Assembly (NCBI GenBank): GCA_018818885.1
Contig: JAHIRB010000021.1
Span: forward strand, 12,461-76,460
Length of the DNA: 64,000 nucleotides
Reading direction: 5' to 3'
From: Patescibacteria group bacterium
Lineage (GTDB): Bacteria; Patescibacteriota; Patescibacteriia; Buchananbacterales; SURF-54
Shown: positions 1-64,000 of the stretch, one piece after another
Position numbering within the stretch: position 1 is the first letter of the stretch
Layout: every line of letters begins with the position of its first letter
Program-made: the position numbers and the translations under genes
The notes under the pieces: model-generated
Databases searched by the model: none
What the model was told of the DNA's origin: nothing
Seen by the model: the letters and a program-made list of their open reading frames with translations, nothing else

Positions 1-598
1 ACTTACAGTTCCCGCCACAGCCGTCTGAAGTTTTGATCTGGAGGGTGGGCCGCACGAGTGGCGGACCAGAGTGAGGATGTCCAATCTCCTGATATGTTTC
101 CTCGTATTTTGGCCACCAAATATCACGGTCAGGCAAAATATCGAGGTCGCAGTCATCACTACTCAGTAGCCCAATATTCAAAGGCTTTCCGATTCCCACC
201 GTATAGCAAATTTGCGTTGTTGCCAGTTCTGGTGGCAGGAATTCTCTTGGAATGGTTGCCACGCCAGGGCCACCGAGAAGAATTGTGGGGTTTGTTTTCT
301 GGCGCAGAGCGTTTACTAACTGCACCGCAATCCCAATCTCGGTTGACACACCGATGTGAACACCGATTACATCGGCTTGACGTTCAATGATGGTTTCGGT
401 CAGTTGAGGAATTGGCAAACCGTATGTCCACCATTTTCCCCCATCGGTCCAGCCTGCGCCTTGCTCGATACGGCCATCAAGATATTCAACATCGGCGGTA
501 AGATATTTCGCCAGATAAGCGGCCCATAGTGGTGGTTGTACACGTACTACTTTAAGTGGACAGACAGTTGGTATATCAACCAATAACATCGATTTCAT
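1..598 (-). CDS. B12-binding-domain radical SAM protein, N-terminal part (gene runs off the window start)
   Basis: Minus-strand frame starting at the ATG at ~598 and open to position 1. The translation begins MKSMLLVDIPT... and contains ...DVIGVHIGVSTEIGIAVQLVNALRQKTNPTILLGGPGVATIP..., a cobalamin-binding Rossmann-like segment. It is followed by ...SDGCGGNCK, consistent with the start of a CxxxCxxC radical SAM motif. GC is ~50%, far above the genome background. Missing from the ORF track because it is partial. A strong SD (GGAAGGAGAGGA) lies 5 nt upstream. The ATG overlaps the TGA of the upstream small gene (ATGA). Confidence 0.6.
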   Translation of the reverse strand, partial: MKSMLLVDIPTVCPLKVVRVQPPLWAAYLAKYLTADVEYLDGRIEQGAGWTDGGKWWTYGLPIPQLTETIIERQADVIGVHIGVSTEIGIAVQLVNALRQKTNPTILLGGPGVATIPREFLPPELATTQICYTVGIGKPLNIGLLSSDDCDLDILPDRDIWWPKYEETYQEIGHPHSGPPLVRPTLQIKTSDGCGGNCK

Positions 599-777
599 AA
601 TCCTCTCCTTCCATTTTTCTTCTCGCATTCTTTGTATATCCCTTCCCTTTGTTCGCGCTTGGATCTATTTCGTCTTACAAGCGCATGTGGAAGAGTGACA
701 ACTATAAGAAAGTAAAAAGTACCAATAATCAACAACACCCCAATTAGTCCTATCCATTCCATTACTGAATTAGACAT
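595..777 (-). CDS. small single-pass membrane protein (60 aa) with charged Cys-containing tail, translationally coupled to the rSAM gene
   Basis: ORF with a perfect SD (AAGGAGAGG) 4 nt upstream of the ATG. One hydrophobic helix (IGLIGVLLIIGTFYFLIVVTL) then a K/R/E-rich tail ...GIYKECEKKNGRRGL. The stop overlaps the rSAM start codon. Confidence 0.55.
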   Translation of the reverse strand: MSNSVMEWIGLIGVLLIIGTFYFLIVVTLPHALVRRNRSKREQREGIYKECEKKNGRRGL

Positions 778-876
778 TGTACCTCTCCTTTTTTGGTTGT
801 TTTTTCATTTTCAAAGACCAAACGCTTCTCGTAATTGAGAAGCGCTTAGGATTGAAAACTAAATTGTTGTTTGAAT

Positions 877-1614
877 TTATGCTGCGAGAGGCCAGATGAG
901 TTCAAACATTGAACGTGCCATCTGAGCAATTGGCTTGCTGTCAATAATTAAACCCATAAGTTCTTTTTCTGAACTTATAATACCTATGGTATCTCCATAG
1001 ATGAGCATGGAGGCATCAAATTTAAATTGTTCAGGTAAAAATCGAGTTGTTCGTAAATTCTTATCATCGTTTTCCCTAAAGTTTTTCATTTCTGGTGTTT
1101 CTAGTGCAGCTATACGTATAGTTTTGCCTGCTGCTAAACGAGCTGGAATATACACTTCATTATCATAGTCATATGTAATGACTTCTTCTAGATTAGCGAG
1201 GTTTCCAATAAATAATATTTCCTTATCTGAACGCTTTACTGAATCATCACATATGTTTATGTAACCCTGCCTTCCTTCGTAATACTGTATACGCGGTTTT
1301 GTTTCTGAAAGATTAAACATTGACTTCAGCACAGGCATGGATTTTTTTAGACTTTCCAATTTTTCCTCTGAAAGGCGTAATAGTTTTTCTGGTTCTTGTG
1401 CAATATATTGCTGTTTACCTTTTACCACGGTTTTATTAACAATTCCTTTCTGTATCATTGTTTCAAGGATAATATAGCAAGACGTTCTTTTAACATCAGC
1501 TTTTTGAGAAACCTTGGCAATATTTGTTACACCCAACTCAATTAAAGCTAAATATATCTTTGATTCGTTTTCACTTAATCCTAAAGCTTGTATTGTTTGG
1601 CTTAAATTAGACAT
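877..1614 (-). CDS. TrmB-family transcriptional regulator (sugar-responsive HTH)
   Basis: N-terminal LGLSENESKIYLALIELGVTNIAKVSQKADVKRTSCYIILETMIQKGIV is a typical TrmB wHTH; 245 aa. Confidence 0.7.
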   Translation of the reverse strand: MSNLSQTIQALGLSENESKIYLALIELGVTNIAKVSQKADVKRTSCYIILETMIQKGIVNKTVVKGKQQYIAQEPEKLLRLSEEKLESLKKSMPVLKSMFNLSETKPRIQYYEGRQGYINICDDSVKRSDKEILFIGNLANLEEVITYDYDNEVYIPARLAAGKTIRIAALETPEMKNFRENDDKNLRTTRFLPEQFKFDASMLIYGDTIGIISSEKELMGLIIDSKPIAQMARSMFELIWPLAA

Positions 1615-1834
1615 ATGTTTATAATTTATTTGTCTACGTATTAGACAACATTAGTTATATATCCATTTTAAACCATATTTATTTATTTGTCAAGGGTCAA
1701 GATTTACTTTAAATTTAAATAATTTATTCTCTAACATCCTATTCTAGCATAATAAACATATTTTGTCAAGAGATTAGACAAAAATAAAAAAAGCATACAT
1801 TGTATGACTAGATCTTTGATAATTTTATTTGTGA

Positions 1835-2323
1835 TTATCTAAACTTGTCTATCTGAAATAATGCAACACCCGTTGCTACAGAAACGTTAAGTGACTCCTT
1901 CGTCCCCTGCATAGAAATTTCAATAATTTCATCAGCTTGATTTAATATATTCTTCTTTATCCCTTCCACTTCATGCCCAACTATCAATGCTAAAGGAAAT
2001 TTTGGTTTAAATTTTAAAATTGACTTACTCTTTTTGCTGGTTTCTAACGCCACTACATTAACTCCATCTCTCTTTAACTTCTTAACTAAAGCCAATGTCT
2101 GCTGACATTTTTCCCATTCTACCGACTCCTCTGCTCCCAGCGCAGTTTTGCTGATCTGATTTCTCGGTGGTGTGCCAGTATAACCGCATAAATAAATCTT
2201 TTCGACCTTAAAAGCATCGCAGGTTCTAAAAAGTGAGCCGACATTGTACAAACTCCTAATATTTTGTGCTATTAGATATATTTCTTTTTTACGCTTGGCA
2301 GTTGACATATTTAGTATTATCAT
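1835..2323 (-). CDS. SpoU/TrmH-family RNA 2'-O-methyltransferase
   Basis: Motifs NVGSLFRTCDAF, LIVGHEVEGI and SLNVSVATGVALF are characteristic of the SPOUT methylase fold. Confidence 0.8.
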   Translation of the reverse strand: MIILNMSTAKRKKEIYLIAQNIRSLYNVGSLFRTCDAFKVEKIYLCGYTGTPPRNQISKTALGAEESVEWEKCQQTLALVKKLKRDGVNVVALETSKKSKSILKFKPKFPLALIVGHEVEGIKKNILNQADEIIEISMQGTKESLNVSVATGVALFQIDKFR

Positions 2324-2360
2324 TATAATAGTATAGTATTTATTGCAAATTGTTAACTAC

Positions 2361-2444
2361 GCCCAGGTGGTGGAATTGGTATACACGCAAGACTTAAAAT
2401 CTTGTGGTCTTACGACCTTGCGAGTTCGAGTCTCGCCCTGGGCA
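2361..2444 (+). tRNA. tRNA-Leu (anticodon TAA)
   Basis: Manual cloverleaf: acceptor GCCCAGG/CCTGGGC, anticodon stem CAAGA/TCTTG with loop CTTAAAA (anticodon UAA), long variable arm GGTC-TTAC-GACC, T-arm GCGAG-TTCGAGT-CTCGC, discriminator A. No CCA is encoded. Confidence 0.85.
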
Positions 2445-2625
2445 TTAATAATAACAATACTAAATATATAAGGGTTCGACTATGCCCGCCGAAGTCCAAC
2501 AGGACGTAGGCGGGGTCCCGCCCCGGGCACTTATAAATTATAAAAAAATATTAAAATTGACTGGTCCTGAGCGACTCAAAGTTAACCTAAGTTAAGTCGA
2601 AGGGCCTTGGGCACCAATAAAATTT

Positions 2626-2892
2626 ATGGATTACTATCTTATAATTTATTTTCTTGCAGGCGTTCTGCAGGATTTTTTATTGACATTAAACTGGCGATTT
2701 ATTGCTAAAGATAAAACCTGGCCAGCAGCTGCTTTTTCTTTTTTGACAACTGTCGTTTCTCTGCTTGTGCTATATAATATTTTAACGAAACTAGATAGCC
2801 AAAGAAGTATTATAGCGATATTATTCTACGCTCTAGGTATTGCAACAGGAACTGTGCTTGCGATGAAAACAAAAATTGGCTTTAAAAAATAG
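2626..2892 (+). CDS. hypothetical small membrane protein (88 aa, 3 predicted TM helices)
   Basis: ORF with hydrophobic segments; no recognisable family. Confidence 0.45.
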   Translation: MDYYLIIYFLAGVLQDFLLTLNWRFIAKDKTWPAAAFSFLTTVVSLLVLYNILTKLDSQRSIIAILFYALGIATGTVLAMKTKIGFKK

Positions 2893-3018
2893 TGTCCTAT
2901 CAAAAAAGTAAGGCTAAACCTTCTTTTTTTATTTGCCTTGACTTTTACATATATATTAATTAAGATACAGGTCGGATAAGTTTCGATGGCTTTTACTATA
3001 TACGAAGGAGGTGTGCAA

Positions 3019-3705
3019 ATGAGATACTCGTTTTCTGCAATTGTAATGGTGATAATGTTCTTTGCTTTTTCAATCGCGTTAACTCTATGCGGTTGCGCGC
3101 AAACTCAAGATTTCAAACCCCCACCCACACACACAATCGACAAACCCGACCCTAACGAAACAACAATACCCGTTAACGCTCTACTGAAAAAGCTGGAAGT
3201 GATGGCCTACACCGGAGCCCGCATTATCAACATTGAGGTCTACTGTGAAGGTTCCAACTTGTGGTGTTTTACAGACGACGGCATCAATCTCGATCCTGGG
3301 CAAACTCATACGTTTGAACTTTCCCCACAAGGCAAGTTTGTCACAAAGATTGTGCTTCGGTCTCGCGGAATGCTTGTGTTCACAGGTATTCCAAGCTACA
3401 ACATCCCTCTCGAAAAAATCCGAGCACGTCTTGAGGCTCAAACCCACTTCATCGTTATACCGCATGGTATGCACATTAAGCAACTGTCGCTGGAGGTCGT
3501 TGGCAAACAAGACGTTAAAATTCTTTATCTGCAAATAAACGGACAAGGTGTTGTCGGCGTACCGCCCAAAATAAAAAGTGGTAACTCTCATACCATAAGA
3601 ACTGACGCACATGTCAAAACAACCAGCATCAAAATAGTCATTCAATCAACTAAAGGAACTTCTTATCTACAAGTATGGGCAAGACCTATGCGACTCTACC
3701 GCTGA
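3019..3705 (+). CDS. putative lipoprotein (signal peptide plus LTLCG lipobox), GC-rich gene
   Basis: Strong SD GAAGGAGGTG sits 6 nt before the ATG at 3019 (the ORF-track start at 2986 is upstream of the SD). MRYSFSAIVMVIMFFAFSIALTLCGC gives a lipobox. GC is ~47% against ~30% background. No family recognised. Confidence 0.55.
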   Translation: MRYSFSAIVMVIMFFAFSIALTLCGCAQTQDFKPPPTHTIDKPDPNETTIPVNALLKKLEVMAYTGARIINIEVYCEGSNLWCFTDDGINLDPGQTHTFELSPQGKFVTKIVLRSRGMLVFTGIPSYNIPLEKIRARLEAQTHFIVIPHGMHIKQLSLEVVGKQDVKILYLQINGQGVVGVPPKIKSGNSHTIRTDAHVKTTSIKIVIQSTKGTSYLQVWARPMRLYR

Positions 3706-3812
3706 TGCCAAAGCAATCAAAAAAGGGACGAAGCTACCAAGTCTTCGCCCTTTTCTCTTTATCAAAATTTTGCTAAAATTAAATAAAGGCGAAAAAAAAG
3801 GAGGGGTTTTTT

Positions 3813-4016
3813 ATGAAAAAAATTTTTTTGTTTTGTGCAACAATAATTCTTTTTTTGTTGATCACCACAAAAAGCATTGGATTCGCATCACAAAAAAATA
3901 ATCTGCCACAAACGTCCTGGCACCACACTGAAAATTTACAAATCTCGCCTGAAACATTCGATACCATGGAGAAGGGACACGGCTATATGTACGTAGAAGC
4001 CAAGCTCGATTTTTAA
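3813..4016 (+). CDS. small secreted protein (67 aa) with signal peptide
   Basis: SD AAAGGAGGGG at ~3797-3806; MKKIFLFCATIILFLLITTKSIGFA signal peptide. Confidence 0.5.
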   Translation: MKKIFLFCATIILFLLITTKSIGFASQKNNLPQTSWHHTENLQISPETFDTMEKGHGYMYVEAKLDF

Positions 4017-4020
4017 AAAT

Positions 4021-4088
4021 CCAAGGCACGCTCTCCACTCTTCCAAAAAACGAGGTGAGGATCATGCGCGCCTTGTTTTTTTTGTATT
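4021..4088 (+). terminator. possible rho-independent terminator (imperfect long hairpin plus T8)
   Basis: caaggcacgc ... gcgcgccttg followed by ttttttttg. Confidence 0.35.
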
Positions 4089-4110
4089 TTAAAAGTAAAA
4101 TTTATACACT

Positions 4111-5397
4111 ATGGGACATCAAACATCAAAATCTTATATAAACTTACAAAACCGGCTGGATAAATCTCCGCAAGGTGCACCTGCAACCGACACTTTATTT
4201 AAAATATTAGAAGTGTTGTTTTCTTCTGAAGAAGCTGAGCTTGTCTCTAAACTTCCAATTAATATGTTTTCTGTAGGAAAAGCTGCTAAGATTTGGAATA
4301 AATCAAATGATGAATCAAGAAAAATTCTTGATGGTTTAGCAGATAAAGGAATAATGGTTGATATCGCATATAAAGATACAAAAAAATATTTCCTGGCTCC
4401 GACAATGGCAGGTTTTTTTGAATTTTCAATCATGCGAACTGATGGCAAGTTTGATAGAAAACTACTGTCTGAACTTTTTCATCAATATATAAATGTAGAA
4501 GATAAATTCTTAAAAAGGATATTTAATTTAGAACCACCGGTTACCAGAACATTTGTGCACGAAGATATGCTCGAAGCAGAGCAAGAATTAACAATTTTAG
4601 ACTACGAACGAGCAACAAAGGTAATTGACAGTGCTAGCTGTATAACAGTGGGTACTTGTTATTGCCGACACAAAATGGAACATTTGGGCAAAGCTTGCAA
4701 CATGCCCCAAGATGTCTGCTTAACCTTTAATAACTGCGCTAAAAGTTTGTCTGACCACGGTATTGCTAAAAAAATTGGTAAAACGCAAGCTCACAAAATA
4801 TTAAAAAAATGTATTGATCTTGGTTTAACGCAAGTTGGCGACAACGTACAAGAAAGTGTAAGCTTTATCTGCAACTGCTGCGGCTGCTGCTGCGAAGCGT
4901 TACTTGGTTATAAAAGACTTGGGTATATGCCCAAAATAAATACTAATTATGCACCAAAAATTAGTAATTGCAATGGATGTGGTCTATGTGTTATTAAATG
5001 TCCTGTCGACGCTATAAAAATGACTGACAAAAAAGCAATTGTCGATATAGAAAAATGTATTGGTTGTGGTGTGTGTAAAAGATTTTGTAATTTTGATGCT
5101 ATAAAAATGTATCGACGAAAAAAAACCAAATTTGTGCCAAAAGATAGTTTAGAAAGATTTGTGATGGAGGCTATAGATTCTGGTAGACTGCAAAATCTTA
5201 TTTTTGATAATTACAATTTATGGACATATGATATACTAAGAAATTTTTTTGGAATTATTCTTAATCTTAAACCTGCCAAAAAAATACTTGCCAATCAACA
5301 ACTTCAATCAAGATATATAAATGGAATCACAAAATTATACTACAAATTTAATAAAAAAGTTGAAAAAGTTGATTACTCTCATCCTGAGATGAAATAG
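4111..5397 (+). CDS. 4Fe-4S dicluster ferredoxin-domain protein with additional Cys-rich motif (CNCCGCCC)
   Basis: Two canonical CxxCxxCxxxCP motifs (CNGCGLCVIKCP, CIGCGVCKRFC) plus FICNCCGCCCE; 428 aa; N-terminal region unassigned. Confidence 0.7.
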   Translation: MGHQTSKSYINLQNRLDKSPQGAPATDTLFKILEVLFSSEEAELVSKLPINMFSVGKAAKIWNKSNDESRKILDGLADKGIMVDIAYKDTKKYFLAPTMAGFFEFSIMRTDGKFDRKLLSELFHQYINVEDKFLKRIFNLEPPVTRTFVHEDMLEAEQELTILDYERATKVIDSASCITVGTCYCRHKMEHLGKACNMPQDVCLTFNNCAKSLSDHGIAKKIGKTQAHKILKKCIDLGLTQVGDNVQESVSFICNCCGCCCEALLGYKRLGYMPKINTNYAPKISNCNGCGLCVIKCPVDAIKMTDKKAIVDIEKCIGCGVCKRFCNFDAIKMYRRKKTKFVPKDSLERFVMEAIDSGRLQNLIFDNYNLWTYDILRNFFGIILNLKPAKKILANQQLQSRYINGITKLYYKFNKKVEKVDYSHPEMK

Positions 5398-5410
5398 ATC
5401 GTTACTTCTA

Positions 5411-5445
5411 CAAGCTGTAGCGAGGAGCGGCTTGTTTTTTTTGTT
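5411..5445 (+). terminator. rho-independent terminator after the Fe-S gene
   Basis: caagctgtagcgaggagcggcttg followed by tttttttt. Confidence 0.45.
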
Positions 5446-5467
5446 TTAGAAAGGTAAAATTATTACA

Positions 5468-7825
5468 ATGTTAAATATATTCAAGACAGAAGAAAATCGT
5501 TTACCCCTAGGGATTTTTTTTATTTCCTTGAGTGTTTTATATTTTGAACTAACTCTAATTAGATTATTTTCGATTATTTTTCAGTCCAACTTATCATTTT
5601 TGGGTATTTCAATCGCTCTTTTTGGTCTTGCTGTTGGTGGGATTGTTGTTTATTTTTTACCGTCTCACTTCGAAGAAAAAGATTTTAATATAAAATTAAT
5701 ATTTCTTTGTCTTAGTTATTCATTATCATTAGCCATTATTGCCATTGTGCTGTTGCTGCCAATTAGAATTTCTAATCTGCCCATAGTATTAACCTTTTGT
5801 ACATTCATTTTTACTTCAATACCTTTTATTATTGCTAACGTATGTTTGTCATATATTTTTAAAATTAAAACAAAAATCATCAATAAGCTTTATTTTTACG
5901 ATCTAGTTGGGGCTGCTATAGGTGTCGTATTAGCAATAATATTAATGACATCTCTTTCGATTTTTAACGTAATAATAGTTGCGATTATAACAGGGTTTAT
6001 AGCAACAATTATTTTTAGTAATAAAAACAAACCAATTACTTATTCAATATTTATAATAATATTTATTTTAGTAATTTTAGTTTGCCAAAATCAAAAATAC
6101 AACTTTATCAAAATAGATATAATTTATAGTAAATTGAATGCAACAAAAGAAATTATTTTCGAAAAATCAAATTCTTTTTCTCATATCAGTGTTAGTATTG
6201 AAGATAATCAGGATGGCGTAGTTCTTGAATCGTTATCGCCTTCAATAAGCCGGGAAGATATGCCAGATATTTTAGGAACAAGAATCGATGTTAATGCCTA
6301 CACCCCAATTTATGGTTTTGATGGAGATTTAGATAAGGTTAATTTTTTAAATTCAGATTTATCAAGTATCGCTTATCAAATTTCTCCTCCCAGTCAAGTT
6401 TTAATTATTGGACCAGGGGGTGGAAGAAATGTTTTAATGGCGTTACTTTCTAAGCATAAAGTTACTGGTGTTGATATTAATCCAATAATTATCAACGACA
6501 TGATGAAAAATGAGTTTAAAGATTTCTCAGGTCAGCTATATTTAAACCCCAATGTTGAAATAATAGTTGCCGAAGGGAGAAGCTATATTAATAAAGAAAC
6601 AAAAAAATATCAAGTCATAGATTTACCCTTGGTAGATACTTGGGCATCGACATCCGCAGGTAATTTAGCACTTGTTGAAAGCTATCTATATACAGTGGAA
6701 GCTTTCGAACAATATTTGCACCATTTAAAAAAAGACGGCCTTCTTACCATAACACGATGGAACACAGACGGTATGAGAATAGTTACCTTGTTTTTGGAAG
6801 CTAGCAAAATACTTGGGATAAGTAAACCTGAAAATAATATTGCAATTATCCAAATTCAAGGTCGTACAGGTAAATACCTAAATAATTACATTGTAAAGAC
6901 TACTCCGTTTACAGAAAATGAAATTCTTAATATGAAAAATGTTGTCAAAACAAATGATTTTAAAATAATATATTTACCATACGAAAAACATCAAAACGAC
7001 TATAACGATTTGCTTACATCAAAAGATCAACAATTATTTATTGATAGCTACCATAAAGATATAAAAATTATTGATGATAATCGACCTTTTTTCTTTTCTG
7101 CGTCTATTACTAAAAAATCATTTACAAAAAATATTTGGAGGTCTAATGGTGGAATAGTATCGACTTTCTATATCGTTTTATTATTTACTTTACTATGCTT
7201 ACTTATCCCGTTGATATACACAAAATCATTATTAAAAAAAATTAATAAAAACCAAAGAAGCTTTATATTATATCTTGGATATTTTAGCTGCTTAGGATTA
7301 GCATTTATCTTTATCGAGATGTCTCTACTTCAAAAATTCATTCTTTACCTAGAGCAACCAATTTATTCTTATTCTGTTATTTTGGCTGGATTATTATTTT
7401 TTGCTGGTATTGGAAGCTATATCAGTAATAATTTTAATTGTTCAAATAAAAAAACTTTCTTTTTTATTGTGCTTAGTATTTTTGTTTTGATATCGGTTCT
7501 CTTTCTCTTACTACCAGTATTGATCAACGCAACCTTAAGTCTACCTATATATAATAAAATATTTATTTCTATATTATGTATTGCACCATTATCTATGTTG
7601 ATGGGCATGATGATGCCGATGGGTTTGAAAAGAATAAACCACTATGAATTAAATATTATCATACCGTGGTGTTGGGCTGTTAACGGAGCTTTATCAGTAT
7701 TGGCTACAGTAACTGCTATAATATTAGCTATTAACTATGGCTTCAATATTGTCTTATCACTTGGTGGAATTTTTTACATAGTATCATTCTTATTTATATT
7801 AAGTCTAAAAGAAAAATCCATATAA
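5468..7825 (+). CDS. membrane-embedded spermidine-synthase-like (aminopropyltransferase fold) protein, polytopic N- and C-terminal TM domains
   Basis: The central region ...VLIIGPGGGRNVLMALL...VTGVDINP...VEIIVAEGRSY...VIDLPLVDTWAS... matches the SpeE/class-I MTase-like fold. It is flanked by ~8 N-terminal and ~6 C-terminal hydrophobic helices; 785 aa. Confidence 0.65.
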   Translation: MLNIFKTEENRLPLGIFFISLSVLYFELTLIRLFSIIFQSNLSFLGISIALFGLAVGGIVVYFLPSHFEEKDFNIKLIFLCLSYSLSLAIIAIVLLLPIRISNLPIVLTFCTFIFTSIPFIIANVCLSYIFKIKTKIINKLYFYDLVGAAIGVVLAIILMTSLSIFNVIIVAIITGFIATIIFSNKNKPITYSIFIIIFILVILVCQNQKYNFIKIDIIYSKLNATKEIIFEKSNSFSHISVSIEDNQDGVVLESLSPSISREDMPDILGTRIDVNAYTPIYGFDGDLDKVNFLNSDLSSIAYQISPPSQVLIIGPGGGRNVLMALLSKHKVTGVDINPIIINDMMKNEFKDFSGQLYLNPNVEIIVAEGRSYINKETKKYQVIDLPLVDTWASTSAGNLALVESYLYTVEAFEQYLHHLKKDGLLTITRWNTDGMRIVTLFLEASKILGISKPENNIAIIQIQGRTGKYLNNYIVKTTPFTENEILNMKNVVKTNDFKIIYLPYEKHQNDYNDLLTSKDQQLFIDSYHKDIKIIDDNRPFFFSASITKKSFTKNIWRSNGGIVSTFYIVLLFTLLCLLIPLIYTKSLLKKINKNQRSFILYLGYFSCLGLAFIFIEMSLLQKFILYLEQPIYSYSVILAGLLFFAGIGSYISNNFNCSNKKTFFFIVLSIFVLISVLFLLLPVLINATLSLPIYNKIFISILCIAPLSMLMGMMMPMGLKRINHYELNIIIPWCWAVNGALSVLATVTAIILAINYGFNIVLSLGGIFYIVSFLFILSLKEKSI

Positions 7826-7970
7826 CTTTTGTTAAAAAATATGAGGTTCTATTGCCTTGTTTTTTTTGTCCTAGAAGAGTAAAATAACAATACTATGCCC
7901 GATAGAGATCCAGTAAAATTAAAAATTCCACCGGATAAATGGCTCAGCTTTCAAAATAATATATAATAAA

Positions 7971-8006
7971 TAATTCTAATCCCATTTACGGGACTACTAC
8001 CGGACT
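7971..8006 (+). promoter_or_regulatory. conserved leader motif (a.tcc.at.tacgggactactac.gg) immediately 5' of the ruvB start; second copy at ~30813-30848
   Basis: 28-nt near-identical element ending 3-4 nt before the ATG of two unrelated genes; see findings. Confidence 0.35.
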
Positions 8007-9047
8007 ATGACCACAAAAAAAGACAAAGAAAGAGTGGTAAATCCAAAATCTCAAAAATCAGATAAAGTTTTAGATACTACTCTTCGACCAAAATCTTTAA
8101 CTGAATTTATTGGGCAAGAAAAGATTAAACAAAATCTTGATATTTTTATTTCTGCCGCACAAAAAAGAGGCGAACCCATTGAACATGTTTTGCTTTACGG
8201 CCCACCAGGACTTGGTAAAACAACACTAGCACATATTATCTCCAAAGAAATGAATTCTAATATACGAGTTACTTCTGGCCCATCACTTGAGCATAGCGGT
8301 GACTTAGCCGCCATTTTAACTAACTTAGAAGATGGCGATATTTTGTTTATTGATGAAATCCACCGCCTCAATAAAGTGGTTGAAGAAATTTTGTATCCTG
8401 CTATGGAAGAATATGCGTTAGACATTATTATTGGCAAGGGCCCAAGCGCAAGAACTTTGCGGCTTGACCTTCCACACTTTACGTTGATTGGCGCAACTAC
8501 AAAAATAAGTTTGCTTTCTTCACCTCTACGTGACAGGTTTGGTTCCGTCTACCATTTAAATTTTTATCAAGATGACGAAATAAAATTAATTGTTGACCGC
8601 TCAGCAAATTTGTTAAGTTTAATAGTTGATGATTTGTCATCAGCCGAAATTGCTAAGCGCGCACGTAAAACTCCACGTGTGGCAAACCGCTTATTAAAAA
8701 GAGTTAGAGATTACGCCCAAGTTAAAGCTGATGGAAATGTTACAGAAGATGTTGTCCAAAAAGCCATGGAGATGTTAGAGGTAGACCAGTACGGATTAGA
8801 TAAAATCGATAGAGATATTCTAAAAATTATTATCGAAAAATTTAATGGTGGTCCGGTTGGGCTTGGCACAATTTCTGCAGCGACCGGGGAAGAAACCGCA
8901 ACTGTAGAAGAAGTTTACGAACCATTTTTAATACAAGTTGGATTACTCCATAGAACCTCTCAAGGCAGAGTTGCTACCGAAAACGCCTACAAACATCTAG
9001 GAATAGATTTACCAAATAGTCAAAGTTCACCCCCAACCCTTTTTTAA
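8007..9047 (+). CDS. ruvB: Holliday junction branch migration ATPase RuvB
   Basis: [17 protein letters not shown] Walker A, sensor motifs, and the C-terminal winged helix typical of RuvB; 346 aa. Confidence 0.95.
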
Positions 9048-9106
9048 AAGAATGCTACTGACACACTCTATAGACAAAAAGGTGGAGGGTAAGTTATTAT
9101 AAAAGT

Positions 9107-9352
9107 ATGGAAATAACTTTAGAAATTTTTTATTATGCTTACTTAGTGATGGTGGGAATTTCTTTTCTATTCAGTTTTGTAGTTGTTTGGCATCTACTTC
9201 GTTTTGGACATTTTAATATTTCCAGTATAGTTTTTGTTTGCGCTTACCTCGTAGTCGCCATTTCAATTTTAGGTTTTTCATGGCAAATAATTTCTAAAAT
9301 AAATTGGAATGAACCCATCCAAATTACAGGTGGCTTTCAATTAAATAAATAA
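9107..9352 (+). CDS. hypothetical small membrane protein (81 aa)
   Basis: Two hydrophobic helices; tightly followed by the next gene. Confidence 0.4.
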   Translation: MEITLEIFYYAYLVMVGISFLFSFVVVWHLLRFGHFNISSIVFVCAYLVVAISILGFSWQIISKINWNEPIQITGGFQLNK

Positions 9353-9354
9353 TT

Positions 9355-9918
9355 ATGCTAAATTTTTATATTTCACACAAAGAACCAAACGAAAAAATAA
9401 TAATGCTTCTACGTAGGCATTGGACTATCATGTTATTTAAAATACTCTTTTTTGGTCTTGCAGCAATCTTGCCTATAATTTTTTACTTCTTAGCTAATAA
9501 CTTTATACAGACAATAATCTCTCACAACTTTGGCAATGTTTTGTTTGTATTAATTACTAGCCTTTATTATCTTTATATCTGGTTGTTTATTTTTGCAGTT
9601 TTTGTAGATTACTATTTAGATGTTTGGATAGTTACCAATCATAGAATTTTAAATATCGAACAAAAAGGTTTATTCCATCGTGTTATTTCCGAACAAAAGC
9701 TTTACCGTATTCAAGATGTTACTTCCGAACTGAAAGGAATACTACCTACACTATTTAATTATGGAACAGTGCACATCCAAACTGCAGCAGAAAAATCAAG
9801 ATTTATTTTTAAACAAGTCCCAGACCCCCGCCATGTTTCTAAAAAAGTTATTATGATGTCAGAACAGAGCAAAAAATTTAAAAGGATCATGGAAGAAAAA
9901 GAAGAAATCACAACATAA
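9355..9918 (+). CDS. membrane protein with bacterial PH (bPH_2/YdbS-like) domain
   Basis: Two N-terminal TM helices followed by ...IVTNHRILNIEQKGLFHRVISEQKLYRIQDVTSELKGILPTLFNYGTVHIQTA..., a typical bPH_2 signature. Confidence 0.6.
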   Translation: MLNFYISHKEPNEKIIMLLRRHWTIMLFKILFFGLAAILPIIFYFLANNFIQTIISHNFGNVLFVLITSLYYLYIWLFIFAVFVDYYLDVWIVTNHRILNIEQKGLFHRVISEQKLYRIQDVTSELKGILPTLFNYGTVHIQTAAEKSRFIFKQVPDPRHVSKKVIMMSEQSKKFKRIMEEKEEITT

Positions 9919-9935
9919 ATTATTATCAAAAAAAA

Positions 9936-9975
9936 TATGGCCTCTAAGGGTCATATTTTTGTTTTTGTTTTTGTA
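9936..9975 (+). terminator. rho-independent terminator (hairpin with GU wobble plus repeated T5G tracts)
   Basis: atatggcctctaagggtcatat followed by ttttgtttttgtttttg. Confidence 0.5.
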
Positions 9976-10151
9976 AAGAATTTCAGATCGAAAACAAGAA
10001 AAACATGAGTATTGGAAAGAGCTACCAGTTTATCCTCTCACCTTTTTCATCAAAATTGAAATTTTATTCAAGAAAAAGGGTGAGGGGATAATTCAGCAAA
10101 ATTTTAATCAAAATAATTTTTATTTTGATTAATCTTTCTACCAACTATTGA

Positions 10152-10451
10152 TTATTTGCCTATATAGGCACTAACATCTGTTTCTTGTGCGATGTATTGT
10201 CCTGGCATCCAGCCAACTTTTTCTTCTACCGATGCCATAACCGTATTACGTACAATCTTTTGTTCAATTGCTCCAGAGGCAAAGCGTAGACAAAACGCTG
10301 CACCTAAAACAATCAAAAAAGCGCTAACAATACTCACAAACATCCCCTTAGCAAGGATTTTTTCTGTCAACGCACTAAAGAATCGTGTTTTTGGTTGTAC
10401 CGGTGGACATAAAAGCGATAGGATTTCATGCCCTGGTTGTGGTTCTGGCAT
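10152..10451 (-). CDS. hypothetical membrane protein (99 aa) in GC-rich block
   Basis: Preferred over the overlapping plus-strand ORF 10192-10497 because it has a clean TM helix (FVSIVSAFLIVLGAAFCL) and less junk-like composition. Still weak. Confidence 0.3.
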   Translation of the reverse strand: MPEPQPGHEILSLLCPPVQPKTRFFSALTEKILAKGMFVSIVSAFLIVLGAAFCLRFASGAIEQKIVRNTVMASVEEKVGWMPGQYIAQETDVSAYIGK

Positions 10452-10545
10452 AGTTTTGTTTTGTTTTTTGTTTTTGCTTCGATATTGCTTCAGATGAACT
10501 CTGAGCTTCGAAGAGTTTTACTCCCCGCTTAGTATCTAGGAGGAG

Positions 10546-10580
10546 ATTTTTCAAAATAAAAGACCCTTTTGTGGGGGTCT
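10546..10580 (-). terminator. rho-independent terminator for the minus-strand gene 10759-11220
   Basis: Minus-strand reading agacccccacaaaagggtct followed by tttattttg. Confidence 0.5.
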
Positions 10581-10758
10581 ATATATATCTTATCATACCT
10601 TATAAAAAAAGTCAACCCTTCTTTATCAACAGTTCATATATCAAGGTTGACCTTGAGTAAATCGAATGGGTCAAGCAATTCTTATCAACATGTAAAAAAA
10701 GGAGGCCGCTGACAAAAATGTCAACGGCCCGACAAAGCTATGCTTGTAATGATGGTGT

Positions 10759-11220
10759 TCACGCACAACGCGCAAGAATCTGAAACGATTGAGAGTTGAT
10801 TCTGCTTCGGCGCGGAAACGTGTGGAGAAACGGCTCGCTATCTTTCGATATATGGATAGCTATGCAATGTTCCTCTCCTAGGTGGGACACGGTCGCCCCC
10901 GGCACAATAACCAGAAGCGGAAAATGCGGTTCGAGCTTCATGAGTGTAATCACGTCGCTGATGTGGGGGAGCTTTTTCCCATTCGAAAGGAGAAGATCGT
11001 CAACTTCTCCGATGACCATACCTTCCGAATGCTGTAAAAGCTGACACATCCCTTCCGAGCCCGTAACGTGACTTACAATTTTTGTGAGATCCAGATTTTG
11101 GTCATGCCCGATCATACATTCTTTGATGAGTTCGGGAATCGACTGACCAGTTGTCTCGACGGGAAACTGTGTTTGAGTCGGATCTTGATAGCTGCACAAC
11201 ACTTTTAATTGTCCGCTCAT
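10759..11220 (-). CDS. hypothetical protein (153 aa), GC-rich (~48%) gene
   Basis: Long ORF with non-repetitive composition and a terminator downstream. No family recognised from memory. Confidence 0.45.
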   Translation of the reverse strand: MSGQLKVLCSYQDPTQTQFPVETTGQSIPELIKECMIGHDQNLDLTKIVSHVTGSEGMCQLLQHSEGMVIGEVDDLLLSNGKKLPHISDVITLMKLEPHFPLLVIVPGATVSHLGEEHCIAIHISKDSEPFLHTFPRRSRINSQSFQILARCA

Positions 11221-11335
11221 TTTTCCTTTTCCTCCATTTCAAAACCTTTGTTATCCCCTCCATTCGCGCACCTAGCTTTATATCATATAAAATTTATTTT
11301 GTCAATCCCCGCCTTTTAATGTTATCATTTTATAT

Positions 11336-12769
11336 ATGACTGTGACAACAAAAATAGCTCAAAACACTGTTGTCCAAATTATTGGACGTGGTATTGCTGT
11401 TGGAATTGCACTAATTACTTTAGCGATAACCACCCGTTATCTTGGCACAGATGGCTATGGAGCTTACATTACCATAATTGCTTTTATACAAATTTTTAGT
11501 ATTTTGGCAGATTTAGGAATTCAGATGACTTCGGTTCAATCAATTTCGGAAAGTGGTGTAGATGAATCAAAAATTTTAAGTAACATTTTTAGCCTTCGTG
11601 TTTTTACTGCCTCTATTGCCTTGATCCTCACGCCAATTATTATCTTTTTATTTCCATATCCAATAATGATAAAAATTGGTGTACTTATCGCTGCTATTGC
11701 TTTTTTTATTGCCGGACTTTCTTCGGTGTTCACTGGCGTCTTTCTAAAAAAATTATTAATGGGTCGATTTACCCTTACCGATATTGTACAAAAAGTAATT
11801 ACGTTAATCGTTGTTATTTTGGCTGTCTATTTTAATCTTGGTCTTTATGGAATACTGCTAGCCTTAATTATCGCTAATTTATTTCAATTCTTACTACTCT
11901 TTAGCTTTTCACAAAAATTAATTAAGATTACCTGGCAAATAGATTTTTTAATTTGGAAAAAAATTCTTTCTAAAAGTTTGCCAATTGTTACAACTATTGC
12001 TTTAAACCTTTTATACTTTAAGGGTGATACCGTTATACTTTCTTTATTTAGAAGCCAGCAAGAAGTCGGTCTTTATGGCGCACCATACAGAGTACTGGAA
12101 GTTCTTATTAATTTAATATATCTCTTTTTAGGACTGCTACTTCCCTTAATGACTTTGTACTACACAAATAAAAATTGGGAAGCATTAAAAAAAATTATAC
12201 AACTTGGCTACGATATCATTACCTTAATTTCTTTTCCTCTAATTGTTGGGGGGTTATTTGTTGGTCCTAAATTAATGTCGTTTATTGCTGGAGAAAATTA
12301 TTTAATTTCTGGCCACATATTAAAAATATTAATTCCTGCAACAATAGCAATATTTTTTGCAGCCATCTTTGGATATCTTATTGTTGCTGCTAACCAGCAA
12401 AAAAGGGTGATTAAATTTTATGTAGCAAATGCTATAATTTCTTTAACACTATATTTAATTTTTATTCCTAAGTACGGATATTGGGCTGCTGCTATTATCA
12501 CTGTATTTTCTGAATTGTTTATATTATTTTCTGCTATTTATGTTGCGCAAAAAATTTATAGATTTAAAGCTGATTTGTCTTTAACCAAAAAATCTTTTCT
12601 GGCATCAATGGCCATGGCAATTGCTTTATATTTTGTTGTAGACCTGCACGTTTTGTTTTCCATGTCTATTGGCGCCTCAGTATATCTAGTAATTTTATAT
12701 CTACTCAAAGGATTTTCTAAAGAAATGATAAAAGAAATAATGAGCTTTAAAAAAACGCCTACTAACTAA
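11336..12769 (+). CDS. oligosaccharide/polysaccharide flippase (Wzx-like, MOP superfamily)
   Basis: 477 aa with ~12-14 TM helices; N-terminus ...QNTVVQIIGRGIAVGIALITLAITTRYLGTDGYGAY... is typical of PF01943 polysaccharide biosynthesis proteins. Confidence 0.75.
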   Translation: MTVTTKIAQNTVVQIIGRGIAVGIALITLAITTRYLGTDGYGAYITIIAFIQIFSILADLGIQMTSVQSISESGVDESKILSNIFSLRVFTASIALILTPIIIFLFPYPIMIKIGVLIAAIAFFIAGLSSVFTGVFLKKLLMGRFTLTDIVQKVITLIVVILAVYFNLGLYGILLALIIANLFQFLLLFSFSQKLIKITWQIDFLIWKKILSKSLPIVTTIALNLLYFKGDTVILSLFRSQQEVGLYGAPYRVLEVLINLIYLFLGLLLPLMTLYYTNKNWEALKKIIQLGYDIITLISFPLIVGGLFVGPKLMSFIAGENYLISGHILKILIPATIAIFFAAIFGYLIVAANQQKRVIKFYVANAIISLTLYLIFIPKYGYWAAAIITVFSELFILFSAIYVAQKIYRFKADLSLTKKSFLASMAMAIALYFVVDLHVLFSMSIGASVYLVILYLLKGFSKEMIKEIMSFKKTPTN

Positions 12770-12771
12770 TT

Positions 12772-14082
12772 ATGTTTATTTTTGATTTCCCGTGGGAAAT
12801 TCAACATTTTTTTACTGACTTCTGGCTTGCAGTAAATATTACCTTACTGCTCATTTTGGGTGTATTAGTTTATTTAGCCTTAAAAAAACCAGTTTGGGCA
12901 AATTTTTTAGTAATTATACTACTTCCAACTTACTTGTTTAGAAGTAATATATTTTGGCTACCTTTAACGTATTTAGAAATTTGTATTTGGATAGTTTTTG
13001 TTGCCTTAATTGTGAGAATGATTATTAATAAAGAAAAGGTAAAAACTCATTTTCAATATCCTTACAAATGGCCTATTTTAATAATTTTGCTTAGTGCTAC
13101 CATTTCAGTTTTTATTTCAACTAACTTAACTGCTGCAGCTGGGCTTTGGAAAGCTTATTTTGTTGAAAGCTTAATGTTTTTTATTGTGTTGATTAATACT
13201 GTGAAATCAAAAAAAGACCGAGACATTATTCTTTGGGCTTTAGGTATTTCTACGTTGAGCATATCATTACTGGCAATCTACCAAAAATTTACAGCTTTTG
13301 GCATTGCAGAAAGCGCGTGGGTGGCGCCAGACATCAGGCGAGTTAATGCTATGTTTACTTCTCCCAATTCAGTTGCCTTATATCTTGTTCCGATTATGAT
13401 GATTTATATTGGCTGGATGCTTGATGATATTAAGAATAAACTTTTTGATTTTGGATTTATTTCTAAACTACTGATCTTTATCCTTTCCTGTTTAGCGGTG
13501 GTTTATACTGTATCACAAGGTGCGTGGCTAGCATTAGCTGCTGCTTTGTTTTTTTTCTTATTCTTTACTGTATCAAAAAAATGGACAACAGCAATAGTTA
13601 TAAGTTTAGTTATTTTGACATTACTGATACCGCAAACTAAAAATCTCATAATCTCAGTTGGCATTGAAAGCCCCTCAGCACAAAATCGTTTTGTTTTGTG
13701 GCAAGGCTCACTTGATTATTTAACAAGTAGTGCAAAAAACTTTATCTTTGGTGCCGGACTATTTGGTTTTTCTGATATTCTTGATACATTTCGCGATCCA
13801 CTTAAAATGGAACCACTAATATACCCACATAATATTATTTTAAATTTTTGGATGGAGATTGGTTTGCTGGGGTTAATTGGCTTTGTTTGGTTGATATTTG
13901 ACTTTTTCGAAAAAGGATTTAAAAAACTTATCGTTGGCGACTTTGGCCAAAGTCGCCTACTGTTAATCGGAATCCTCGCTGCCATGATTACGATTCTTAT
14001 TCATGGACTTATTGATGTGCCTTACTTTAAAAATGACCTATCGGTTTTATTTTGGATAATTGCAGGCTTGGCAATACTGTAA
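12772..14082 (+). CDS. O-antigen ligase/Wzy_C-family membrane protein (possible polymerase, ligase or PglL-like O-oligosaccharyltransferase)
   Basis: 436 aa polytopic protein with a large periplasmic loop region ...SQGAWLALAAALFFFLF... typical of the O-antigen ligase domain; 3 nt from the flippase gene. Confidence 0.6.
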   Translation: MFIFDFPWEIQHFFTDFWLAVNITLLLILGVLVYLALKKPVWANFLVIILLPTYLFRSNIFWLPLTYLEICIWIVFVALIVRMIINKEKVKTHFQYPYKWPILIILLSATISVFISTNLTAAAGLWKAYFVESLMFFIVLINTVKSKKDRDIILWALGISTLSISLLAIYQKFTAFGIAESAWVAPDIRRVNAMFTSPNSVALYLVPIMMIYIGWMLDDIKNKLFDFGFISKLLIFILSCLAVVYTVSQGAWLALAAALFFFLFFTVSKKWTTAIVISLVILTLLIPQTKNLIISVGIESPSAQNRFVLWQGSLDYLTSSAKNFIFGAGLFGFSDILDTFRDPLKMEPLIYPHNIILNFWMEIGLLGLIGFVWLIFDFFEKGFKKLIVGDFGQSRLLLIGILAAMITILIHGLIDVPYFKNDLSVLFWIIAGLAIL

Positions 14083-14134
14083 TATTTTTATATAATAACT
14101 TTACACATAATTGAAAAAGATAAGGAGGGAAACA

Positions 14135-14314
14135 ATGTCATATTTTTTATTCCTGTCAAAATACGGAAAAGATCCAAGGCAATTTTTTACGATTGTGGAG
14201 GTCAACAGATTTGTAGAAAATGCAACCGGATGCAAACTAATAATTCGTCGATGTGAGATCAATAAAAAAGCCGTTGATCCAAACAAAATCATTGATGAAG
14301 CGCTAAAAGAATAA
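14135..14314 (+). CDS. hypothetical small protein (59 aa)
   Basis: SD AAGGAGGG 6 nt upstream of the ATG at 14135; the ORF-track start at 14111 lies upstream of the SD. Confidence 0.4.
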   Translation: MSYFLFLSKYGKDPRQFFTIVEVNRFVENATGCKLIIRRCEINKKAVDPNKIIDEALKE

Positions 14315-14394
14315 CTACCCACCAAAAAACCATTGTTTCACTTTCCAACTTGCCGGGGCATCGCGTCTCGGCTTTTTCATATTTCAACAATTTA

Positions 14395-14437
14395 AAAAGC
14401 AGGTCGGGGCCAGGCCCCGACCTACAAATTTTTTTTG
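14395..14437. terminator. bidirectional rho-independent terminator between convergent genes
   Basis: Perfect 11-bp GC stem aggtcggggcc/ggccccgacct with T tracts on both sides (acaaattttttttg on plus, gctttttaaa on minus). Confidence 0.7.
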
Positions 14438-14444
14438 ACTTTAT

Positions 14445-15119
14445 CTATTTTCTTGAAACTTTATCCAAAAGTTCTCTTGCTTTTTCTTTACCACCCAATC
14501 CAAAAGCTAAACCACCTGCCAAAGCAAGCATAGCTACTAAACCAGTAAACAACGTTTGGATCATGCTTGCTGCAACACGGAGTTGCACTAACGCTGCCAT
14601 CAAAGAAAAAATCAAAATTGACCACTTCCCAAGTGCAGCTAAAAAATGAGCTGAGGCTATGTTAGCAGCTCCTGCTGATTGCTGAATTGCAGACTTAACA
14701 AAATTGCCAACAATTATTCCAATAACCATTATCACTACTGCAATAATAACATTAGGAATGTAGGCAACAACTTTATTAAGAAACTGCGAGATCTGTCCTA
14801 AATGCAAAATTTCTGCAGAAGCTACCAAAAAAACTGCAATCAAAAACCACATTGTTAAAAGCCCCAAAAGTTTACTGATACCCATTCTAAAGCCAACTTT
14901 ATCCAATACTTTTAGTACTCCTGCTTTTTCTAGCATCTTATCTAAGTACAGTTTTTCCAATAACTTTGTGATTAATCGACCCAAAGCTTCGGCGATAAAC
15001 AAACCAACGATAAATACCGCCAATGCAACTACTATTTCTGGAATAATATTGACAAATTTTAACCACAAACCCTGAAAAGAACCTGTAATTACAGCTGTCC
15101 AGCTTGATAAATTTGACAT
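14445..15119 (-). CDS. membrane protein with conserved TM-helix repeats (MscS N-terminal-like / PF05552-like)
   Basis: 224 aa with repeated amphipathic/hydrophobic helices (…IIAVVIMVIGIIVGNFVKSAIQQS…). Family assignment is tentative. Confidence 0.5.
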   Translation of the reverse strand: MSNLSSWTAVITGSFQGLWLKFVNIIPEIVVALAVFIVGLFIAEALGRLITKLLEKLYLDKMLEKAGVLKVLDKVGFRMGISKLLGLLTMWFLIAVFLVASAEILHLGQISQFLNKVVAYIPNVIIAVVIMVIGIIVGNFVKSAIQQSAGAANIASAHFLAALGKWSILIFSLMAALVQLRVAASMIQTLFTGLVAMLALAGGLAFGLGGKEKARELLDKVSRK

Positions 15120-15338
15120 AATTTCCCCTTTCTATAATTAACGAAATGTTATTTTTCGTTTATTTAATTTTTAAAATATGATAACTTGTATTATGCACAT
15201 ATCATTTATAATTATAGCAGATATCAACCCTTTACCCCATCCCCCTTAAGACTTTTGACTACGACAACTGACTTGTTTAGATAAAGAGGGAGGGGTTTAC
15301 AAAACTAAAAAAATGTGCTACAATTACTATGTTAAATT

Positions 15339-17582
15339 ATGACATTTCTATTTAACAAACAAAAAACAAAAACAAAACATACAGCACAAATTATCGCTTT
15401 GAGCATAATTTGTTTTTTATTACTTTCTCCCCTAGCTTCCTTACAAGCTAGGGTTTTTGAACCAGAAAATATCTTAACTGATTCTGAATTATTCGATAAG
15501 GATTCTTTAAGCAAAGCTGCTATTCAAAACTTTTTAGAGCAGAAAGATTCCGTACTAGCTCGATATTCGCAAGTGGTAGAAGGTACACCAATGACAGCTA
15601 CAGAAATTATATATGATGTGGCACAAATGCATTCAATTAATCCAAAGTTCTTATTGACAACTCTAGAAAAGGAACAAGGACTTTTACATAAAAGTCATGC
15701 TACAGAAGATGAACTTGCTTGGGCTATGGGCTATGGCTGCTATGGTGGGCAATGCAACAGTAAATACGAAGGCTTTTACGATCAAGTGGAATCTTCTGCT
15801 GTTACGCAAAATATTTATGTTGACCGCAAATCTACTTTTAGTTTTCAGGTAGGAAAAATGACAGTTACTTTTGATGACTACCACTTAGTTCCAAAAAATC
15901 AAGCAACTGCTAATCTTTTTATCTATACTCCTTATGTTGGCTTCTCACCCGAGCTTGGGGTGACTAAGCCTTATGGTGGCAATCGACTTTTTTGGATAAT
16001 TTGGAATCGATACTTTACTAAAAAATATTATCCAGATGGTTTTGTAATAAAAAATTCTGGCAATTATTATTTGATTGAAAATAATAAAAAAAGAAAATTT
16101 GCTTCCAGCTCATTATTTCTAAAAGATTATTCAGAAAACAATGCTCATCAAGTTACAAACGACATCGCAAACGCATACGAAGACGGCGCACCAATTGAGT
16201 TTAGTAAAAATACCTTAGTTAAACACCCAACTTCTGGACAAATCTTTTTACTAGCAGATTATGATACCAAAAGACCTATATTAGACAACAACGCTTTAGC
16301 TTTACTGGGAAATGTGTACATAGCTGTTACTGCAGGTCAAATACCAACAGTTACCGCTAATAAGCTAATACCCTACAATTTAGGTGATTCAATATCTTCT
16401 ACTTCTGCCTACCCTCAAGGAAAATTATTCAAAATTGAAAATGGTCAAATATATTTAGTTCAAGATGGCATAAAACATTTAGTTGATCCTGTGGTATGGC
16501 GAGAAAAATATAACAACCAAACACCTCAAAATACAACTGCAGCTGCCTTGGAAGGTTTATTGGATGGTTCTATGGATAGATTAGATGATGGCAGTTTTGT
16601 AAAAAGTAGCAGTGGAAGATATTATGTAATTGCAACTGGGGGTGAGCGAATGCGTATTCAAACAACTGAAATATTTAGCAGAACTTTTGGGTTAGATAAA
16701 TTATCTACTGCGATTGTTGTCTCCGACGAGCTTTTAGAAGCCCACCCAGCTGGTGAAACAATAGAATATATTGATGACACAATTAAAGATCCTATAACTC
16801 CGACTGCTCCAAGTTCAAACACAACATCTCCAAGCGGATCATATACTGCCCTATTCTTAAATACTCAACCACAAAACATAGAGTTGATAGATGGTGAACA
16901 AAAAACCGTATCAATACAATTTAAAAATATTGGTGGTGCTACCTGGCAACCAGAAACTGTTTATCTAAAGGTTTTTGATCAAAACGGGGAGGCTATCTAT
17001 ACTCAAGGACAAAAATTTCCTTTGGCAGAAAGTAGAATAAATAATGGTGAAACAGGCACTTTCTATCCCTTGCTAACTGCACCATCAACAGCTGGCTTAT
17101 TACAAATACAATTTAAACTTTTTTATCTAAAAAATGGTGTTGAAACTCAAATTACCTCTGGCACACAAGGAAAATTTATCTTTGTTGAAGGTGGAGAAAC
17201 TTCCCAAGTACTAAGTCACAACTACCCAATAGCTGTAAGAAATGACTGGGGAGTTCAAAATATCGAAATCAGACTAAAAAACACCAGCAAAGATACTACC
17301 TGGACTTCTAAATACACCAAACTAAAAATAACCAATGAAGACGGCAGCCAAAGCAGTTTTTACGATCCAAACGACTGGCTAGACGAAACTGTAGCTGCAA
17401 TACCAATCAATGCCAGATCTATAGCACCAGGCGAAGAAGCAGTTTTTAAATTTACTTTAAAGGTGAGAGGCGTTGATCCAAAAGTATATGGCCACAGAAT
17501 GGTACTAGAACTAACAGATCTCGATAAAACTGTACTGCTAAGCGGCAGATCTGCTTGGGTTCGTTTAATGCGTGTAGATTAA
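15339..17582 (+). CDS. large secreted protein (747 aa); N-terminal domain with lytic-transglycosylase/cell-wall-hydrolase-like flavour, C-terminal beta-rich repeats
   Basis: Signal peptide (IIALSIICFLLLSPLASLQA). Segment ...TATEIIYDVAQMHSINPKFLLTTLEKEQGLL... resembles SLT/glucosaminidase cores. The functional call is low confidence. Confidence 0.6.
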   Translation: MTFLFNKQKTKTKHTAQIIALSIICFLLLSPLASLQARVFEPENILTDSELFDKDSLSKAAIQNFLEQKDSVLARYSQVVEGTPMTATEIIYDVAQMHSINPKFLLTTLEKEQGLLHKSHATEDELAWAMGYGCYGGQCNSKYEGFYDQVESSAVTQNIYVDRKSTFSFQVGKMTVTFDDYHLVPKNQATANLFIYTPYVGFSPELGVTKPYGGNRLFWIIWNRYFTKKYYPDGFVIKNSGNYYLIENNKKRKFASSSLFLKDYSENNAHQVTNDIANAYEDGAPIEFSKNTLVKHPTSGQIFLLADYDTKRPILDNNALALLGNVYIAVTAGQIPTVTANKLIPYNLGDSISSTSAYPQGKLFKIENGQIYLVQDGIKHLVDPVVWREKYNNQTPQNTTAAALEGLLDGSMDRLDDGSFVKSSSGRYYVIATGGERMRIQTTEIFSRTFGLDKLSTAIVVSDELLEAHPAGETIEYIDDTIKDPITPTAPSSNTTSPSGSYTALFLNTQPQNIELIDGEQKTVSIQFKNIGGATWQPETVYLKVFDQNGEAIYTQGQKFPLAESRINNGETGTFYPLLTAPSTAGLLQIQFKLFYLKNGVETQITSGTQGKFIFVEGGETSQVLSHNYPIAVRNDWGVQNIEIRLKNTSKDTTWTSKYTKLKITNEDGSQSSFYDPNDWLDETVAAIPINARSIAPGEEAVFKFTLKVRGVDPKVYGHRMVLELTDLDKTVLLSGRSAWVRLMRVD

Positions 17583-17671
17583 TACAATTTTTACTATTGA
17601 GTTCTCCGCCTGAGGCGGATCCGCCTTCGGCGGAAAATCCCATCTACCACCCCTTTTTTAAACAAAAAAAA

Positions 17672-17701
17672 TTCTACTTTAATTGTAGAATTTTTTGTTT
17701 T
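17672..17701 (+). terminator. rho-independent terminator
   Basis: ttctac-tttaatt-gtagaa followed by ttttttgtttt. Confidence 0.5.
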
Positions 17702-17771
17702 AGAGATGTTGAGTCCGAGGAGCGCAAAACGCGTGCGCCCCTCGGTGTGAAAATAATAGCTACGATAAATC

Positions 17772-17999
17772 TCATTTTTTTCGAGGATTATACCTATATG
17801 CAAGCACGACTCCGCACAGCGGACATTTCATATACCATCTGGTGCCACTCTGTTTGTAAGAAGCTAACTCTTCGTTGAGAGGAAAATCACAATCTCTACA
17901 CTCAGGTTTTTTGAATGTCCCCCTAAACTTATCGGCTACATCTTCTGGTAGATCACCAAAATCATATTGCTTTTTTTTCACTTGTGTTGAAGAACTCAT
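17772..17999 (-). CDS. small zinc-ribbon protein (75 aa; CxxC...CxxC)
   Basis: CRDC....CPLC pairs; an isolated ORF. Confidence 0.45.
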   Translation of the reverse strand: MSSSTQVKKKQYDFGDLPEDVADKFRGTFKKPECRDCDFPLNEELASYKQSGTRWYMKCPLCGVVLAYRYNPRKK

Positions 18000-18302
18000 A
18001 CCTTGCCCCCTTTGTATTGTTTTTCACAACGTGTGGGTATGACTAATAATATTTCAATCCCGACGTTGATTCACGTCAATGACATTTAAGCAAATGGTTA
18101 CTCATTTGTCAAGGCTTGTGCAATAAAATATAATCTCAATTCCTTTATAATTTTATCAATCTTAGTTCTAACATCGCCCGCCACGCCGAAGACGAAGCCC
18201 AAAGGCGAGTCGAGGCGAGTCCCTACTACCACCCACCAAACACTTCGTATAATGAAGTGTTTTTTGTTTACATTGAGTTTAACGAAATGCTATTATTACT
18301 AC

Positions 18303-19502
18303 ATGACTTTCACCAAAACAACTTTGCTACTTGTATTACTGTTTTTTGTATCCATTCTTTTTAGTTCTTTTTTTATTAATAACTTCTATGAAGATCGATA
18401 TGTTATTAATGAATTTGGAGATAGATATATCTATGCCCAACGCGGTATGTGGTATATAAACGAAAAAACACCTTATTCGGAGGTTTTTTCTGAATATCCC
18501 CAAATAGCAACATATTTTTTTGCTTTACCTTATATCATCCAAAAATTAACTAATGCAGAAACCGCCCCCCAGATCATGTATGCATATACCACTATTTTTT
18601 CTTTATTGATGATGGTTTTTGCGACTGCCTCTATATTTCTGATTTATAAATTAAGAGTAGATAAAAAATATCTTAGCTTGCTTATGCTGCTTCCTGCTTC
18701 TTTGTATTTTATTCATAATCGATATGATATCATTCCTGCGTTTTTATCACTCTTGAGTTTGTATTTATTACAAAAGAAAAAATTTTTTTGGGCGACCGCA
18801 ATATTAGCAATTGGCGTAATGACAAAATGGTACTTAGTAATTTTGCTCCCAATCTATTTGACATACTACTTTTGGCAAACAAAAAAAATAAATTGGAAAA
18901 TGATTATTGTTTTTACTCTAACTACTATCATAATCATTATGCCAACAATTTTAACTGCGGGCTTTGATGGATTTTTAGTGCCTTATATTTTCCACCTAAC
19001 TAGAAATTTTAATCTCGAAAGTACGTTTTTCATTTTATATTATGTTTTTGAACAAATTGGTAATATTTATATTGATAGTAATGCAATGTTAACTTTCTTT
19101 TTTTTGATGCAATTTTTTATTGCACCATTAGCGCTAACTAGTAAAATTAAAACATTCGAAAAAGTAATAAAATGGTCTTTACTTTCGATTTTATTTTTTG
19201 TCTTTTTTGCTAAGTTTTATTCTCCACAATGGATATTATGGTTTAGTCCTCTAGTGATTATTCTAATAAAAAATAAACGTGATGTTTTGTGGTTGATATT
19301 GTTTGATCTGACAACTTATATATATTTTCCGATTCTCTATTACACAATCACAGAAATTTCAATAATATATTTATTAACCATTATTTTTAGAACTTTCTTA
19401 TTTATCAAACTAATTCTACCCTTATTGCTGGAATTATTAAATGATAATTTAATATTAAGCTACTTTAAAAAGAAACTAATCCCAAAAACGGTTTCTAATT
19501 AG
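18303..19502 (+). CDS. polytopic membrane protein, putative GT-C-fold glycosyltransferase (DUF2029-like); paralog A of tandem pair
   Basis: Shares blocks with the next gene: YSEVFSEYPQIATYFFALPY, LLMLLPASLYF.HNRYDIIPAF, IGVMTKWYLVILLPIYLTYYFWQ, FYSPQWILWFSPL. Start moved to the internal ATG (~18303) because the track start overlaps a terminator-like hairpin. Confidence 0.55.
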   Translation: MTFTKTTLLLVLLFFVSILFSSFFINNFYEDRYVINEFGDRYIYAQRGMWYINEKTPYSEVFSEYPQIATYFFALPYIIQKLTNAETAPQIMYAYTTIFSLLMMVFATASIFLIYKLRVDKKYLSLLMLLPASLYFIHNRYDIIPAFLSLLSLYLLQKKKFFWATAILAIGVMTKWYLVILLPIYLTYYFWQTKKINWKMIIVFTLTTIIIIMPTILTAGFDGFLVPYIFHLTRNFNLESTFFILYYVFEQIGNIYIDSNAMLTFFFLMQFFIAPLALTSKIKTFEKVIKWSLLSILFFVFFAKFYSPQWILWFSPLVIILIKNKRDVLWLILFDLTTYIYFPILYYTITEISIIYLLTIIFRTFLFIKLILPLLLELLNDNLILSYFKKKLIPKTVSN

Positions 19503-19505
19503 TAT

Positions 19506-20813
19506 ATGAAAATTAAAACAACAATTTTTCTTTTACTGATGCTAATAGTTGCCACTTTTATTTTTCATACTTTCTTTTTAGACAACTTCAATACGTCTGT
19601 TAGATATATCAATGATTATTGGGTGGATTTCGACCATGATGGGCAAGCTCTACTTGTTCACCATGACAAGGGCGTTTATGCCCTTAGGGGAGTTTGGTTT
19701 CCTAGAAAGCTTAGACCATATACGGATGTCTTTTCTGAATATCCAGAAATTGCCACCTATTTTTTTGCTATCCCATATTTCTTTATAAATACAACTGATG
19801 ATGCAACTATTTTATTTGAATACTCATTGGTTTTTTCTCTGTTAATGATGATTTTTTTAGCATTTACGATATCGCTACTTTACAAAATGAAACCAGAAAA
19901 AAAGTATCTAGCCTTTCTAATGTTGCTACCTGCCTCCCTTTACTTCAGCTATAATAGATACGATATAATCATAGCTTTCATAATGTTATTAAGCTTATTT
20001 TATCTAAGAGAAAAAAAATTCGGATTGGCAACATTAATTTTAGCAATAGGAGTTATGACAAAATGGTTTTTAATTATACTTTTTCCTATTTATCTAACAT
20101 ATTACTATTGGCAAAAAGAAAAAAATCACACCACACCTAATGCCATAATTCACAGCATAAAATTAATGTTGTATAAAATAAATTGGAAAATGATAACCAT
20201 CTTTGTGTTAACGATATCATTTATTATATTACCCACACTTTATTTTTCTGGCCTTAAAGGCTTTTTAATACCTTACGATTTTCATATGTCACGGGGAGTT
20301 AATGACCAAAGCTTTCTTTTCCAAATAACTTTTTTGCTTGACATGCTTAGCGATCAATTTAAAACCATCGGTTCAATTATTCATAGTCTCAATATACGCA
20401 CCTTATTATATGGCGTGTTTTTTGTGATGCAATTTTTCATTTCATTACTTGTAATAACGAGTAGGATTGATAGTTTTGAAAAAGTTATAAAGTGGTCTCT
20501 GCTATCTATTTTATTTTTTGTTTTGTTTGCCAAATTTTATTCTCCGCAATGGATATTATGGTTTAGTCCCTTGTTGATATATTTAGCCAAAAATAAAAAA
20601 GATGTATTCTTAATTGTTATTTTAGATTTGATTACTTATCTTTACTTTCCTGTTGTTTATGATATATACAAACATTCAATCGAATTAGTATTAATTTGTT
20701 CACTCATATCAATCATTCTAATAATTTTAATCTTTAGAACTTTTCCCCAGCTCATTAAAGATAACCACTTGCTATTCCCTAAAAACAAAAAACAGCCGTC
20801 ATCATTTTATTAA
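19506..20813 (+). CDS. polytopic membrane protein, putative GT-C-fold glycosyltransferase; paralog B of tandem pair
   Basis: Same conserved blocks as 18303-19502 with ~40% identity by eye; 3 nt intergenic gap. Confidence 0.55.
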   Translation: MKIKTTIFLLLMLIVATFIFHTFFLDNFNTSVRYINDYWVDFDHDGQALLVHHDKGVYALRGVWFPRKLRPYTDVFSEYPEIATYFFAIPYFFINTTDDATILFEYSLVFSLLMMIFLAFTISLLYKMKPEKKYLAFLMLLPASLYFSYNRYDIIIAFIMLLSLFYLREKKFGLATLILAIGVMTKWFLIILFPIYLTYYYWQKEKNHTTPNAIIHSIKLMLYKINWKMITIFVLTISFIILPTLYFSGLKGFLIPYDFHMSRGVNDQSFLFQITFLLDMLSDQFKTIGSIIHSLNIRTLLYGVFFVMQFFISLLVITSRIDSFEKVIKWSLLSILFFVLFAKFYSPQWILWFSPLLIYLAKNKKDVFLIVILDLITYLYFPVVYDIYKHSIELVLICSLISIILIILIFRTFPQLIKDNHLLFPKNKKQPSSFY

Positions 20814-20874
20814 TTTGACCGCTTTAAAGACTTAATTAAAGACAATAGATACTATTTAGAAAACAAGTCTTAAA

Positions 20875-21822
20875 CTAAACTTGTAATCCTGATAAATTAT
20901 TCTCTTTATGTTTATTTAAATTTTCCACAAATTTTTTATCAATAGTAGACAACGCCTTTACATCTTCATCAAGCAAAACTTTCGGATCTACGTACCGAAA
21001 TTTTTTTATAATTTTTTTTCCTAGCAGTTGATTAACTTCTTTAAGATGTGCGTTTTCTAAAATGTCAATCAAATCTTTCCTATTACTTTTATATAATTTA
21101 TTCATTACAAATTGATCGTCAACAAACAAATCGTCTTTAACGATTATTTGATCATCTAACGCCATCTTTAAAACTTTTGCCATTTTCAAATGACGCGAAG
21201 AAGCGTCTAGGCCTCCCCAATGTTCTGTCTGTAATCTTAAAAAAGTATCAGCAAAAACTTTCGCCAAATCAAACCTTTTAAACACAATTTCGTTATCTAT
21301 AACTGCGAGATTGTTTAAAATATCTTGAGACAAGCCTGGATTAGCCCAAATTTCAAATTCCCGCAAAGCATAATCAATATTATCAGCACTTGCGTTGGGA
21401 ATATTGCTTTTGATTATTGAAAAGCTATCAACATCGACTATCTCTTTTTGATCGTAGTTGTAATTCTTTATGATATTTTTGGTATCAGAGTTTTCAAAGT
21501 ATTCATCTACGATAGTGTCGTGAAAATCTTCATTTTCCTCATGTCCAAGCGCATAATCAACACAATGAGAAAACGCGGTATGAGAGATATCATGCAGTAA
21601 ACCAGCAATTTGAGTTTTTAAATCTGCCCCTAGTTTTTTTAAAAGTAACATTACGCCCACAGAATGCTCAAAACGACTAAATCCTGGGTATGGATAATTT
21701 TCATTATGCCAACCATATTGTGCTACACCCTTTAATCGTTGCATTGATTTACTTTCAATCAAATCTATTAATACTTGGTCGCTAACTTCACACTTGCCGT
21801 ATATTGGATCTTGAATAAGCAT
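20875..21822 (-). CDS. HD-domain metal-dependent phosphohydrolase
   Basis: H...HD motif in ...FEHSVGVMLLLKKLGADLKTQIAGLLHDISHTAFSH...; 315 aa. Confidence 0.8.
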   Translation of the reverse strand: MLIQDPIYGKCEVSDQVLIDLIESKSMQRLKGVAQYGWHNENYPYPGFSRFEHSVGVMLLLKKLGADLKTQIAGLLHDISHTAFSHCVDYALGHEENEDFHDTIVDEYFENSDTKNIIKNYNYDQKEIVDVDSFSIIKSNIPNASADNIDYALREFEIWANPGLSQDILNNLAVIDNEIVFKRFDLAKVFADTFLRLQTEHWGGLDASSRHLKMAKVLKMALDDQIIVKDDLFVDDQFVMNKLYKSNRKDLIDILENAHLKEVNQLLGKKIIKKFRYVDPKVLLDEDVKALSTIDKKFVENLNKHKENNLSGLQV

Positions 21823-22921
21823 TTTTTAATTCTTTAATATTTTTAATTATAATATCAAAACCATACGCAGAAAATATTATTAATACAGGCATTAGAATTA
21901 CATCGCGTGTAGGGCTATAACCTAAATGTGCATCAACAAAAGAAGGGATAGCTGCACCTAACACAAACCATAAAATCAAAAACTTATAACTTGATTTTAG
22001 CTTGTCACTTAACATAGAAAATATTGCGATCAGTATAAAAAATACATCCCAAAAATAAACTAAACCGTAAAAATAATTTCCTCCTCGTGTCAGTAAAGTC
22101 AAAATATTAAAGTGTAATAAGTAATTGAGACTGTAATTTATTGGTATCATCATACCTTCATAAATATTCAAAACTGAAACACCACTAAAACGAGTGTGCG
22201 AAAGTGAGGGTAAATCAAAAAATAAAAACTTATCAAATCCCAAAATATTAAATTGATTCTTTAAATAAAAAAGTACTATCGGTAAACTAAAGAGAAACAT
22301 AACAGCAATACCTGCGCTAAAAAATCTTTTATTAATCTGCTTGTGATAAATAAAACAAATGATCGCAATTAATAATGGTACAAACATAAAACTTACTGCG
22401 TAAGTATAAAAAGAAAGTGCTAATAGCAAAAAACTAATGATGTAATAAACTACTTTTTTATTATTAATACCTAATAGAATAAATAATATGGCTGCAGTAT
22501 AAATTAAAGGTAATAGATATGCATTAAAGCCGATAACAGACGTTCTGATACTCCAGGGGTTAATAAGTGCAAATGCTGCTGCTATAACTGCCACCTCTTG
22601 ATTAAATAATAATTTAACAAAATGAAATAAAACAAACACAAATAGAAGGTTTGCCAGCAAAATAAGTACTCTAAAAATAACGATTGGATGCAAATTAGAG
22701 AATATTTTGATAAATGGTAATGCTAAATAAGCTAAAGTAGTATTTTCTCCCCAGCCAAAACCATAAAAATGTACTGGGACATTTTGCAACGTTATTGACT
22801 TGACCCCTTGGACGAGTTGATACTCATCAACTTCAAAATCTATACTAATAATAAAATAAATTCTGACTAATATTCCCAAAACTAAAATTAATACTAGAAA
22901 CAATTTTAATCTTTTTGACAT
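21788..22921 (-). CDS. polytopic membrane protein, putative GT-C glycosyltransferase (ArnT/PMT-like)
   Basis: ~11 TM helices. The track ORF starts with TTG at 22969; the first ATG (MSKRLKLF...) at ~22921 is preferred. Confidence 0.5.
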   Translation of the reverse strand: MSKRLKLFLVLILVLGILVRIYFIISIDFEVDEYQLVQGVKSITLQNVPVHFYGFGWGENTTLAYLALPFIKIFSNLHPIVIFRVLILLANLLFVFVLFHFVKLLFNQEVAVIAAAFALINPWSIRTSVIGFNAYLLPLIYTAAILFILLGINNKKVVYYIISFLLLALSFYTYAVSFMFVPLLIAIICFIYHKQINKRFFSAGIAVMFLFSLPIVLFYLKNQFNILGFDKFLFFDLPSLSHTRFSGVSVLNIYEGMMIPINYSLNYLLHFNILTLLTRGGNYFYGLVYFWDVFFILIAIFSMLSDKLKSSYKFLILWFVLGAAIPSFVDAHLGYSPTRDVILMPVLIIFSAYGFDIIIKNIKELKNAYSRSNIRQV

Positions 22922-23163
22922 AAATTTAAATAATTTTGATAAAGCAAAAATAACAAATATTCTGTACAAAACGAAAAGGGGCGAGATTCCTCGTCAAAGG
23001 CGAGTGTGCCTCCCGTTCAGGGTCTGAGACCCTTCAGAGTCGAATGACTGGCACAGAGCCCACATTTAATTATCCACATTAGATTTTTTATCAATCCCGT
23101 ATAAAACGGAAGAGGCGAGATTCGAACTCTCGCGAGGGTATTACTACCCCACGGCTTTTCGAG

Positions 23164-23448
23164 ACCCCGTAGAAGAGCGGTGGGGGTGGGATTTGAACCC
23201 ACGGTCCACTTTCGTGAACAACGGTTTTCGAAACCGTCCCATTAAGCCGCTCTGGCACCCCACCGCTCTTCTACGGGGCATGGCCGCGCTCTTGCCCTGT
23301 AAAATCCAAAAGATTTTTACGGGGTTAAACCACTCAGCCACCCTTCCGTTTTCTACGGGACAAGCCAGCACATTAGACCACTCTGCTTGCCCGCCGAAGC
23401 TTGGAGAGCGCAGGCGGGCCAACCCTCCGCTCTTCTGCGAAAACGTAC
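23164..23448. repeat. 16-nt GC-rich motif ccgctcttctacgggg in three direct copies (~23262, ~23344, ~23436; spacing 82-92 nt) plus one inverted copy (~23164) bracketing tRNA-Ser
   Basis: Direct reading of the sequence. The inverted pair can extend the tRNA acceptor stem by ~14 bp. Confidence 0.6.
23178..23264 (-). tRNA. tRNA-Ser (anticodon CGA), type II with long variable arm
   Basis: Manual fold of the minus strand: acceptor GGTGGGG/CCCCACC, D-arm CCA-GAGCGGCTTAA-TGG, anticodon stem ACGGT/ACCGT with loop TTCGAAA (anticodon CGA, U33, A37), variable hairpin GTTCAC-GAAA-GTGGAC, T-arm GTGGG-TTCAAAT-CCCAC, discriminator G. Coordinates +/-1. Confidence 0.75.
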
Positions 23449-23533
23449 AGATATCCTCCTTTAAAACATTTATATCTTATCACCTAAATTGACTAATTAA
23501 AAGTTTATAAATTTAAATATTTGTGGTATAATT

Positions 23534-24370
23534 TTGTATATGAAAAAAATAAAAAAAGTAGTAATTCCAGCTGCAGGACTCGGCACTAGATTCTTACCCG
23601 CTGCTAAAGCACAACCTAAGGAAATGTTAACTATTGTTGATAAACCCTTAATTCAATATATTGTAGAAGAGGCGGTTGCTGCAGGTATCGAAGATGTAAT
23701 CATTGTCACAGGCCAAAGCAAGCGTGCAATTGAAGATCATTTTGATAGAAATATTGAATTAGAAAATACCTTAAAACGAAATGGCAAAGCAAAACTTGCA
23801 AACGAAATGAAAAAAATTGCAGAAATGGCAAACTTTATTTACATTCGTCAAAAAGGTCCTTATGGCAATGGCACACCTATTCTTAATGCTAAACATTTGA
23901 TTGGTGACGAACCATTTGCGGTTTTGTGGGGTGATGATCTATTTTTAGGTAAAGAACCGCGACTCAAACAACTCATTAAAGTTTTTAATAAATATGGGGA
24001 CCCAGTAATTAATGCCGTTAATATTGATAACGAAGGAACAAAAAAGTATGGAGTTATTGATGGACTTCAAGTAGAAAAAAATGTTTTTCAACTAAAAACA
24101 ATTATTGAAAAACCAGGGCCTAAAAAAGCACCATCACGAATTGGTGCTGTTGGTGGCTTTGTTTTAACTCCTGATATATTCGAGATTCTAGAAAAAACAC
24201 CTTTAGGAAAAGGCGGCGAGCTGTGGCTAGTTGATGCAATATTTAGATTAATGAAGAAACGACCAGTCTATGCATGCAGAGTTGATGCGGAATATTATGA
24301 TATTGGTTCACCACTAGGTTGGCTAAAAGCTAATATGGCAGTAGCAAAAAAACAAAAAATGAAAATATAA
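23534..24370 (+). CDS. galU: UTP--glucose-1-phosphate uridylyltransferase
   Basis: KKVVIPAAGLGTRFLPAAKAQPKEMLTIVDKPLIQYIVEEA... is a canonical GalU N-terminus; 278 aa. Confidence 0.9.
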   Translation: MYMKKIKKVVIPAAGLGTRFLPAAKAQPKEMLTIVDKPLIQYIVEEAVAAGIEDVIIVTGQSKRAIEDHFDRNIELENTLKRNGKAKLANEMKKIAEMANFIYIRQKGPYGNGTPILNAKHLIGDEPFAVLWGDDLFLGKEPRLKQLIKVFNKYGDPVINAVNIDNEGTKKYGVIDGLQVEKNVFQLKTIIEKPGPKKAPSRIGAVGGFVLTPDIFEILEKTPLGKGGELWLVDAIFRLMKKRPVYACRVDAEYYDIGSPLGWLKANMAVAKKQKMKI

Positions 24371-24371
24371 T

Positions 24372-25751
24372 ATGAAAAAACAATATCAAAAAATATCAAT
24401 TCTATCTCTGCTGGCAGTTTTTGTTTTAGTCTCTGGTTTTAGTTGCCGTTGCATGTCCAAAGAAGAAAAACAAGCACTACAACCCATTGTTTTAAATTAC
24501 TGGCGTGCGTGGGACGATACTTCTGATTTTCAAGAAATTATAAATGCTTATCAAACACTCCATCCAAATATCACTATCAACTATAGAAAATTGAGATATC
24601 AAGAATACGAAAATGAATTATTGAATGCCTGGGCAGAAGATAGAGGCCCTGACATTTTTTCCATTCGTAATACCTGGGTTAGGGATTACCAAAATAAAAT
24701 CCTGCCATTGCCACCAGAAATTACCATGGCATATCAGTTCACACAAAAAGCACTTGGTATAAAACAAGAAACCATCATTGAAGTAAGAAAAGAAAAGAGT
24801 TTAACACCAACAGATCTAGCAAATAACTTTTTAGATGTAGTAAACCGTGATGCTGTTGTCGACGGAAAAATATGGGGACTACCTTTAAGCGTGGATACAT
24901 TAGTAATGTATTACAATAGAGATTTATTAAATAATGCAGGAATTGCTCTACCACCAACAGAATGGCGACAGTTTCAAAGTGATATTAAAAAAATCACCTT
25001 GCTAAATCGTGATAATACTATTATTCAAGCCGGCGCTGCTTTAGGCACAGGACGAAATGTACTACACGCATCAGATATAATTTCTCTTTTAATGATGCAA
25101 AACGGGGCGCAAATGGTAGATCCAAGTGGTCGAGTTACTTTTCAAAACATTCCCGAAAGTCAAAAGGGTAGTAATTACAACCCAGGTATTGAAGCAGTAA
25201 AATTTTACACTGATTTTGCACTGCCATCGCGAGAAGTTTATTCCTGGAACTCAACAATGCCAGATTCTCGAAAAGCCTTTGCTCAAGGCTTGGTTGGGTT
25301 CTACTTTGGCTATTCTTCTGACATGGAATACATCGAGGCAAACAGTAAAGGGAAAATTCATTACAACTTAACTAAAATACCACAGATAGAAGGTAACCCA
25401 GAAATTAATTTTGCTAACTATTGGTTAGAAGTGGTTTCTAAAAAAAGTGGCCACCTGAACGAAGCCTGGGATTTTATTCAATTTGCCACGCAAGCGCAGC
25501 AAGCAAAAAAATATCTTGTAGCAACAAAACAGCCAACTGCTCTAAGATCATTAGTCGACGAACAAAAAAATAGTGAGGACATGAATGTTTTTGGATCACA
25601 ACTTTTAACTACGCGAACATGGTATAGAGGCAAAAATGCTAAAAGCGCAGATAATATTTTAATCGAAATGATTGATTCAATTCTGCAGGGCGCAGATCCA
25701 GTAAAGGCAGTTCCCCTGGCTGCAGAAAAAGTTCAACAGACAATCCGGTAA
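24372..25751 (+). CDS. extracellular solute-binding protein (ABC-type sugar-binding family 1-like), lipoprotein-type signal
   Basis: Signal/lipobox (LVSGFSC), 459 aa, typical SBP length and composition. Starts 1 nt after the galU stop. Confidence 0.65.
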   Translation: MKKQYQKISILSLLAVFVLVSGFSCRCMSKEEKQALQPIVLNYWRAWDDTSDFQEIINAYQTLHPNITINYRKLRYQEYENELLNAWAEDRGPDIFSIRNTWVRDYQNKILPLPPEITMAYQFTQKALGIKQETIIEVRKEKSLTPTDLANNFLDVVNRDAVVDGKIWGLPLSVDTLVMYYNRDLLNNAGIALPPTEWRQFQSDIKKITLLNRDNTIIQAGAALGTGRNVLHASDIISLLMMQNGAQMVDPSGRVTFQNIPESQKGSNYNPGIEAVKFYTDFALPSREVYSWNSTMPDSRKAFAQGLVGFYFGYSSDMEYIEANSKGKIHYNLTKIPQIEGNPEINFANYWLEVVSKKSGHLNEAWDFIQFATQAQQAKKYLVATKQPTALRSLVDEQKNSEDMNVFGSQLLTTRTWYRGKNAKSADNILIEMIDSILQGADPVKAVPLAAEKVQQTIR

Positions 25752-25872
25752 AGTACAAATTACGAATCAATACAAATATACGAATTGGAATAAAGATATA
25801 AAAATATTGAATATAAAAATAAATTCGTGATTTGTATATTCGTATAAAATTTGTAATTAGTAACTTGAACAT

Positions 25873-26541
25873 ATGTTTACAAAAAATATAAAAATTCTAC
25901 TAGCATTATCTGTAATTTTATTATTGACTTTTGCGCTTGGTATCAAAACTGCAGATGCTGGGTGTTGTTTTTGCGAAGATGAAGTACCTGAATCTGCAGA
26001 TCAAGAAAGTGATTGCCGTGATGAATGTGTTTTTGAAAATGACGACAGTGTTTGTAGTCAAGTATCAACTTGCCAGAATAATCCGACAGCTCCTGGGTGC
26101 ACATCCAAAAATTGGGTAGAACAAATTGTTGGTGGACCGTTGATACCTTATGGCTGTACTACTTCATGTATAGAATGGGGGTCTGACGACAAATGTACAA
26201 ATCCCAAAGGTGCTGGGGAATGTGGATTTAATGATGTTGTAAAAATGATTGCCAACTTTTCTAAATTGCTCTTAGGCGTGGTTGGTAGCTTGGCTCTTCT
26301 AATGTTTATCTACGGTGGTTTAATGTTTGTTATTGCAGAAGGTAAAGAGGAAAGAATTCAAAAAGCAAAAGATGTCTTAAAGAATGCAGCTATTGGTTTA
26401 CTTATTGTGTTTACTGCTTGGATAATTGTTAATGTGGTCATTGCGGCGTTGACTGGACAATCCATTGGAGAACCCGCTGATCTATTCAAACAAGGCACTA
26501 CTGGACAAGGTACGCCCTGGAACCAACCTTCAGCAAATTAA
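25873..26541 (+). CDS. pilin-like paralog 1: signal peptide, 14-Cys extracellular domain, C-terminal VirB2/TrbC-like two-helix module
   Basis: C-terminal LLLGVVGSLALLMFIYGGLMFVIAEGKEERIQKAKDVLKNAAIGLLIVFTAWIIVNVV aligns with the core of the nine following genes. N-terminal 120 aa hold 14 Cys (GCCFCEDE...CRDECVFENDDSVCSQVSTCQNNPTAPGCTSKNW...CTTSCIEWGSDDKCTNPKGAGECGF). Confidence 0.6.
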   Translation: MFTKNIKILLALSVILLLTFALGIKTADAGCCFCEDEVPESADQESDCRDECVFENDDSVCSQVSTCQNNPTAPGCTSKNWVEQIVGGPLIPYGCTTSCIEWGSDDKCTNPKGAGECGFNDVVKMIANFSKLLLGVVGSLALLMFIYGGLMFVIAEGKEERIQKAKDVLKNAAIGLLIVFTAWIIVNVVIAALTGQSIGEPADLFKQGTTGQGTPWNQPSAN

Positions 26542-26661
26542 TATAATCCTACATATCCACACCACCTGTTGACAAATTAGGGATAAAGTTGTTATAATAT
26601 ACACAGTTTAATATTACTATTTAGTATAAGTTGGAGGAACTTAATAATTTTATACAAAAAC

Positions 26662-27018
26662 ATGCGAAAACTAACATTTTTCCTAACAGTATTAGCTGTT
26701 TTCACTTTAACAGCTGTACCAGTATTAGCACTTGATTGGGGCTCTGGCTATCTTTCTGCAACCGGTTTAGGAACCAAAGAACTACGAGAATCAGTAATGA
26801 GCATTGTTAATGTCGCCTTAGGATTTTTAGGCATATTGGCAATTTTAATCATCCTATGGGGTGGCTTTGTTTGGCTAACAGCTGGCGGGGATGAAAGTAA
26901 AGTAGAAAGTGCAAAAAAAATCATTACTGGTGGAGTAGTTGGGCTGGTTATTATCCTTTCCGCACTGGCAATTACCAACTTCGTAGTTGCACAAATATTG
27001 AATGCTACTGGTGCATAA
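26662..27018 (+). CDS. pilin-like paralog 2 (118 aa, minimal core form)
   Basis: Signal peptide. Core ...IVNVALGFLGILAILIILWGGFVWLTAGGDESKVESAKKIITGGVVGLVIILSALAITNFVV... ~85% identical to paralog 3. Own SD (GGAGG). Confidence 0.65.
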   Translation: MRKLTFFLTVLAVFTLTAVPVLALDWGSGYLSATGLGTKELRESVMSIVNVALGFLGILAILIILWGGFVWLTAGGDESKVESAKKIITGGVVGLVIILSALAITNFVVAQILNATGA

Positions 27019-27158
27019 ACAGTTTAATATTTAAACTTAACCCTAATATTTCCTCAAATAAAATATTAAGAATTAATTGTTTAGCTCTTTAAATAATTAA
27101 TGACGATTTATTATTAATAAAGAGTTAAGCGAGGAAAAAGGAAGGGGGTGAAAAAGAA

Positions 27159-27515
27159 ATGAAAAAACTTACTATATTTGCTACAACTGTAGCAGTATTT
27201 ACCCTAACAGTTATGCCAGTATTGGCATTAGATCTAGGAACTGGTTACTTATCAGCAACCGGTTTAGGAACCAAAGAACTTAGAGAATCAGTAATGAGTA
27301 TTGTTAATGTCGCCTTAGGATTCTTAGGTATATTGGCAATTTTAATCATCCTATGGGGTGGTTTTAGATGGTTGACTGCTGGAGGATCAGAAGATAAAGT
27401 TGGCGAAGCAAAAAAGATTATTGTTGCTGGAATTATTGGCTTAGTCATTATTCTATCAGCATTAGCAATTACTACATTTGTTGTATCGAACATACTAACT
27501 GCAACAGGAGCATAA
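27159..27515 (+). CDS. pilin-like paralog 3 (118 aa, minimal core form)
   Basis: Near-duplicate of paralog 2; strong SD (GGAAGGGGGTG); terminator immediately downstream. Confidence 0.65.
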   Translation: MKKLTIFATTVAVFTLTVMPVLALDLGTGYLSATGLGTKELRESVMSIVNVALGFLGILAILIILWGGFRWLTAGGSEDKVGEAKKIIVAGIIGLVIILSALAITTFVVSNILTATGA

Positions 27516-27540
27516 CACTAACCTTAACTATAATTTTGTT

Positions 27541-27570
27541 AAAGACCCGGAGAAATCCGGGTCTTTACTT
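27541..27570 (+). terminator. rho-independent terminator after paralog 3
   Basis: agacccgg-agaaat-ccgggtct followed by a T-rich tract. Confidence 0.6.
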
Positions 27571-27632
27571 ATTGATTATAATAGTGTATAAATCCCCTTA
27601 TTTTTTCATAGATTTTGTAGTATAATAAAGAT

Positions 27633-28049
27633 ATGAAAATACTTCATAAAAATACCTATAAAATTGTTGTGATCTTACCATTGTTGGTATATTTGTGTTT
27701 AACCTTACTGATACCAGCTGTAGTTTTTGCAAGTCCAAGTGATGATAATTATGGCCTAGACACAACTGTTGATACAGGAGGAGTTACTGAATTTGCTGGC
27801 AAAGAAAGTGATCTAAGCAAAATGGCCGGACAATTTATAAATTACGTTTTGGGAATAGTTGGTACTATCTTTTTTCTTGTCATTCTAATTGGCGGCTATA
27901 GATGGATGACAGCAGGTGGTAGCGAAGAAAAAGTTGGTGCAGCAAAAAAGATTATTGTGCAAGGTATTTTCGGTATGTTAGCTATCTTTTTAGCTTATGC
28001 ATTAGCCTTTGCTATAATACAAGCATTGACTACGGCAATAAAACCTTAA
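27633..28049 (+). CDS. pilin-like paralog 4 (138 aa)
   Basis: Signal peptide, variable region, then core ...YVLGIVGTIFFLVILIGGYRWMTAGGSEEKVGAAKKIIVQGIFGMLAIFLAYALAFAII... Confidence 0.6.
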   Translation: MKILHKNTYKIVVILPLLVYLCLTLLIPAVVFASPSDDNYGLDTTVDTGGVTEFAGKESDLSKMAGQFINYVLGIVGTIFFLVILIGGYRWMTAGGSEEKVGAAKKIIVQGIFGMLAIFLAYALAFAIIQALTTAIKP

Positions 28050-28068
28050 TAATGAATATTGCGATGAG

Positions 28069-28461
28069 ATGGCTAATAGATTAAAAAAACAAATATTACT
28101 TACTTTAGTCTGTTGTTTGATAATCTTACCTGCAACAAGCATACTAGCTACCACTGTGGAAGAAAGCCTAATTAATTCTGGCAAAGAAGCTGGATTTTAT
28201 AAAGGTGAAGAAACCGCTAGTTTTTCTCAAGCTCTTATTGTTTACGCTAATGGTTTAGCAGGAATGCTAGGAGTATTATATTTAATTCTAATGATGTATG
28301 CCGGGTATGTTTGGATGAACTCAAGAGGTAATGAAGAAGAAGTTACTAAAGCAAGAAAAATAATAATTTGGTCTACAGTTGGCATAGGAACAATATTAAT
28401 GGCTCTTATTATTTCCGAATTTATTATATATAATTTCTACACGCAATCTAAAACTCCGTAA
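28069..28461 (+). CDS. pilin-like paralog 5 (130 aa)
   Basis: Core ...LGVLYLILMMYAGYVWMNSRGNEEEVTKARKIIIWSTVGIGTILMALIISEFII... Confidence 0.6.
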   Translation: MANRLKKQILLTLVCCLIILPATSILATTVEESLINSGKEAGFYKGEETASFSQALIVYANGLAGMLGVLYLILMMYAGYVWMNSRGNEEEVTKARKIIIWSTVGIGTILMALIISEFIIYNFYTQSKTP

Positions 28462-28474
28462 ATATCTTTAAAAA

Positions 28475-28888
28475 ATGACTATTCAAAGCAAGTTTATCAA
28501 AACCATTTTGTGTAGCTTACTAATCTTAGTTTGCTTAAATATACCTTTACATTATATTGCCGCTACAGATAGCATAGGTCAACGAATGGCAGATGAATCA
28601 CAAAAAGCAGCAAAAGCTGCAAAATTCGATGATACACCAGATTTTACAACTTCTGCACTTGGACTTATCAATATACTTTTAGGTTTTCTAGGTGTTTTCT
28701 TCATCATTTTAATAATATATGGCGGATACCTATGGATGGATGCGCGTGGCAGAGAAGAACAAATTGATAAAGGAAAAAAAATATTAATTGCTGCGTTTAT
28801 TGGCATTGTTATAATTATAAGTGCGAGAATCATATCTGAATATCTACTAATAGAAATATTTAATAAAGCTGCTCAAAAAATATCATGA
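28475..28888 (+). CDS. pilin-like paralog 6 (137 aa)
   Basis: Core ...LGFLGVFFIILIIYGGYLWMDARGREEQIDKGKKILIAAFIGIVIIISARIISEYLL... Confidence 0.6.
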   Translation: MTIQSKFIKTILCSLLILVCLNIPLHYIAATDSIGQRMADESQKAAKAAKFDDTPDFTTSALGLINILLGFLGVFFIILIIYGGYLWMDARGREEQIDKGKKILIAAFIGIVIIISARIISEYLLIEIFNKAAQKIS

Positions 28889-29331
28889 ATATAAATTACA
28901 ATAAAATTATTATTATACTTGTTGCCGGATTTTTATTTATGAATATATGCACACCAGTACTGGCAACAGAATGTGACGACCCATCTTTTACTATTGTTCA
29001 AAAAATGGCTTGTCAAAATAAAAAGTCGGACCTGCCTGGGTATCTTGATTCAGGTGGAGGCACAATCTCAACCAACTCCCCGGATGTAGTAGTTGGCAAA
29101 GTTATAGGATATATGCTAACTTTTTTGGGAGTATTGTTTTTAGTATTAATTATTTACGGTGGCTATCTTTGGATGACAGCCAGCGGTAATGACGACCAAA
29201 TCGGCAAGGCTAAAAAGATAATTATTGGCGCTTTTATTGGGTTTGTAATCATTATATTAGCAAATATTATTGTACAGTTCGCTACGCAAGTTATTGAACA
29301 AGGAGTTACCACGCCAGAAGCTACTGAATAA
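28885..29331 (+). CDS. pilin-like paralog 7 (148 aa)
   Basis: ATGA overlap with paralog 6. Core ...LTFLGVLFLVLIIYGGYLWMTASGNDDQIGKAKKIIIGAFIGFVIIILANIIVQF... Confidence 0.6.
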   Translation: MNINYNKIIIILVAGFLFMNICTPVLATECDDPSFTIVQKMACQNKKSDLPGYLDSGGGTISTNSPDVVVGKVIGYMLTFLGVLFLVLIIYGGYLWMTASGNDDQIGKAKKIIIGAFIGFVIIILANIIVQFATQVIEQGVTTPEATE

Positions 29332-29346
29332 AAATTCGTTTAATTT

Positions 29347-29754
29347 ATGATAAAAAATAAAAAAATAATAAATTTCATCTTCTTATTAGCGATCTTTTTA
29401 ATACTGGTCCAACCTCTTGCAGTGCAAGCTAGCATATTTGAAACAATAAGAAGCAAGACTGTTGGCTTTGGAGATTTACCTGACTATTCCGCAACTGAAA
29501 ACAGCCCGGAATTAATAGCAGGTAGAATAATCGGATATTTATTATCTTTCCTAGGAGTATTATTTATTATTTTAATTATTTATGGCGGCTTTATGTGGAT
29601 GACAGCCTCAGGCAATGACGAACAGGTAGAAAAAGCAAAAAAGATGATTAAAAGAGCAACGATTGGATTATTTATTGTGTTAGCTTCAGCTGCAATTGCA
29701 TGGAGCGTATTTTTGGCACTAAGTAAATCTAATATTTACTTGTTGCCTGAGTAG
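29347..29754 (+). CDS. pilin-like paralog 8 (135 aa)
   Basis: Core ...LSFLGVLFIILIIYGGFMWMTASGNDEQVEKAKKMIKRATIGLFIVLASAAIAWSVF... Confidence 0.6.
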   Translation: MIKNKKIINFIFLLAIFLILVQPLAVQASIFETIRSKTVGFGDLPDYSATENSPELIAGRIIGYLLSFLGVLFIILIIYGGFMWMTASGNDEQVEKAKKMIKRATIGLFIVLASAAIAWSVFLALSKSNIYLLPE

Positions 29755-29777
29755 ATATTACTACAATAAAATTTATT

Positions 29778-30164
29778 ATGAATAAATATTATAAAACACT
29801 AAGTTATATAGTTCCCAACTTTGCCATATTATTATTTTGTAAAACAGCAAAAGCAACGGAGATGTATGAAAGAGTCAACAAATTTAACGTTGCGGCAGGA
29901 CTAACTGCAACTCCGGCAAGTGTTGTAATAACTTCAATTATCAGTTATTTATTATCGTTTGTTGGTGTTCTATTCATAATATTAATTATCTATGGTGGCT
30001 ACATGTGGATGACAGCGCGCGGTAACGACGAACAGGTTGAAAAAGCAAAAAAATTAATAATTAGAGCCACTATTGGTATATTAATTGTTTTATCTGCATA
30101 CGTAATTACTTATTTTGTATTAAAAGTAGTGCTTGGATCCACGGGTATTGCCACATCATCATAA
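29778..30164 (+). CDS. pilin-like paralog 9 (128 aa)
   Basis: Core ...LSFVGVLFIILIIYGGYMWMTARGNDEQVEKAKKLIIRATIGILIVLSAYVITYFVL... Confidence 0.6.
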   Translation: MNKYYKTLSYIVPNFAILLFCKTAKATEMYERVNKFNVAAGLTATPASVVITSIISYLLSFVGVLFIILIIYGGYMWMTARGNDEQVEKAKKLIIRATIGILIVLSAYVITYFVLKVVLGSTGIATSS

Positions 30165-30166
30165 AT

Positions 30167-30604
30167 ATGAAACTTCCAACCAAATTACTAAACTTATTTA
30201 TACTAAGCATAGTCATAATACAATTATTTACTTTTTTTGTAGTTAGACCTGTAGCACACGCTGGTTTGTGGGAAGACATCAGAGGCGAACTTGAACCAAT
30301 TGGGACAGCTTATGGTGTTACCGGTGCTCCTAATGATCCTCGGGATATCGCTATGACCGTTGTTAATTTCGCCTTGGGCTTTTTCTCTGTCATATTTCTA
30401 ATTTTGATTATCTATGCAGGCTACTTATGGATGACAGCAAGAGGCAACGACGATCAAATTGAAAAAGCAAAAAAAATAATTACTAGAACAGTCATTGGCG
30501 CAGCTATTGTGTTGGCTGCTTGGATGATTACTCTTTTTGTTATATCAACACTCCTAAGTGCTACAAACGAAAATCTTTTCCGTGATCGCTGGCGTTGGTT
30601 TTAA
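30167..30604 (+). CDS. pilin-like paralog 10 (145 aa)
   Basis: Core ...LGFFSVIFLILIIYAGYLWMTARGNDDQIEKAKKIITRTVIGAAIVLAAWMITLFVI...; 2-nt gap from paralog 9. Confidence 0.6.
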   Translation: MKLPTKLLNLFILSIVIIQLFTFFVVRPVAHAGLWEDIRGELEPIGTAYGVTGAPNDPRDIAMTVVNFALGFFSVIFLILIIYAGYLWMTARGNDDQIEKAKKIITRTVIGAAIVLAAWMITLFVISTLLSATNENLFRDRWRWF

Positions 30605-30812
30605 AAAACTTACCATAGAAAGTAAGCATTATGCGCCAGTTTTTTGATTGCTTAAAACTAATCATATTTTATACTTCAAATGAGTTCTATAATTATAGGT
30701 CAAGTTTCCATACTTGACCTGTTTTAGGTATAATTAAGTTATACCCAGTAGTGTATCCTGCAAAAATTAAATTAACACTATTGGGTTCGTAATTATGCAT
30801 TGAATATAAAAA

Positions 30813-30848
30813 ATAAAACAAGTCCAATCTACGGGACTACTACTGGTT
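30813..30848 (+). promoter_or_regulatory. second copy of the tacgggactactac leader motif, ending 4 nt before the start codon of the DUF2079-like gene
   Basis: agtccaatctacgggactactactggtt-ATG compared with aatcccatttacgggactactaccggact-ATG upstream of ruvB. Confidence 0.35.
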
Positions 30849-32765
30849 ATGCAAAAAATTAATGAATTTTTAGAAAAAAAGACTGTACTAATTCTTGTTA
30901 TAGCTATAATTTTATATGTAATGCTTTTTAGTTTAATTTGCCTTTGGAAATACACCAATTATTCTTATGACCTTCTAGATTTATCAATAATCAACCAGGT
31001 TTTTTTTAATTCTGCAAGTGGTGATTTTTTTGCTTCAAGCATCCATCCCCCCTCTTATTTGGGTGACCATTTTACGCCGATTTTGATTCTACTCTTACCT
31101 TTTTATTTTCTCTTTAAATCCCCCCTTACATTATTGTTTTTACAGACAATAATACTTGCTCTCTGCGCGTGGCCTATTTATTTGATTGCAAACAAAATTT
31201 TAAATAGACGTTGGGGATTATTTTTTGCCTTGATGTTTTTAGTTAATCCTTTAATTGCCAATGTTAATCTATTTGAATTTCACTTTATCCCTTTTGCTAT
31301 ATTCACTTTACTATGGGCAATATATTTTTATCTTAAAGAAGACTTTTGGAAATTTCTTCTGTTTATTTTTTTGAGTTTATTAATTCGCGAAGATGTTTCT
31401 TTAGTAATTTTTATGTTTGGTATTTTAGCATTGTTTGATAGAAAAAAAAATAAATGGGTGCTAACACCAATATTTCTTTCCATACTTTACTTTATAATAT
31501 CTGTAAAAATCACAAGTATTTTTTGGCCGGGTGGAAATTATAAGTTTATGATCTATTATTCTTGGCTTGGAGAAAACTGGCCAGAGCTTATTAAGAATTC
31601 AATTTTAAAAATTGATAAAGTTTTTTTGCACTTCTTCAAGCTCGGTAATATCGAAATGATATTAGGTTTACTGTTACCTTTTGCTCTACTGCCTTTACTT
31701 GCACCTAAATTTTTGATTTTAACTTTACTTATTTTTGTCCAGTTTGTTTTAGGTGAAGCAGGTGGCAGTGCACTTATTGTAAAAACTCATTATTCATCTT
31801 TGTTTATCCCAGCATTATTTACTGCCACGATCATAGCCCTTAAAAAATTTCAAAATAAAAAAATTCAGTTTATTTTTTTTAAATTTCTTCAAAAAGAAAA
31901 AACACTGGCAATTCTCATATTTGTGGTTGCAATTATTTACACTTCAATAGCGCTTGGTCCTTCAATTGGAATTATAAAAACTATAAAAAACACTAAAACT
32001 ATAAAAAACAATACTGACATCAAAAATAAAATGATTGAGCAAATTGATCCTAACGATAGCGTTGTTTCTTCTTATGGTGCATTGACTCCTCTGTCTTCAA
32101 GAAAAAATGTCTATTCCTTACACTATATCTATATGGGCTACCAGCAGTTTAGTAGGAATAAATACGTATTGATAGACCCTGTTGATGCAATGTTAATTGA
32201 TTATCAAGATCTATTTACCTATTATCTTCAATATTATGACAAGTTAGAAGAAGACGAGGAGCTTAATCCTAATAATCTTAATGAACTAATCAAAAATAAT
32301 AATTTAGGACTTGTTGAAATAACCAATGGCATTGCATTATACAAAAAAAATGTAGCAACTGATTATGCACTCTACCAAATACATAATCAAATCCCAAGTA
32401 TAGACTTTCAGCAATCATTGAATTTGGATGATCAAATGATGTTTTTGGGATACAGTCTCTTACCCAACAACGGGGTTGCGACATACTGGCAAAAAATTGG
32501 CGATTCTGATAATTATTTCATAAGGACCAATTCAGACGATATTTTTCTACTTGCATACGGATTGTATCCATTAAAGAATTGGGGAGTAAACGAAATTGTT
32601 CAAATGAACTTTTGGTTTGACCATACAAAAAATAACTCCCAAGTTAGCTTGGAAGTTATCGAAGTTGAAGGTGGTGTAATTCTAAGTGGAATCAGAAGCA
32701 CTCAAAATGCTATCAAAACAAAAACTATTGGGGAATCGATTCAAATTCAGTTACCGACAAACTGA
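30849..32765 (+). CDS. large polytopic membrane protein, DUF2079-like (putative GT-C glycosyltransferase)
   Basis: 638 aa, ~12 TM helices, N-terminal ...DLLDLSIINQVFFNSASGDFFASSIHPPSYLGDHFTPILILLLPFYF... recalled as DUF2079-like. Family call is tentative. Confidence 0.5.
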   Translation: MQKINEFLEKKTVLILVIAIILYVMLFSLICLWKYTNYSYDLLDLSIINQVFFNSASGDFFASSIHPPSYLGDHFTPILILLLPFYFLFKSPLTLLFLQTIILALCAWPIYLIANKILNRRWGLFFALMFLVNPLIANVNLFEFHFIPFAIFTLLWAIYFYLKEDFWKFLLFIFLSLLIREDVSLVIFMFGILALFDRKKNKWVLTPIFLSILYFIISVKITSIFWPGGNYKFMIYYSWLGENWPELIKNSILKIDKVFLHFFKLGNIEMILGLLLPFALLPLLAPKFLILTLLIFVQFVLGEAGGSALIVKTHYSSLFIPALFTATIIALKKFQNKKIQFIFFKFLQKEKTLAILIFVVAIIYTSIALGPSIGIIKTIKNTKTIKNNTDIKNKMIEQIDPNDSVVSSYGALTPLSSRKNVYSLHYIYMGYQQFSRNKYVLIDPVDAMLIDYQDLFTYYLQYYDKLEEDEELNPNNLNELIKNNNLGLVEITNGIALYKKNVATDYALYQIHNQIPSIDFQQSLNLDDQMMFLGYSLLPNNGVATYWQKIGDSDNYFIRTNSDDIFLLAYGLYPLKNWGVNEIVQMNFWFDHTKNNSQVSLEVIEVEGGVILSGIRSTQNAIKTKTIGESIQIQLPTN

Positions 32766-34333
32766 TAAATAGAGATATTTTCTTGATTATAAATTTCTTT
32801 AAGGCGACATTGTCCAATGTCGTTTTCTTTTTTATTAAAAATTACGTAATTAATTTTATTACGTTCTAAAAAACTATCTTTTTGTTCGCAACTAACTTTG
32901 GATAAATAAAACCATTGGTTAAGTATCTTTTTATTGTTTTTAAAATACAAGGTTTCAATTTCGTGTGCTGCATATACTTTTTGGTCCGCATATGCTGGTA
33001 TAAACAAACTATCAAACAACGGTGCTAATACCACTCCTTTGTCTGGTATATATTGATCTAACCATCGCCAGGCCTCAACTTTTTCATCAGGTAAATAAAA
33101 ATTGGAATTACCATTGCTAAAATAATAAATATCTTTTGCTATAACAAACAAATTAGTTGGTGCAATCAATAATAAAAACAAAACCACTGCTAATAATTTA
33201 TTGTTTAATTTTTTATACAGTAAATAAAGAGGGGTGCATGCAAGTACTGCTAAAGGAAAAATTAAGCTCTGCAAAAAACGACTTTGGAATTGTGTCGGTA
33301 TTACTACTAGTAATAAAATTGCCGCCAGCCAGGCTACAAGAAATAATTTTTTTTCATCATATTTATTAGACTTAATTAGCTTGTAAATGGTAAAACCAGA
33401 AAATAACCACAGGAGTCCATACCCTAAAATAATGATCCACAAAGAATCCAAGACAACAATATTTTGAGTTGCTCTAGTATATAATACAGGCACTGTTTTG
33501 ATCAACCAGATATGATAAAAAATCGAAGGAAGCGAAATCACAAAAATTATTGCTACGTGACTAACTTTTTGCCACCCAATTTTCTTGTTCTGTATAAATA
33601 ATGCTAATAGATACAATGATAATATTAAAAAAATGGTTAAAAAATAAAATGGATGAAAATTAAAATAAATCAAAGCCAATATTCCTGCAATAATTGAATA
33701 CCTAAATTTATTATGGTCAAAAGATAACAAAATCAATAAGATAATCAAAAACATCATAATGTACGACATGATAAAATGCGGGCTTTGATACATTGTTAAA
33801 AACAAATTCGATTCTGCAACCCACAAATCTGTAGAATGAAAATAATACTGACTGATTTCTGCTAAAGGTGCAAAATAAAAACCTAAGCCTGATGACAAAG
33901 CTAATATTATAAGTGTAAATTTTCTTTGATTAGTTTCTTTAAAAAAGTAAGCGATTAACAAATAACTAACAACTATCAGTGCTGGTATCAACAAAATTCT
34001 AAACACATGAAATGCTAGAGCAGGCGTAAAAATAAAAATTTTTGCAAATAGACCGACTATCAACCAACTGATATTGAAAAAACCAATTTCTTGGTTTTCT
34101 GATGTAAAATAATCTTCAAATAGATAATCACCTGTCTTGACTTGGTTTATATAGGAAAAATAAATTGGCGGGTCGCCTGGAGATAAAGAATGTAGACCAT
34201 TATAAACGGTACCTGGAGGCACATTAAAGTAAGCAAAAATATAAGGAAAAGTTACAATCACAACCACGGCCAAACTAAAAAATAAGACATAAGCCCATTC
34301 TCGTTTTGAAATTGTTGCCAATAATTCCTTCAT
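32747..34333 (-). CDS. polytopic membrane protein, putative GT-C glycosyltransferase; paralog of 34330-35976
   Basis: Shared N-terminal blocks with the next gene (EWxxVxF...PY...YxGxHxL...D.P.YxSYI.Q...G..LF...F.SE) and similar TM topology; 528 aa. Confidence 0.5.
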   Translation of the reverse strand: MKELLATISKREWAYVLFFSLAVVVIVTFPYIFAYFNVPPGTVYNGLHSLSPGDPPIYFSYINQVKTGDYLFEDYFTSENQEIGFFNISWLIVGLFAKIFIFTPALAFHVFRILLIPALIVVSYLLIAYFFKETNQRKFTLIILALSSGLGFYFAPLAEISQYYFHSTDLWVAESNLFLTMYQSPHFIMSYIMMFLIILLILLSFDHNKFRYSIIAGILALIYFNFHPFYFLTIFLILSLYLLALFIQNKKIGWQKVSHVAIIFVISLPSIFYHIWLIKTVPVLYTRATQNIVVLDSLWIIILGYGLLWLFSGFTIYKLIKSNKYDEKKLFLVAWLAAILLLVVIPTQFQSRFLQSLIFPLAVLACTPLYLLYKKLNNKLLAVVLFLLLIAPTNLFVIAKDIYYFSNGNSNFYLPDEKVEAWRWLDQYIPDKGVVLAPLFDSLFIPAYADQKVYAAHEIETLYFKNNKKILNQWFYLSKVSCEQKDSFLERNKINYVIFNKKENDIGQCRLKEIYNQENISIYQFVGN

Positions 34334-35976
34334 AAAACTTGATAAACAAAATAATCATCATTGCTATATATCTCAAAAAGATATTTCTTACTTACTGGAT
34401 TATAATCACCCAACCTTTTTTCTCTAAAAGAATAATAAACATAATCAATATTTCTTAGATTTAAAAAATCTTTTTCTAAAACATCATCTCGATTCTTACT
34501 ATAAAACCAATTGGCTTCATTTTCTTTTATATATGAATTAATAGTTTCCACAGTATGCCCATTATATACACGACGAGTTGAAAAACCTGGGATTAAATTA
34601 CCACTTGTTTTCCCAGAAAATATTATTTCATCATCTTTTGTGTTTGTTTTAAGCCACTGAAAAACTTTTAACTCACTATTATCAATATAATAAATGTCGT
34701 CTCCTCTGTTAAATAACATGATGTCGGTTGCTATATGAACTAAGGGTGTTGAAAAAAACATAATTATTAATACAAAAATTATGAAAACTGGGTTATTTAA
34801 CCAACGATATTTATTTTTTATGCTTGTATAAACCAATACCAATAAATAAACAGTAAGTAGCGACATGGGAAATGTCATACCCTGAACCATTCTACGCTGG
34901 AATACAAATGGCAAGTAAATAATAATTAACTGGGCATACAGCCATATGACTAACAAACTTAATTTATTATCCTTTAATTTTTTACTATATAATAAATAAA
35001 TTGAACCAATAATTGGAAGCAACAATAAGAACCCATAACCGATTAATAATAAGAAGGGGGTGCTGGTAGGACAGGTATTTTGTAAATATTTAATTTGACC
35101 ATTTAAATTAATATTCACAAACCAATTATAATAGATTATGATTGGCGACGAAATTGCTACAAAAATAATATAATTAAAATATTTTTTCCATACTATCCTT
35201 TTTTCTTTTATCGACTGAAAAGTAAAAATAACAAAAATGATTGGAAATAATGAAAAAATATGAAATGGGTGAAAAGAAAACAAAAGTAATGCCAATATTC
35301 CTGCGATTATCGCATAGCTTCTCTTGTTATTTTCAAGGCATAAAAACATCAACAAAAATATCAATAATATCAACGCTATTGCTGCGATATGATGAGGGCT
35401 ATAATACGTCATTAAAAAAACAAAACTTTCAATAATCCACAGATCAGCTGGCCAAATATATTTACCATCAACTAATATATTTGCCAATTTATCAATAAAA
35501 AATAACATATAATAAAAACCCCAACCCGAGGCAAAAGTAAAAAAGATCAAACTTAATTTTCTTAATCTTTTATCATCAAAGAAATAACTTATTAATAGAT
35601 AGCTTATAATTAATAAAATTGGAATAAAACAAATTCTTGATATTTGGAAAGAAGCCTGTGGGGAAATATTGAATAGTCTAGATATTGTCCCAGGAAATAA
35701 CCAAATAATATTTAATATATCGTGATCATGGGTTTCTGATGAAAATAAATTAGTAAATAATAAATTACCTTCACTCGCCTGCGAAATATACGAGTAATAA
35801 ACCGGTTGATCTGTGGACATTAATAAATGAAAGCCAGTACTTACCTTTCCTTCTGGCGCCTTTAACCAACCATAAACATAAGGTAGAGTGGTAACAATGA
35901 TTGTTAAAATAATAATAGCAAAAACAAACTTCCACTCTTTTTTGTTAATAGAGCTTGTTAGTTGAGTAAAATTCAT
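34330..35976 (-). CDS. polytopic membrane protein, putative GT-C glycosyltransferase; paralog of 32747-34333
   Basis: 548 aa; 4-nt overlaps with both neighbours (operon). Confidence 0.5.
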   Translation of the reverse strand: MNFTQLTSSINKKEWKFVFAIIILTIIVTTLPYVYGWLKAPEGKVSTGFHLLMSTDQPVYYSYISQASEGNLLFTNLFSSETHDHDILNIIWLFPGTISRLFNISPQASFQISRICFIPILLIISYLLISYFFDDKRLRKLSLIFFTFASGWGFYYMLFFIDKLANILVDGKYIWPADLWIIESFVFLMTYYSPHHIAAIALILLIFLLMFLCLENNKRSYAIIAGILALLLFSFHPFHIFSLFPIIFVIFTFQSIKEKRIVWKKYFNYIIFVAISSPIIIYYNWFVNINLNGQIKYLQNTCPTSTPFLLLIGYGFLLLLPIIGSIYLLYSKKLKDNKLSLLVIWLYAQLIIIYLPFVFQRRMVQGMTFPMSLLTVYLLVLVYTSIKNKYRWLNNPVFIIFVLIIMFFSTPLVHIATDIMLFNRGDDIYYIDNSELKVFQWLKTNTKDDEIIFSGKTSGNLIPGFSTRRVYNGHTVETINSYIKENEANWFYSKNRDDVLEKDFLNLRNIDYVYYSFREKRLGDYNPVSKKYLFEIYSNDDYFVYQVL

Positions 35977-36686
35977 TTTTTAAATCTTAAAAAAAGTACC
36001 TTTAAAAAACTTTCGATGATGATTTTGAATTCAAATTTTGATGTACCAATTTGTCGTTCAGTAAAAGTAATTGGCAGCTCTTTTATTTTGAATCCTTTTT
36101 GATAAGCACGATAAGTTGTTTCGATTTGAAAGTTGTATCCAACAGAAGAAAGTTCATTAATATCTATGGATTCTAATACTTGACGTTTATAACATTTAAA
36201 TCCGCCAGTTAAATCTTTGATAGGTAAAAATAAAATTACCTGAGCGTATATATTTCCAAACCTACTTATTAATCTCCTCATTAAATTCCAATTTATTATC
36301 TTACCACCTCTGGTATATCTTGAACCTAGAACCAAGTCACATGATTTTATTTTTTCTAAAAATTGTGGTATATACTCTGGTTTATGCGAAAAATCTGCAT
36401 CCATTTCAAAAATTAAATCAGCGCCTGCCTTTAATGCATGCTTAAACCCAGCAACGTAAGCTGTTCCTAGCCCCATTTTGCCTTGACGATGGAGAATGTG
36501 TAAATTTGAATATTTTGATTTTAGGTCGTCGACCAATTGGCCCGTTCCGTCTGGAGAATTGTCATCAACTACTAAAATATTTAAATTATCAATGTGTAGA
36601 TTAAAAATTTCATCGATGATTGTACCGATATTATTTTTCTCGTTGTATGTAGGAATGATTATGTATATTTTATTTTGATTCTCCAT
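35973..36686 (-). CDS. GT2 polyprenol-phosphate sugar synthase (dolichol-phosphate mannosyltransferase/Dpm1-like, soluble form)
   Basis: IIIPTYNEKNNIGTII...LNILVVDDNSPDGTGQLVDDL...GKMGLGTAYVAGF...EMDADFSHKPEYIPQFL...LVLGSRY: DxD and GT2 motifs; 237 aa. Confidence 0.8.
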   Translation of the reverse strand: MENQNKIYIIIPTYNEKNNIGTIIDEIFNLHIDNLNILVVDDNSPDGTGQLVDDLKSKYSNLHILHRQGKMGLGTAYVAGFKHALKAGADLIFEMDADFSHKPEYIPQFLEKIKSCDLVLGSRYTRGGKIINWNLMRRLISRFGNIYAQVILFLPIKDLTGGFKCYKRQVLESIDINELSSVGYNFQIETTYRAYQKGFKIKELPITFTERQIGTSKFEFKIIIESFLKVLFLRFKK

Positions 36687-36687
36687 A

Positions 36688-38316
36688 TTATTCTTTTAGT
36701 ATCTTGAAAATTAAATACGTGTCAGTACACCCTTCATGTGCCTTTACTAGTAACTGCCAATTTTTTGGTACATTCTTGATTTGCCATAGTTTATCTATCG
36801 CATCAAAACCAATATAATTATTCAATATATCTTCTCTCCTTTCAAAAACCATAGAATTTATAAATATATAACTTATACCATTCTCAGCTATAAAATCTTC
36901 AAATTCATCTAATTTAATATTATATTCAATATCTTTAACTTCAATTTGATTTGACCAAAATTCACCTCTTGGAATAAACCAATTTCCGGTTGTTAATAAC
37001 TTGACAGGATAAGCCTCCTTATAATTACTTAATACTAATTCTTTGATGGTTTCTTGTTGTTTTAAATTTACTTTAATAATGCCTTGGTAATCAAGCGTAA
37101 GCAACATTTTAATATTGAATAATAACAAAAGCACTATCATTGTGACAGAAAAAATATAAAAAAATTTCTTTTTTAATTTTACATTGATTTTTATAAAATG
37201 CTTTATTGTTATCAAAAATATTTCTACCAACAAAAAAATTAGTATAGGCATTACTGGATAAATGAATCTTTGATTTTGAGAACCTCTCATCATGTATATA
37301 TACCAACTAATAATAATAAAATAACTACTAATAAAAACTAGAGATATAAGCCAAGTTTCTCTATTAATTAATATATGGTGTGTGTGATACTTTTTTTTGT
37401 CACGCTTATAATCAAGTGCCAGCAGTATAACCGCTATAATGATAAACATGACAAAGAGTATATTGAAAGGTGTGTAAAAAACTCCAACAATAATTCTTTC
37501 AAAAATATCGTATAAAGTATGACTAGATAAATACCTCCACAAACTACCTTGCAAGATAAAACCTGGTTGGTAAATGTCATCCCATCTATCAATCCACATA
37601 AAGTGTGCGGAATTCTTATTATAAAATGGATTTCCATATACTAACATATTTGCTATCAATAAGGGAAAGTTGATAACAAGTAGTGGTAACAACAAAATCA
37701 ACAAATCTTTAGATTTAGAAACAATTTGCTTCCGATAATATACAAAAAAAATAATAATTGAAACAAAAAGCAAAAGCAAACCTGATGCTTTGGTAAAAAA
37801 AGCAAGCCCAATAAAAATTCCCGCCGATAAAAAATATTTAGTTTCGTTTGTCTCCAAGGCTTTTATTAAATAATGCCACCACAGAAAAAACCATAAAACT
37901 AATAGCACTTCACATAATACTTGGACGGATAACTCTCCAATAATAGGTATCAAAAATACTGATCCTAATGAGGCGACAATATAACCAAATCTTTTCAAGG
38001 CGACTAGATATATAATAATAAAAGAAATTATACCCAGTGATAAAACTAACATTTTTGCTTTAAACAAATAAGTACTCAAGTCATGAGATAGTGGTGCTAA
38101 AAGTATAGGTAGTAATGGGTGTTGATTTCCCAAATACCAGTCGCCGTTACTGATCTTAAATCCTAAATCCAAAAATGCAAATTGGTCAACGTTTTCATTA
38201 AAGTATTCTGTATTTATTATTATATTTAATGTATACAGAGCAAGCAACAATACTAAAAAAAATAATGTTATATACTTTCTAAAACAAATTATTCTCTTTT
38301 TATTCAATTGCATCAT
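36688..38316 (-). CDS. ArnT/PMT-like GT-C membrane glycosyltransferase with C-terminal soluble domain
   Basis: 542 aa; ...IFIGLAFFTKASGLLLLFVSIIIFF... GT39/PMT_2-like block; ~10 TM helices. Confidence 0.5.
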   Translation of the reverse strand: MMQLNKKRIICFRKYITLFFLVLLLALYTLNIIINTEYFNENVDQFAFLDLGFKISNGDWYLGNQHPLLPILLAPLSHDLSTYLFKAKMLVLSLGIISFIIIYLVALKRFGYIVASLGSVFLIPIIGELSVQVLCEVLLVLWFFLWWHYLIKALETNETKYFLSAGIFIGLAFFTKASGLLLLFVSIIIFFVYYRKQIVSKSKDLLILLLPLLVINFPLLIANMLVYGNPFYNKNSAHFMWIDRWDDIYQPGFILQGSLWRYLSSHTLYDIFERIIVGVFYTPFNILFVMFIIIAVILLALDYKRDKKKYHTHHILINRETWLISLVFISSYFIIISWYIYMMRGSQNQRFIYPVMPILIFLLVEIFLITIKHFIKINVKLKKKFFYIFSVTMIVLLLLFNIKMLLTLDYQGIIKVNLKQQETIKELVLSNYKEAYPVKLLTTGNWFIPRGEFWSNQIEVKDIEYNIKLDEFEDFIAENGISYIFINSMVFERREDILNNYIGFDAIDKLWQIKNVPKNWQLLVKAHEGCTDTYLIFKILKE

Positions 38317-38345
38317 GAGATTGATTGCTTTTGCTAAGTAGTTAA

Positions 38346-39761
38346 TTATGTATTTGTTTGGCTAGGATCAATTTTTATTAGTCTTACTTCAAGCGAAACT
38401 AATAGTATCAATAAACCCTGAATCAAATAATAATAGTTAACAAAACCTCTTTTGATTAAGAACAGCGCAAACAAGAATAGGGTAATAGAATGAATTATTG
38501 TAACGATATCTCTATTTTTATTGATTTGATACATCAAAAAGCAAAATAACGCTAATAGTATTGGTAAATACACCGTGGGAGGGATTATATAATTGAAATG
38601 AATCTTGCTGATTGTCATAAATGATATCGAATGTAAAGCGTCATTCATCTGTAATTGATGCAAAAATACATCTGAAACAAAATCCCAAAAATTCCATAGA
38701 AGAAAGGGTATGACAAATATTAATACTGTGACCGTAGATACGATTATTTTTTTTATATTTATATCTTTTAAAAATAACAAAAATGGTACAAAGGCAAACA
38801 TTGTCTGTTTAGTTGCTAATGATATCCCAAAAGCAATATAAGGAAGGTACTTAAAATTATATATATATAGATAAATAGCAAGATAGAAAAACAAAAGTGA
38901 AAGAGGCTCAACCCAAGTTTTTTCCATAACTAAAAGATTCAAAGGTAAATATAAAACAAATAATGCTAATATCTCTGCCATTTCTTTATTCTCTCGATTT
39001 CCATTTTTTACAATTGAATAGATGATTAAAGACATGCCAAAAAAGCAATACATTAATATAACTCTTGGATCAGAAAATAAAAATCTAAAAAGGACAGAAA
39101 AAATTAAAGTCGCGGGCATGTATGCGTATTTATCATTCTTACAATCTGCATCATTATAAATTTCTAGGCATGCTTCCTTGGGATAAGGGTTAAGAAACTC
39201 AGCGCTATAAGGATTTTCTCCTTGCATTAAAGACTCTGCGCCTCCTCCAATTGCCCAATAAACATCTATCCAGGGACCCGTACTATAAGCCATTACTCCA
39301 AGACGCAAAATAAAAGCTATGGTTAGTAAATATATGAATTTGTATTTATAAATGTGCTTTATAATTTTTTTCAATGGTGACCATCTAACTTCAAATTTTA
39401 CATAATAAAAAATAAAAAATAAAATTGCCAAAAATTTAAAATGGAAAAAATCAGAAAATGCAATCTTACCAAAAGTTGCTTCTTCAATCATGTCATAATG
39501 AAAAAACAAAATAATATTAATTAAAAATGCTATCTTAATTAAGTGTATAACTTCAATATTATTTTTTATTATTGCATACCGCTTTAAAAAAGGTAAAAAT
39601 AATATTAACCATGCTAATGCAAGAATGTAAACTTGTACGGGATATTCATACATACCTCGTAGAAGTGTATGTCCGACTAAAATAATTATCAAGGCGATAG
39701 TAAAATAAATTATTCTATTATTATCTTTATGGGGTGTGTTTTGTTTATTGTCGTTAAACAT
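38346..39761 (-). CDS. polytopic membrane protein (putative GT-C glycosyltransferase)
   Basis: 471 aa, >10 TM helices, Cys-containing periplasmic loop. No family recognised. Confidence 0.45.
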   Translation of the reverse strand: MFNDNKQNTPHKDNNRIIYFTIALIIILVGHTLLRGMYEYPVQVYILALAWLILFLPFLKRYAIIKNNIEVIHLIKIAFLINIILFFHYDMIEEATFGKIAFSDFFHFKFLAILFFIFYYVKFEVRWSPLKKIIKHIYKYKFIYLLTIAFILRLGVMAYSTGPWIDVYWAIGGGAESLMQGENPYSAEFLNPYPKEACLEIYNDADCKNDKYAYMPATLIFSVLFRFLFSDPRVILMYCFFGMSLIIYSIVKNGNRENKEMAEILALFVLYLPLNLLVMEKTWVEPLSLLFFYLAIYLYIYNFKYLPYIAFGISLATKQTMFAFVPFLLFLKDINIKKIIVSTVTVLIFVIPFLLWNFWDFVSDVFLHQLQMNDALHSISFMTISKIHFNYIIPPTVYLPILLALFCFLMYQINKNRDIVTIIHSITLFLFALFLIKRGFVNYYYLIQGLLILLVSLEVRLIKIDPSQTNT

Positions 39762-40395
39762 AATGGTTAGAAATATTTTCTTTTTTCTTTTCTATAATGA
39801 AAGTTGGTGATAATAAACCAACTAATTTTTTTATTTTAAACTTAATAATACAATATGGAAAATATCCAAAAATGCTTGCATGAGGAAATAATATTTTTAT
39901 ATCCCTTAAATTAAAAAAATGTTTGTGTCCAATATTTTGTAACTTATTTGGTTTAATACCCAACCAATGGAAAAGTTTCATCAGAAAAAAATAGCTATTG
40001 GGTGTTGTCAATATTAATTTTCCATTCAATTTCATAACTCTATTAAACTCTTTGATTGAGTCTTTGGGAGAATTTAAATGCTCAAGCACTTCTGTTGCCC
40101 ACACTATATCAAAAGTAAAATCTTCAAATGGTAAACCTTTATTAACATCTACCCTTTGACAATCTTTATACATCTTTTCCTTATCAATAGAAATAACTCT
40201 AAATCCACTTTGTTTTAATATTTCCGACCAATAACCTTCTCTACAACCGACATCTAAAACAATTTTACCTTTACCTTGCCCAACCAAACTTAAAGCAATT
40301 AATTTACCCTTAGTTATTTTTGCCATTTTCTCTTGTGCTAAATCAATGGGTATTTTTTTTAACAGCTGTAATGATTTGTTTATTATTTTAAGCAT
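39754..40395 (-). CDS. class I SAM-dependent methyltransferase (MTase 1 of 5)
   Basis: VLDVGCREGYWSEILKQSGFRVISID (motif I), WATEVLEHL (motif II-like), LILTTPN. Confidence 0.8.
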   Translation of the reverse strand: MLKIINKSLQLLKKIPIDLAQEKMAKITKGKLIALSLVGQGKGKIVLDVGCREGYWSEILKQSGFRVISIDKEKMYKDCQRVDVNKGLPFEDFTFDIVWATEVLEHLNSPKDSIKEFNRVMKLNGKLILTTPNSYFFLMKLFHWLGIKPNKLQNIGHKHFFNLRDIKILFPHASIFGYFPYCIIKFKIKKLVGLLSPTFIIEKKKENISNHYV

Positions 40396-41821
40396 GGTTT
40401 AACTTACCATTATTATCTTTTACCCAATATTTCCTTAATATTATTATACCAGGCAAAATCAATAATAAAAACATGCTGATATAAGTAAAAGTTAAAGTAT
40501 AGCCAGCAAAAAAAATAGCTGTCAAAATAACAAAAATCATATATGAATTCTTTTTACTTTCAAGTATTAATAATGGACCGATCCAAATAAAATACCAGGG
40601 ATGAATTTTGACTGAAAATATTAAAAATACTACTGCAAATACTACTAGGGTCTTGATTAAAGAAATATTTTTTTTTAAAAATAATTTTGTAATAGTAAAT
40701 AAATAAATTAATATTGATAGCTGTTTGCTAAACAAAAGAAGCATATCTGAATCAAATTTTATGTTAATTAAAGTATTAAATAATAATATGATACTAAAAA
40801 TCAAGACGGGAACCAGCGAAATATTAAATTTCCAAATAAAACCTTGGCTAAAGTATATAATATCTTTAAATATACTAAACCCATTCCAAAAAGGTAGAAA
40901 AAATAATATTAACAGACCAAAAACCAAAATTACGTTTTTTATTGTAAAATATATTTTCTCCTTTATGCTTGGATATTTTCTTAACAAAAGTATGTAGAAA
41001 ATTGGAAAAAAAATAAATGTGATGTATTTAATCAAGATTGATAATACTACCATAGGCAAAACCAACATTTTTTTTTCAACAATAAAAAAATAAACCGCCA
41101 ATACTAAAAAAAATATCATCACTATATCGTTATGCCCATTATTTATTGTCTCAAAAAGTATCAATGGATTCCAGGCAAAGAGAAATGTACCAAAATATTT
41201 ATACGAGTCTGCAATTTTTTCTAAAATTTTGTATACTAAAAAAATTAAAGCAAAATTAACTATTGCTAAAAATATTTTAAATAGAAAAATACTGGCCACT
41301 AAAGTATATGATGTGATAAATCCAGGCAAAATTGAAATTAATAACCATAACGGGCCATATGTCATTTGCTCATTAACGCATGTATAAGTAGAAGGCGAAT
41401 TTTGGCAATCAATAGTTGTAGAAACCGCAAACGGGTTTAAGCCATAAAAAGAAAAAGATTTCACCTTATAAAAATTATGGAAAATATCTATGGAAGAAGT
41501 GGGCTGCGCAAATATTAATATTAAACTAAAAACTACCGTAAATAATATAACAACTTTAAACTGATGATTAGTAATTTTTTTATCTTTAATCCAAAAAAAT
41601 AAAAAAATATAAGTAAGTGATATTAGAATTAGCCAGAGATCAAAAATATAAAGTAAAATTTTGTTTTCGGATTGAAACAGCCCAAACATTGTAACATCAC
41701 TCACATAAGAAAAAAATAAAATGAATAAATATAAAATTATAAATAAAGTACCAAAAAATATTATTCTACGAGTTAAATGTTTCATAAATGTTATCTCTTG
41801 ATAAAAACTGCCAAAACCCAC
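40388..41821 (-). CDS. polytopic membrane protein (putative GT-C glycosyltransferase)
   Basis: 477 aa, >10 TM helices. 8-nt overlap with the downstream MTase gene. Confidence 0.45.
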   Translation of the reverse strand: MGFGSFYQEITFMKHLTRRIIFFGTLFIILYLFILFFSYVSDVTMFGLFQSENKILLYIFDLWLILISLTYIFLFFWIKDKKITNHQFKVVILFTVVFSLILIFAQPTSSIDIFHNFYKVKSFSFYGLNPFAVSTTIDCQNSPSTYTCVNEQMTYGPLWLLISILPGFITSYTLVASIFLFKIFLAIVNFALIFLVYKILEKIADSYKYFGTFLFAWNPLILFETINNGHNDIVMIFFLVLAVYFFIVEKKMLVLPMVVLSILIKYITFIFFPIFYILLLRKYPSIKEKIYFTIKNVILVFGLLILFFLPFWNGFSIFKDIIYFSQGFIWKFNISLVPVLIFSIILLFNTLINIKFDSDMLLLFSKQLSILIYLFTITKLFLKKNISLIKTLVVFAVVFLIFSVKIHPWYFIWIGPLLILESKKNSYMIFVILTAIFFAGYTLTFTYISMFLLLILPGIIILRKYWVKDNNGKLNHA

Positions 41822-42420
41822 ATGCCAAGATGAGTTTTTTGAATAGTTACTTTTTCAAATCCTGCGCGAACAAATGCTTGCATGTTTTCTTCAAACGATT
41901 CATGAACATGCTGATCATTTAAATTTTTTGCTGCTAACTTCACCCAAAAATACCAAATCACTTTAAAGAATATATTTTCTGCTGGTAAACCAACTATTAA
42001 ATATCCATCTGGTTTTAATACTCTTTTAAGCTCTTTTATTGCATTATTGATATTTGGGATATGCTCTAAAACGTCAAAAGCTGATACAAAATCAAAGCTA
42101 TTATCTCTAAATGGGACATTAGAAGAAATATCGCCACTTATAAAATTTATTGATGGAAATCTTTGTTTCGCATATCCAATAGCATCTTTGGAAAGATCCA
42201 TTCCGGTTATGGAACAATTAAAATTTTTCTTTAAAATGATTGTCAAATCACCGCTGTGGCAACCAGCATCTAATACGTCCCCCGAAAAATCAATTTTTTT
42301 CAGTTCTTTAATGATTAACTTAAAACGCTTTTGATGCCAGTATTTCTGAAAAAAATTACTTTCGATCCCTTTTTGAAACCAATCATGTGGAATTTCTTTT
42401 GGAGATTTAATATTATTCAT
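41791..42420 (-). CDS. class I SAM-dependent methyltransferase (MTase 2 of 5)
   Basis: VLDAGCHSGDLTIIL...ITGMDLSKDAIGYAKQRF...FDFVSAFDVLEHI...GYLIVGLP. Confidence 0.8.
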   Translation of the reverse strand: MNNIKSPKEIPHDWFQKGIESNFFQKYWHQKRFKLIIKELKKIDFSGDVLDAGCHSGDLTIILKKNFNCSITGMDLSKDAIGYAKQRFPSINFISGDISSNVPFRDNSFDFVSAFDVLEHIPNINNAIKELKRVLKPDGYLIVGLPAENIFFKVIWYFWVKLAAKNLNDQHVHESFEENMQAFVRAGFEKVTIQKTHLGMWVLAVFIKR

Positions 42421-42451
42421 TTATTATTTTATTATCCGAAAACATTTAATA

Positions 42452-43819
42452 TTATAAATAGTAATACGACAACAATATCAGTTTAATAAATTGAAATTTA
42501 ATAAGCTCATAGAATAGCGAGAGATTACCCAGTAGTGGAAAAAAAACATATTCTCCTACTCCGATTGCTTTGTATGGGGGACAATTATAAACTTCTATTA
42601 CTCCCACTGCACTAAAAATAAATGAAACGATAAATAAATACAAAATTATTCTTTTATATTGATTCCAATAAGGAGGTTCAAATAAAAAAGCCAAGAAGAA
42701 AATTAAAAATGGTGCTAATCCTATATAATAACGAAAGCCATATGAAGTGCCTCCAAAATTACCTGTTTTAACTACATAAAAAGTTGTCAAAATTATAAAC
42801 CCAATCAACACTAATAATGCTTCGTGCCAATACTTATGTTTCTTATACAAGATAATCTTAAATACTACTATAAAAGACAAAATAAGTATGGGTGTATATA
42901 ATAGTAAGCCATGAGTCCCTAATAAAATATGAAATAAATATTCAAACTTATTTTGATGCAACGTGTCTATACCACGTGGATTAGCCCAGTAATCAACAAA
43001 TTCTATCGTTCTACTATCAATATGCAAATGAAAGAAAGATTTAAACAATTTATAATTTATAATGATTTGCGACAACAAAAACGGCGTGCTACCTACTACA
43101 TAAAATAATATATCTTTGATCTTTCTTGTTTGATGCAAATACATTACAAAAAATACTAGCAAAAATATACCACCTAGCGGAATATCAATCACTGCTGCCC
43201 AAGATACAAATAATCCAGATAAAAATAAATTTAATGATTTTTTTCCCTCATTGTGTTTTTGCTTCAAATAATAATAAAAACCGATAAACAGCAGGGCGCC
43301 CGCAATAGTGTGATTATTAAAAGTTGTTGAATACGGAAGATAAAAAGTACCCAAGCCTAAAATTAAAGTCAAATATAACCTATGTATTGGTTTAATTTCT
43401 AACCATCTAGTAGACAAGAAAAAGTACCAGAGTAATATCAACGTACTGCCCCCTATAATAAAAAGCGTCAGCCAATAATAAGCATTTCTTTTAGTGGCAG
43501 AGTGAAAGTCTAAATTAAAAAAATCGTGCAACACCGTATAAACACCCGTTCCCATTATAGTTAATACTGCTGGCTTAGAAGAATATAGATTACCTTGATA
43601 AATTACTTTATCAACCGTTAATTGCCCAAAATGAGATTCATCAATAACCCACGTGTTTCGTTCTACTAATGATTCAATGGTGGCAATTCGAGATTGATCA
43701 TTGGCGTTATGTGGAAATGGCCTGGTAAAAATTACTAAAATTACCAACATTAAAAATAGGATCTTGGCTACTTGATCGTATTCTGATTTAAATTTTTTTA
43801 TATTGTTTTTTAATTTCAT
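42452..43819 (-). CDS. ArnT/PMT-like GT-C membrane glycosyltransferase
   Basis: 455 aa; N-terminal loop ...NANDQSRIATIESLVERNTWVIDESHF... resembles the first periplasmic loop of PMT/ArnT-family enzymes. Confidence 0.5.
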   Translation of the reverse strand: MKLKNNIKKFKSEYDQVAKILFLMLVILVIFTRPFPHNANDQSRIATIESLVERNTWVIDESHFGQLTVDKVIYQGNLYSSKPAVLTIMGTGVYTVLHDFFNLDFHSATKRNAYYWLTLFIIGGSTLILLWYFFLSTRWLEIKPIHRLYLTLILGLGTFYLPYSTTFNNHTIAGALLFIGFYYYLKQKHNEGKKSLNLFLSGLFVSWAAVIDIPLGGIFLLVFFVMYLHQTRKIKDILFYVVGSTPFLLSQIIINYKLFKSFFHLHIDSRTIEFVDYWANPRGIDTLHQNKFEYLFHILLGTHGLLLYTPILILSFIVVFKIILYKKHKYWHEALLVLIGFIILTTFYVVKTGNFGGTSYGFRYYIGLAPFLIFFLAFLFEPPYWNQYKRIILYLFIVSFIFSAVGVIEVYNCPPYKAIGVGEYVFFPLLGNLSLFYELIKFQFIKLILLSYYYL

Positions 43820-43835
43820 TATTAAATTATATTAC

Positions 43836-44630
43836 TTATTTGCTCACTAGATAATATATACTAGTAGTAAAAAAGTCTCTTAAAATTGGCACTGATCGCA
43901 CTATCTTGAATTGTTTTCTTACCTTTAAACCAAATTTGTATTTATAGATCGGATTGATCAAAAATAATTCTTTTTCAACAATTTTTAAATTATTACTATC
44001 CAATATTTTCTCAAAAGCATCAATGGATATCCCGTCATGTTTGATTCTCAATAAACGACTAATAAGATCCTGATCTTCATTAAAAATATTTAACATTAAT
44101 TTGTAAAGAAATACGGGTAATAGATGAAAGTATGGCAACCTGGAAAGTATTCGACTTTGGCATCCTTGTTGATGTCCACCAAAGGGCATATGCCAAGGCG
44201 GAAAACAAATAAAAATCTTACCATTTGGTTTTATGATATTTAATATATGTCCGATAAAAATATGTTTTTTTTCTACATGTTCAATCGTATCTTTAAGAAT
44301 AATCAAGTCAAAGTTATGGCTAAATTCTTTTTGAAAATTTTCTTTGGTAATGTCTATATTTAATAATTTTATATTTTGCTTTGGTTGGTTAACATCTAAT
44401 AAACCTTTTGCGGCCAGCAGACGCTCCTTGTCTAAATCGACTCCTACAACACTACAACCTATTTCCATAAATGGCTGAATACTTCCTCCAAAACCACACC
44501 CAATATCTACTACTTTTATTTTACGATTAATTTTTAAACTTTTTTCTATAAAAGGTATTATAAAATTCTTGGTTGTTAGTTTTTGATGTTCAAAATATAT
44601 TTTTTCATTATGATGAAAATAACAAGTCAT
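43836..44630 (-). CDS. class I SAM-dependent methyltransferase (MTase 3 of 5)
   Basis: VVDIGCGFGGSIQPFMEIGCSVVGVDLDKERL...FDLIILKDTIEHV. Confidence 0.75.
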   Translation of the reverse strand: MTCYFHHNEKIYFEHQKLTTKNFIIPFIEKSLKINRKIKVVDIGCGFGGSIQPFMEIGCSVVGVDLDKERLLAAKGLLDVNQPKQNIKLLNIDITKENFQKEFSHNFDLIILKDTIEHVEKKHIFIGHILNIIKPNGKIFICFPPWHMPFGGHQQGCQSRILSRLPYFHLLPVFLYKLMLNIFNEDQDLISRLLRIKHDGISIDAFEKILDSNNLKIVEKELFLINPIYKYKFGLKVRKQFKIVRSVPILRDFFTTSIYYLVSK

Positions 44631-44657
44631 AATTGCACATTATTAATATTACACTAT

Positions 44658-45440
44658 TCAATCTTTGCGCAGAAGCCAAACATAAGAAGGAAATATCCAA
44701 TAGTTGGTTCTTAATAAAAATATGCCAGCTTTCTGCTTAAATGAATTAGATTTTAGCATATCTATTGCCTCGAATTTTTCTGGATTTTTTGTAATTTTAA
44801 TTGTGTAATCAATTATCCTAAATTTGCTGACTATTTTTCTTAGACCCCAGTAAGTAAGTAAATTTTCGTAATAATGTTTTCCTTTTTTTGTAAGACGTAA
44901 ATATAAACTAGATATTGGTTTAGGAAAAATAGACAATAAAGGTAGTTTATAATGTTCTTCTATAAGTTTAATTCGATTACCTGCTGCAAAAAAACAAATT
45001 CCTCCTTTTTTTAAGACTCTATTGATTTCATCCATCAAGCGTTGAGCGTTTGGCACATGCTCATAAATTTGCGAACAATTCACAATATCAAATGATCCGT
45101 CAGGAAAATTTAAATTCATCCCATCAGAAACATAATAGTTTGCGTTATTTAACATTCTATTATGTTGTGCATATTCAACAGCACTCTTGTCAATATCAAT
45201 CCCTACAACTTCTCTAAAGTTCCTAGCTAAATAATTAGATATTATCCCCGTAGAACATCCTACATCTAATAATTTTTTATCACGTAAATCTCCATGGTAA
45301 TAATCCGCCAAAACTGCTATAATTTTTTTTGCCTTTTGTTCTCTGCCAGAGATATTATACATCTCTTTTCCATGCATTTGAGAAAAATTGTGCTGATATT
45401 GATATTTATCTTCCATACAAATTAGAATATAATTTCTCAA
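44658..45440 (-). CDS. class I SAM-dependent methyltransferase (MTase 4 of 5)
   Basis: LLDVGCSTGIISNYLARNFREVVGIDIDKSAVEYAQ...FDIVNCSQIYEHV...GGICFFA. Confidence 0.8.
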   Translation of the reverse strand: MRNYILICMEDKYQYQHNFSQMHGKEMYNISGREQKAKKIIAVLADYYHGDLRDKKLLDVGCSTGIISNYLARNFREVVGIDIDKSAVEYAQHNRMLNNANYYVSDGMNLNFPDGSFDIVNCSQIYEHVPNAQRLMDEINRVLKKGGICFFAAGNRIKLIEEHYKLPLLSIFPKPISSLYLRLTKKGKHYYENLLTYWGLRKIVSKFRIIDYTIKITKNPEKFEAIDMLKSNSFKQKAGIFLLRTNYWIFPSYVWLLRKD

Positions 45441-45448
45441 TTTTAAAA

Positions 45449-46204
45449 TTAATAATTTTTCGCTTTAATAATAATCAATTTGGCATTACTATTGTATTTT
45501 AAAAATTTCGTAATGATCATATCAAAATAAAAAATTGGTTTTAAAAAAAATTTTTCAAAATACTTATTTTTAAACAATAAATAACTAGGGCTTCTATTAA
45601 ACAAAAAATATATCGGTCGAATACTAACAATTTCTAATCCTTGCTCTGCTAATATTTTATTATAAAAACTTTTCGATCTAAATTTAACATGCTTTTGAAA
45701 ATGGATGGTAAAGCAGCCTAATGTATCGGTAATAATAATATAACCATCATCCTGTACTAATTTTTTGATGTTGCTTATTGATTGATTGAAAGCATCATCT
45801 TCGATTATATGAAAAAGAACATTATACGCTGTAACTATATCAAATTTCTTATTCTCAAGATCAGCCGGTAGATTCTTACTTATGTCAAATTGATAATATT
45901 GATTCTGCGGATATATTTTTTTTAATTTACTAACTGCATATTCCGAAATATCTGTTCCCACTACTTTAGCTGCGCCAAGTTGTTTAAAATAATTATCAAA
46001 ATATCCAACGCCAGATGCAATATTGATTACTTCTTTATTTTGAATAACAATACCAAGCTTATTGAATAATCTGATGGTAGCAATTTCTTGTAATCTATAG
46101 AGGTATTGATTATATCTTTTTGAAAACGAACGATTGCCCACACCTTGCAAATCAAAACTCTTCTTTAGCCGTTCGTTCCAAAAATTTTCATTACTGTAAC
46201 CCAT
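45449..46204 (-). CDS. class I SAM-dependent methyltransferase (MTase 5 of 5)
   Basis: VINIASGVGYFDNYFKQLGAAKVVGTDISEYAV...FDIVTAYNVLFHI...GYIIITD. Confidence 0.75.
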   Translation of the reverse strand: MGYSNENFWNERLKKSFDLQGVGNRSFSKRYNQYLYRLQEIATIRLFNKLGIVIQNKEVINIASGVGYFDNYFKQLGAAKVVGTDISEYAVSKLKKIYPQNQYYQFDISKNLPADLENKKFDIVTAYNVLFHIIEDDAFNQSISNIKKLVQDDGYIIITDTLGCFTIHFQKHVKFRSKSFYNKILAEQGLEIVSIRPIYFLFNRSPSYLLFKNKYFEKFFLKPIFYFDMIITKFLKYNSNAKLIIIKAKNY

Positions 46205-46218
46205 AGAAAAAATTAACT

Positions 46219-47400
46219 TTACAAATTAAAATATAGTTTTTCGATCTTTGATATCAAAGATTTTTTTGAATAATTATCGTCTACTAATCTCCTGGCATTA
46301 TTAATAAGGTGATCTGATAATTCCGAATTTTTAATTAATCTTGATAATTGCTTGGCTAAATCACTACTTGATCCTGCTTTAAATAATAAACCTGTTTTTT
46401 CATTTATTACTAACTCTGGTATCCCGCCTGAAGCTGCTGCGACGACAGCACACTTACTTGCCATGGCCTCGGCTATGACCATGCCTAAACCCTCTTCCCT
46501 TGATGGCAATACAAAAATATCTGATTTATCATAATATTGATATATCTGACTATGTGGTACCGAACCGACAAATTTGATCCGACCACCAATTTTTAAACCA
46601 GCAACTAATTCTTCTAGATAATTTTTTTGTGGGCCTGACCCCACTATTACAGCCTTTACATCAAAACTTTGATCTAATAATATCTTTATTGCTTTGATAA
46701 AAGTCTTAAAATCTTTTTTGGGGATTAAAGACCCGACACCTAAGATTGCATGTACTATGGCATTATTCTTTGTTTTATTATCTTTTAAAAAGACATCATT
46801 TAAAGGCATGGGAATAGTAATAATTTTAGCACTATTCTCTGGGCTTTTTTCCATAATGACTTGCCCTAAATAGTTGGACACAACTACTATTTTATTAGCT
46901 CTAGTAAAAACTAATTTAGCGAAAAATTTTAATAGTTTACTTTTTCCAAGCAAATAAACATCAGTCCCATGGCAAGTGATTATTAACGGTTTTCTTAATA
47001 TTACTGAAATCAATAACCCAACTAACCCTGCGGGAAACCACCAGTGTGAGTGGATAACATCAACTTTTCTTTTATAGGCAACCCTTAAAGATTTATAAAA
47101 AAAACAAAAAATAAAGCTTAAAAAAACGATTTTATTAGTAAAACTTTTTCTGACTAACTCGTCCATGTTGCCACGATAAGCTAACTTTTGTAAAAAATTA
47201 GGCGCATACTTAAAGCGCCAAATTCTCACTGAATCAATCACTTGATGTTTTGATAAATTCTTATCCATGGGTGCTACTACATCTACCGAAAAACGATCAC
47301 TATTTAAAATCTGACAATAATCCCATAAAAATGGGACTGTAGCATCGTCTTTATTTTTTATAAAGACATGTGATAAGAAACAAATTTTTATTTTCGCCAC
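46219..47400 (-). CDS. GT4-family (GT-B fold) glycosyltransferase
   Basis: ...FVLPSREEGLGMVIAEAMASKCAVVAAASGGIPELVINEKTGLL... classic EX7E region; 393 aa. Confidence 0.85.
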   Translation of the reverse strand: MAKIKICFLSHVFIKNKDDATVPFLWDYCQILNSDRFSVDVVAPMDKNLSKHQVIDSVRIWRFKYAPNFLQKLAYRGNMDELVRKSFTNKIVFLSFIFCFFYKSLRVAYKRKVDVIHSHWWFPAGLVGLLISVILRKPLIITCHGTDVYLLGKSKLLKFFAKLVFTRANKIVVVSNYLGQVIMEKSPENSAKIITIPMPLNDVFLKDNKTKNNAIVHAILGVGSLIPKKDFKTFIKAIKILLDQSFDVKAVIVGSGPQKNYLEELVAGLKIGGRIKFVGSVPHSQIYQYYDKSDIFVLPSREEGLGMVIAEAMASKCAVVAAASGGIPELVINEKTGLLFKAGSSSDLAKQLSRLIKNSELSDHLINNARRLVDDNYSKKSLISKIEKLYFNL

Positions 47401-47441
47401 AATATATATGTTCTTTATGAAACCACTAAAAAACTTATGGT

Positions 47442-48377
47442 TTACTTATATAATACTTTTTTTATTAAATATTCATGCTTTTTATCTTTTTGTATTATTA
47501 TTTCACTCAACAGTCCCAACGAAATTAACTGAACACCCACTACAATCATTAACACTCCAAATATCAACAAAGGAATCCTTCCTTGAGTTGATCCAGTTAT
47601 AAATTTTAGTAGTGTGACATAAAAATCAGCTATAAAACCGATACTAAAAAACAACAAGCCAAAGCTACCAAAAAAATGTGAAGGTTTTTTTACGTATCTC
47701 GTTAAAAGTAGAACTGTCAACAAATCTAAAATTCCTTCAACAAATCTTTTTATTCCATATTTAGTTTTTCCATATTTCCTGGCGTGATGCTGCACCTTAA
47801 TTTCTGTTACCTTAAAACCTTTATTGCTTGCGATCACTGGCAAAAAACGATGGAGATCGCCGTAAACATCTATTTCTTTAATGACTGTGCTACGATAGGC
47901 CTTAATGCCACAATTAATGTCGTGAAGCTTAACTCCTGTGAGCATTCTGACCATAAAATTAAAAGCTCTTGAAGGGATTGTTTTGGTGATTGGATCATTT
48001 CTTTTTTGTTTCCAACCTGATACTAAATCATAGCCTTCATTGATTTTATTAATGAGGGCAGGAATTTCTTGTGGATCGTCTTGCAAGTCTGCATCCATAG
48101 TAATTATTATTTTACCAATGGCTGTTTTAAAACCAGCTGCCAAAGCTGCTGACTTACCAAAATTTGTCCTAAACCTAATAACTTTTACTCCTTGATTATC
48201 ATTATACAATTCTTCCATCACCTTAAAAGTTCCATCTGTTGACCCATCATCAATAAAAATAATTTCATAGCTTAAATTATTGCTTTGCATGACTTGTTTT
48301 ATTTCTAAGTAGAGCTCACTTATGCTATCTTGCTCATTGTATGTCGGAATTACTATTGAAATCTTTTTTTCTTCCAT
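47442..48377 (-). CDS. GT2 polyprenol-phosphate glycosyltransferase with two C-terminal TM helices (GtrB/ArnC-like)
   Basis: ISIVIPTYNEQDSI...IFIDDGSTDGT...GKSAALAAGF...TMDADLQDDPQEI plus C-terminal hydrophobic hairpin; 311 aa. Confidence 0.8.
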   Translation of the reverse strand: MEEKKISIVIPTYNEQDSISELYLEIKQVMQSNNLSYEIIFIDDGSTDGTFKVMEELYNDNQGVKVIRFRTNFGKSAALAAGFKTAIGKIIITMDADLQDDPQEIPALINKINEGYDLVSGWKQKRNDPITKTIPSRAFNFMVRMLTGVKLHDINCGIKAYRSTVIKEIDVYGDLHRFLPVIASNKGFKVTEIKVQHHARKYGKTKYGIKRFVEGILDLLTVLLLTRYVKKPSHFFGSFGLLFFSIGFIADFYVTLLKFITGSTQGRIPLLIFGVLMIVVGVQLISLGLLSEIIIQKDKKHEYLIKKVLYK

Positions 48378-48505
48378 ACCCGGTAGTAGAAATTTAATTA
48401 TTAGGTTAGTATATAATTTGTTTAAAATAATTGTTGATAAATATTATAATTAATTTATCCTGTGCGTGAAATAGCGTTTATTAAATTTCCACTACCGGGA
48501 TATAT

Positions 48506-49222
48506 TTATCTATTTTTTAATCTCTTTTTTAACTGCCTTAAATTTTTAAAATATGACCAGCTTAAAGCCAGCGGCTGTACCCTGCTTATTCTATTTACTG
48601 GCTCACTCCATTTTACTGGCACTTCTTTTATCTTATAATTTTTTTGTTCGGCTAACAAAACTAATTCGCTATCAAAAAACCATTCGTTATTTTGTACCTG
48701 TGGCAGAATATGGTCTACAACTTTTTTGTTGACTGCTTTAAAACCGCATGGCAAATCTTTTATTTTAGTTTTTACAATTATTCTTGTTGCAACAAAATAT
48801 CCAAAAGAAAATAATTTTCTTAAAAGTGATCTTTTTACTTGGGAGCCTTTCATAAATCTTGAGCCTACTGCCATGTCATAACCTCCTTGATTAATAGCAT
48901 CGACCAAAGGAGGTAGCGACGACAGATCAGTTGCTAGATCTGCATCCATAAAGCAATAAATATCTGCATCAAATTTCTGCCATGCTTTTTTGATAGCAAT
49001 ACCCTTGCCCTTTTCTTCTACAAATAAATATTTGATGTGCTGGTAATCTTGCTCTAGACTCTTTGCTATATACGAGGTAAGGTCGGTAGACTTATTGTCT
49101 GCTATAATAATTTGCCATGTTGATTGCGTGATATTCTGTTTTAAATAATGATGTACGCGCAAAACACTTTCTTTGATAATTTTTTCCTCATTAAACGCTG
49201 GTATAACTATTATTAAATTCAT
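48506..49222 (-). CDS. GT2-family glycosyltransferase (Dpm1-like, soluble)
   Basis: IIVIPAFNEEKII...IIIADNKSTD...GKGIAIKKAW...MDADLATD...AVGSRF; 238 aa. Confidence 0.8.
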   Translation of the reverse strand: MNLIIVIPAFNEEKIIKESVLRVHHYLKQNITQSTWQIIIADNKSTDLTSYIAKSLEQDYQHIKYLFVEEKGKGIAIKKAWQKFDADIYCFMDADLATDLSSLPPLVDAINQGGYDMAVGSRFMKGSQVKRSLLRKLFSFGYFVATRIIVKTKIKDLPCGFKAVNKKVVDHILPQVQNNEWFFDSELVLLAEQKNYKIKEVPVKWSEPVNRISRVQPLALSWSYFKNLRQLKKRLKNR

Positions 49223-49225
49223 ACT

Positions 49226-50920
49226 TTAATTAACTTTATATATCTTAGTCGACTGATCTCGATAAACTTCTTCAAAATAAAAATTATTTGATAAATTTCT
49301 ATCTAAAAGCTGGTGCGTGGTATGTTCAATAAACACATATTCTGATTTAAAATCATTTTTAATTTGTTGGTAAAGAAATTCTTTTTCCTGTCCCATTGTA
49401 ATATTATACCATTTCCAATACAAATCCTTATTATAATTATACATAAATGTAGGGTCTAACCCAACTATATAGTAATTATTAGTATTATGATAAAAAAGTA
49501 TCGGAAATTCATCCCAATCACTGTGTAAAACAATGCTTTTGGGCGTTGTATTTTGATTTAGCCAATTTGATGCATCTTGATATTGAGTAAATGAAAAGTT
49601 TTTATGATGATCAATATATACTCTTTTGACGTCTCTAAAAACAATATAAGGCAACAAAACAATTGGAATAATCAATCCTACCAAAAGATATTTTTTTTGT
49701 AATAAAAGCTTCTTAAAATCCTGAGTTATTTGTTTGACCACTTTTGATGAAATAAATTGATTGATACTGATCGCAGAAAACAAAATCGCAAACGGTATAA
49801 AATATTCTACATTACGACGTGATTTTAATGTTAGTCCAAGAAATAACAAACTTAATATTAAGGTAGTTATCGAAATTACTGATTTTTTTCTTATGTGCAA
49901 GAAAAAAATTGTCAAAGCAATAATAAATATTATAAAAGTTAAAGACGAAGCTGCGATCAGATGAAAAAAATTGTATGGATACCACTCCCCTCCTACACCA
50001 ATTATTTTTTGATAATTTACTACTGCAATTTGAATAATCTGTTGCCAGTAAAACAATAAATTTTTTGGAAAGTATGGATTAAATATGAGGCCCGCTGACA
50101 AACCACCGACTACTGACAACAATAATTTAATATTCTGCAAATGTAATCTTTTATGATTCATTCTATTCACAAAAAATTTTAGAATTTGGGATTTAGAATT
50201 TGGAATTTGTTTGGGATTTAAAATTTGGGATTTAGGTTTTGTTCTCTTTACAAAACCTGACTTCACCGAAGAGAGATAACTACAAAATACAAAAATAAAC
50301 GTTATTACTAAAATTAACGGCCATCCTCCATACAACCAAACAAATAAAAATGATAATAATGATAATAACACATAACGTCTCTGTATAATTAGATACAAAC
50401 CAACAAAAAGTGCTATCAAAGCTAGCCCTTGAGCTTTTGCTAAGTTCAATCGAAAAATGAATGGATTAGCAGTTAACAAAATTAAAGTATAAATGATAGC
50501 TCCCTTAATCTTAAGTCTGTTTAGCAACCAATAAAATGTTAAAATTGCTAAAGTTGCAAAACAAATGGTGGCAAGCTTTAATCCGACCAATGGATTTAGA
50601 ATAGTTACAAAGGGTATTAGTAAAATGTGATATAAAAAATGATGGTCAGCAAAATAATTATTCAAAACAGTAAACTGCAAATATGGGAAATCAAAAACAA
50701 TGCCATTTTGACTAATCAATTCTGCCATTTTAGCGTGATAAAAAGAATCGGGATCTGCAAAACTAGGATACCCCTGCAAAATTAAAAAATATAAAAATAC
50801 AAAGGCAAAAAGTATTATGTATTTTAAATAGGGGGCTTGAGAAATAATAAAAGATAATCTATTTTTCATATGAGAAACAAAAACTTCAGTCAAAATACTG
50901 ACAACCCCAGCGCTAAACAC
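49226..50920 (-). CDS. polytopic membrane protein (putative GT-C glycosyltransferase) carrying an internal tandem-repeat-encoded loop (KSQIL x2)
   Basis: 564 aa, >12 TM helices. The loop ...KPKSQILNPKQIPNSKSQILKFF... is encoded by the aatttgggattt tandem repeat at ~50181-50236. Confidence 0.45.
   Translation of the reverse strand: MFSAGVVSILTEVFVSHMKNRLSFIISQAPYLKYIILFAFVFLYFLILQGYPSFADPDSFYHAKMAELISQNGIVFDFPYLQFTVLNNYFADHHFLYHILLIPFVTILNPLVGLKLATICFATLAILTFYWLLNRLKIKGAIIYTLILLTANPFIFRLNLAKAQGLALIALFVGLYLIIQRRYVLLSLLSFLFVWLYGGWPLILVITFIFVFCSYLSSVKSGFVKRTKPKSQILNPKQIPNSKSQILKFFVNRMNHKRLHLQNIKLLLSVVGGLSAGLIFNPYFPKNLLFYWQQIIQIAVVNYQKIIGVGGEWYPYNFFHLIAASSLTFIIFIIALTIFFLHIRKKSVISITTLILSLLFLGLTLKSRRNVEYFIPFAILFSAISINQFISSKVVKQITQDFKKLLLQKKYLLVGLIIPIVLLPYIVFRDVKRVYIDHHKNFSFTQYQDASNWLNQNTTPKSIVLHSDWDEFPILFYHNTNNYYIVGLDPTFMYNYNKDLYWKWYNITMGQEKEFLYQQIKNDFKSEYVFIEHTTHQLLDRNLSNNFYFEEVYRDQSTKIYKVN
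50181..50236. repeat. tandem short repeat (a)gaatttgggattt x ~4 inside the membrane-protein CDS; related copy at 53581-53620
   Basis: agaatttgggatttagaatttggaatttgtttgggatttaaaatttgggatttagg read directly. Confidence 0.55.
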
Positions 50921-51184
50921 TGGGGCTTGGGATAATTAAATACAAACTAATCAATACCTCTCGCCCCGTAAATAACGAACGAAGTCCCGTTCTACGTGAT
51001 GAAATGAGTTATTCTATGGGGTCAAATAATTTGGTTAGTCTTTACCAAGCATGGCTGCAAAGACCAACTGGCTGGAGTTTTTGATTTTTACCCCAGCACC
51101 AATTCTTTATTTATTGATCGTACACACATTAAATTTTACTTTCTTCATATTAATCATACTAAAAAGATTAATATGGTGTGGAGT

Positions 51185-52249
51185 TTATTTTTTAGAAAGT
51201 TGATTTTTAAAAAAATCTACAAATGGGATGATTTCTGGATTAACATTGTTTTGAATTGCCATATAAAAACTAACGTAACTGCCAAACTGTAATACTTCAA
51301 AGGCTTGATTGATTTTTTGCGATTGTACTGTAGAAAAGCTTACATGACTGATTTTATATTTATTTAAAATTTGCTTTGTTATTTTGATTCTTTTTTGATT
51401 TCTTGGTAAAAATAATTTTGATTCAAAAAATATAAAGACTAGATTGCTACCTTTTGGTTCTTTAAGACCTTCTAGCAAATGATGGTTGAGTTCTGGAATT
51501 AAATAATAAAAAGAAGAGTGTTTGGCACTCTCATTAATTTGATTAGCAACAGCATGTGCATTACCAGCTAAATGCTCACAAGCAACTATAATAGGGATTT
51601 TATTTTTTATTTTTTGTGCTGTTTGCTTAGCAGCATTTTTTGTAGTTTTGATGCCAAAATCATATCTTTTTTCACCTTGCTCTAAAGCTTTAATGACTTT
51701 TTGCAGATCATGTTTTGAAAATTTTACTAAACCCAACTTACTTAGAAGTACTAATTGACCTACCAAAGAATACCCAACTCCCATTCGTGGTTGCCCAGAA
51801 GAATTAAATTTTGGCTCAAATATATAACCCGGTAATTTATTTTTTTGCAAATAACTTTTTAGTTTGCCACCAGCTGCAAATCCAACAATTTTGGCTCCCC
51901 TCTTTTTTGCTTCATTTAAAGTAGCGAGAGGTTCCTCAGTATTACCTGAATAACTAGCAACTAAATATAAAGTTTTGTTATTAACATATTTTGGTAATTG
52001 GTAACTGTTGATTATTTCAAATGGAATTTTAATCTGATCTTTATAAACAGATTTTAAAATATGGGCGCCCAAGCCTGAGCCACCCATGCCATTTACCACA
52101 ACGTTATTAATATTTTGATAATTTGCAGGTATCTTAATTTTATTAGCTTCTTCAAACGCCTGCTGACACTGATTGGGTAATTGGCGTATTGATTCCAAAA
52201 TTTCTTCTGCTCCAAGCTTTTGTATTTGTTTATAATTATTGAGTGTCAT
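51185..52249 (-). CDS. SIS-domain sugar-phosphate isomerase, bifunctional phosphoglucose/phosphomannose isomerase-like
   Basis: 354 aa, two SIS-like halves, ...NNVVVNGMGGSGLGAHIL... phosphate-binding loop. Placement next to the glycosylation island fits hexose-6-P interconversion. Confidence 0.55.
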   Translation of the reverse strand: MTLNNYKQIQKLGAEEILESIRQLPNQCQQAFEEANKIKIPANYQNINNVVVNGMGGSGLGAHILKSVYKDQIKIPFEIINSYQLPKYVNNKTLYLVASYSGNTEEPLATLNEAKKRGAKIVGFAAGGKLKSYLQKNKLPGYIFEPKFNSSGQPRMGVGYSLVGQLVLLSKLGLVKFSKHDLQKVIKALEQGEKRYDFGIKTTKNAAKQTAQKIKNKIPIIVACEHLAGNAHAVANQINESAKHSSFYYLIPELNHHLLEGLKEPKGSNLVFIFFESKLFLPRNQKRIKITKQILNKYKISHVSFSTVQSQKINQAFEVLQFGSYVSFYMAIQNNVNPEIIPFVDFFKNQLSKK

Positions 52250-52379
52250 ATTGTCATTATTTTATCTTAAATTCTCTAAAATTTCAAGGTCCTCAAGCAC
52301 TCTTGACATACATTGAAAATAACTAACTTTTATAGTATAATTTAATTGTCATTTAGCTTATTTTCAAGTATAAAAAAAT

Positions 52380-52400
52380 CCCTTTTTCACCCAACAAAGA
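52380..52400 (+). repeat. 22-nt direct repeat copy 1 (ccctttttcacccaacaaaga), ~80 nt upstream of the NYN gene
   Basis: Near-identical to 53061-53083. Confidence 0.5.
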
Positions 52401-52453
52401 TAATGATAATTTGACAATACACTAGCAATCTACTACAATTGTAACTAATATAA

Positions 52454-52480
52454 AAAAACGGCGCGAAAGGCCGTTTTTTA
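52454..52480. terminator. hairpin plus T tract (terminator/attenuator-like) in the 5' leader of the NYN gene
   Basis: aaaaaacggcgcgaaaggccgttttttatg: 6-bp GC stem flanked by A and T tracts, ending at the start codon. Confidence 0.4.
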
Positions 52481-52965
52481 TGATTTCCAAAGAAAACAAT
52501 TTTGCTTTTATAGATGGACAAAATCTAAATCTTGGCATTAAGAATTTAGGTTGGGACCTAGATTTTAGAAAATTTAGAGTATATCTTAAGGAAAAGTATG
52601 CCGTAAGCAAAGTTTATTACTTTATCGGCTACTTGCCACAATATCGTGATTTATACAAATCGTTACAAAAATATGGTTATGAACTAGTCTTTAAACCAGC
52701 GATGCAAGACAAAAAAGGTAAACCTAAAGGTAATGTTGACGCTGACTTGGTTTTAAAAGTTATGTTTGAATATAATAATTTTGATAAAGCTATAATTGTA
52801 AGTAGCGACGGTGATTTCTATTCGTTAATTAAACATCTTTATAGAAATAAAAAAATTAAAATTTGTTATGAGTCCATACGTAAAAACTTGTTCAATATTA
52901 TTGAAAAAAACCGCCAAGGAAAAAATAATCTATATGGACAATCTGAGGCAAAAATTGGAATATAA
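52480..52965 (+). CDS. NYN-domain (LabA-like) putative RNase
   Basis: FIDGQNLNLG...VYYFIGY...GNVDADLVLKVMFEY...AIIVSSDGDFYSLIKHL is a typical PF01936 NYN signature; 161 aa. Confidence 0.8.
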   Translation: MISKENNFAFIDGQNLNLGIKNLGWDLDFRKFRVYLKEKYAVSKVYYFIGYLPQYRDLYKSLQKYGYELVFKPAMQDKKGKPKGNVDADLVLKVMFEYNNFDKAIIVSSDGDFYSLIKHLYRNKKIKICYESIRKNLFNIIEKNRQGKNNLYGQSEAKIGI

Positions 52966-53060
52966 AAAGAAAAACACCGCTTAAGGACAAAACCATTAAG
53001 AGGTGCTTTTCATATATATTCTATAATTAGAATAGCTTGTATAAAAACATTTGTCAATAT

Positions 53061-53083
53061 CCCTCTTTCACCCAACAAAGAGA
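53061..53083 (+). repeat. 22-nt direct repeat copy 2 (ccctctttcacccaacaaagaga), ~55 nt upstream of the GIY-YIG gene
   Basis: Matches copy 1 at 20 of 22 positions. Confidence 0.5.
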
Positions 53084-53137
53084 CTATCCCCGCACTAATT
53101 TTTACTCAAATTAATTATTATTCACAATATAATTCAT

Positions 53138-53368
53138 ATGTTCTACGTTTACCTCATCAAAAATGAAAAAGGTGAATTATACTATGGTTACACTAATAAT
53201 TTAAGAAGACGTTTACTTGAACATAATTCCAGTAAATCATCCTACACTAGAAATCATAAATGGCAGTTGATTTACTATGAGGCTTACCTTGAAAGATCAG
53301 ACGCATATGACCGGGAAAAACATCTCAAACATTATGGTCAATCTTTGTCTCATATATTATTATGTTAA
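53138..53368 (+). CDS. GIY-YIG nuclease-domain protein (76 aa)
   Basis: FYVYLIKNEKGELYYGYTNNLRRRLLEHN... is a canonical GIY-(x10)-YIG with the Arg and Glu catalytic residues. Confidence 0.8.
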   Translation: MFYVYLIKNEKGELYYGYTNNLRRRLLEHNSSKSSYTRNHKWQLIYYEAYLERSDAYDREKHLKHYGQSLSHILLC

Positions 53369-53580
53369 CACCTTGATATTAACTGAATTTCTCTAGATAA
53401 TCAAGCTTGACACAGATTGAAAAAACTTCATCTTTATTGTATAATCTAATTGTTATACAGCTTAAAAATTGAGCTTTTTTTAAACGTTTTAAATCACAAG
53501 TACCAAGCACCAAATAACAAACAACATCCAATAATCAATTTCCAATACCCAAAAACGAGATTGTTTGCAAATTGATTATT

Positions 53581-53620
53581 AGAATTTAGAATTTGTTTGA
53601 GATTTGGGATTTAGAATTTG
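53581..53620. repeat. intergenic copy of the agaatttgggattt repeat family
   Basis: agaatttagaatttgtttgagatttgggatttagaatttg; shares agaatttgtttg(g/a)gattt with 50181-50236. Confidence 0.5.
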
Positions 53621-53636
53621 ATTATTAAACTTAGCC

Positions 53637-54353
53637 ATGTCTGGTCATTCCAAATGGTCAAAAATTCAAAGGCAAAAAGGCGCTGCTGATACTAAGAAAG
53701 GGGCGCTTTTTACCAAATTAGCCAATACTATTACCTTGGCTGCTTCTGAAGGTGGAGGTGAAATTGATATGAACTTTAAATTGAAATTGGCTGTAGACCA
53801 AGCTAGGTCTGCTAACATGCCTAAAGATAATATCGAACGCGCAATAAAACGTGGTACTGGAGAAATTGCAGGTGGGCCGATTGAAGAATTACGCTACGAA
53901 GGTTTTGGTCCAGAAAAGGTTGCCATAATAATTGATAGCTTAACAGATAATCGCAACCGCGCTTTAAGTGAAATAAAAAATGTTTTAAACAAAAATGGCG
54001 GTAGTATCGCAGGCCAAAATGCAGTTTCGTGGCAATTTGAAAGTAAAGGAGTTATACGCTTACCCAAACCAAGTTTTGAAAAAAAGGAGGAACTAGAACT
54101 AACTGCTATTGACGCAGGCGCTGATGACATCGGGGAAGACGACGATTCATTTCTTGTTTATACCGATCCCAAACAACTGCAAAAGGTAAAAGAAAATTTA
54201 GAACAAGCCAATCAAAAAATTGAATATGCTGAGATAGAAATGATTCCTAAAGAAAAAGTTAAAATGAAAAACCCAGACAAACTTGAACAACTATTTTCTG
54301 CTCTCGATGAATGCGCTGACGTAAATAACTACTACACTAATGCCGACATCTAA
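53637..54353 (+). CDS. yebC: YebC/PmpR-family DNA-binding transcriptional regulator
   Basis: MSGHSKWSKIQRQKGAADTKKGALFTKL... is a canonical N-terminus; 238 aa; directly upstream of ruvC as in many bacteria. Confidence 0.9.
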   Translation: MSGHSKWSKIQRQKGAADTKKGALFTKLANTITLAASEGGGEIDMNFKLKLAVDQARSANMPKDNIERAIKRGTGEIAGGPIEELRYEGFGPEKVAIIIDSLTDNRNRALSEIKNVLNKNGGSIAGQNAVSWQFESKGVIRLPKPSFEKKEELELTAIDAGADDIGEDDDSFLVYTDPKQLQKVKENLEQANQKIEYAEIEMIPKEKVKMKNPDKLEQLFSALDECADVNNYYTNADI

Positions 54354-54825
54354 AACAATTACTATCATGGGAATTGACCCAGGGCTTGCTACTACTGGAT
54401 GGGGCATTTTAGAAAAAAAAGGGCAGAAGCTTGCATTGATTGACTATGGTTTAATCGCAACAAATGCTAAAAAAGAATTCGCACAACGTTTAAAAATTAT
54501 CAATCAAGACTTGGCAAAAGTTATAAAGAAATACAAACCCGATGCGTTTGGTGTAGAAAGTATTTATTTTTGTAAAAATGTAAAAACTGCATTACTAGTT
54601 GGACAAGCGCGTGGTGTAATATTGTTGACCTGTATCAAAACTAACAAGCCAATTTTTGATTTCACTCCCCTGCAAATCAAGCAAGCCATCACTACTTATG
54701 GACGCGCTGACAAAAAACAGGTTCAGCAAATGGTAAAAATTATACTTAATCTAAAAAATATTCCCAAGCCAGACCACGCAGCTGATGCTTTAGCCTGCGC
54801 TATCTGTGCTGCTAATTCAATTTAA
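54340..54825 (+). CDS. ruvC: crossover junction endodeoxyribonuclease RuvC
   Basis: IMGIDPGLATTGWGIL...ESIYF...AADALACAICAA: RNase H-like fold with catalytic D/E/D/D positions; 161 aa. Confidence 0.9.
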   Translation: MPTSKTITIMGIDPGLATTGWGILEKKGQKLALIDYGLIATNAKKEFAQRLKIINQDLAKVIKKYKPDAFGVESIYFCKNVKTALLVGQARGVILLTCIKTNKPIFDFTPLQIKQAITTYGRADKKQVQQMVKIILNLKNIPKPDHAADALACAICAANSI

Positions 54826-54951
54826 CTATGGCCCTGTAGTGAAAATTTAATAGGGACGTATGTCATTAAAAAAAATTTCATATATATAATATTTGATATC
54901 AAGAATTTAACATATATATAAACTTAATTAATTAAATTTCTATTACAGGGT

Positions 54952-56031
54952 ATGACTCGAGAAGAAAAAATAAAAAAAATCATTCATAAAAGTAAACAAA
55001 TTTTTAAAGATAATGCTTTAGACAACGGTGCAATATCTGCCGCTAATCCAGACAAAGATTACTATCCTCGCGAAGCTAAAGATTATCATTATGTTTGGCC
55101 ACGCGATGCTGGCTATATTTGTGTTGCCGCAAAAATGGTAGGAATAAATGACATACAAGAACCTTATTTTGATTGGCTACTCAAACGACCAGAAGATTTT
55201 GAAAAAGAAGGTTTGCTATTTGGCAGTTATTCAACAAATGGCAGATTAAAAAATGGCCAATTCCAACCCGACCAGGCAGGCAGTACTTTATGGGCAATTT
55301 ATGATTTTTATAAAGATAATATCGCAGGATGCAAAAAACAGGAACTTCTCATTCGGCGCTTAGCCGATGGTTTAACTAACGACTGGAAGGGCAAATATTT
55401 TTTTCATAACACTGTTGATCTATGGGAAGAAGGAAGAAGAAAAACCTCAACTTCTATGGAAAATAACCACACTTATTCTTTAGCTGCCTGTGCTTATGGA
55501 TTAATTGTTGCAGATAAAATGGCTAACGGCGAAAAATGGAAAGAAGCAGCAGATCAAATGATAAAAATGGTAAATGAAGCATATAGCAAAAAGGATAAAA
55601 GATATTATAGAAATCACGGTAAAATAGACGACTTTAATGTTGATTCTTCTTTATTAGGTCTTGTTTACCCGTGTAGTATAGTAAAAGCAACTGATGAAAA
55701 AATGGTCAATACTGTAAAAGCAATTGAACAAAAAGCTGTTTTCCATGGAGGCGTACACCGCTATCAGTTTGATTATTATGATGGTGAAGGTACAGCAGAA
55801 GAAGGAGCAGGTGCTTGGCCTTTACTTAACTTTTGGATGTCTATTTACTGGTCAATCGGAAACGACAAAAAGAAAGCTCATAAATATTATGATTGGGTGG
55901 TAGACCGCGTAGAAAATGATTATTTAATACCCGAACAAATGTTTGAAGATTTTAGAAAAGGCATAAAGCCTTTAGCTTGGTCTCATGCTATGTTTGTTAT
56001 AGCTTCGAAGTATTTGGGGTATTTGGAGTAA
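54952..56031 (+). CDS. glycoside hydrolase family 15 (glucoamylase/glucodextranase-like) catalytic-domain protein
   Basis: ...YHYVWPRDAGYICVA... and the catalytic-acid context ...TVDLWEEGRR... (DLWEE) are GH15 hallmarks; 359 aa. Confidence 0.65.
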   Translation: MTREEKIKKIIHKSKQIFKDNALDNGAISAANPDKDYYPREAKDYHYVWPRDAGYICVAAKMVGINDIQEPYFDWLLKRPEDFEKEGLLFGSYSTNGRLKNGQFQPDQAGSTLWAIYDFYKDNIAGCKKQELLIRRLADGLTNDWKGKYFFHNTVDLWEEGRRKTSTSMENNHTYSLAACAYGLIVADKMANGEKWKEAADQMIKMVNEAYSKKDKRYYRNHGKIDDFNVDSSLLGLVYPCSIVKATDEKMVNTVKAIEQKAVFHGGVHRYQFDYYDGEGTAEEGAGAWPLLNFWMSIYWSIGNDKKKAHKYYDWVVDRVENDYLIPEQMFEDFRKGIKPLAWSHAMFVIASKYLGYLE

Positions 56032-56177
56032 GAGTAGGGCGAGATGTAAAGTGATTGTTAATACGATTAATATGATGTTTGGAACTCAAGTGTACATATT
56101 AACTGTATCAACCTATCAACAGTATTAACTACACCACAACTCAAATCTCTCTAATAACTCAAATCAACTAAACTACT

Positions 56178-57671
56178 ATGGCAAAAAAACTAAAAATTGT
56201 ACATTTCTGCTCAGAAGTCGAACCGTTTTCCAAAACCGGTGGTTTAGCTGATGTTGCATCTTCTCTGCCTAAAGCTATTAAAGGAGTAGGCCATGATGTA
56301 ATCATTGTTACACCCTTGTATTCAGAAGTTACTGATCTAAAAAAGTTTAAGCTGAAAAAAATAATTGAGGATATCAAGATTGAATTGAGCGAAGGTGTCC
56401 ATATGGAAGCAGATTTCTGGCAAGGAGAGCTAGAAAAAGGTTTACCTGTTTATTTTGTTGAAAATAATAAATATTTTGGCAAAAGAAAAAGTCTTTATGG
56501 ATCTGAACATGAAAATGCCAGATTTTTCTATTTTGATCTTGCTGCTATCAAATTATTAAAATTGATAAATTTCCAGCCAGATATAGTACACTGTCACGAT
56601 TGGCAAACTGGGCTTATCCCATATTTCTTAAAAAGAAGATATGCCAAAGATGAATTCTTTAAAAATACTGCCACAATTTTTACCATTCATAACCTATTAT
56701 TTCAATTCGGCCACAATTGGTGGAAAGTAAGAAGTAATCTACGTGATGATGGCTACTCACGTCTACCAAAATTCGGCCATACGCCAGCTATTGAGCGTAT
56801 TAATTTTGCTAAACGTGCATTTATTAATTCTGATATCATCAACGCTGTATCAGAACAATATGCAGAAGAAATTATCACCAAGGATTTTGGGCAAGACCTA
56901 CATCGGATATTAAAGAACCGTGAAGATAGGCTCTTTGGCATAGTTAATGGGATTGATTATGATGATTTCAACCCAAAAACTGATCCTGGATTATATAAAA
57001 AATATGATCCTAATTCTTTAAACAAAAAAGCGGAAAATAAAAAGTATTTACAAAAATATTTTGGCTTACCGGTTGATCCAGATATTCCGCTGATTGGAAT
57101 GGTAACCAGAATTGCTGAACAAAAAGGCATTGACTTGGTTATGCCAATTATGGAAGAACTGTTAAAACTAGATATTCAATTTGTCATAATGGGATCTGGC
57201 GAAAAGCACTATGAAAGTTTCTTTAAAAAAATGCAGAAAAAATATCCCAAAAAAGTCGGCACACATCTCGAATTTGACGCCAAACGGGCTACCTCTGTTT
57301 ATGCTGGCACTGATTTATTTTTAATGCCTTCACGCTTTGAACCCTGCGGTTTAGGACAATTAATAAGTTTACGATATGGTTCTATCCCTATCGTTCGTTC
57401 CGTTGGAGGATTAGCTGATACGGTAACGGACTACAATGCAAAAACTAAAAAGGGCAATGGTTTTATATTTCACAGCTACAACCATAAAGCATTATTGATA
57501 TCTCTTGTACGAGCAATTGAAAGCTATAAATATAATGAAAATTGGAACGATCTAGTAAAAAGAGGTATGGAGCAATCATCTTCCTGGGAAATCCCAGCTA
57601 AAAAATATTTGGTCTTATATCGCAAAGCTATCAAACAAAGACAAAAAGACTTGGCTAACAATAAAAAATAA
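56178..57671 (+). CDS. glgA: glycogen synthase (ADP/UDP-glucose: alpha-1,4-glucan glucosyltransferase, GT5)
   Basis: MAKKLKIVHFCSEVEPFSKTGGLADVASSLPKAIKGVGHDVIIVTPLY contains the KTGGLADV motif; 497 aa. Confidence 0.9.
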   Translation: MAKKLKIVHFCSEVEPFSKTGGLADVASSLPKAIKGVGHDVIIVTPLYSEVTDLKKFKLKKIIEDIKIELSEGVHMEADFWQGELEKGLPVYFVENNKYFGKRKSLYGSEHENARFFYFDLAAIKLLKLINFQPDIVHCHDWQTGLIPYFLKRRYAKDEFFKNTATIFTIHNLLFQFGHNWWKVRSNLRDDGYSRLPKFGHTPAIERINFAKRAFINSDIINAVSEQYAEEIITKDFGQDLHRILKNREDRLFGIVNGIDYDDFNPKTDPGLYKKYDPNSLNKKAENKKYLQKYFGLPVDPDIPLIGMVTRIAEQKGIDLVMPIMEELLKLDIQFVIMGSGEKHYESFFKKMQKKYPKKVGTHLEFDAKRATSVYAGTDLFLMPSRFEPCGLGQLISLRYGSIPIVRSVGGLADTVTDYNAKTKKGNGFIFHSYNHKALLISLVRAIESYKYNENWNDLVKRGMEQSSSWEIPAKKYLVLYRKAIKQRQKDLANNKK

Positions 57672-57674
57672 TTT

Positions 57675-59906
57675 TTGCCTATGATCACTTGGGTTAATTT
57701 TTTACATATTTATCAACCTCCCTATCAAGATCCTGAGGTTGTACAACAGGTTAGTAAAGAAAGTTACTGGCAGTTGGTAAATATTTTAAAAAAAAACAAA
57801 AATGCAAAAATTACTCTAAATTTTTCTGGTTGCCTTTTAGAACATCTATATAGTGTGGGTCAAGAAAAACTTATTGAAGAATTCAAACAATTAGTTGCTG
57901 GTAGACAAATTGAGCTTGTTGGTTCTGCCAGGTATCATCCAATACTACCACTTTTGCCACCAAATGAAATTAAACGACAAATAGAACTTAATGATCAAAT
58001 TTTAAAACAAGCTTTTGACGATCTTTACCATCCAACGGGGTTTTTCTTGCCAGAGATGGCTTACAATGCTAACGTAGCAAAAATAATTAAAAAACTGGGA
58101 TACAAATGGATTATTCTAGATGAGATTGCGTATAAAGGACGATTAGGACTAGTTGACTATAACAAAAAATATAAAATAAAAAATATCGGCTTAATGGTTG
58201 CCTTTCGTAACCGTGATATTTCCAAAACATTTGTACCAGATACCATACTGAGCCTGACAAAAAAAAGCAATCCTCCTAATTTTCTAATAACTGCCACAGA
58301 CGGCGAAATGTACGGACATCACCATCATGACTGGCAAAATGTATTTGAACAAATTTTAAAAAATAATCAAGTAAGGACAAAAACAGTCTCTGAATATCTT
58401 GAACTGAGCATGCCAACTGAATCTGTCACTCCACTGGCAAGCAGTTGGGAAAGCACCCCTCAGGAACTGAAAAGAAAGCTCCCCTATGCTCTATGGCAAA
58501 ATCCAAAAAACAAGATACATCAAAACCTTTGGGATCTAAGAAAAATTGCTATCAGGGTTGTCAGCGCCAGTAAAGAAAAAGGGCCTAATTACGATTGGGC
58601 TAGGCATCACTTAGATAGAGGCCTTGCCAGCTGTGCCTGGTGGTGGGCAGCAGATAGGAAGCTTGATCTTTTTGATTTTGTCACTTGGAATCCAGATGCT
58701 GTAGAAAAAGGCATAAAAGAATTAATTTCTAGTATTAGATCGCTACACAATGTATCACAAAAAACAAAACTTGAAGCAGAAAAACTGTATCATTTATTAA
58801 TTAAAGAAATTTGGAAAAAGCACTGGAAGAAATATCATAAAACTCAACCAGAAGCAAAAAAAATGTCTACTGAGATTAGACGCGGACTTTCTCTTTTAGA
58901 CCAGAACTTCTTAATAAAACTTTTCAAGAAACATGTAGCCCCACAAATTATTGGCAAAGACGAAATTAGTTACATCGCCATTAATACGTTCAAACAAAAA
59001 ATTGGTCAGCAGTCTTTTTATCATATTGTAGCTAGATACGAAGTACATTTTAAAAATAAAAAGATGAAACCGGTTGTCATATTCTGCAACTCAAATTCTA
59101 AAGAACCTAGACAAGGTGCATTTGAAGCTTTAGACCATTTGTGGAAAAATGATTTTTCTAAAGGAAATTTGATGTGCCCACAACCATTATTTTTTCTAAA
59201 ACGCTACAAAGCAATGTTTTACTTGGAAGCATCCGGAAAAAATCTTTATCAATATATTATTGATCCACAAACAAAGTTTCGAGAACTTAAAAACATTGTA
59301 AAACTTTCTGGTCGCTGGCTGGCAAAACTGCATAATCTTCCTACTGACAAAGTAAAAAATTTCAATCCTGCTCACAGTAAAATTTCTACAATATTGCCTG
59401 GCCCAAAACACTTTCTAAAATCAATTGATATAAAGCATAACAAATATCCAAAATACCATGATCAAACTGAAAAACTTTTCCACAAAATTAACAATTTAGA
59501 AAAAAAGTGGGGTTTTGATGAACAATATATTATCCATGGTGATTTCCACCCAGAAAATGTAATCTATAATAAACAAAATAATTTGTTATTAGCAATTGAT
59601 TATACTGACTGCTGTTTAGGCCACTATGCCAGAGACTTGGCCAGCTTTATTCAACAACTTGGATACATGTCACGAAAAAATATTAGTTATCTCCAAATTA
59701 AAAAACTACAAAAAATATTTTTGCAATCATATTTAAAAAGAAGAAAAATCAAGCTAAAAACAAAAGATCACAACAGGCTTAATCTATATAAAGCTTGGAC
59801 ATCGTTAAGAAGCGCAATATTTTTTCTAACTGTTAGCACTTTTGATAGACCTCGCGCTGATGCGTTATTTGAAGAAACTAAAGGCTACTTAAAAAAAATA
59901 AAATAA
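57675..59906 (+). CDS. fusion protein: N-terminal GH57 alpha-glucan enzyme (branching enzyme/amylase-like), C-terminal APH/maltokinase-like phosphotransferase domain
   Basis: GH57 motifs NFLHIYQPPY, GFFLPEMAYN and ATDGEMYGHHH in the first ~450 aa. The C-terminus carries ...YIIHGDFHPENVIYN...LLAIDYTDCCLGHYARDLASFI..., the Brenner/APH HGDxxxxN...D kinase motif. 743 aa in a single ORF. Confidence 0.7.
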   Translation: MPMITWVNFLHIYQPPYQDPEVVQQVSKESYWQLVNILKKNKNAKITLNFSGCLLEHLYSVGQEKLIEEFKQLVAGRQIELVGSARYHPILPLLPPNEIKRQIELNDQILKQAFDDLYHPTGFFLPEMAYNANVAKIIKKLGYKWIILDEIAYKGRLGLVDYNKKYKIKNIGLMVAFRNRDISKTFVPDTILSLTKKSNPPNFLITATDGEMYGHHHHDWQNVFEQILKNNQVRTKTVSEYLELSMPTESVTPLASSWESTPQELKRKLPYALWQNPKNKIHQNLWDLRKIAIRVVSASKEKGPNYDWARHHLDRGLASCAWWWAADRKLDLFDFVTWNPDAVEKGIKELISSIRSLHNVSQKTKLEAEKLYHLLIKEIWKKHWKKYHKTQPEAKKMSTEIRRGLSLLDQNFLIKLFKKHVAPQIIGKDEISYIAINTFKQKIGQQSFYHIVARYEVHFKNKKMKPVVIFCNSNSKEPRQGAFEALDHLWKNDFSKGNLMCPQPLFFLKRYKAMFYLEASGKNLYQYIIDPQTKFRELKNIVKLSGRWLAKLHNLPTDKVKNFNPAHSKISTILPGPKHFLKSIDIKHNKYPKYHDQTEKLFHKINNLEKKWGFDEQYIIHGDFHPENVIYNKQNNLLLAIDYTDCCLGHYARDLASFIQQLGYMSRKNISYLQIKKLQKIFLQSYLKRRKIKLKTKDHNRLNLYKAWTSLRSAIFFLTVSTFDRPRADALFEETKGYLKKIK

Positions 59907-60007
59907 CGACCCACACTAATTGTTATGTTTAAAACGCTTAATAAAAATTTAATAAGTACAAATATCAATACGCCTATGTTAAATAAAATAATTGGTGGGC
60001 GGTAAAT

Positions 60008-60574
60008 ATGCAACATCATTTAATTTTTGAGGGTGCAGAACTTGCAGGCAAAAGCTATCTAATGGCTCCTGTTTATAATTTCTTGGAAGAAAAATACAAT
60101 CAGAATAAAGTTGTGTTGGACGGCTGCCATTGGTTTAATTCTGATGTTGGTATATTTGGAACTACTTATGGTAAACCATGTATTGAAAAATATACTGAGA
60201 TGCTCAGTTTGTTAAAAGACAAAAACATTTTATTCGAAAAATTCCATATTTCTGATATAGTCTACAACCGCCTTCATAATAATATTGAACTGGATTATTC
60301 TAAAACTGAAACAAAACTAAAAAATCTTAATACTAAAATCATTCTTTGCACTTACACAGAAGACGAAAAACTAATATCAGAACGAATCAAAGACAGGCTG
60401 AATCTTTACCCACACTATAAACGTATTTTGCATGATCCTAAGTGGTACATACAACAGCAGCAACAATATATAGAAGAAGTTAAAAAAAGTCAATTACCAT
60501 ATAAAATTATTGACCTGACAAAAATACCTAACCAAAAGTACAAAGATGTGCTAAAATGGATTGGTGAAAAATAA
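60008..60574 (+). CDS. P-loop kinase-like hypothetical protein (dNK/dTMP-kinase-like Walker A)
   Basis: LIFEGAELAGKSYL resembles a nucleoside(-monophosphate) kinase P-loop; 188 aa. Weak call. Confidence 0.4.
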   Translation: MQHHLIFEGAELAGKSYLMAPVYNFLEEKYNQNKVVLDGCHWFNSDVGIFGTTYGKPCIEKYTEMLSLLKDKNILFEKFHISDIVYNRLHNNIELDYSKTETKLKNLNTKIILCTYTEDEKLISERIKDRLNLYPHYKRILHDPKWYIQQQQQYIEEVKKSQLPYKIIDLTKIPNQKYKDVLKWIGEK

Positions 60575-60586
60575 TATTAACAATTT

Positions 60587-61489
60587 ATGAAAAAATCAAA
60601 ACTCCCATATTATATAGGCGTTGACGTAGGCGGAACAAAAATTGCTGCTGCATTGATTACCAACAATAAAATTCAAAAACGTATAAAGATACCTACCGAA
60701 AGTAGCCGGGGCAAAAAAGTAGTCTTAAAAAATATTGAAACAGCAGTTAGAGAAGTTTGGCAAAAAAACGTCAAAGCAATTGGTGTTAGTTTTGCAGGAC
60801 AAATTGATCAAAAAAAAGGTATCGTGATCGTCAGCCCTAATTTTTCTAAAAATTTTAAAAACGTAAAAGTTGCAGCTTTTTTAAAAAAGAAATTTAAAAA
60901 ACCTACCTTTGTCGAAAACGACACAAATTGTTTTGCGTTAGCAGAAAGTGTGTTAGGTGCGGGCAAAAAATATAAATACGTTGTAGGTTTAACGATAGGA
61001 ACTGGTGTTGGGTCTAGCATGATATTTGATGGTATTATTTTTCATGGAGAAAATGGCGCTGCTGGAGAGTGGGGGCATACCTCTATTGTAGAAAACGGTT
61101 TAACATGTTCTTGCAAACAAGTTGGGCATTTTGAAACTTATGCTTCTGGCAGTGGTATGTCTAAGCTTTACAAAAAAATCACCGGCAAGGAAAAGGATAC
61201 GTTTTATATTGAACAGCAGGCCAAAAAAGGTGATAAACATGCCAAACTTGTTTTAAAAATAATGTCTGAATCTTTGGGTGTAGGCATAGCAAATATCATC
61301 AACGCCTTGAATCCAAGCATTATAATAATTGGTGGTGGAATGATACGAGTAAATGATTTATGGAGTCCTGCTTTAAAAATTGCCCGCAAAAAGGCAGTTT
61401 ATCCAATATTGAAAAAAACAAAAATTGTTAAATCTAAATTAAAAGATGACGCTGGATTGTTAGGTGCGACCTTAATCATTAGAAATTGA
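60587..61489 (+). CDS. ROK-family sugar kinase (glucokinase-like)
   Basis: YIGVDVGGTKIAAALI...ENDTNCFALAE...GEWGHTSI...CSCKQVGHFETYASG (ROK Zn motif); 300 aa. Confidence 0.85.
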   Translation: MKKSKLPYYIGVDVGGTKIAAALITNNKIQKRIKIPTESSRGKKVVLKNIETAVREVWQKNVKAIGVSFAGQIDQKKGIVIVSPNFSKNFKNVKVAAFLKKKFKKPTFVENDTNCFALAESVLGAGKKYKYVVGLTIGTGVGSSMIFDGIIFHGENGAAGEWGHTSIVENGLTCSCKQVGHFETYASGSGMSKLYKKITGKEKDTFYIEQQAKKGDKHAKLVLKIMSESLGVGIANIINALNPSIIIIGGGMIRVNDLWSPALKIARKKAVYPILKKTKIVKSKLKDDAGLLGATLIIRN

Positions 61490-61517
61490 AAATTGAAAAT
61501 TAGAAATTATCCATAAT

Positions 61518-64000
61518 ATGCCCATACCGGGATTATCAATTAAAACCCAATCGCCAAAAAACTGGAATAGATCTACGGGCAAATTAACACCGCCAAGTCG
61601 ATCTAGTGGTCCAAAAAAATACGGCAAATATAAACCAAAAAGACTAAAGCTTGGTTCATCTTTAACTAAGTTAATTCTTGGTGTAATTGTAGCTGGTTTA
61701 ATAATTGGTTCTGTCAGCTCATTAGGCGTGCTTATTTGGGTTTCACGTAATTTACCAGACCCTAATAAAATAATTGAACGTGACATAGCGTTAAGCACAA
61801 AAATTTATGACAGGACCGGTGAAGATATTTTGTATGATATTCATGGTGAAGAAAAAAGGACAATGATTGAACTTTCTGATATTCCACAATTTATGCTTGA
61901 CGCAACCCTAACGGCAGAAGATAGAAAGTTTTATGAACATAAAGGCTACAGCATCACGGGTGTAATTCGTTCAGTAATAAAAAACATAACAACTGGCAGT
62001 CGCGTAGGTGGTTCGACCTTGACACAACAGTTAGTAAAAAACGCTATATTATCTCCAGAAAAAACATACACGCGAAAGATAAAGGAACTTATTCTTTCTT
62101 ATCAAATTGAAAGAAAATTTTCTAAAGAAGAAATTTTAAAACTATACTTTAACGAAATCCCCTATGGCTCAACTGCCTACGGAATTGAGGCAGGTGCTCA
62201 AACATATTTTGGTAAATCAGTGGATGACCTTACGTTAGGCGAAGCAGCTATTTTAGCAGCTATGCCACAAGCACCAAGCTACTACTCCCCTTATGGCACA
62301 CATGTTGAGGAACTCTATGGTCGACAAGGATGGGTTTTAGATAGCATGGTAGAGCTTAATTATATTACAGAAGACCAAGCAACTGCAGCAAAAAATGAAA
62401 CAATTGAATTCAAAAAGAAAAGAGAAAGTATTGTTGCTCCTCATTTTGTAATGTATGTAAAAGAATACTTATCTGAAAAATATGGCGAACGCGCTGTTGA
62501 ACAAGGAGGTCTTAAAGTTATTACCACTCTGGATTTATATAAACAAGAAATTGCTGAAGAAGCTGTTACCAACGGTATGAAAAATATTGAAAACAGAGGT
62601 GGCTCAAATGCAGCTTTAGTTGCTCTTGATCCAAAAAATGGACAAATACTAGCCATGGTTGGTTCTAAAGATTTTTACGACGAAGAAATAGACGGGCAGG
62701 TCAACGTAACTATTAGAGATAGACAGCCTGGTTCTTCGTTTAAGCCAATTGTTTATGCTGCAGCATTCCAAAAAGGCTATACTCCAAACACAACTTTATT
62801 TGATGTAGAAACAACTTTTTTAACAGAGATCGGTAAAGACTACACACCAAAAAATTATGACTTAAAAGAACATGGCCCAGTCACTATTAGAAAAGCTCTG
62901 GCAGGATCATTAAATATACCAGCAGTCAAAACCATTTATTTAACAGGGGTGGATAATGTTTTAGATTTAGCAGACAAGCTAGGCTACACCACCTTAAAAG
63001 ACCGTAGTCGCTTTGGACTTTCTTTAGTACTTGGTGGTGGAGAGGTAAAACTTATTGAGCACGTTAATGCATACTCAGTATTTGCACGCGAAGGAGAATG
63101 GCACCCCATTACTTCTATCTTAAGAGTAGAAGATAAAGAAGGTAAAGTACTTGAAGAATGGGAAGAAACACAAAAAAAAGTAATGGAAACTCAAATCGCG
63201 CGTCAGATAAATAATATCTTGTCTGACAATGCAGCTAGAGCCTATGCTTTTGGTGAAAACTCTGCATTGCAGCTAGGAGGTCGCCCTGTAGCTGCAAAAA
63301 CAGGCACTACCAACGATTACAGAGATGCTTGGACCATTGGTTACACTCCGTCGTTATCAGTTGGTGTCTGGGCAGGAAATAACGATAACTCAGAAATGTC
63401 TAGCTCTGGCTCTATGATGACAGGCCCAATCTGGAACGAATTTATGCGTAGAGTATTGGGTGATACGCCAATTGAATCATTTAAAGAACCAGACGAAGTA
63501 AAGACCAACAAACCCATTTTAGATGGGCAAGTTGCCGGACAAGCTACTTATGACATTGATAGAGTGTCTGGCCTATTAGCTACAAAAAATACACCATCAG
63601 ACTATATCGTTAAAAAAACCTTTACACTTGCTCACAACATACTCTACTACGTAAATAAAGACGACCCTCAAGGCCTGCCGCCTGCTGACCCTACTCAAGA
63701 CTGGCAATATCAAAATTGGGAAGACGCAGTAGCAAAATGGGCGCAGGAAAATAACATGGTTTTAGATGAACCCCCTACTGAATATGATAATGTCCATCTG
63801 CCAGAATACCAGCCTACAATCAAAATTAATACACCAAAAAATAACGACAAAATAATTTCACGTGATATTAACTTAGATGTGCAGGCAGCTGCACCACGTG
63901 GAATTTCTAAAGTAGAATATTATATAGATAACTCTTTAATTGGAGTTGCTCAATCACCACCATTTAATATTATGGGGTACATTGGTGATCCTGCAATTGG
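61518..64000 (+). CDS. class A penicillin-binding protein (PBP1A-type transglycosylase/transpeptidase), 5' part; gene runs off the window end
   Basis: ATG at ~61518 (MPIPGLSIKTQSPKNW...), TM anchor, then GT51 motifs EDRKFYEHKGYS, GGSTLTQQLVKN, RKIKELILSYQIE. Later SxxK context ...RQPGSSFKPIVYAAA... and SxN/KTG motifs (KTGTTND). No stop before 64000, so it is absent from the ORF track. Confidence 0.85.
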   Translation, partial: MPIPGLSIKTQSPKNWNRSTGKLTPPSRSSGPKKYGKYKPKRLKLGSSLTKLILGVIVAGLIIGSVSSLGVLIWVSRNLPDPNKIIERDIALSTKIYDRTGEDILYDIHGEEKRTMIELSDIPQFMLDATLTAEDRKFYEHKGYSITGVIRSVIKNITTGSRVGGSTLTQQLVKNAILSPEKTYTRKIKELILSYQIERKFSKEEILKLYFNEIPYGSTAYGIEAGAQTYFGKSVDDLTLGEAAILAAMPQAPSYYSPYGTHVEELYGRQGWVLDSMVELNYITEDQATAAKNETIEFKKKRESIVAPHFVMYVKEYLSEKYGERAVEQGGLKVITTLDLYKQEIAEEAVTNGMKNIENRGGSNAALVALDPKNGQILAMVGSKDFYDEEIDGQVNVTIRDRQPGSSFKPIVYAAAFQKGYTPNTTLFDVETTFLTEIGKDYTPKNYDLKEHGPVTIRKALAGSLNIPAVKTIYLTGVDNVLDLADKLGYTTLKDRSRFGLSLVLGGGEVKLIEHVNAYSVFAREGEWHPITSILRVEDKEGKVLEEWEETQKKVMETQIARQINNILSDNAARAYAFGENSALQLGGRPVAAKTGTTNDYRDAWTIGYTPSLSVGVWAGNNDNSEMSSSGSMMTGPIWNEFMRRVLGDTPIESFKEPDEVKTNKPILDGQVAGQATYDIDRVSGLLATKNTPSDYIVKKTFTLAHNILYYVNKDDPQGLPPADPTQDWQYQNWEDAVAKWAQENNMVLDEPPTEYDNVHLPEYQPTIKINTPKNNDKIISRDINLDVQAAAPRGISKVEYYIDNSLIGVAQSPPFNIMGYIGDPAI

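Follow-up and report, generated by a model that had tools for sequence, protein, structure and literature searches.

The window, by which we mean the whole 64-kb stretch of DNA analysed here, contains a gene that joins a GH57 alpha-glucan enzyme to an APH-type kinase, immediately downstream of the glycogen synthase gene glgA. Both the fusion architecture and its membership in the operon are near-certain. Our preferred reading, to which we assign a probability of roughly 40%, is that the product is bifunctional and acts in a Patescibacteria-specific glycogen operon, where it would remodel glucan with one half and phosphorylate a carbohydrate of the pathway with the other.

One reading frame, two domains

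The gene is laid out as follows:

57681..59906, + strand: GH57-kinase fusion gene, 741 aa plus stop (ORF list; Pfam GH57 and APH)
57681..58838, + strand: GH57 catalytic domain, aa 1-386 (Pfam PF03065, PDB profile matches, Foldseek)
58839..58862, + strand: inter-domain linker KTQPEAKK, aa 387-394 (AF2 low-confidence segment at aa 387-390; ends of stand-alone GH57 proteins)
58863..58865, + strand: Met395 codon, vestigial start of a once-separate kinase gene (alignment with the heads of stand-alone kinases)
58863..59903, + strand: APH/choline-kinase-fold kinase domain, aa 395-741 (Pfam APH, AF2, Foldseek)

The frame is unbroken on the + strand up to 59906, in the ORF list as well as in the DNA itself, and opens either at ATG 57681 or at an alternative in-frame TTG upstream, at 57675. 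We place the start at the ATG because an identical public protein (P0001, labelled 'phosphotransferase [Patescibacteria group bacterium]' at NCBI) has 741 aa. The original prediction of a single ORF joining a GH57 enzyme to an APH-type kinase is borne out, with PF03065 and PF01636 both above their Pfam cut-offs, and the motifs it quoted are all present: IYQPPY (CSR-1), FLPEMAY (E125), TDGEMYGHHH (D207) and HGDFHPEN...IDYTD (D621, N626, D640). Its boundaries have to be moved: the proposed 450 + 280 aa become ~386 aa of GH57 and ~347 aa of kinase, and the junction lies at 58839-58865 rather than at ~59000.

Stand-alone GH57 proteins stop just past an ...IWxxHWKK motif, matching the fusion junction, and stand-alone kinases begin with a stretch (MNKIRQLFDENF..., L091) that lines up with M395-STEIRRGLSLLDQNF of the fusion; for the split kinases, homology starts at residues 4-6 of the kinase half. 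From these alignments, the 8-residue linker corresponds to the old stop codon together with the intergenic spacer. The full-length AF2 model (pLDDT 93.9, pTM 0.57, pLDDT <50 only at aa 387-390) shows the two halves as domains predicted to fold independently on either side of the linker. No confident inter-domain interface is predicted in this model, as its pTM indicates, so substrate channelling is unsupported.

The GH57 half scores 124.7 bits against Glyco_hydro_57 (PF03065, aa 30-246, E 5.7e-36, cut-off 21.2) and is modelled, with pLDDT >90 over aa 1-386, as a (beta/alpha)7 barrel with a helical bundle. Foldseek matches it to eight different GH57 structures (E 1e-15 to 1e-10) and places it equidistant from 4-alpha-glucanotransferase, branching enzymes and amylopullulanases, while the best PDB profile match is 1k1w (E 2e-16), followed by GH57 branching enzymes. 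The CSRs read HIYQP (CSR-1, aa 9-13), GRQIEL (CSR-2, aa 74-79), FLPEMA (CSR-3, aa 122-127), ATDGEMYGHH (CSR-4, aa 205-214) and ASCAWWWAA (CSR-5, aa 316-324). In GH57 enzymes the catalytic nucleophile is a Glu in CSR-3 and the proton donor an Asp in CSR-4 (PMC6037648), and the predicted counterparts in the fusion are:

58053..58055, + strand: Glu125 codon, predicted catalytic nucleophile, in LPEMAY (conservation, alignment to 1k1w/1ufa)
58299..58301, + strand: Asp207 codon, predicted acid/base, in TDGEMYG (conservation, alignment to 1k1w)

Neither residue varies among 20 fusion proteins, and each is conserved to at least 90% across 48 GH57s, fused and stand-alone together. The region of E125 aligns with the nucleophile region of 1k1w (WLTERVW) and 1ufa (WLPEMAY), and that of D207 with DDGEKFG of 1k1w. 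Judged by conservation and alignment, the GH57 half is shown to be a compact enzyme of ~390 aa with a predicted intact retaining pair, Glu125/Asp207.

The fold and the catalytic Glu/Asp are shared with 1K1W, the 4-alpha-glucanotransferase of Thermococcus litoralis, and with the GH57 branching enzymes (1UFA/3P0B, 3N8T, 5WU7, AmyC 2B5D), but at 12-17% identity; those proteins have 520-660 aa against ~390 here, and only the fusion carries a C-terminal kinase. CSR-3 (LPEMAY) and CSR-4 (D-x-E-x-x-G-H) resemble those of the branching enzymes, and the nucleophile-acid/base spacing of 82 aa, which is also the clade median, compares with ~91 in 1K1W. The fusion further differs in its CSR-1, H-I-Y-Q-P, and in its CSR-5, whose A-A ending matches no fingerprint described in PMC6037648. 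In GH57 branching enzymes, a flexible loop (with a Tyr) and beta5-beta6, both between CSR-3 and CSR-4, correlate with branching activity (PMC9291813). The fusion lacks this ~170-aa region with its loop and beta5-beta6: with 82 residues between E125 and D207, against ~170 in TT1467, there is no space for the branching-enzyme insertion. A canonical GH57 branching enzyme is ruled out by this absence and by the score of 28.9 bits against the NCBIfam model NF041566 branchenz_Thermus (cut-off 920). The Pfam matches of the fusion protein include neither DUF1957 nor a carbohydrate-binding module. The position right after glgA, in a window without a GH13 glgB, is suggestive of an alpha-1,6 branching role.

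The kinase half scores as a kinase, as had been claimed: the APH model PF01636 matches aa 474-659 with 46.4 bits (E 5.3e-12, cut-off 23.2), and Choline_kinase PF01633 also passes, with 29.9 against a cut-off of 29. Modelled separately (pLDDT 93, pTM 0.91), it opens directly past the linker with three short helices. Its Foldseek matches are PsiK, APH(2''), APH(3'), choline/ethanolamine kinases and LxmK/TvaE, at TM 0.5-0.63 and 12-16% identity, with a probability of 1.00 for APH(2''), APH(3'), choline kinases and PsiK. NCBIfam matches all fall far under their cut-offs, the best being SrkA (31 bits) and the others homoserine kinase II, macrolide/aminoglycoside kinases and LxmK. The conserved elements are:

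58992-58994, + strand: invariant Lys438, upstream of the family signature (100% in 60 sequences)
59082..59111, + strand: family signature F468-C469-N-S-N-S-K-E-P-R477 (C469 92%, R477 100% in 60 sequences)
59535..59558, + strand: catalytic loop H619-G-D621-F-H-P-E-N626 (H, G, D and N 100% conserved in 60 members)
59595..59609, + strand: predicted metal-binding motif I639-D640-Y-T-D643, the 'DFG-equivalent' (I639 and D640 100%, D643 95% in 60 members)

Conservation thus shows a kinase with an intact predicted catalytic loop, HGDxHPxN...ID, and an atypical N-lobe. Specifically, the predicted beta3 strand (strands taken from the AF2 secondary structure) bears Cys469 where the ATP-binding Lys is expected, and Lys438 on beta1 and Arg477 before helix C may substitute for that lysine. 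The C-lobe residues Q658, Q659, F680, Y684, Y703, W706 and R710, aromatic or polar and invariant in 60 sequences, suggest a defined small-ligand pocket. An exhaustive search of 1.84 billion sequences returned 61 representatives at E<=1e-30, and the kinase is best read as a small, distinct, Patescibacteria-specific family, at present annotated only as 'phosphotransferase' or 'hypothetical'. The signature is variable, its strict form FCxAxSxExR catching only 30 of the 151 matches of the exhaustive search, and for this reason it was not used to define the family.

The glycogen gene cluster and its fused and split forms

The neighbours named in the original prediction, glgA upstream, a GH15 gene and a ROK kinase, are recovered by Pfam and NCBIfam:

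51185..52249, - strand: bacterial-type phosphoglucose isomerase (SIS + bact-PGI_C), divergent, at the cluster edge (PF10432, E 4e-31)
54952..56031, + strand: GH15 family hydrolase, glucoamylase/oligosaccharide-amylase-like, catalytic domain only (PF00723, E 1.3e-11)
56178..57671, + strand: glgA, GT5 glycogen/starch synthase (TIGR02095, 506.6 bits against 328)
60008..60574, + strand: 188-aa P-loop protein, weakly thymidylate/deoxynucleoside-kinase-like (Pfam Thymidylate_kin, E 9e-4, below cut-off)
60587..61489, + strand: ROK-family sugar kinase, glucokinase-like (Pfam ROK, E 9e-66)

The stop codon of glgA sits 9 nt ahead of the fusion ATG. The GH15 gene, which scores 128 bits against TIGR01577, under its cut-off, is a clade-specific member found in the window's clade and in L057, L063 and L068. 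The other neighbours recur more widely: L007, L012, L016, L019, L022, L041, L048 and L064 have a homologue of the P-loop protein just 3' of their kinase or PHP gene, ROK genes occur in 10 related loci (167.7 bits here against a TIGR00744 cut-off of 260), and the phosphoglucose isomerase holds the same position in more than 20. Neither glgC, glgB, glgE, treS, glgP nor pgm was found in the window, as judged from the 20 ORFs outside the cluster that are 311 aa or longer and from tblastn with the cluster proteins. The check for glgE, treS, glgB (GH13) and glgC that accompanied the original prediction came back equally empty in 8 gene-called related loci. The window's 64 kb also hold no GalT-like gene, and its own clade no PHP gene. 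Elsewhere in the window, a 4.3-kb stretch at 26.5-30.8 kb is free of long ORFs and matches no Rfam family.

Across 62 species-level Patescibacteria genomes, the two halves are fused in 11 and encoded by adjacent genes in 40; five more have no GH57 but keep GlgA and kinase adjacent, one has an apparent GlgA-kinase fusion, and five are cut by contig ends. The unfused two-gene form is therefore the commoner state, and the general idea of a glucan-processing enzyme coupled to a kinase holds well beyond the fusion itself. The conserved order is RuvC-[GH15]-GlgA-GH57-kinase, and GlgA sits directly 5' of either GH57 or the kinase in almost every one of 66 loci. Split GH57/kinase pairs are mostly spaced by -11 to +10 nt, and independent gene calls give GlgA-GH57(407-409 aa)-APH(339-340 aa), elsewhere GlgA-APH. 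Fusions recur in ~23 protein clusters of 731-763 aa, with 37-100% identity and a conserved linker, from NCBI, JGI, ENA and Logan assemblies. One candidate stand-alone kinase, P0121, is in fact a fusion truncated on its 1.2-kb contig and was left out of the stand-alone set. In the kinase tree the fused state occupies 2-3 separate clades, the window's clade being uniformly fused. Fused and split branches alternate there, which calls for more than one event of fusion or of its reversal. Fusion came about when the GH57 gene lost its stop codon, at least twice unless reversed.

The kinase keeps its GlgA neighbour in the clade without GH57, and at L089 a short GH57 is paired with GlgA with no kinase present. 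Two further genes accompany related clusters: a GalT-like gene in 14 (TIGR00209, 124 bits against a cut-off of 102), and a PHP gene directly 3' of the kinase in 30 loci, with one representative (P0354) fusing kinase and PHP. The PHP protein is closest to 3',5'-nucleoside-bisphosphate phosphatase and RNase AM (109 and 80 bits, below cut-offs), and may therefore be unrelated. A single ORF also joins GlgA to the kinase (L018/P0129); the recurrence search found it to be a singleton, and we accordingly treat it as weak evidence.

Candidate activities of the two halves

In our preferred reading, the operon core is glgA-GH57-kinase, of which two adjacent genes have here merged into one. The GH57 half would remodel the alpha-1,4-glucan made by co-transcribed GlgA, through transglycosylation or branching and/or trimming, and probably takes over the function of GlgB, which is absent. 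The kinase half would transfer phosphate from ATP to a carbohydrate hydroxyl in the same pathway, not to a protein; its small-molecule-kinase traits are the APH and Choline_kinase scores and the ID-x-x-D metal motif.

NahK (LnpB), an N-acetylhexosamine 1-kinase, and the GalT-like LnpC belong to the bifidobacterial GNB/LNB pathway, and AmgK is a MurNAc/GlcNAc 1-kinase; NahK and AmgK are APH-fold kinases that act on the anomeric OH of a glycan-released sugar, upstream of a hexose-1-phosphate nucleotidyltransferase. By analogy with these and with Mak, which has the same fold, the kinase could be an anomeric (C1) sugar kinase, a tentative proposal for which we would offer rather less than even odds. 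It would capture the glucose or malto-oligosaccharide that the retaining GH57 sets free in the alpha configuration, and the sugar-1-phosphate produced would return to NDP-glucose synthesis by way of the GalT-like hexose-1-phosphate nucleotidyltransferase of many clusters. The likeness to NahK-LnpC lies in those GalT-like genes, but specific sequence similarity to NahK or AmgK is absent (AmgK model, E 0.06), and the partner here is a glycogen synthase operon. Several further observations count against the C1 proposal: the kinase matches no Mak model at E<=10 in NCBIfam, the ROK glucokinase already provides an entry point for glucose, and the GalT route has no GalT-like gene in the window. Moreover, in the clade that lacks GH57 the kinase still neighbours GlgA, so its substrate may have a source other than GH57.

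We consider it unlikely, though worth weighing, that the kinase acts on the glycogen or malto-oligosaccharide polymer itself, phosphorylating glucosyl units while tethered by GH57, and that in many relatives PHP removes the phosphate. The kinase is indeed fused or adjacent to polymer enzymes, namely GH57 (in at least two independent fusions) and GlgA (in the GH57-less clade and the L018 ORF), it is directly followed by PHP in 30 loci and fused to it in P0354, and APH-type enzymes phosphorylate hydroxyls of oligosaccharide-like aminoglycosides, which provides a precedent. However, the PHP protein resembles nucleotide and RNA enzymes and is missing from the window's clade, no carbohydrate-binding module is detected by Pfam, the GlgA-kinase singleton could be an error, and we know of no polymer kinase of the APH fold. 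Plants have a glucan phosphorylation cycle of glucan-water dikinase and SEX4, with laforin in animals. The kinase-PHP adjacency may share its logic, but there the kinase is a phosphohistidine-domain dikinase rather than an APH-fold enzyme, and the phosphatase is of the DSP rather than the PHP type. A bolder pair of options, which we likewise regard as improbable, is that this is the first bacterial kinase of alpha-glucan polymers or oligomers, with reversal by PHP, or a maker of alpha-sugar-1-phosphate that feeds the GH57. In the former case, a GH57-tethered or GlgA-adjacent kinase would phosphorylate glycogen chains that the PHP phosphoesterase of sister lineages dephosphorylates; in the latter, the GH57 domain would take the kinase-made alpha-sugar-1-phosphate as its activated donor, as a GH57 analogue of Mak-GlgE.

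Less probable again is a regulatory protein kinase (or non-catalytic scaffold) that would phosphorylate GlgA and/or GH57 to switch glycogen synthesis or turnover, with PHP as the counter-enzyme. In NCBIfam the SrkA/YihE Ser/Thr protein kinase model scores best, the LxmK/TvaE peptide kinases rank among the top matches by sequence as well as by structure, the kinase is paired with PHP, a family whose CpsB-type members are protein phosphatases, and the adjacency to GlgA is invariable. These matches are nonetheless far under family cut-offs, at 12-16% identity, whereas Pfam places the domain above cut-off in small-molecule families. The metal motif is ID-x-x-D and not DFG, and the invariant C-lobe residues would fit a small-ligand pocket.

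The original prediction also called the kinase maltokinase-like, which stands at the level of the fold but fails as a specific analogy to Mak and the GlgE pathway. A true maltokinase, making maltose-1-phosphate for a GlgE maltosyltransferase encoded elsewhere, is in our judgement very improbable. It would share the general APH/MTR-kinase-like fold and the alpha-glucan gene context, and TreS-Mak proteins of the GlgE pathway in Actinobacteria and Chlamydiae likewise join an alpha-glucan glycoside-hydrolase-type enzyme to an ATP-dependent kinase of this fold, fused in some lineages and unfused in others (PMC11046441). Yet no maltokinase model matches the kinase half at E<=10 in NCBIfam, no Mak chain is among the best 60 of 184 PDB profile matches at E<=10 (those 60 reaching E 0.33), and no Mak structure is among its best 50 Foldseek matches; full-length and kinase-only PDB profile searches agree in giving no preferential match, and we reject the identification. 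Mak has an N-terminal CAP subdomain, a strictly conserved Lys149 and the metal ligands Gln310/Asp322 (PMC11046441). The fusion protein has no Pfam match to Mak_N_cap, and, matched by motif position only, a Cys (Cys469, on beta3) stands in place of Lys149 and Asn626/Asp640 in place of Gln310/Asp322, the first ligand being Asn and not Gln. The fusion partner is GH57 here and GH13 in TreS-Mak, and the operon partner is a GT5 GlgA instead of GlgE/GlgB, with no GH13 GlgE or TreS seen in the window or the 8 annotated related loci.

Finally, a frameshift, lost stop or chimeric assembly joining two genes in this contig alone, for which one could cite the commoner two-gene form and the coincidence of the junction with an old gene boundary, can be dismissed: the frame runs through without any homopolymer-linked break, the window's clade is uniformly fused, and independent assemblies (~23 protein clusters) as well as 11 species-representative genomes carry the same fusion.

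Meaning for carbon storage in Patescibacteria

A large part of bacterial diversity belongs to the Patescibacteria (CPR), whose metabolism is minimal and of which almost none are in culture; to our knowledge, their carbon storage and mobilisation has been inferred from annotation only. Full-text searches covering GH57 and CPR/Patescibacteria glycogen gave no description of the fusion, the kinase family or the operon. Should the substrate prove ordinary (e.g., glucose at C6), the finding shrinks to a lineage-specific gene fusion. If the kinase were instead an alpha-glucan kinase, a starch-like cycle of phosphorylation and dephosphorylation would govern the solubility and turnover of glycogen in these bacteria.

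Many Patescibacteria share a fixed operon of glgA, a compact GH57 and a lineage-restricted kinase of a small family, the latter with a WNK-like relocated lysine of putative role. The recurrent GH57-kinase fusion is Rosetta-stone evidence for an ATP-dependent phosphorylation step within Patescibacteria glycogen metabolism, a step that, as far as we know, the classical GlgC-GlgA-GlgB scheme does not hold. With no GlgC seen in the annotated related loci or the window, a GlgC-independent path to NDP-glucose through a GalT-like enzyme is possible. The 741-aa protein offers a handle on the relocated lysine and on this path, as well as on how glycogen is branched where both GH13 and canonical GH57 branching enzymes are missing, a question posed for archaea too (PMC11046441).

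Adjacent GH57 and kinase genes of a glgA operon are recurrently fused with intact catalytic motifs

The GH57-kinase gene is a single open reading frame, as the original prediction had it, and its product is identical to a public protein of 741 aa (P0001, NCBI 'phosphotransferase [Patescibacteria group bacterium]', on a 137-kb contig). This length places the start codon at the ATG at 57681, from which residues are numbered here. A Pfam scan bore out both domains, Glyco_hydro_57 at aa 30-246 (E 5.7e-36) and APH at aa 474-659 (E 5.3e-12), with Choline_kinase marginally over its cut-off, and the GH15, GlgA and ROK neighbours that had been named were all confirmed. The features of the window are listed below.

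26541-30849 (4.3 kb): no ORF of at least 150 aa and no Rfam family at gathering threshold
32747-50920, minus strand: long co-directional block of membrane proteins and glycosyltransferases (PMT_2, GT2, GT4), including several 450-560-aa proteins without Pfam match; together a region for cell-envelope glycosylation, as is typical of CPR genomes
51185-52249, divergent orientation: bacterial-type PGI
52480-52965: 161-aa ORF between PGI and YebC, missing there in related loci; judged by eye, the N-terminal part (FIDGQNL...) resembles a NYN/LabA-like domain
54952-56031: GH15 (Pfam/NCBIfam)
56178-57671: GlgA (TIGR02095, 506 bits)
57675 (TTG) or 57681 (ATG) to 59906, plus strand: GH57-kinase ORF, no interruption in frame
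60008-60574: P-loop protein, 188 aa, Walker A motif EGAELAGKS, weak thymidylate/deoxynucleoside-kinase-like match
60587-61489: ROK (Pfam/NCBIfam)
~61500-64000, plus strand: reading frame, open over 834 codons or more, that leaves the window at its 3' end; synteny with related loci L004, L006 and L007 predicts a class A penicillin-binding protein (Transgly + Transpeptidase)

Among 5.8 billion protein clusters searched, about 23 show the GH57-APH architecture; they are 731-763 aa long, lie at 37-100% identity and come from four independent data sources. The fusion is thus real, and the chance that it reflects a frameshift or an assembly join is negligible. Across 20 aligned fusion proteins the GH57 nucleophile E125 (LPEMAY) and acid/base D207 (TDGEMYG) are invariant, as are the kinase catalytic loop H619-G-D621...N626 and the metal-binding D640.

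Scanning one genome per GTDB species with a kinase-only alignment gave 62 kinase-family loci (L008-L069), every one from Patescibacteria MAGs (Parcubacteria, Falkow-, Buchanan- and Kuenenbacteria). TPA records titled 'uncultured Gammaproteobacteria bacterium' (L008, L009, L014, L018-L020 and many more) carry the Patescibacteria-type cluster and share its YebC-RuvC-GlgA synteny; these titles look like placeholder mislabels. Classifying stop-to-stop ORFs by BLASTP against the window's proteins revealed a conserved order, in which parentheses mark optional members: PGI on the minus strand, then YebC, RuvC, (GH15), GlgA, GH57, kinase, (PHP), (188-aa P-loop protein), (second GlgA or GT4s), (GalT-like), (ROK). 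GH57 and kinase form one ORF in 11 of the 62 species genomes and two adjoining genes in 40, mostly spaced by -11 to +10 nt; in five the kinase directly follows GlgA without GH57, one has an apparent GlgA-kinase fusion, and five loci are interrupted by contig ends. Fusion is the rarer state of this conserved gene pair. Independent gene calls give GlgA-GH57 (407-409 aa)-APH (339-340 aa) in L090 and L091, and GlgA-APH-GT4 in L001/L002.

Among the optional members, homologues of the 188-aa P-loop protein lie just 3' of the kinase or PHP gene in L007, L012, L016, L019, L022, L041, L048 and L064. A second GT5 GlgA paralogue occurs a few genes 3' of the kinase in L015, L016, L019, L021-L023, L026-L029, L031, L034, L039, L040, L050, L058-L062, L064, L067 and L069; three GT4 glycosyltransferases take its place in the clade that lacks GH57.

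Stand-alone GH57 proteins end directly past an ...IWxxHWKK motif, and stand-alone kinases begin M-x-x-(I/K)-x-x-LFD.... The junction in the window reads ...IWKKHWKKYH-KTQPEAKK-M395-STEIRRGLSLLDQNF. The match to the ends of the stand-alone genes identifies Met395 (58863-58865) as the former start of the kinase gene; the 8-residue linker KTQPEAKK takes the place of the lost stop codon and spacer. In keeping with this, in the full-length AlphaFold model (mean pLDDT 93.9, pTM 0.57) both domains are confident and only aa 387-390 fall under pLDDT 50; the two domains are thus predicted to fold independently, with an inter-domain interface that is not confidently placed. A neighbour-joining tree of 60 kinase domains puts the fused forms in two to three separate clades (the window clade, to which the kinase of the present fusion belongs; L005/L052/L053; and L044/L047/L051). 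Because these are nested among split forms, fusion, or fission, has occurred repeatedly, the number of events being approximate in such a quick tree.

The two halves of the fusion protein

The isolated kinase domain is modelled with pLDDT 93 and pTM 0.91, and Foldseek assigns the predicted structure to the APH/choline-kinase fold. The best matches are PsiK, putative APHs, APH(2''), choline/ethanolamine kinases and TvaE/LxmK, at TM 0.5-0.63 and 12-16% identity; the best NCBIfam matches, all far under cut-offs, are SrkA-type protein kinase, type-II homoserine kinase, Mph, LxmK and APH(3'), with AmgK reaching E 0.06 at best. The kinase had been predicted to be maltokinase-like, an identity for which the searches gave no specific support. 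No maltokinase (Mak) model matched at E<=10 in NCBIfam, no Mak chain is among the best 60 of 184 PDB profile matches (E<=10; the 60 reach E 0.33), and no Mak structure is among the best 50 Foldseek matches. Mak enzymes are recognised by a CAP subdomain, an invariant Lys149 and the metal ligands Gln310/Asp322 (PMC11046441), whereas the kinase half lacks the CAP, has Cys469 on the predicted beta3 strand at the motif position of the lysine, and has Asn626 and Asp640 as the counterparts of the metal ligands.

Among 60 family members (L004-L069), Cys469 (59085-59087) takes the position of the canonical beta3 lysine in 92%, within the motif F-C-x-A-x-S-x-E-x-R, and K438 (58992-58994, beta1) and R477 (59109-59111, before helix C) are 100% conserved. 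K438 and R477 are candidates for a relocated ATP-binding basic residue, reminiscent of the arrangement in WNK kinases. The family is small: exhaustive HMMER searching of 1.84 billion representative proteins gave 451 matches at E<=1e-3, 167 at E<=1e-10 and 61 at E<=1e-30. Its members are overwhelmingly stand-alone proteins of ~330-365 aa, and only two of the 61 strong matches are GH57 fusions; distant relatives of more than 600 aa are tandem APH-APH proteins and one APH-PHP fusion (P0354).

For the GH57 half, the best PDB profile match is the T. litoralis 4-alpha-glucanotransferase 1k1w (E 2e-16, aa 3-265), followed by the GH57 branching enzymes 5wu7, 3n8t and 1ufa and by AmyC 2b5d; Foldseek ranks glucanotransferase, branching enzymes and amylopullulanases about equally (E 1e-15 to 1e-10, 12-17% identity). 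A canonical GH57 branching enzyme can be rejected: the Thermus GBE equivalog model scores 28.9 bits against a cut-off of 920, the Pfam scan found no DUF1957 domain, and nucleophile and acid/base are separated by 82 residues (clade median 82) compared with ~170 in the branching enzyme TT1467. This gap cannot fit the flexible loop and the strands beta5-beta6, whose presence goes along with branching activity (PMC9291813). The conserved sequence regions (HIYQP, GRQIEL, FLPEMA, ATDGEMYGHH, ASCAWWWAA) do not fit any of the specificity fingerprints that PMC6037648 summarises, the mismatches including logo position 23 and the final two logo positions.

Stand-alone relatives of ~410 aa are common across Patescibacteria and also occur in Chloroflexota and Omnitrophica. 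One kinase-free locus, L089, reads GlgA-GH57-GlgA2-GalT-like, so that GH57 pairs with GlgA even there. Because of its operon position, its intact catalytic pair and the lack of a GH13 enzyme in the window, we infer that the GH57 half remodels the GlgA product and is the best candidate for a branching or transglycosylating function. The same branching question has been posed for short archaeal GH57 'amylases' (PMC11046441).

Two further arrangements were observed. P0024 (706 aa) joins a same-clade GH57 to a different, more canonical APH-type kinase, which aligns with the present family only in the catalytic loop; it is possibly a further independent GH57-kinase fusion. In a Chloroflexota MAG (L088:4699-7239) two short GH57 genes (431 and 412 aa) lie in tandem ahead of one for a 630-aa protein without Pfam domain, with neither GlgA nor kinase nearby.

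Partner genes and the function of the kinase

The kinase had been compared with the maltokinase of the GlgE pathway. Neither annotation of the 20 ORFs of at least 311 aa outside the cluster nor tblastn with cluster proteins located glgC, GH13 glgB, glgE, treS, glgP or pgm within the 64-kb window, or a PHP gene, a GalT-like gene or a second glgA. A GalT-family hexose-1-phosphate nucleotidyltransferase (over the TIGR00209 cut-off, DUF4921/DUF4931-like) is found in 14 related clusters, mainly of the window clade and the clade without GH57 (L004:13897-14832; also L007-L012, L017, L018, L036, L038, L043, L063 and L064), and additionally at L089:8751-9788. Together with GlgC not being seen, this member suggests that the GlgA substrate may be made by a route independent of GlgC.

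The data show the domain architecture, the intact catalytic motifs, membership of the operon and repeated fusion of neighbouring partners. Beyond this, we infer that the substrate of the kinase is a carbohydrate from the glycogen pathway. Tentatively, at a probability of roughly one in three, we favour an anomeric (C1) sugar kinase that would act on alpha-anomers released by GH57, with the GalT-like enzyme consuming the resulting hexose-1-phosphates. To our knowledge, the characterised sugar kinases of the APH fold (Mak, NahK, AmgK) all phosphorylate C1. GH57 enzymes are retaining and hence release alpha-anomers. This reading rests on these two points, on the frequency of the GalT-like gene and on GlgC not being seen.

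Somewhat less probable is a kinase acting on the glucan polymer itself. The kinase is associated with both polymer-acting enzymes, GH57 and GlgA, and a PHP phosphoesterase lies directly 3' of it in 30 related loci (e.g., L005:10199-11089 and L016:8004-8888); P0354 (640 aa), from the exhaustive search, fuses kinase and PHP. The two are possibly a kinase/phosphatase pair. The best NCBIfam matches of PHP are 3',5'-nucleoside-bisphosphate phosphatase and RNase AM, both under cut-offs, and the window clade has no PHP gene. The single GlgA-kinase fusion, an intact 829-aa ORF at L018:261-2747 (P0129; GlgA at aa 1-495, kinase-family domain at aa ~505-829), is counted as weak support only: the 5.8-billion-cluster database has no second example, the GlgA proteins closest to it (83% identity) are unfused, and either fusion was very recent or the MAG is in error.

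That the kinase instead serves as a regulatory protein kinase we consider improbable, and a true GlgE-pathway maltokinase is very unlikely, as no Mak model, chain or structure stands out among the matches listed.

Full-text literature searching turned up no account of the fusion, of the kinase family or of a glgA-GH57-kinase operon, and the GH57 subfamily review (PMC6037648) does not mention kinase fusions; the fusion sequence itself is already public under the generic name 'phosphotransferase'. TreS-Mak likewise couples a glucan enzyme to an APH-fold kinase, but the GH57-kinase has different partners, another kinase lineage and another pathway. Although the fusion represents no new principle, it points to an ATP-dependent step, conserved but so far unannotated, in how the Patescibacteria, a very large uncultured radiation, metabolise glycogen.
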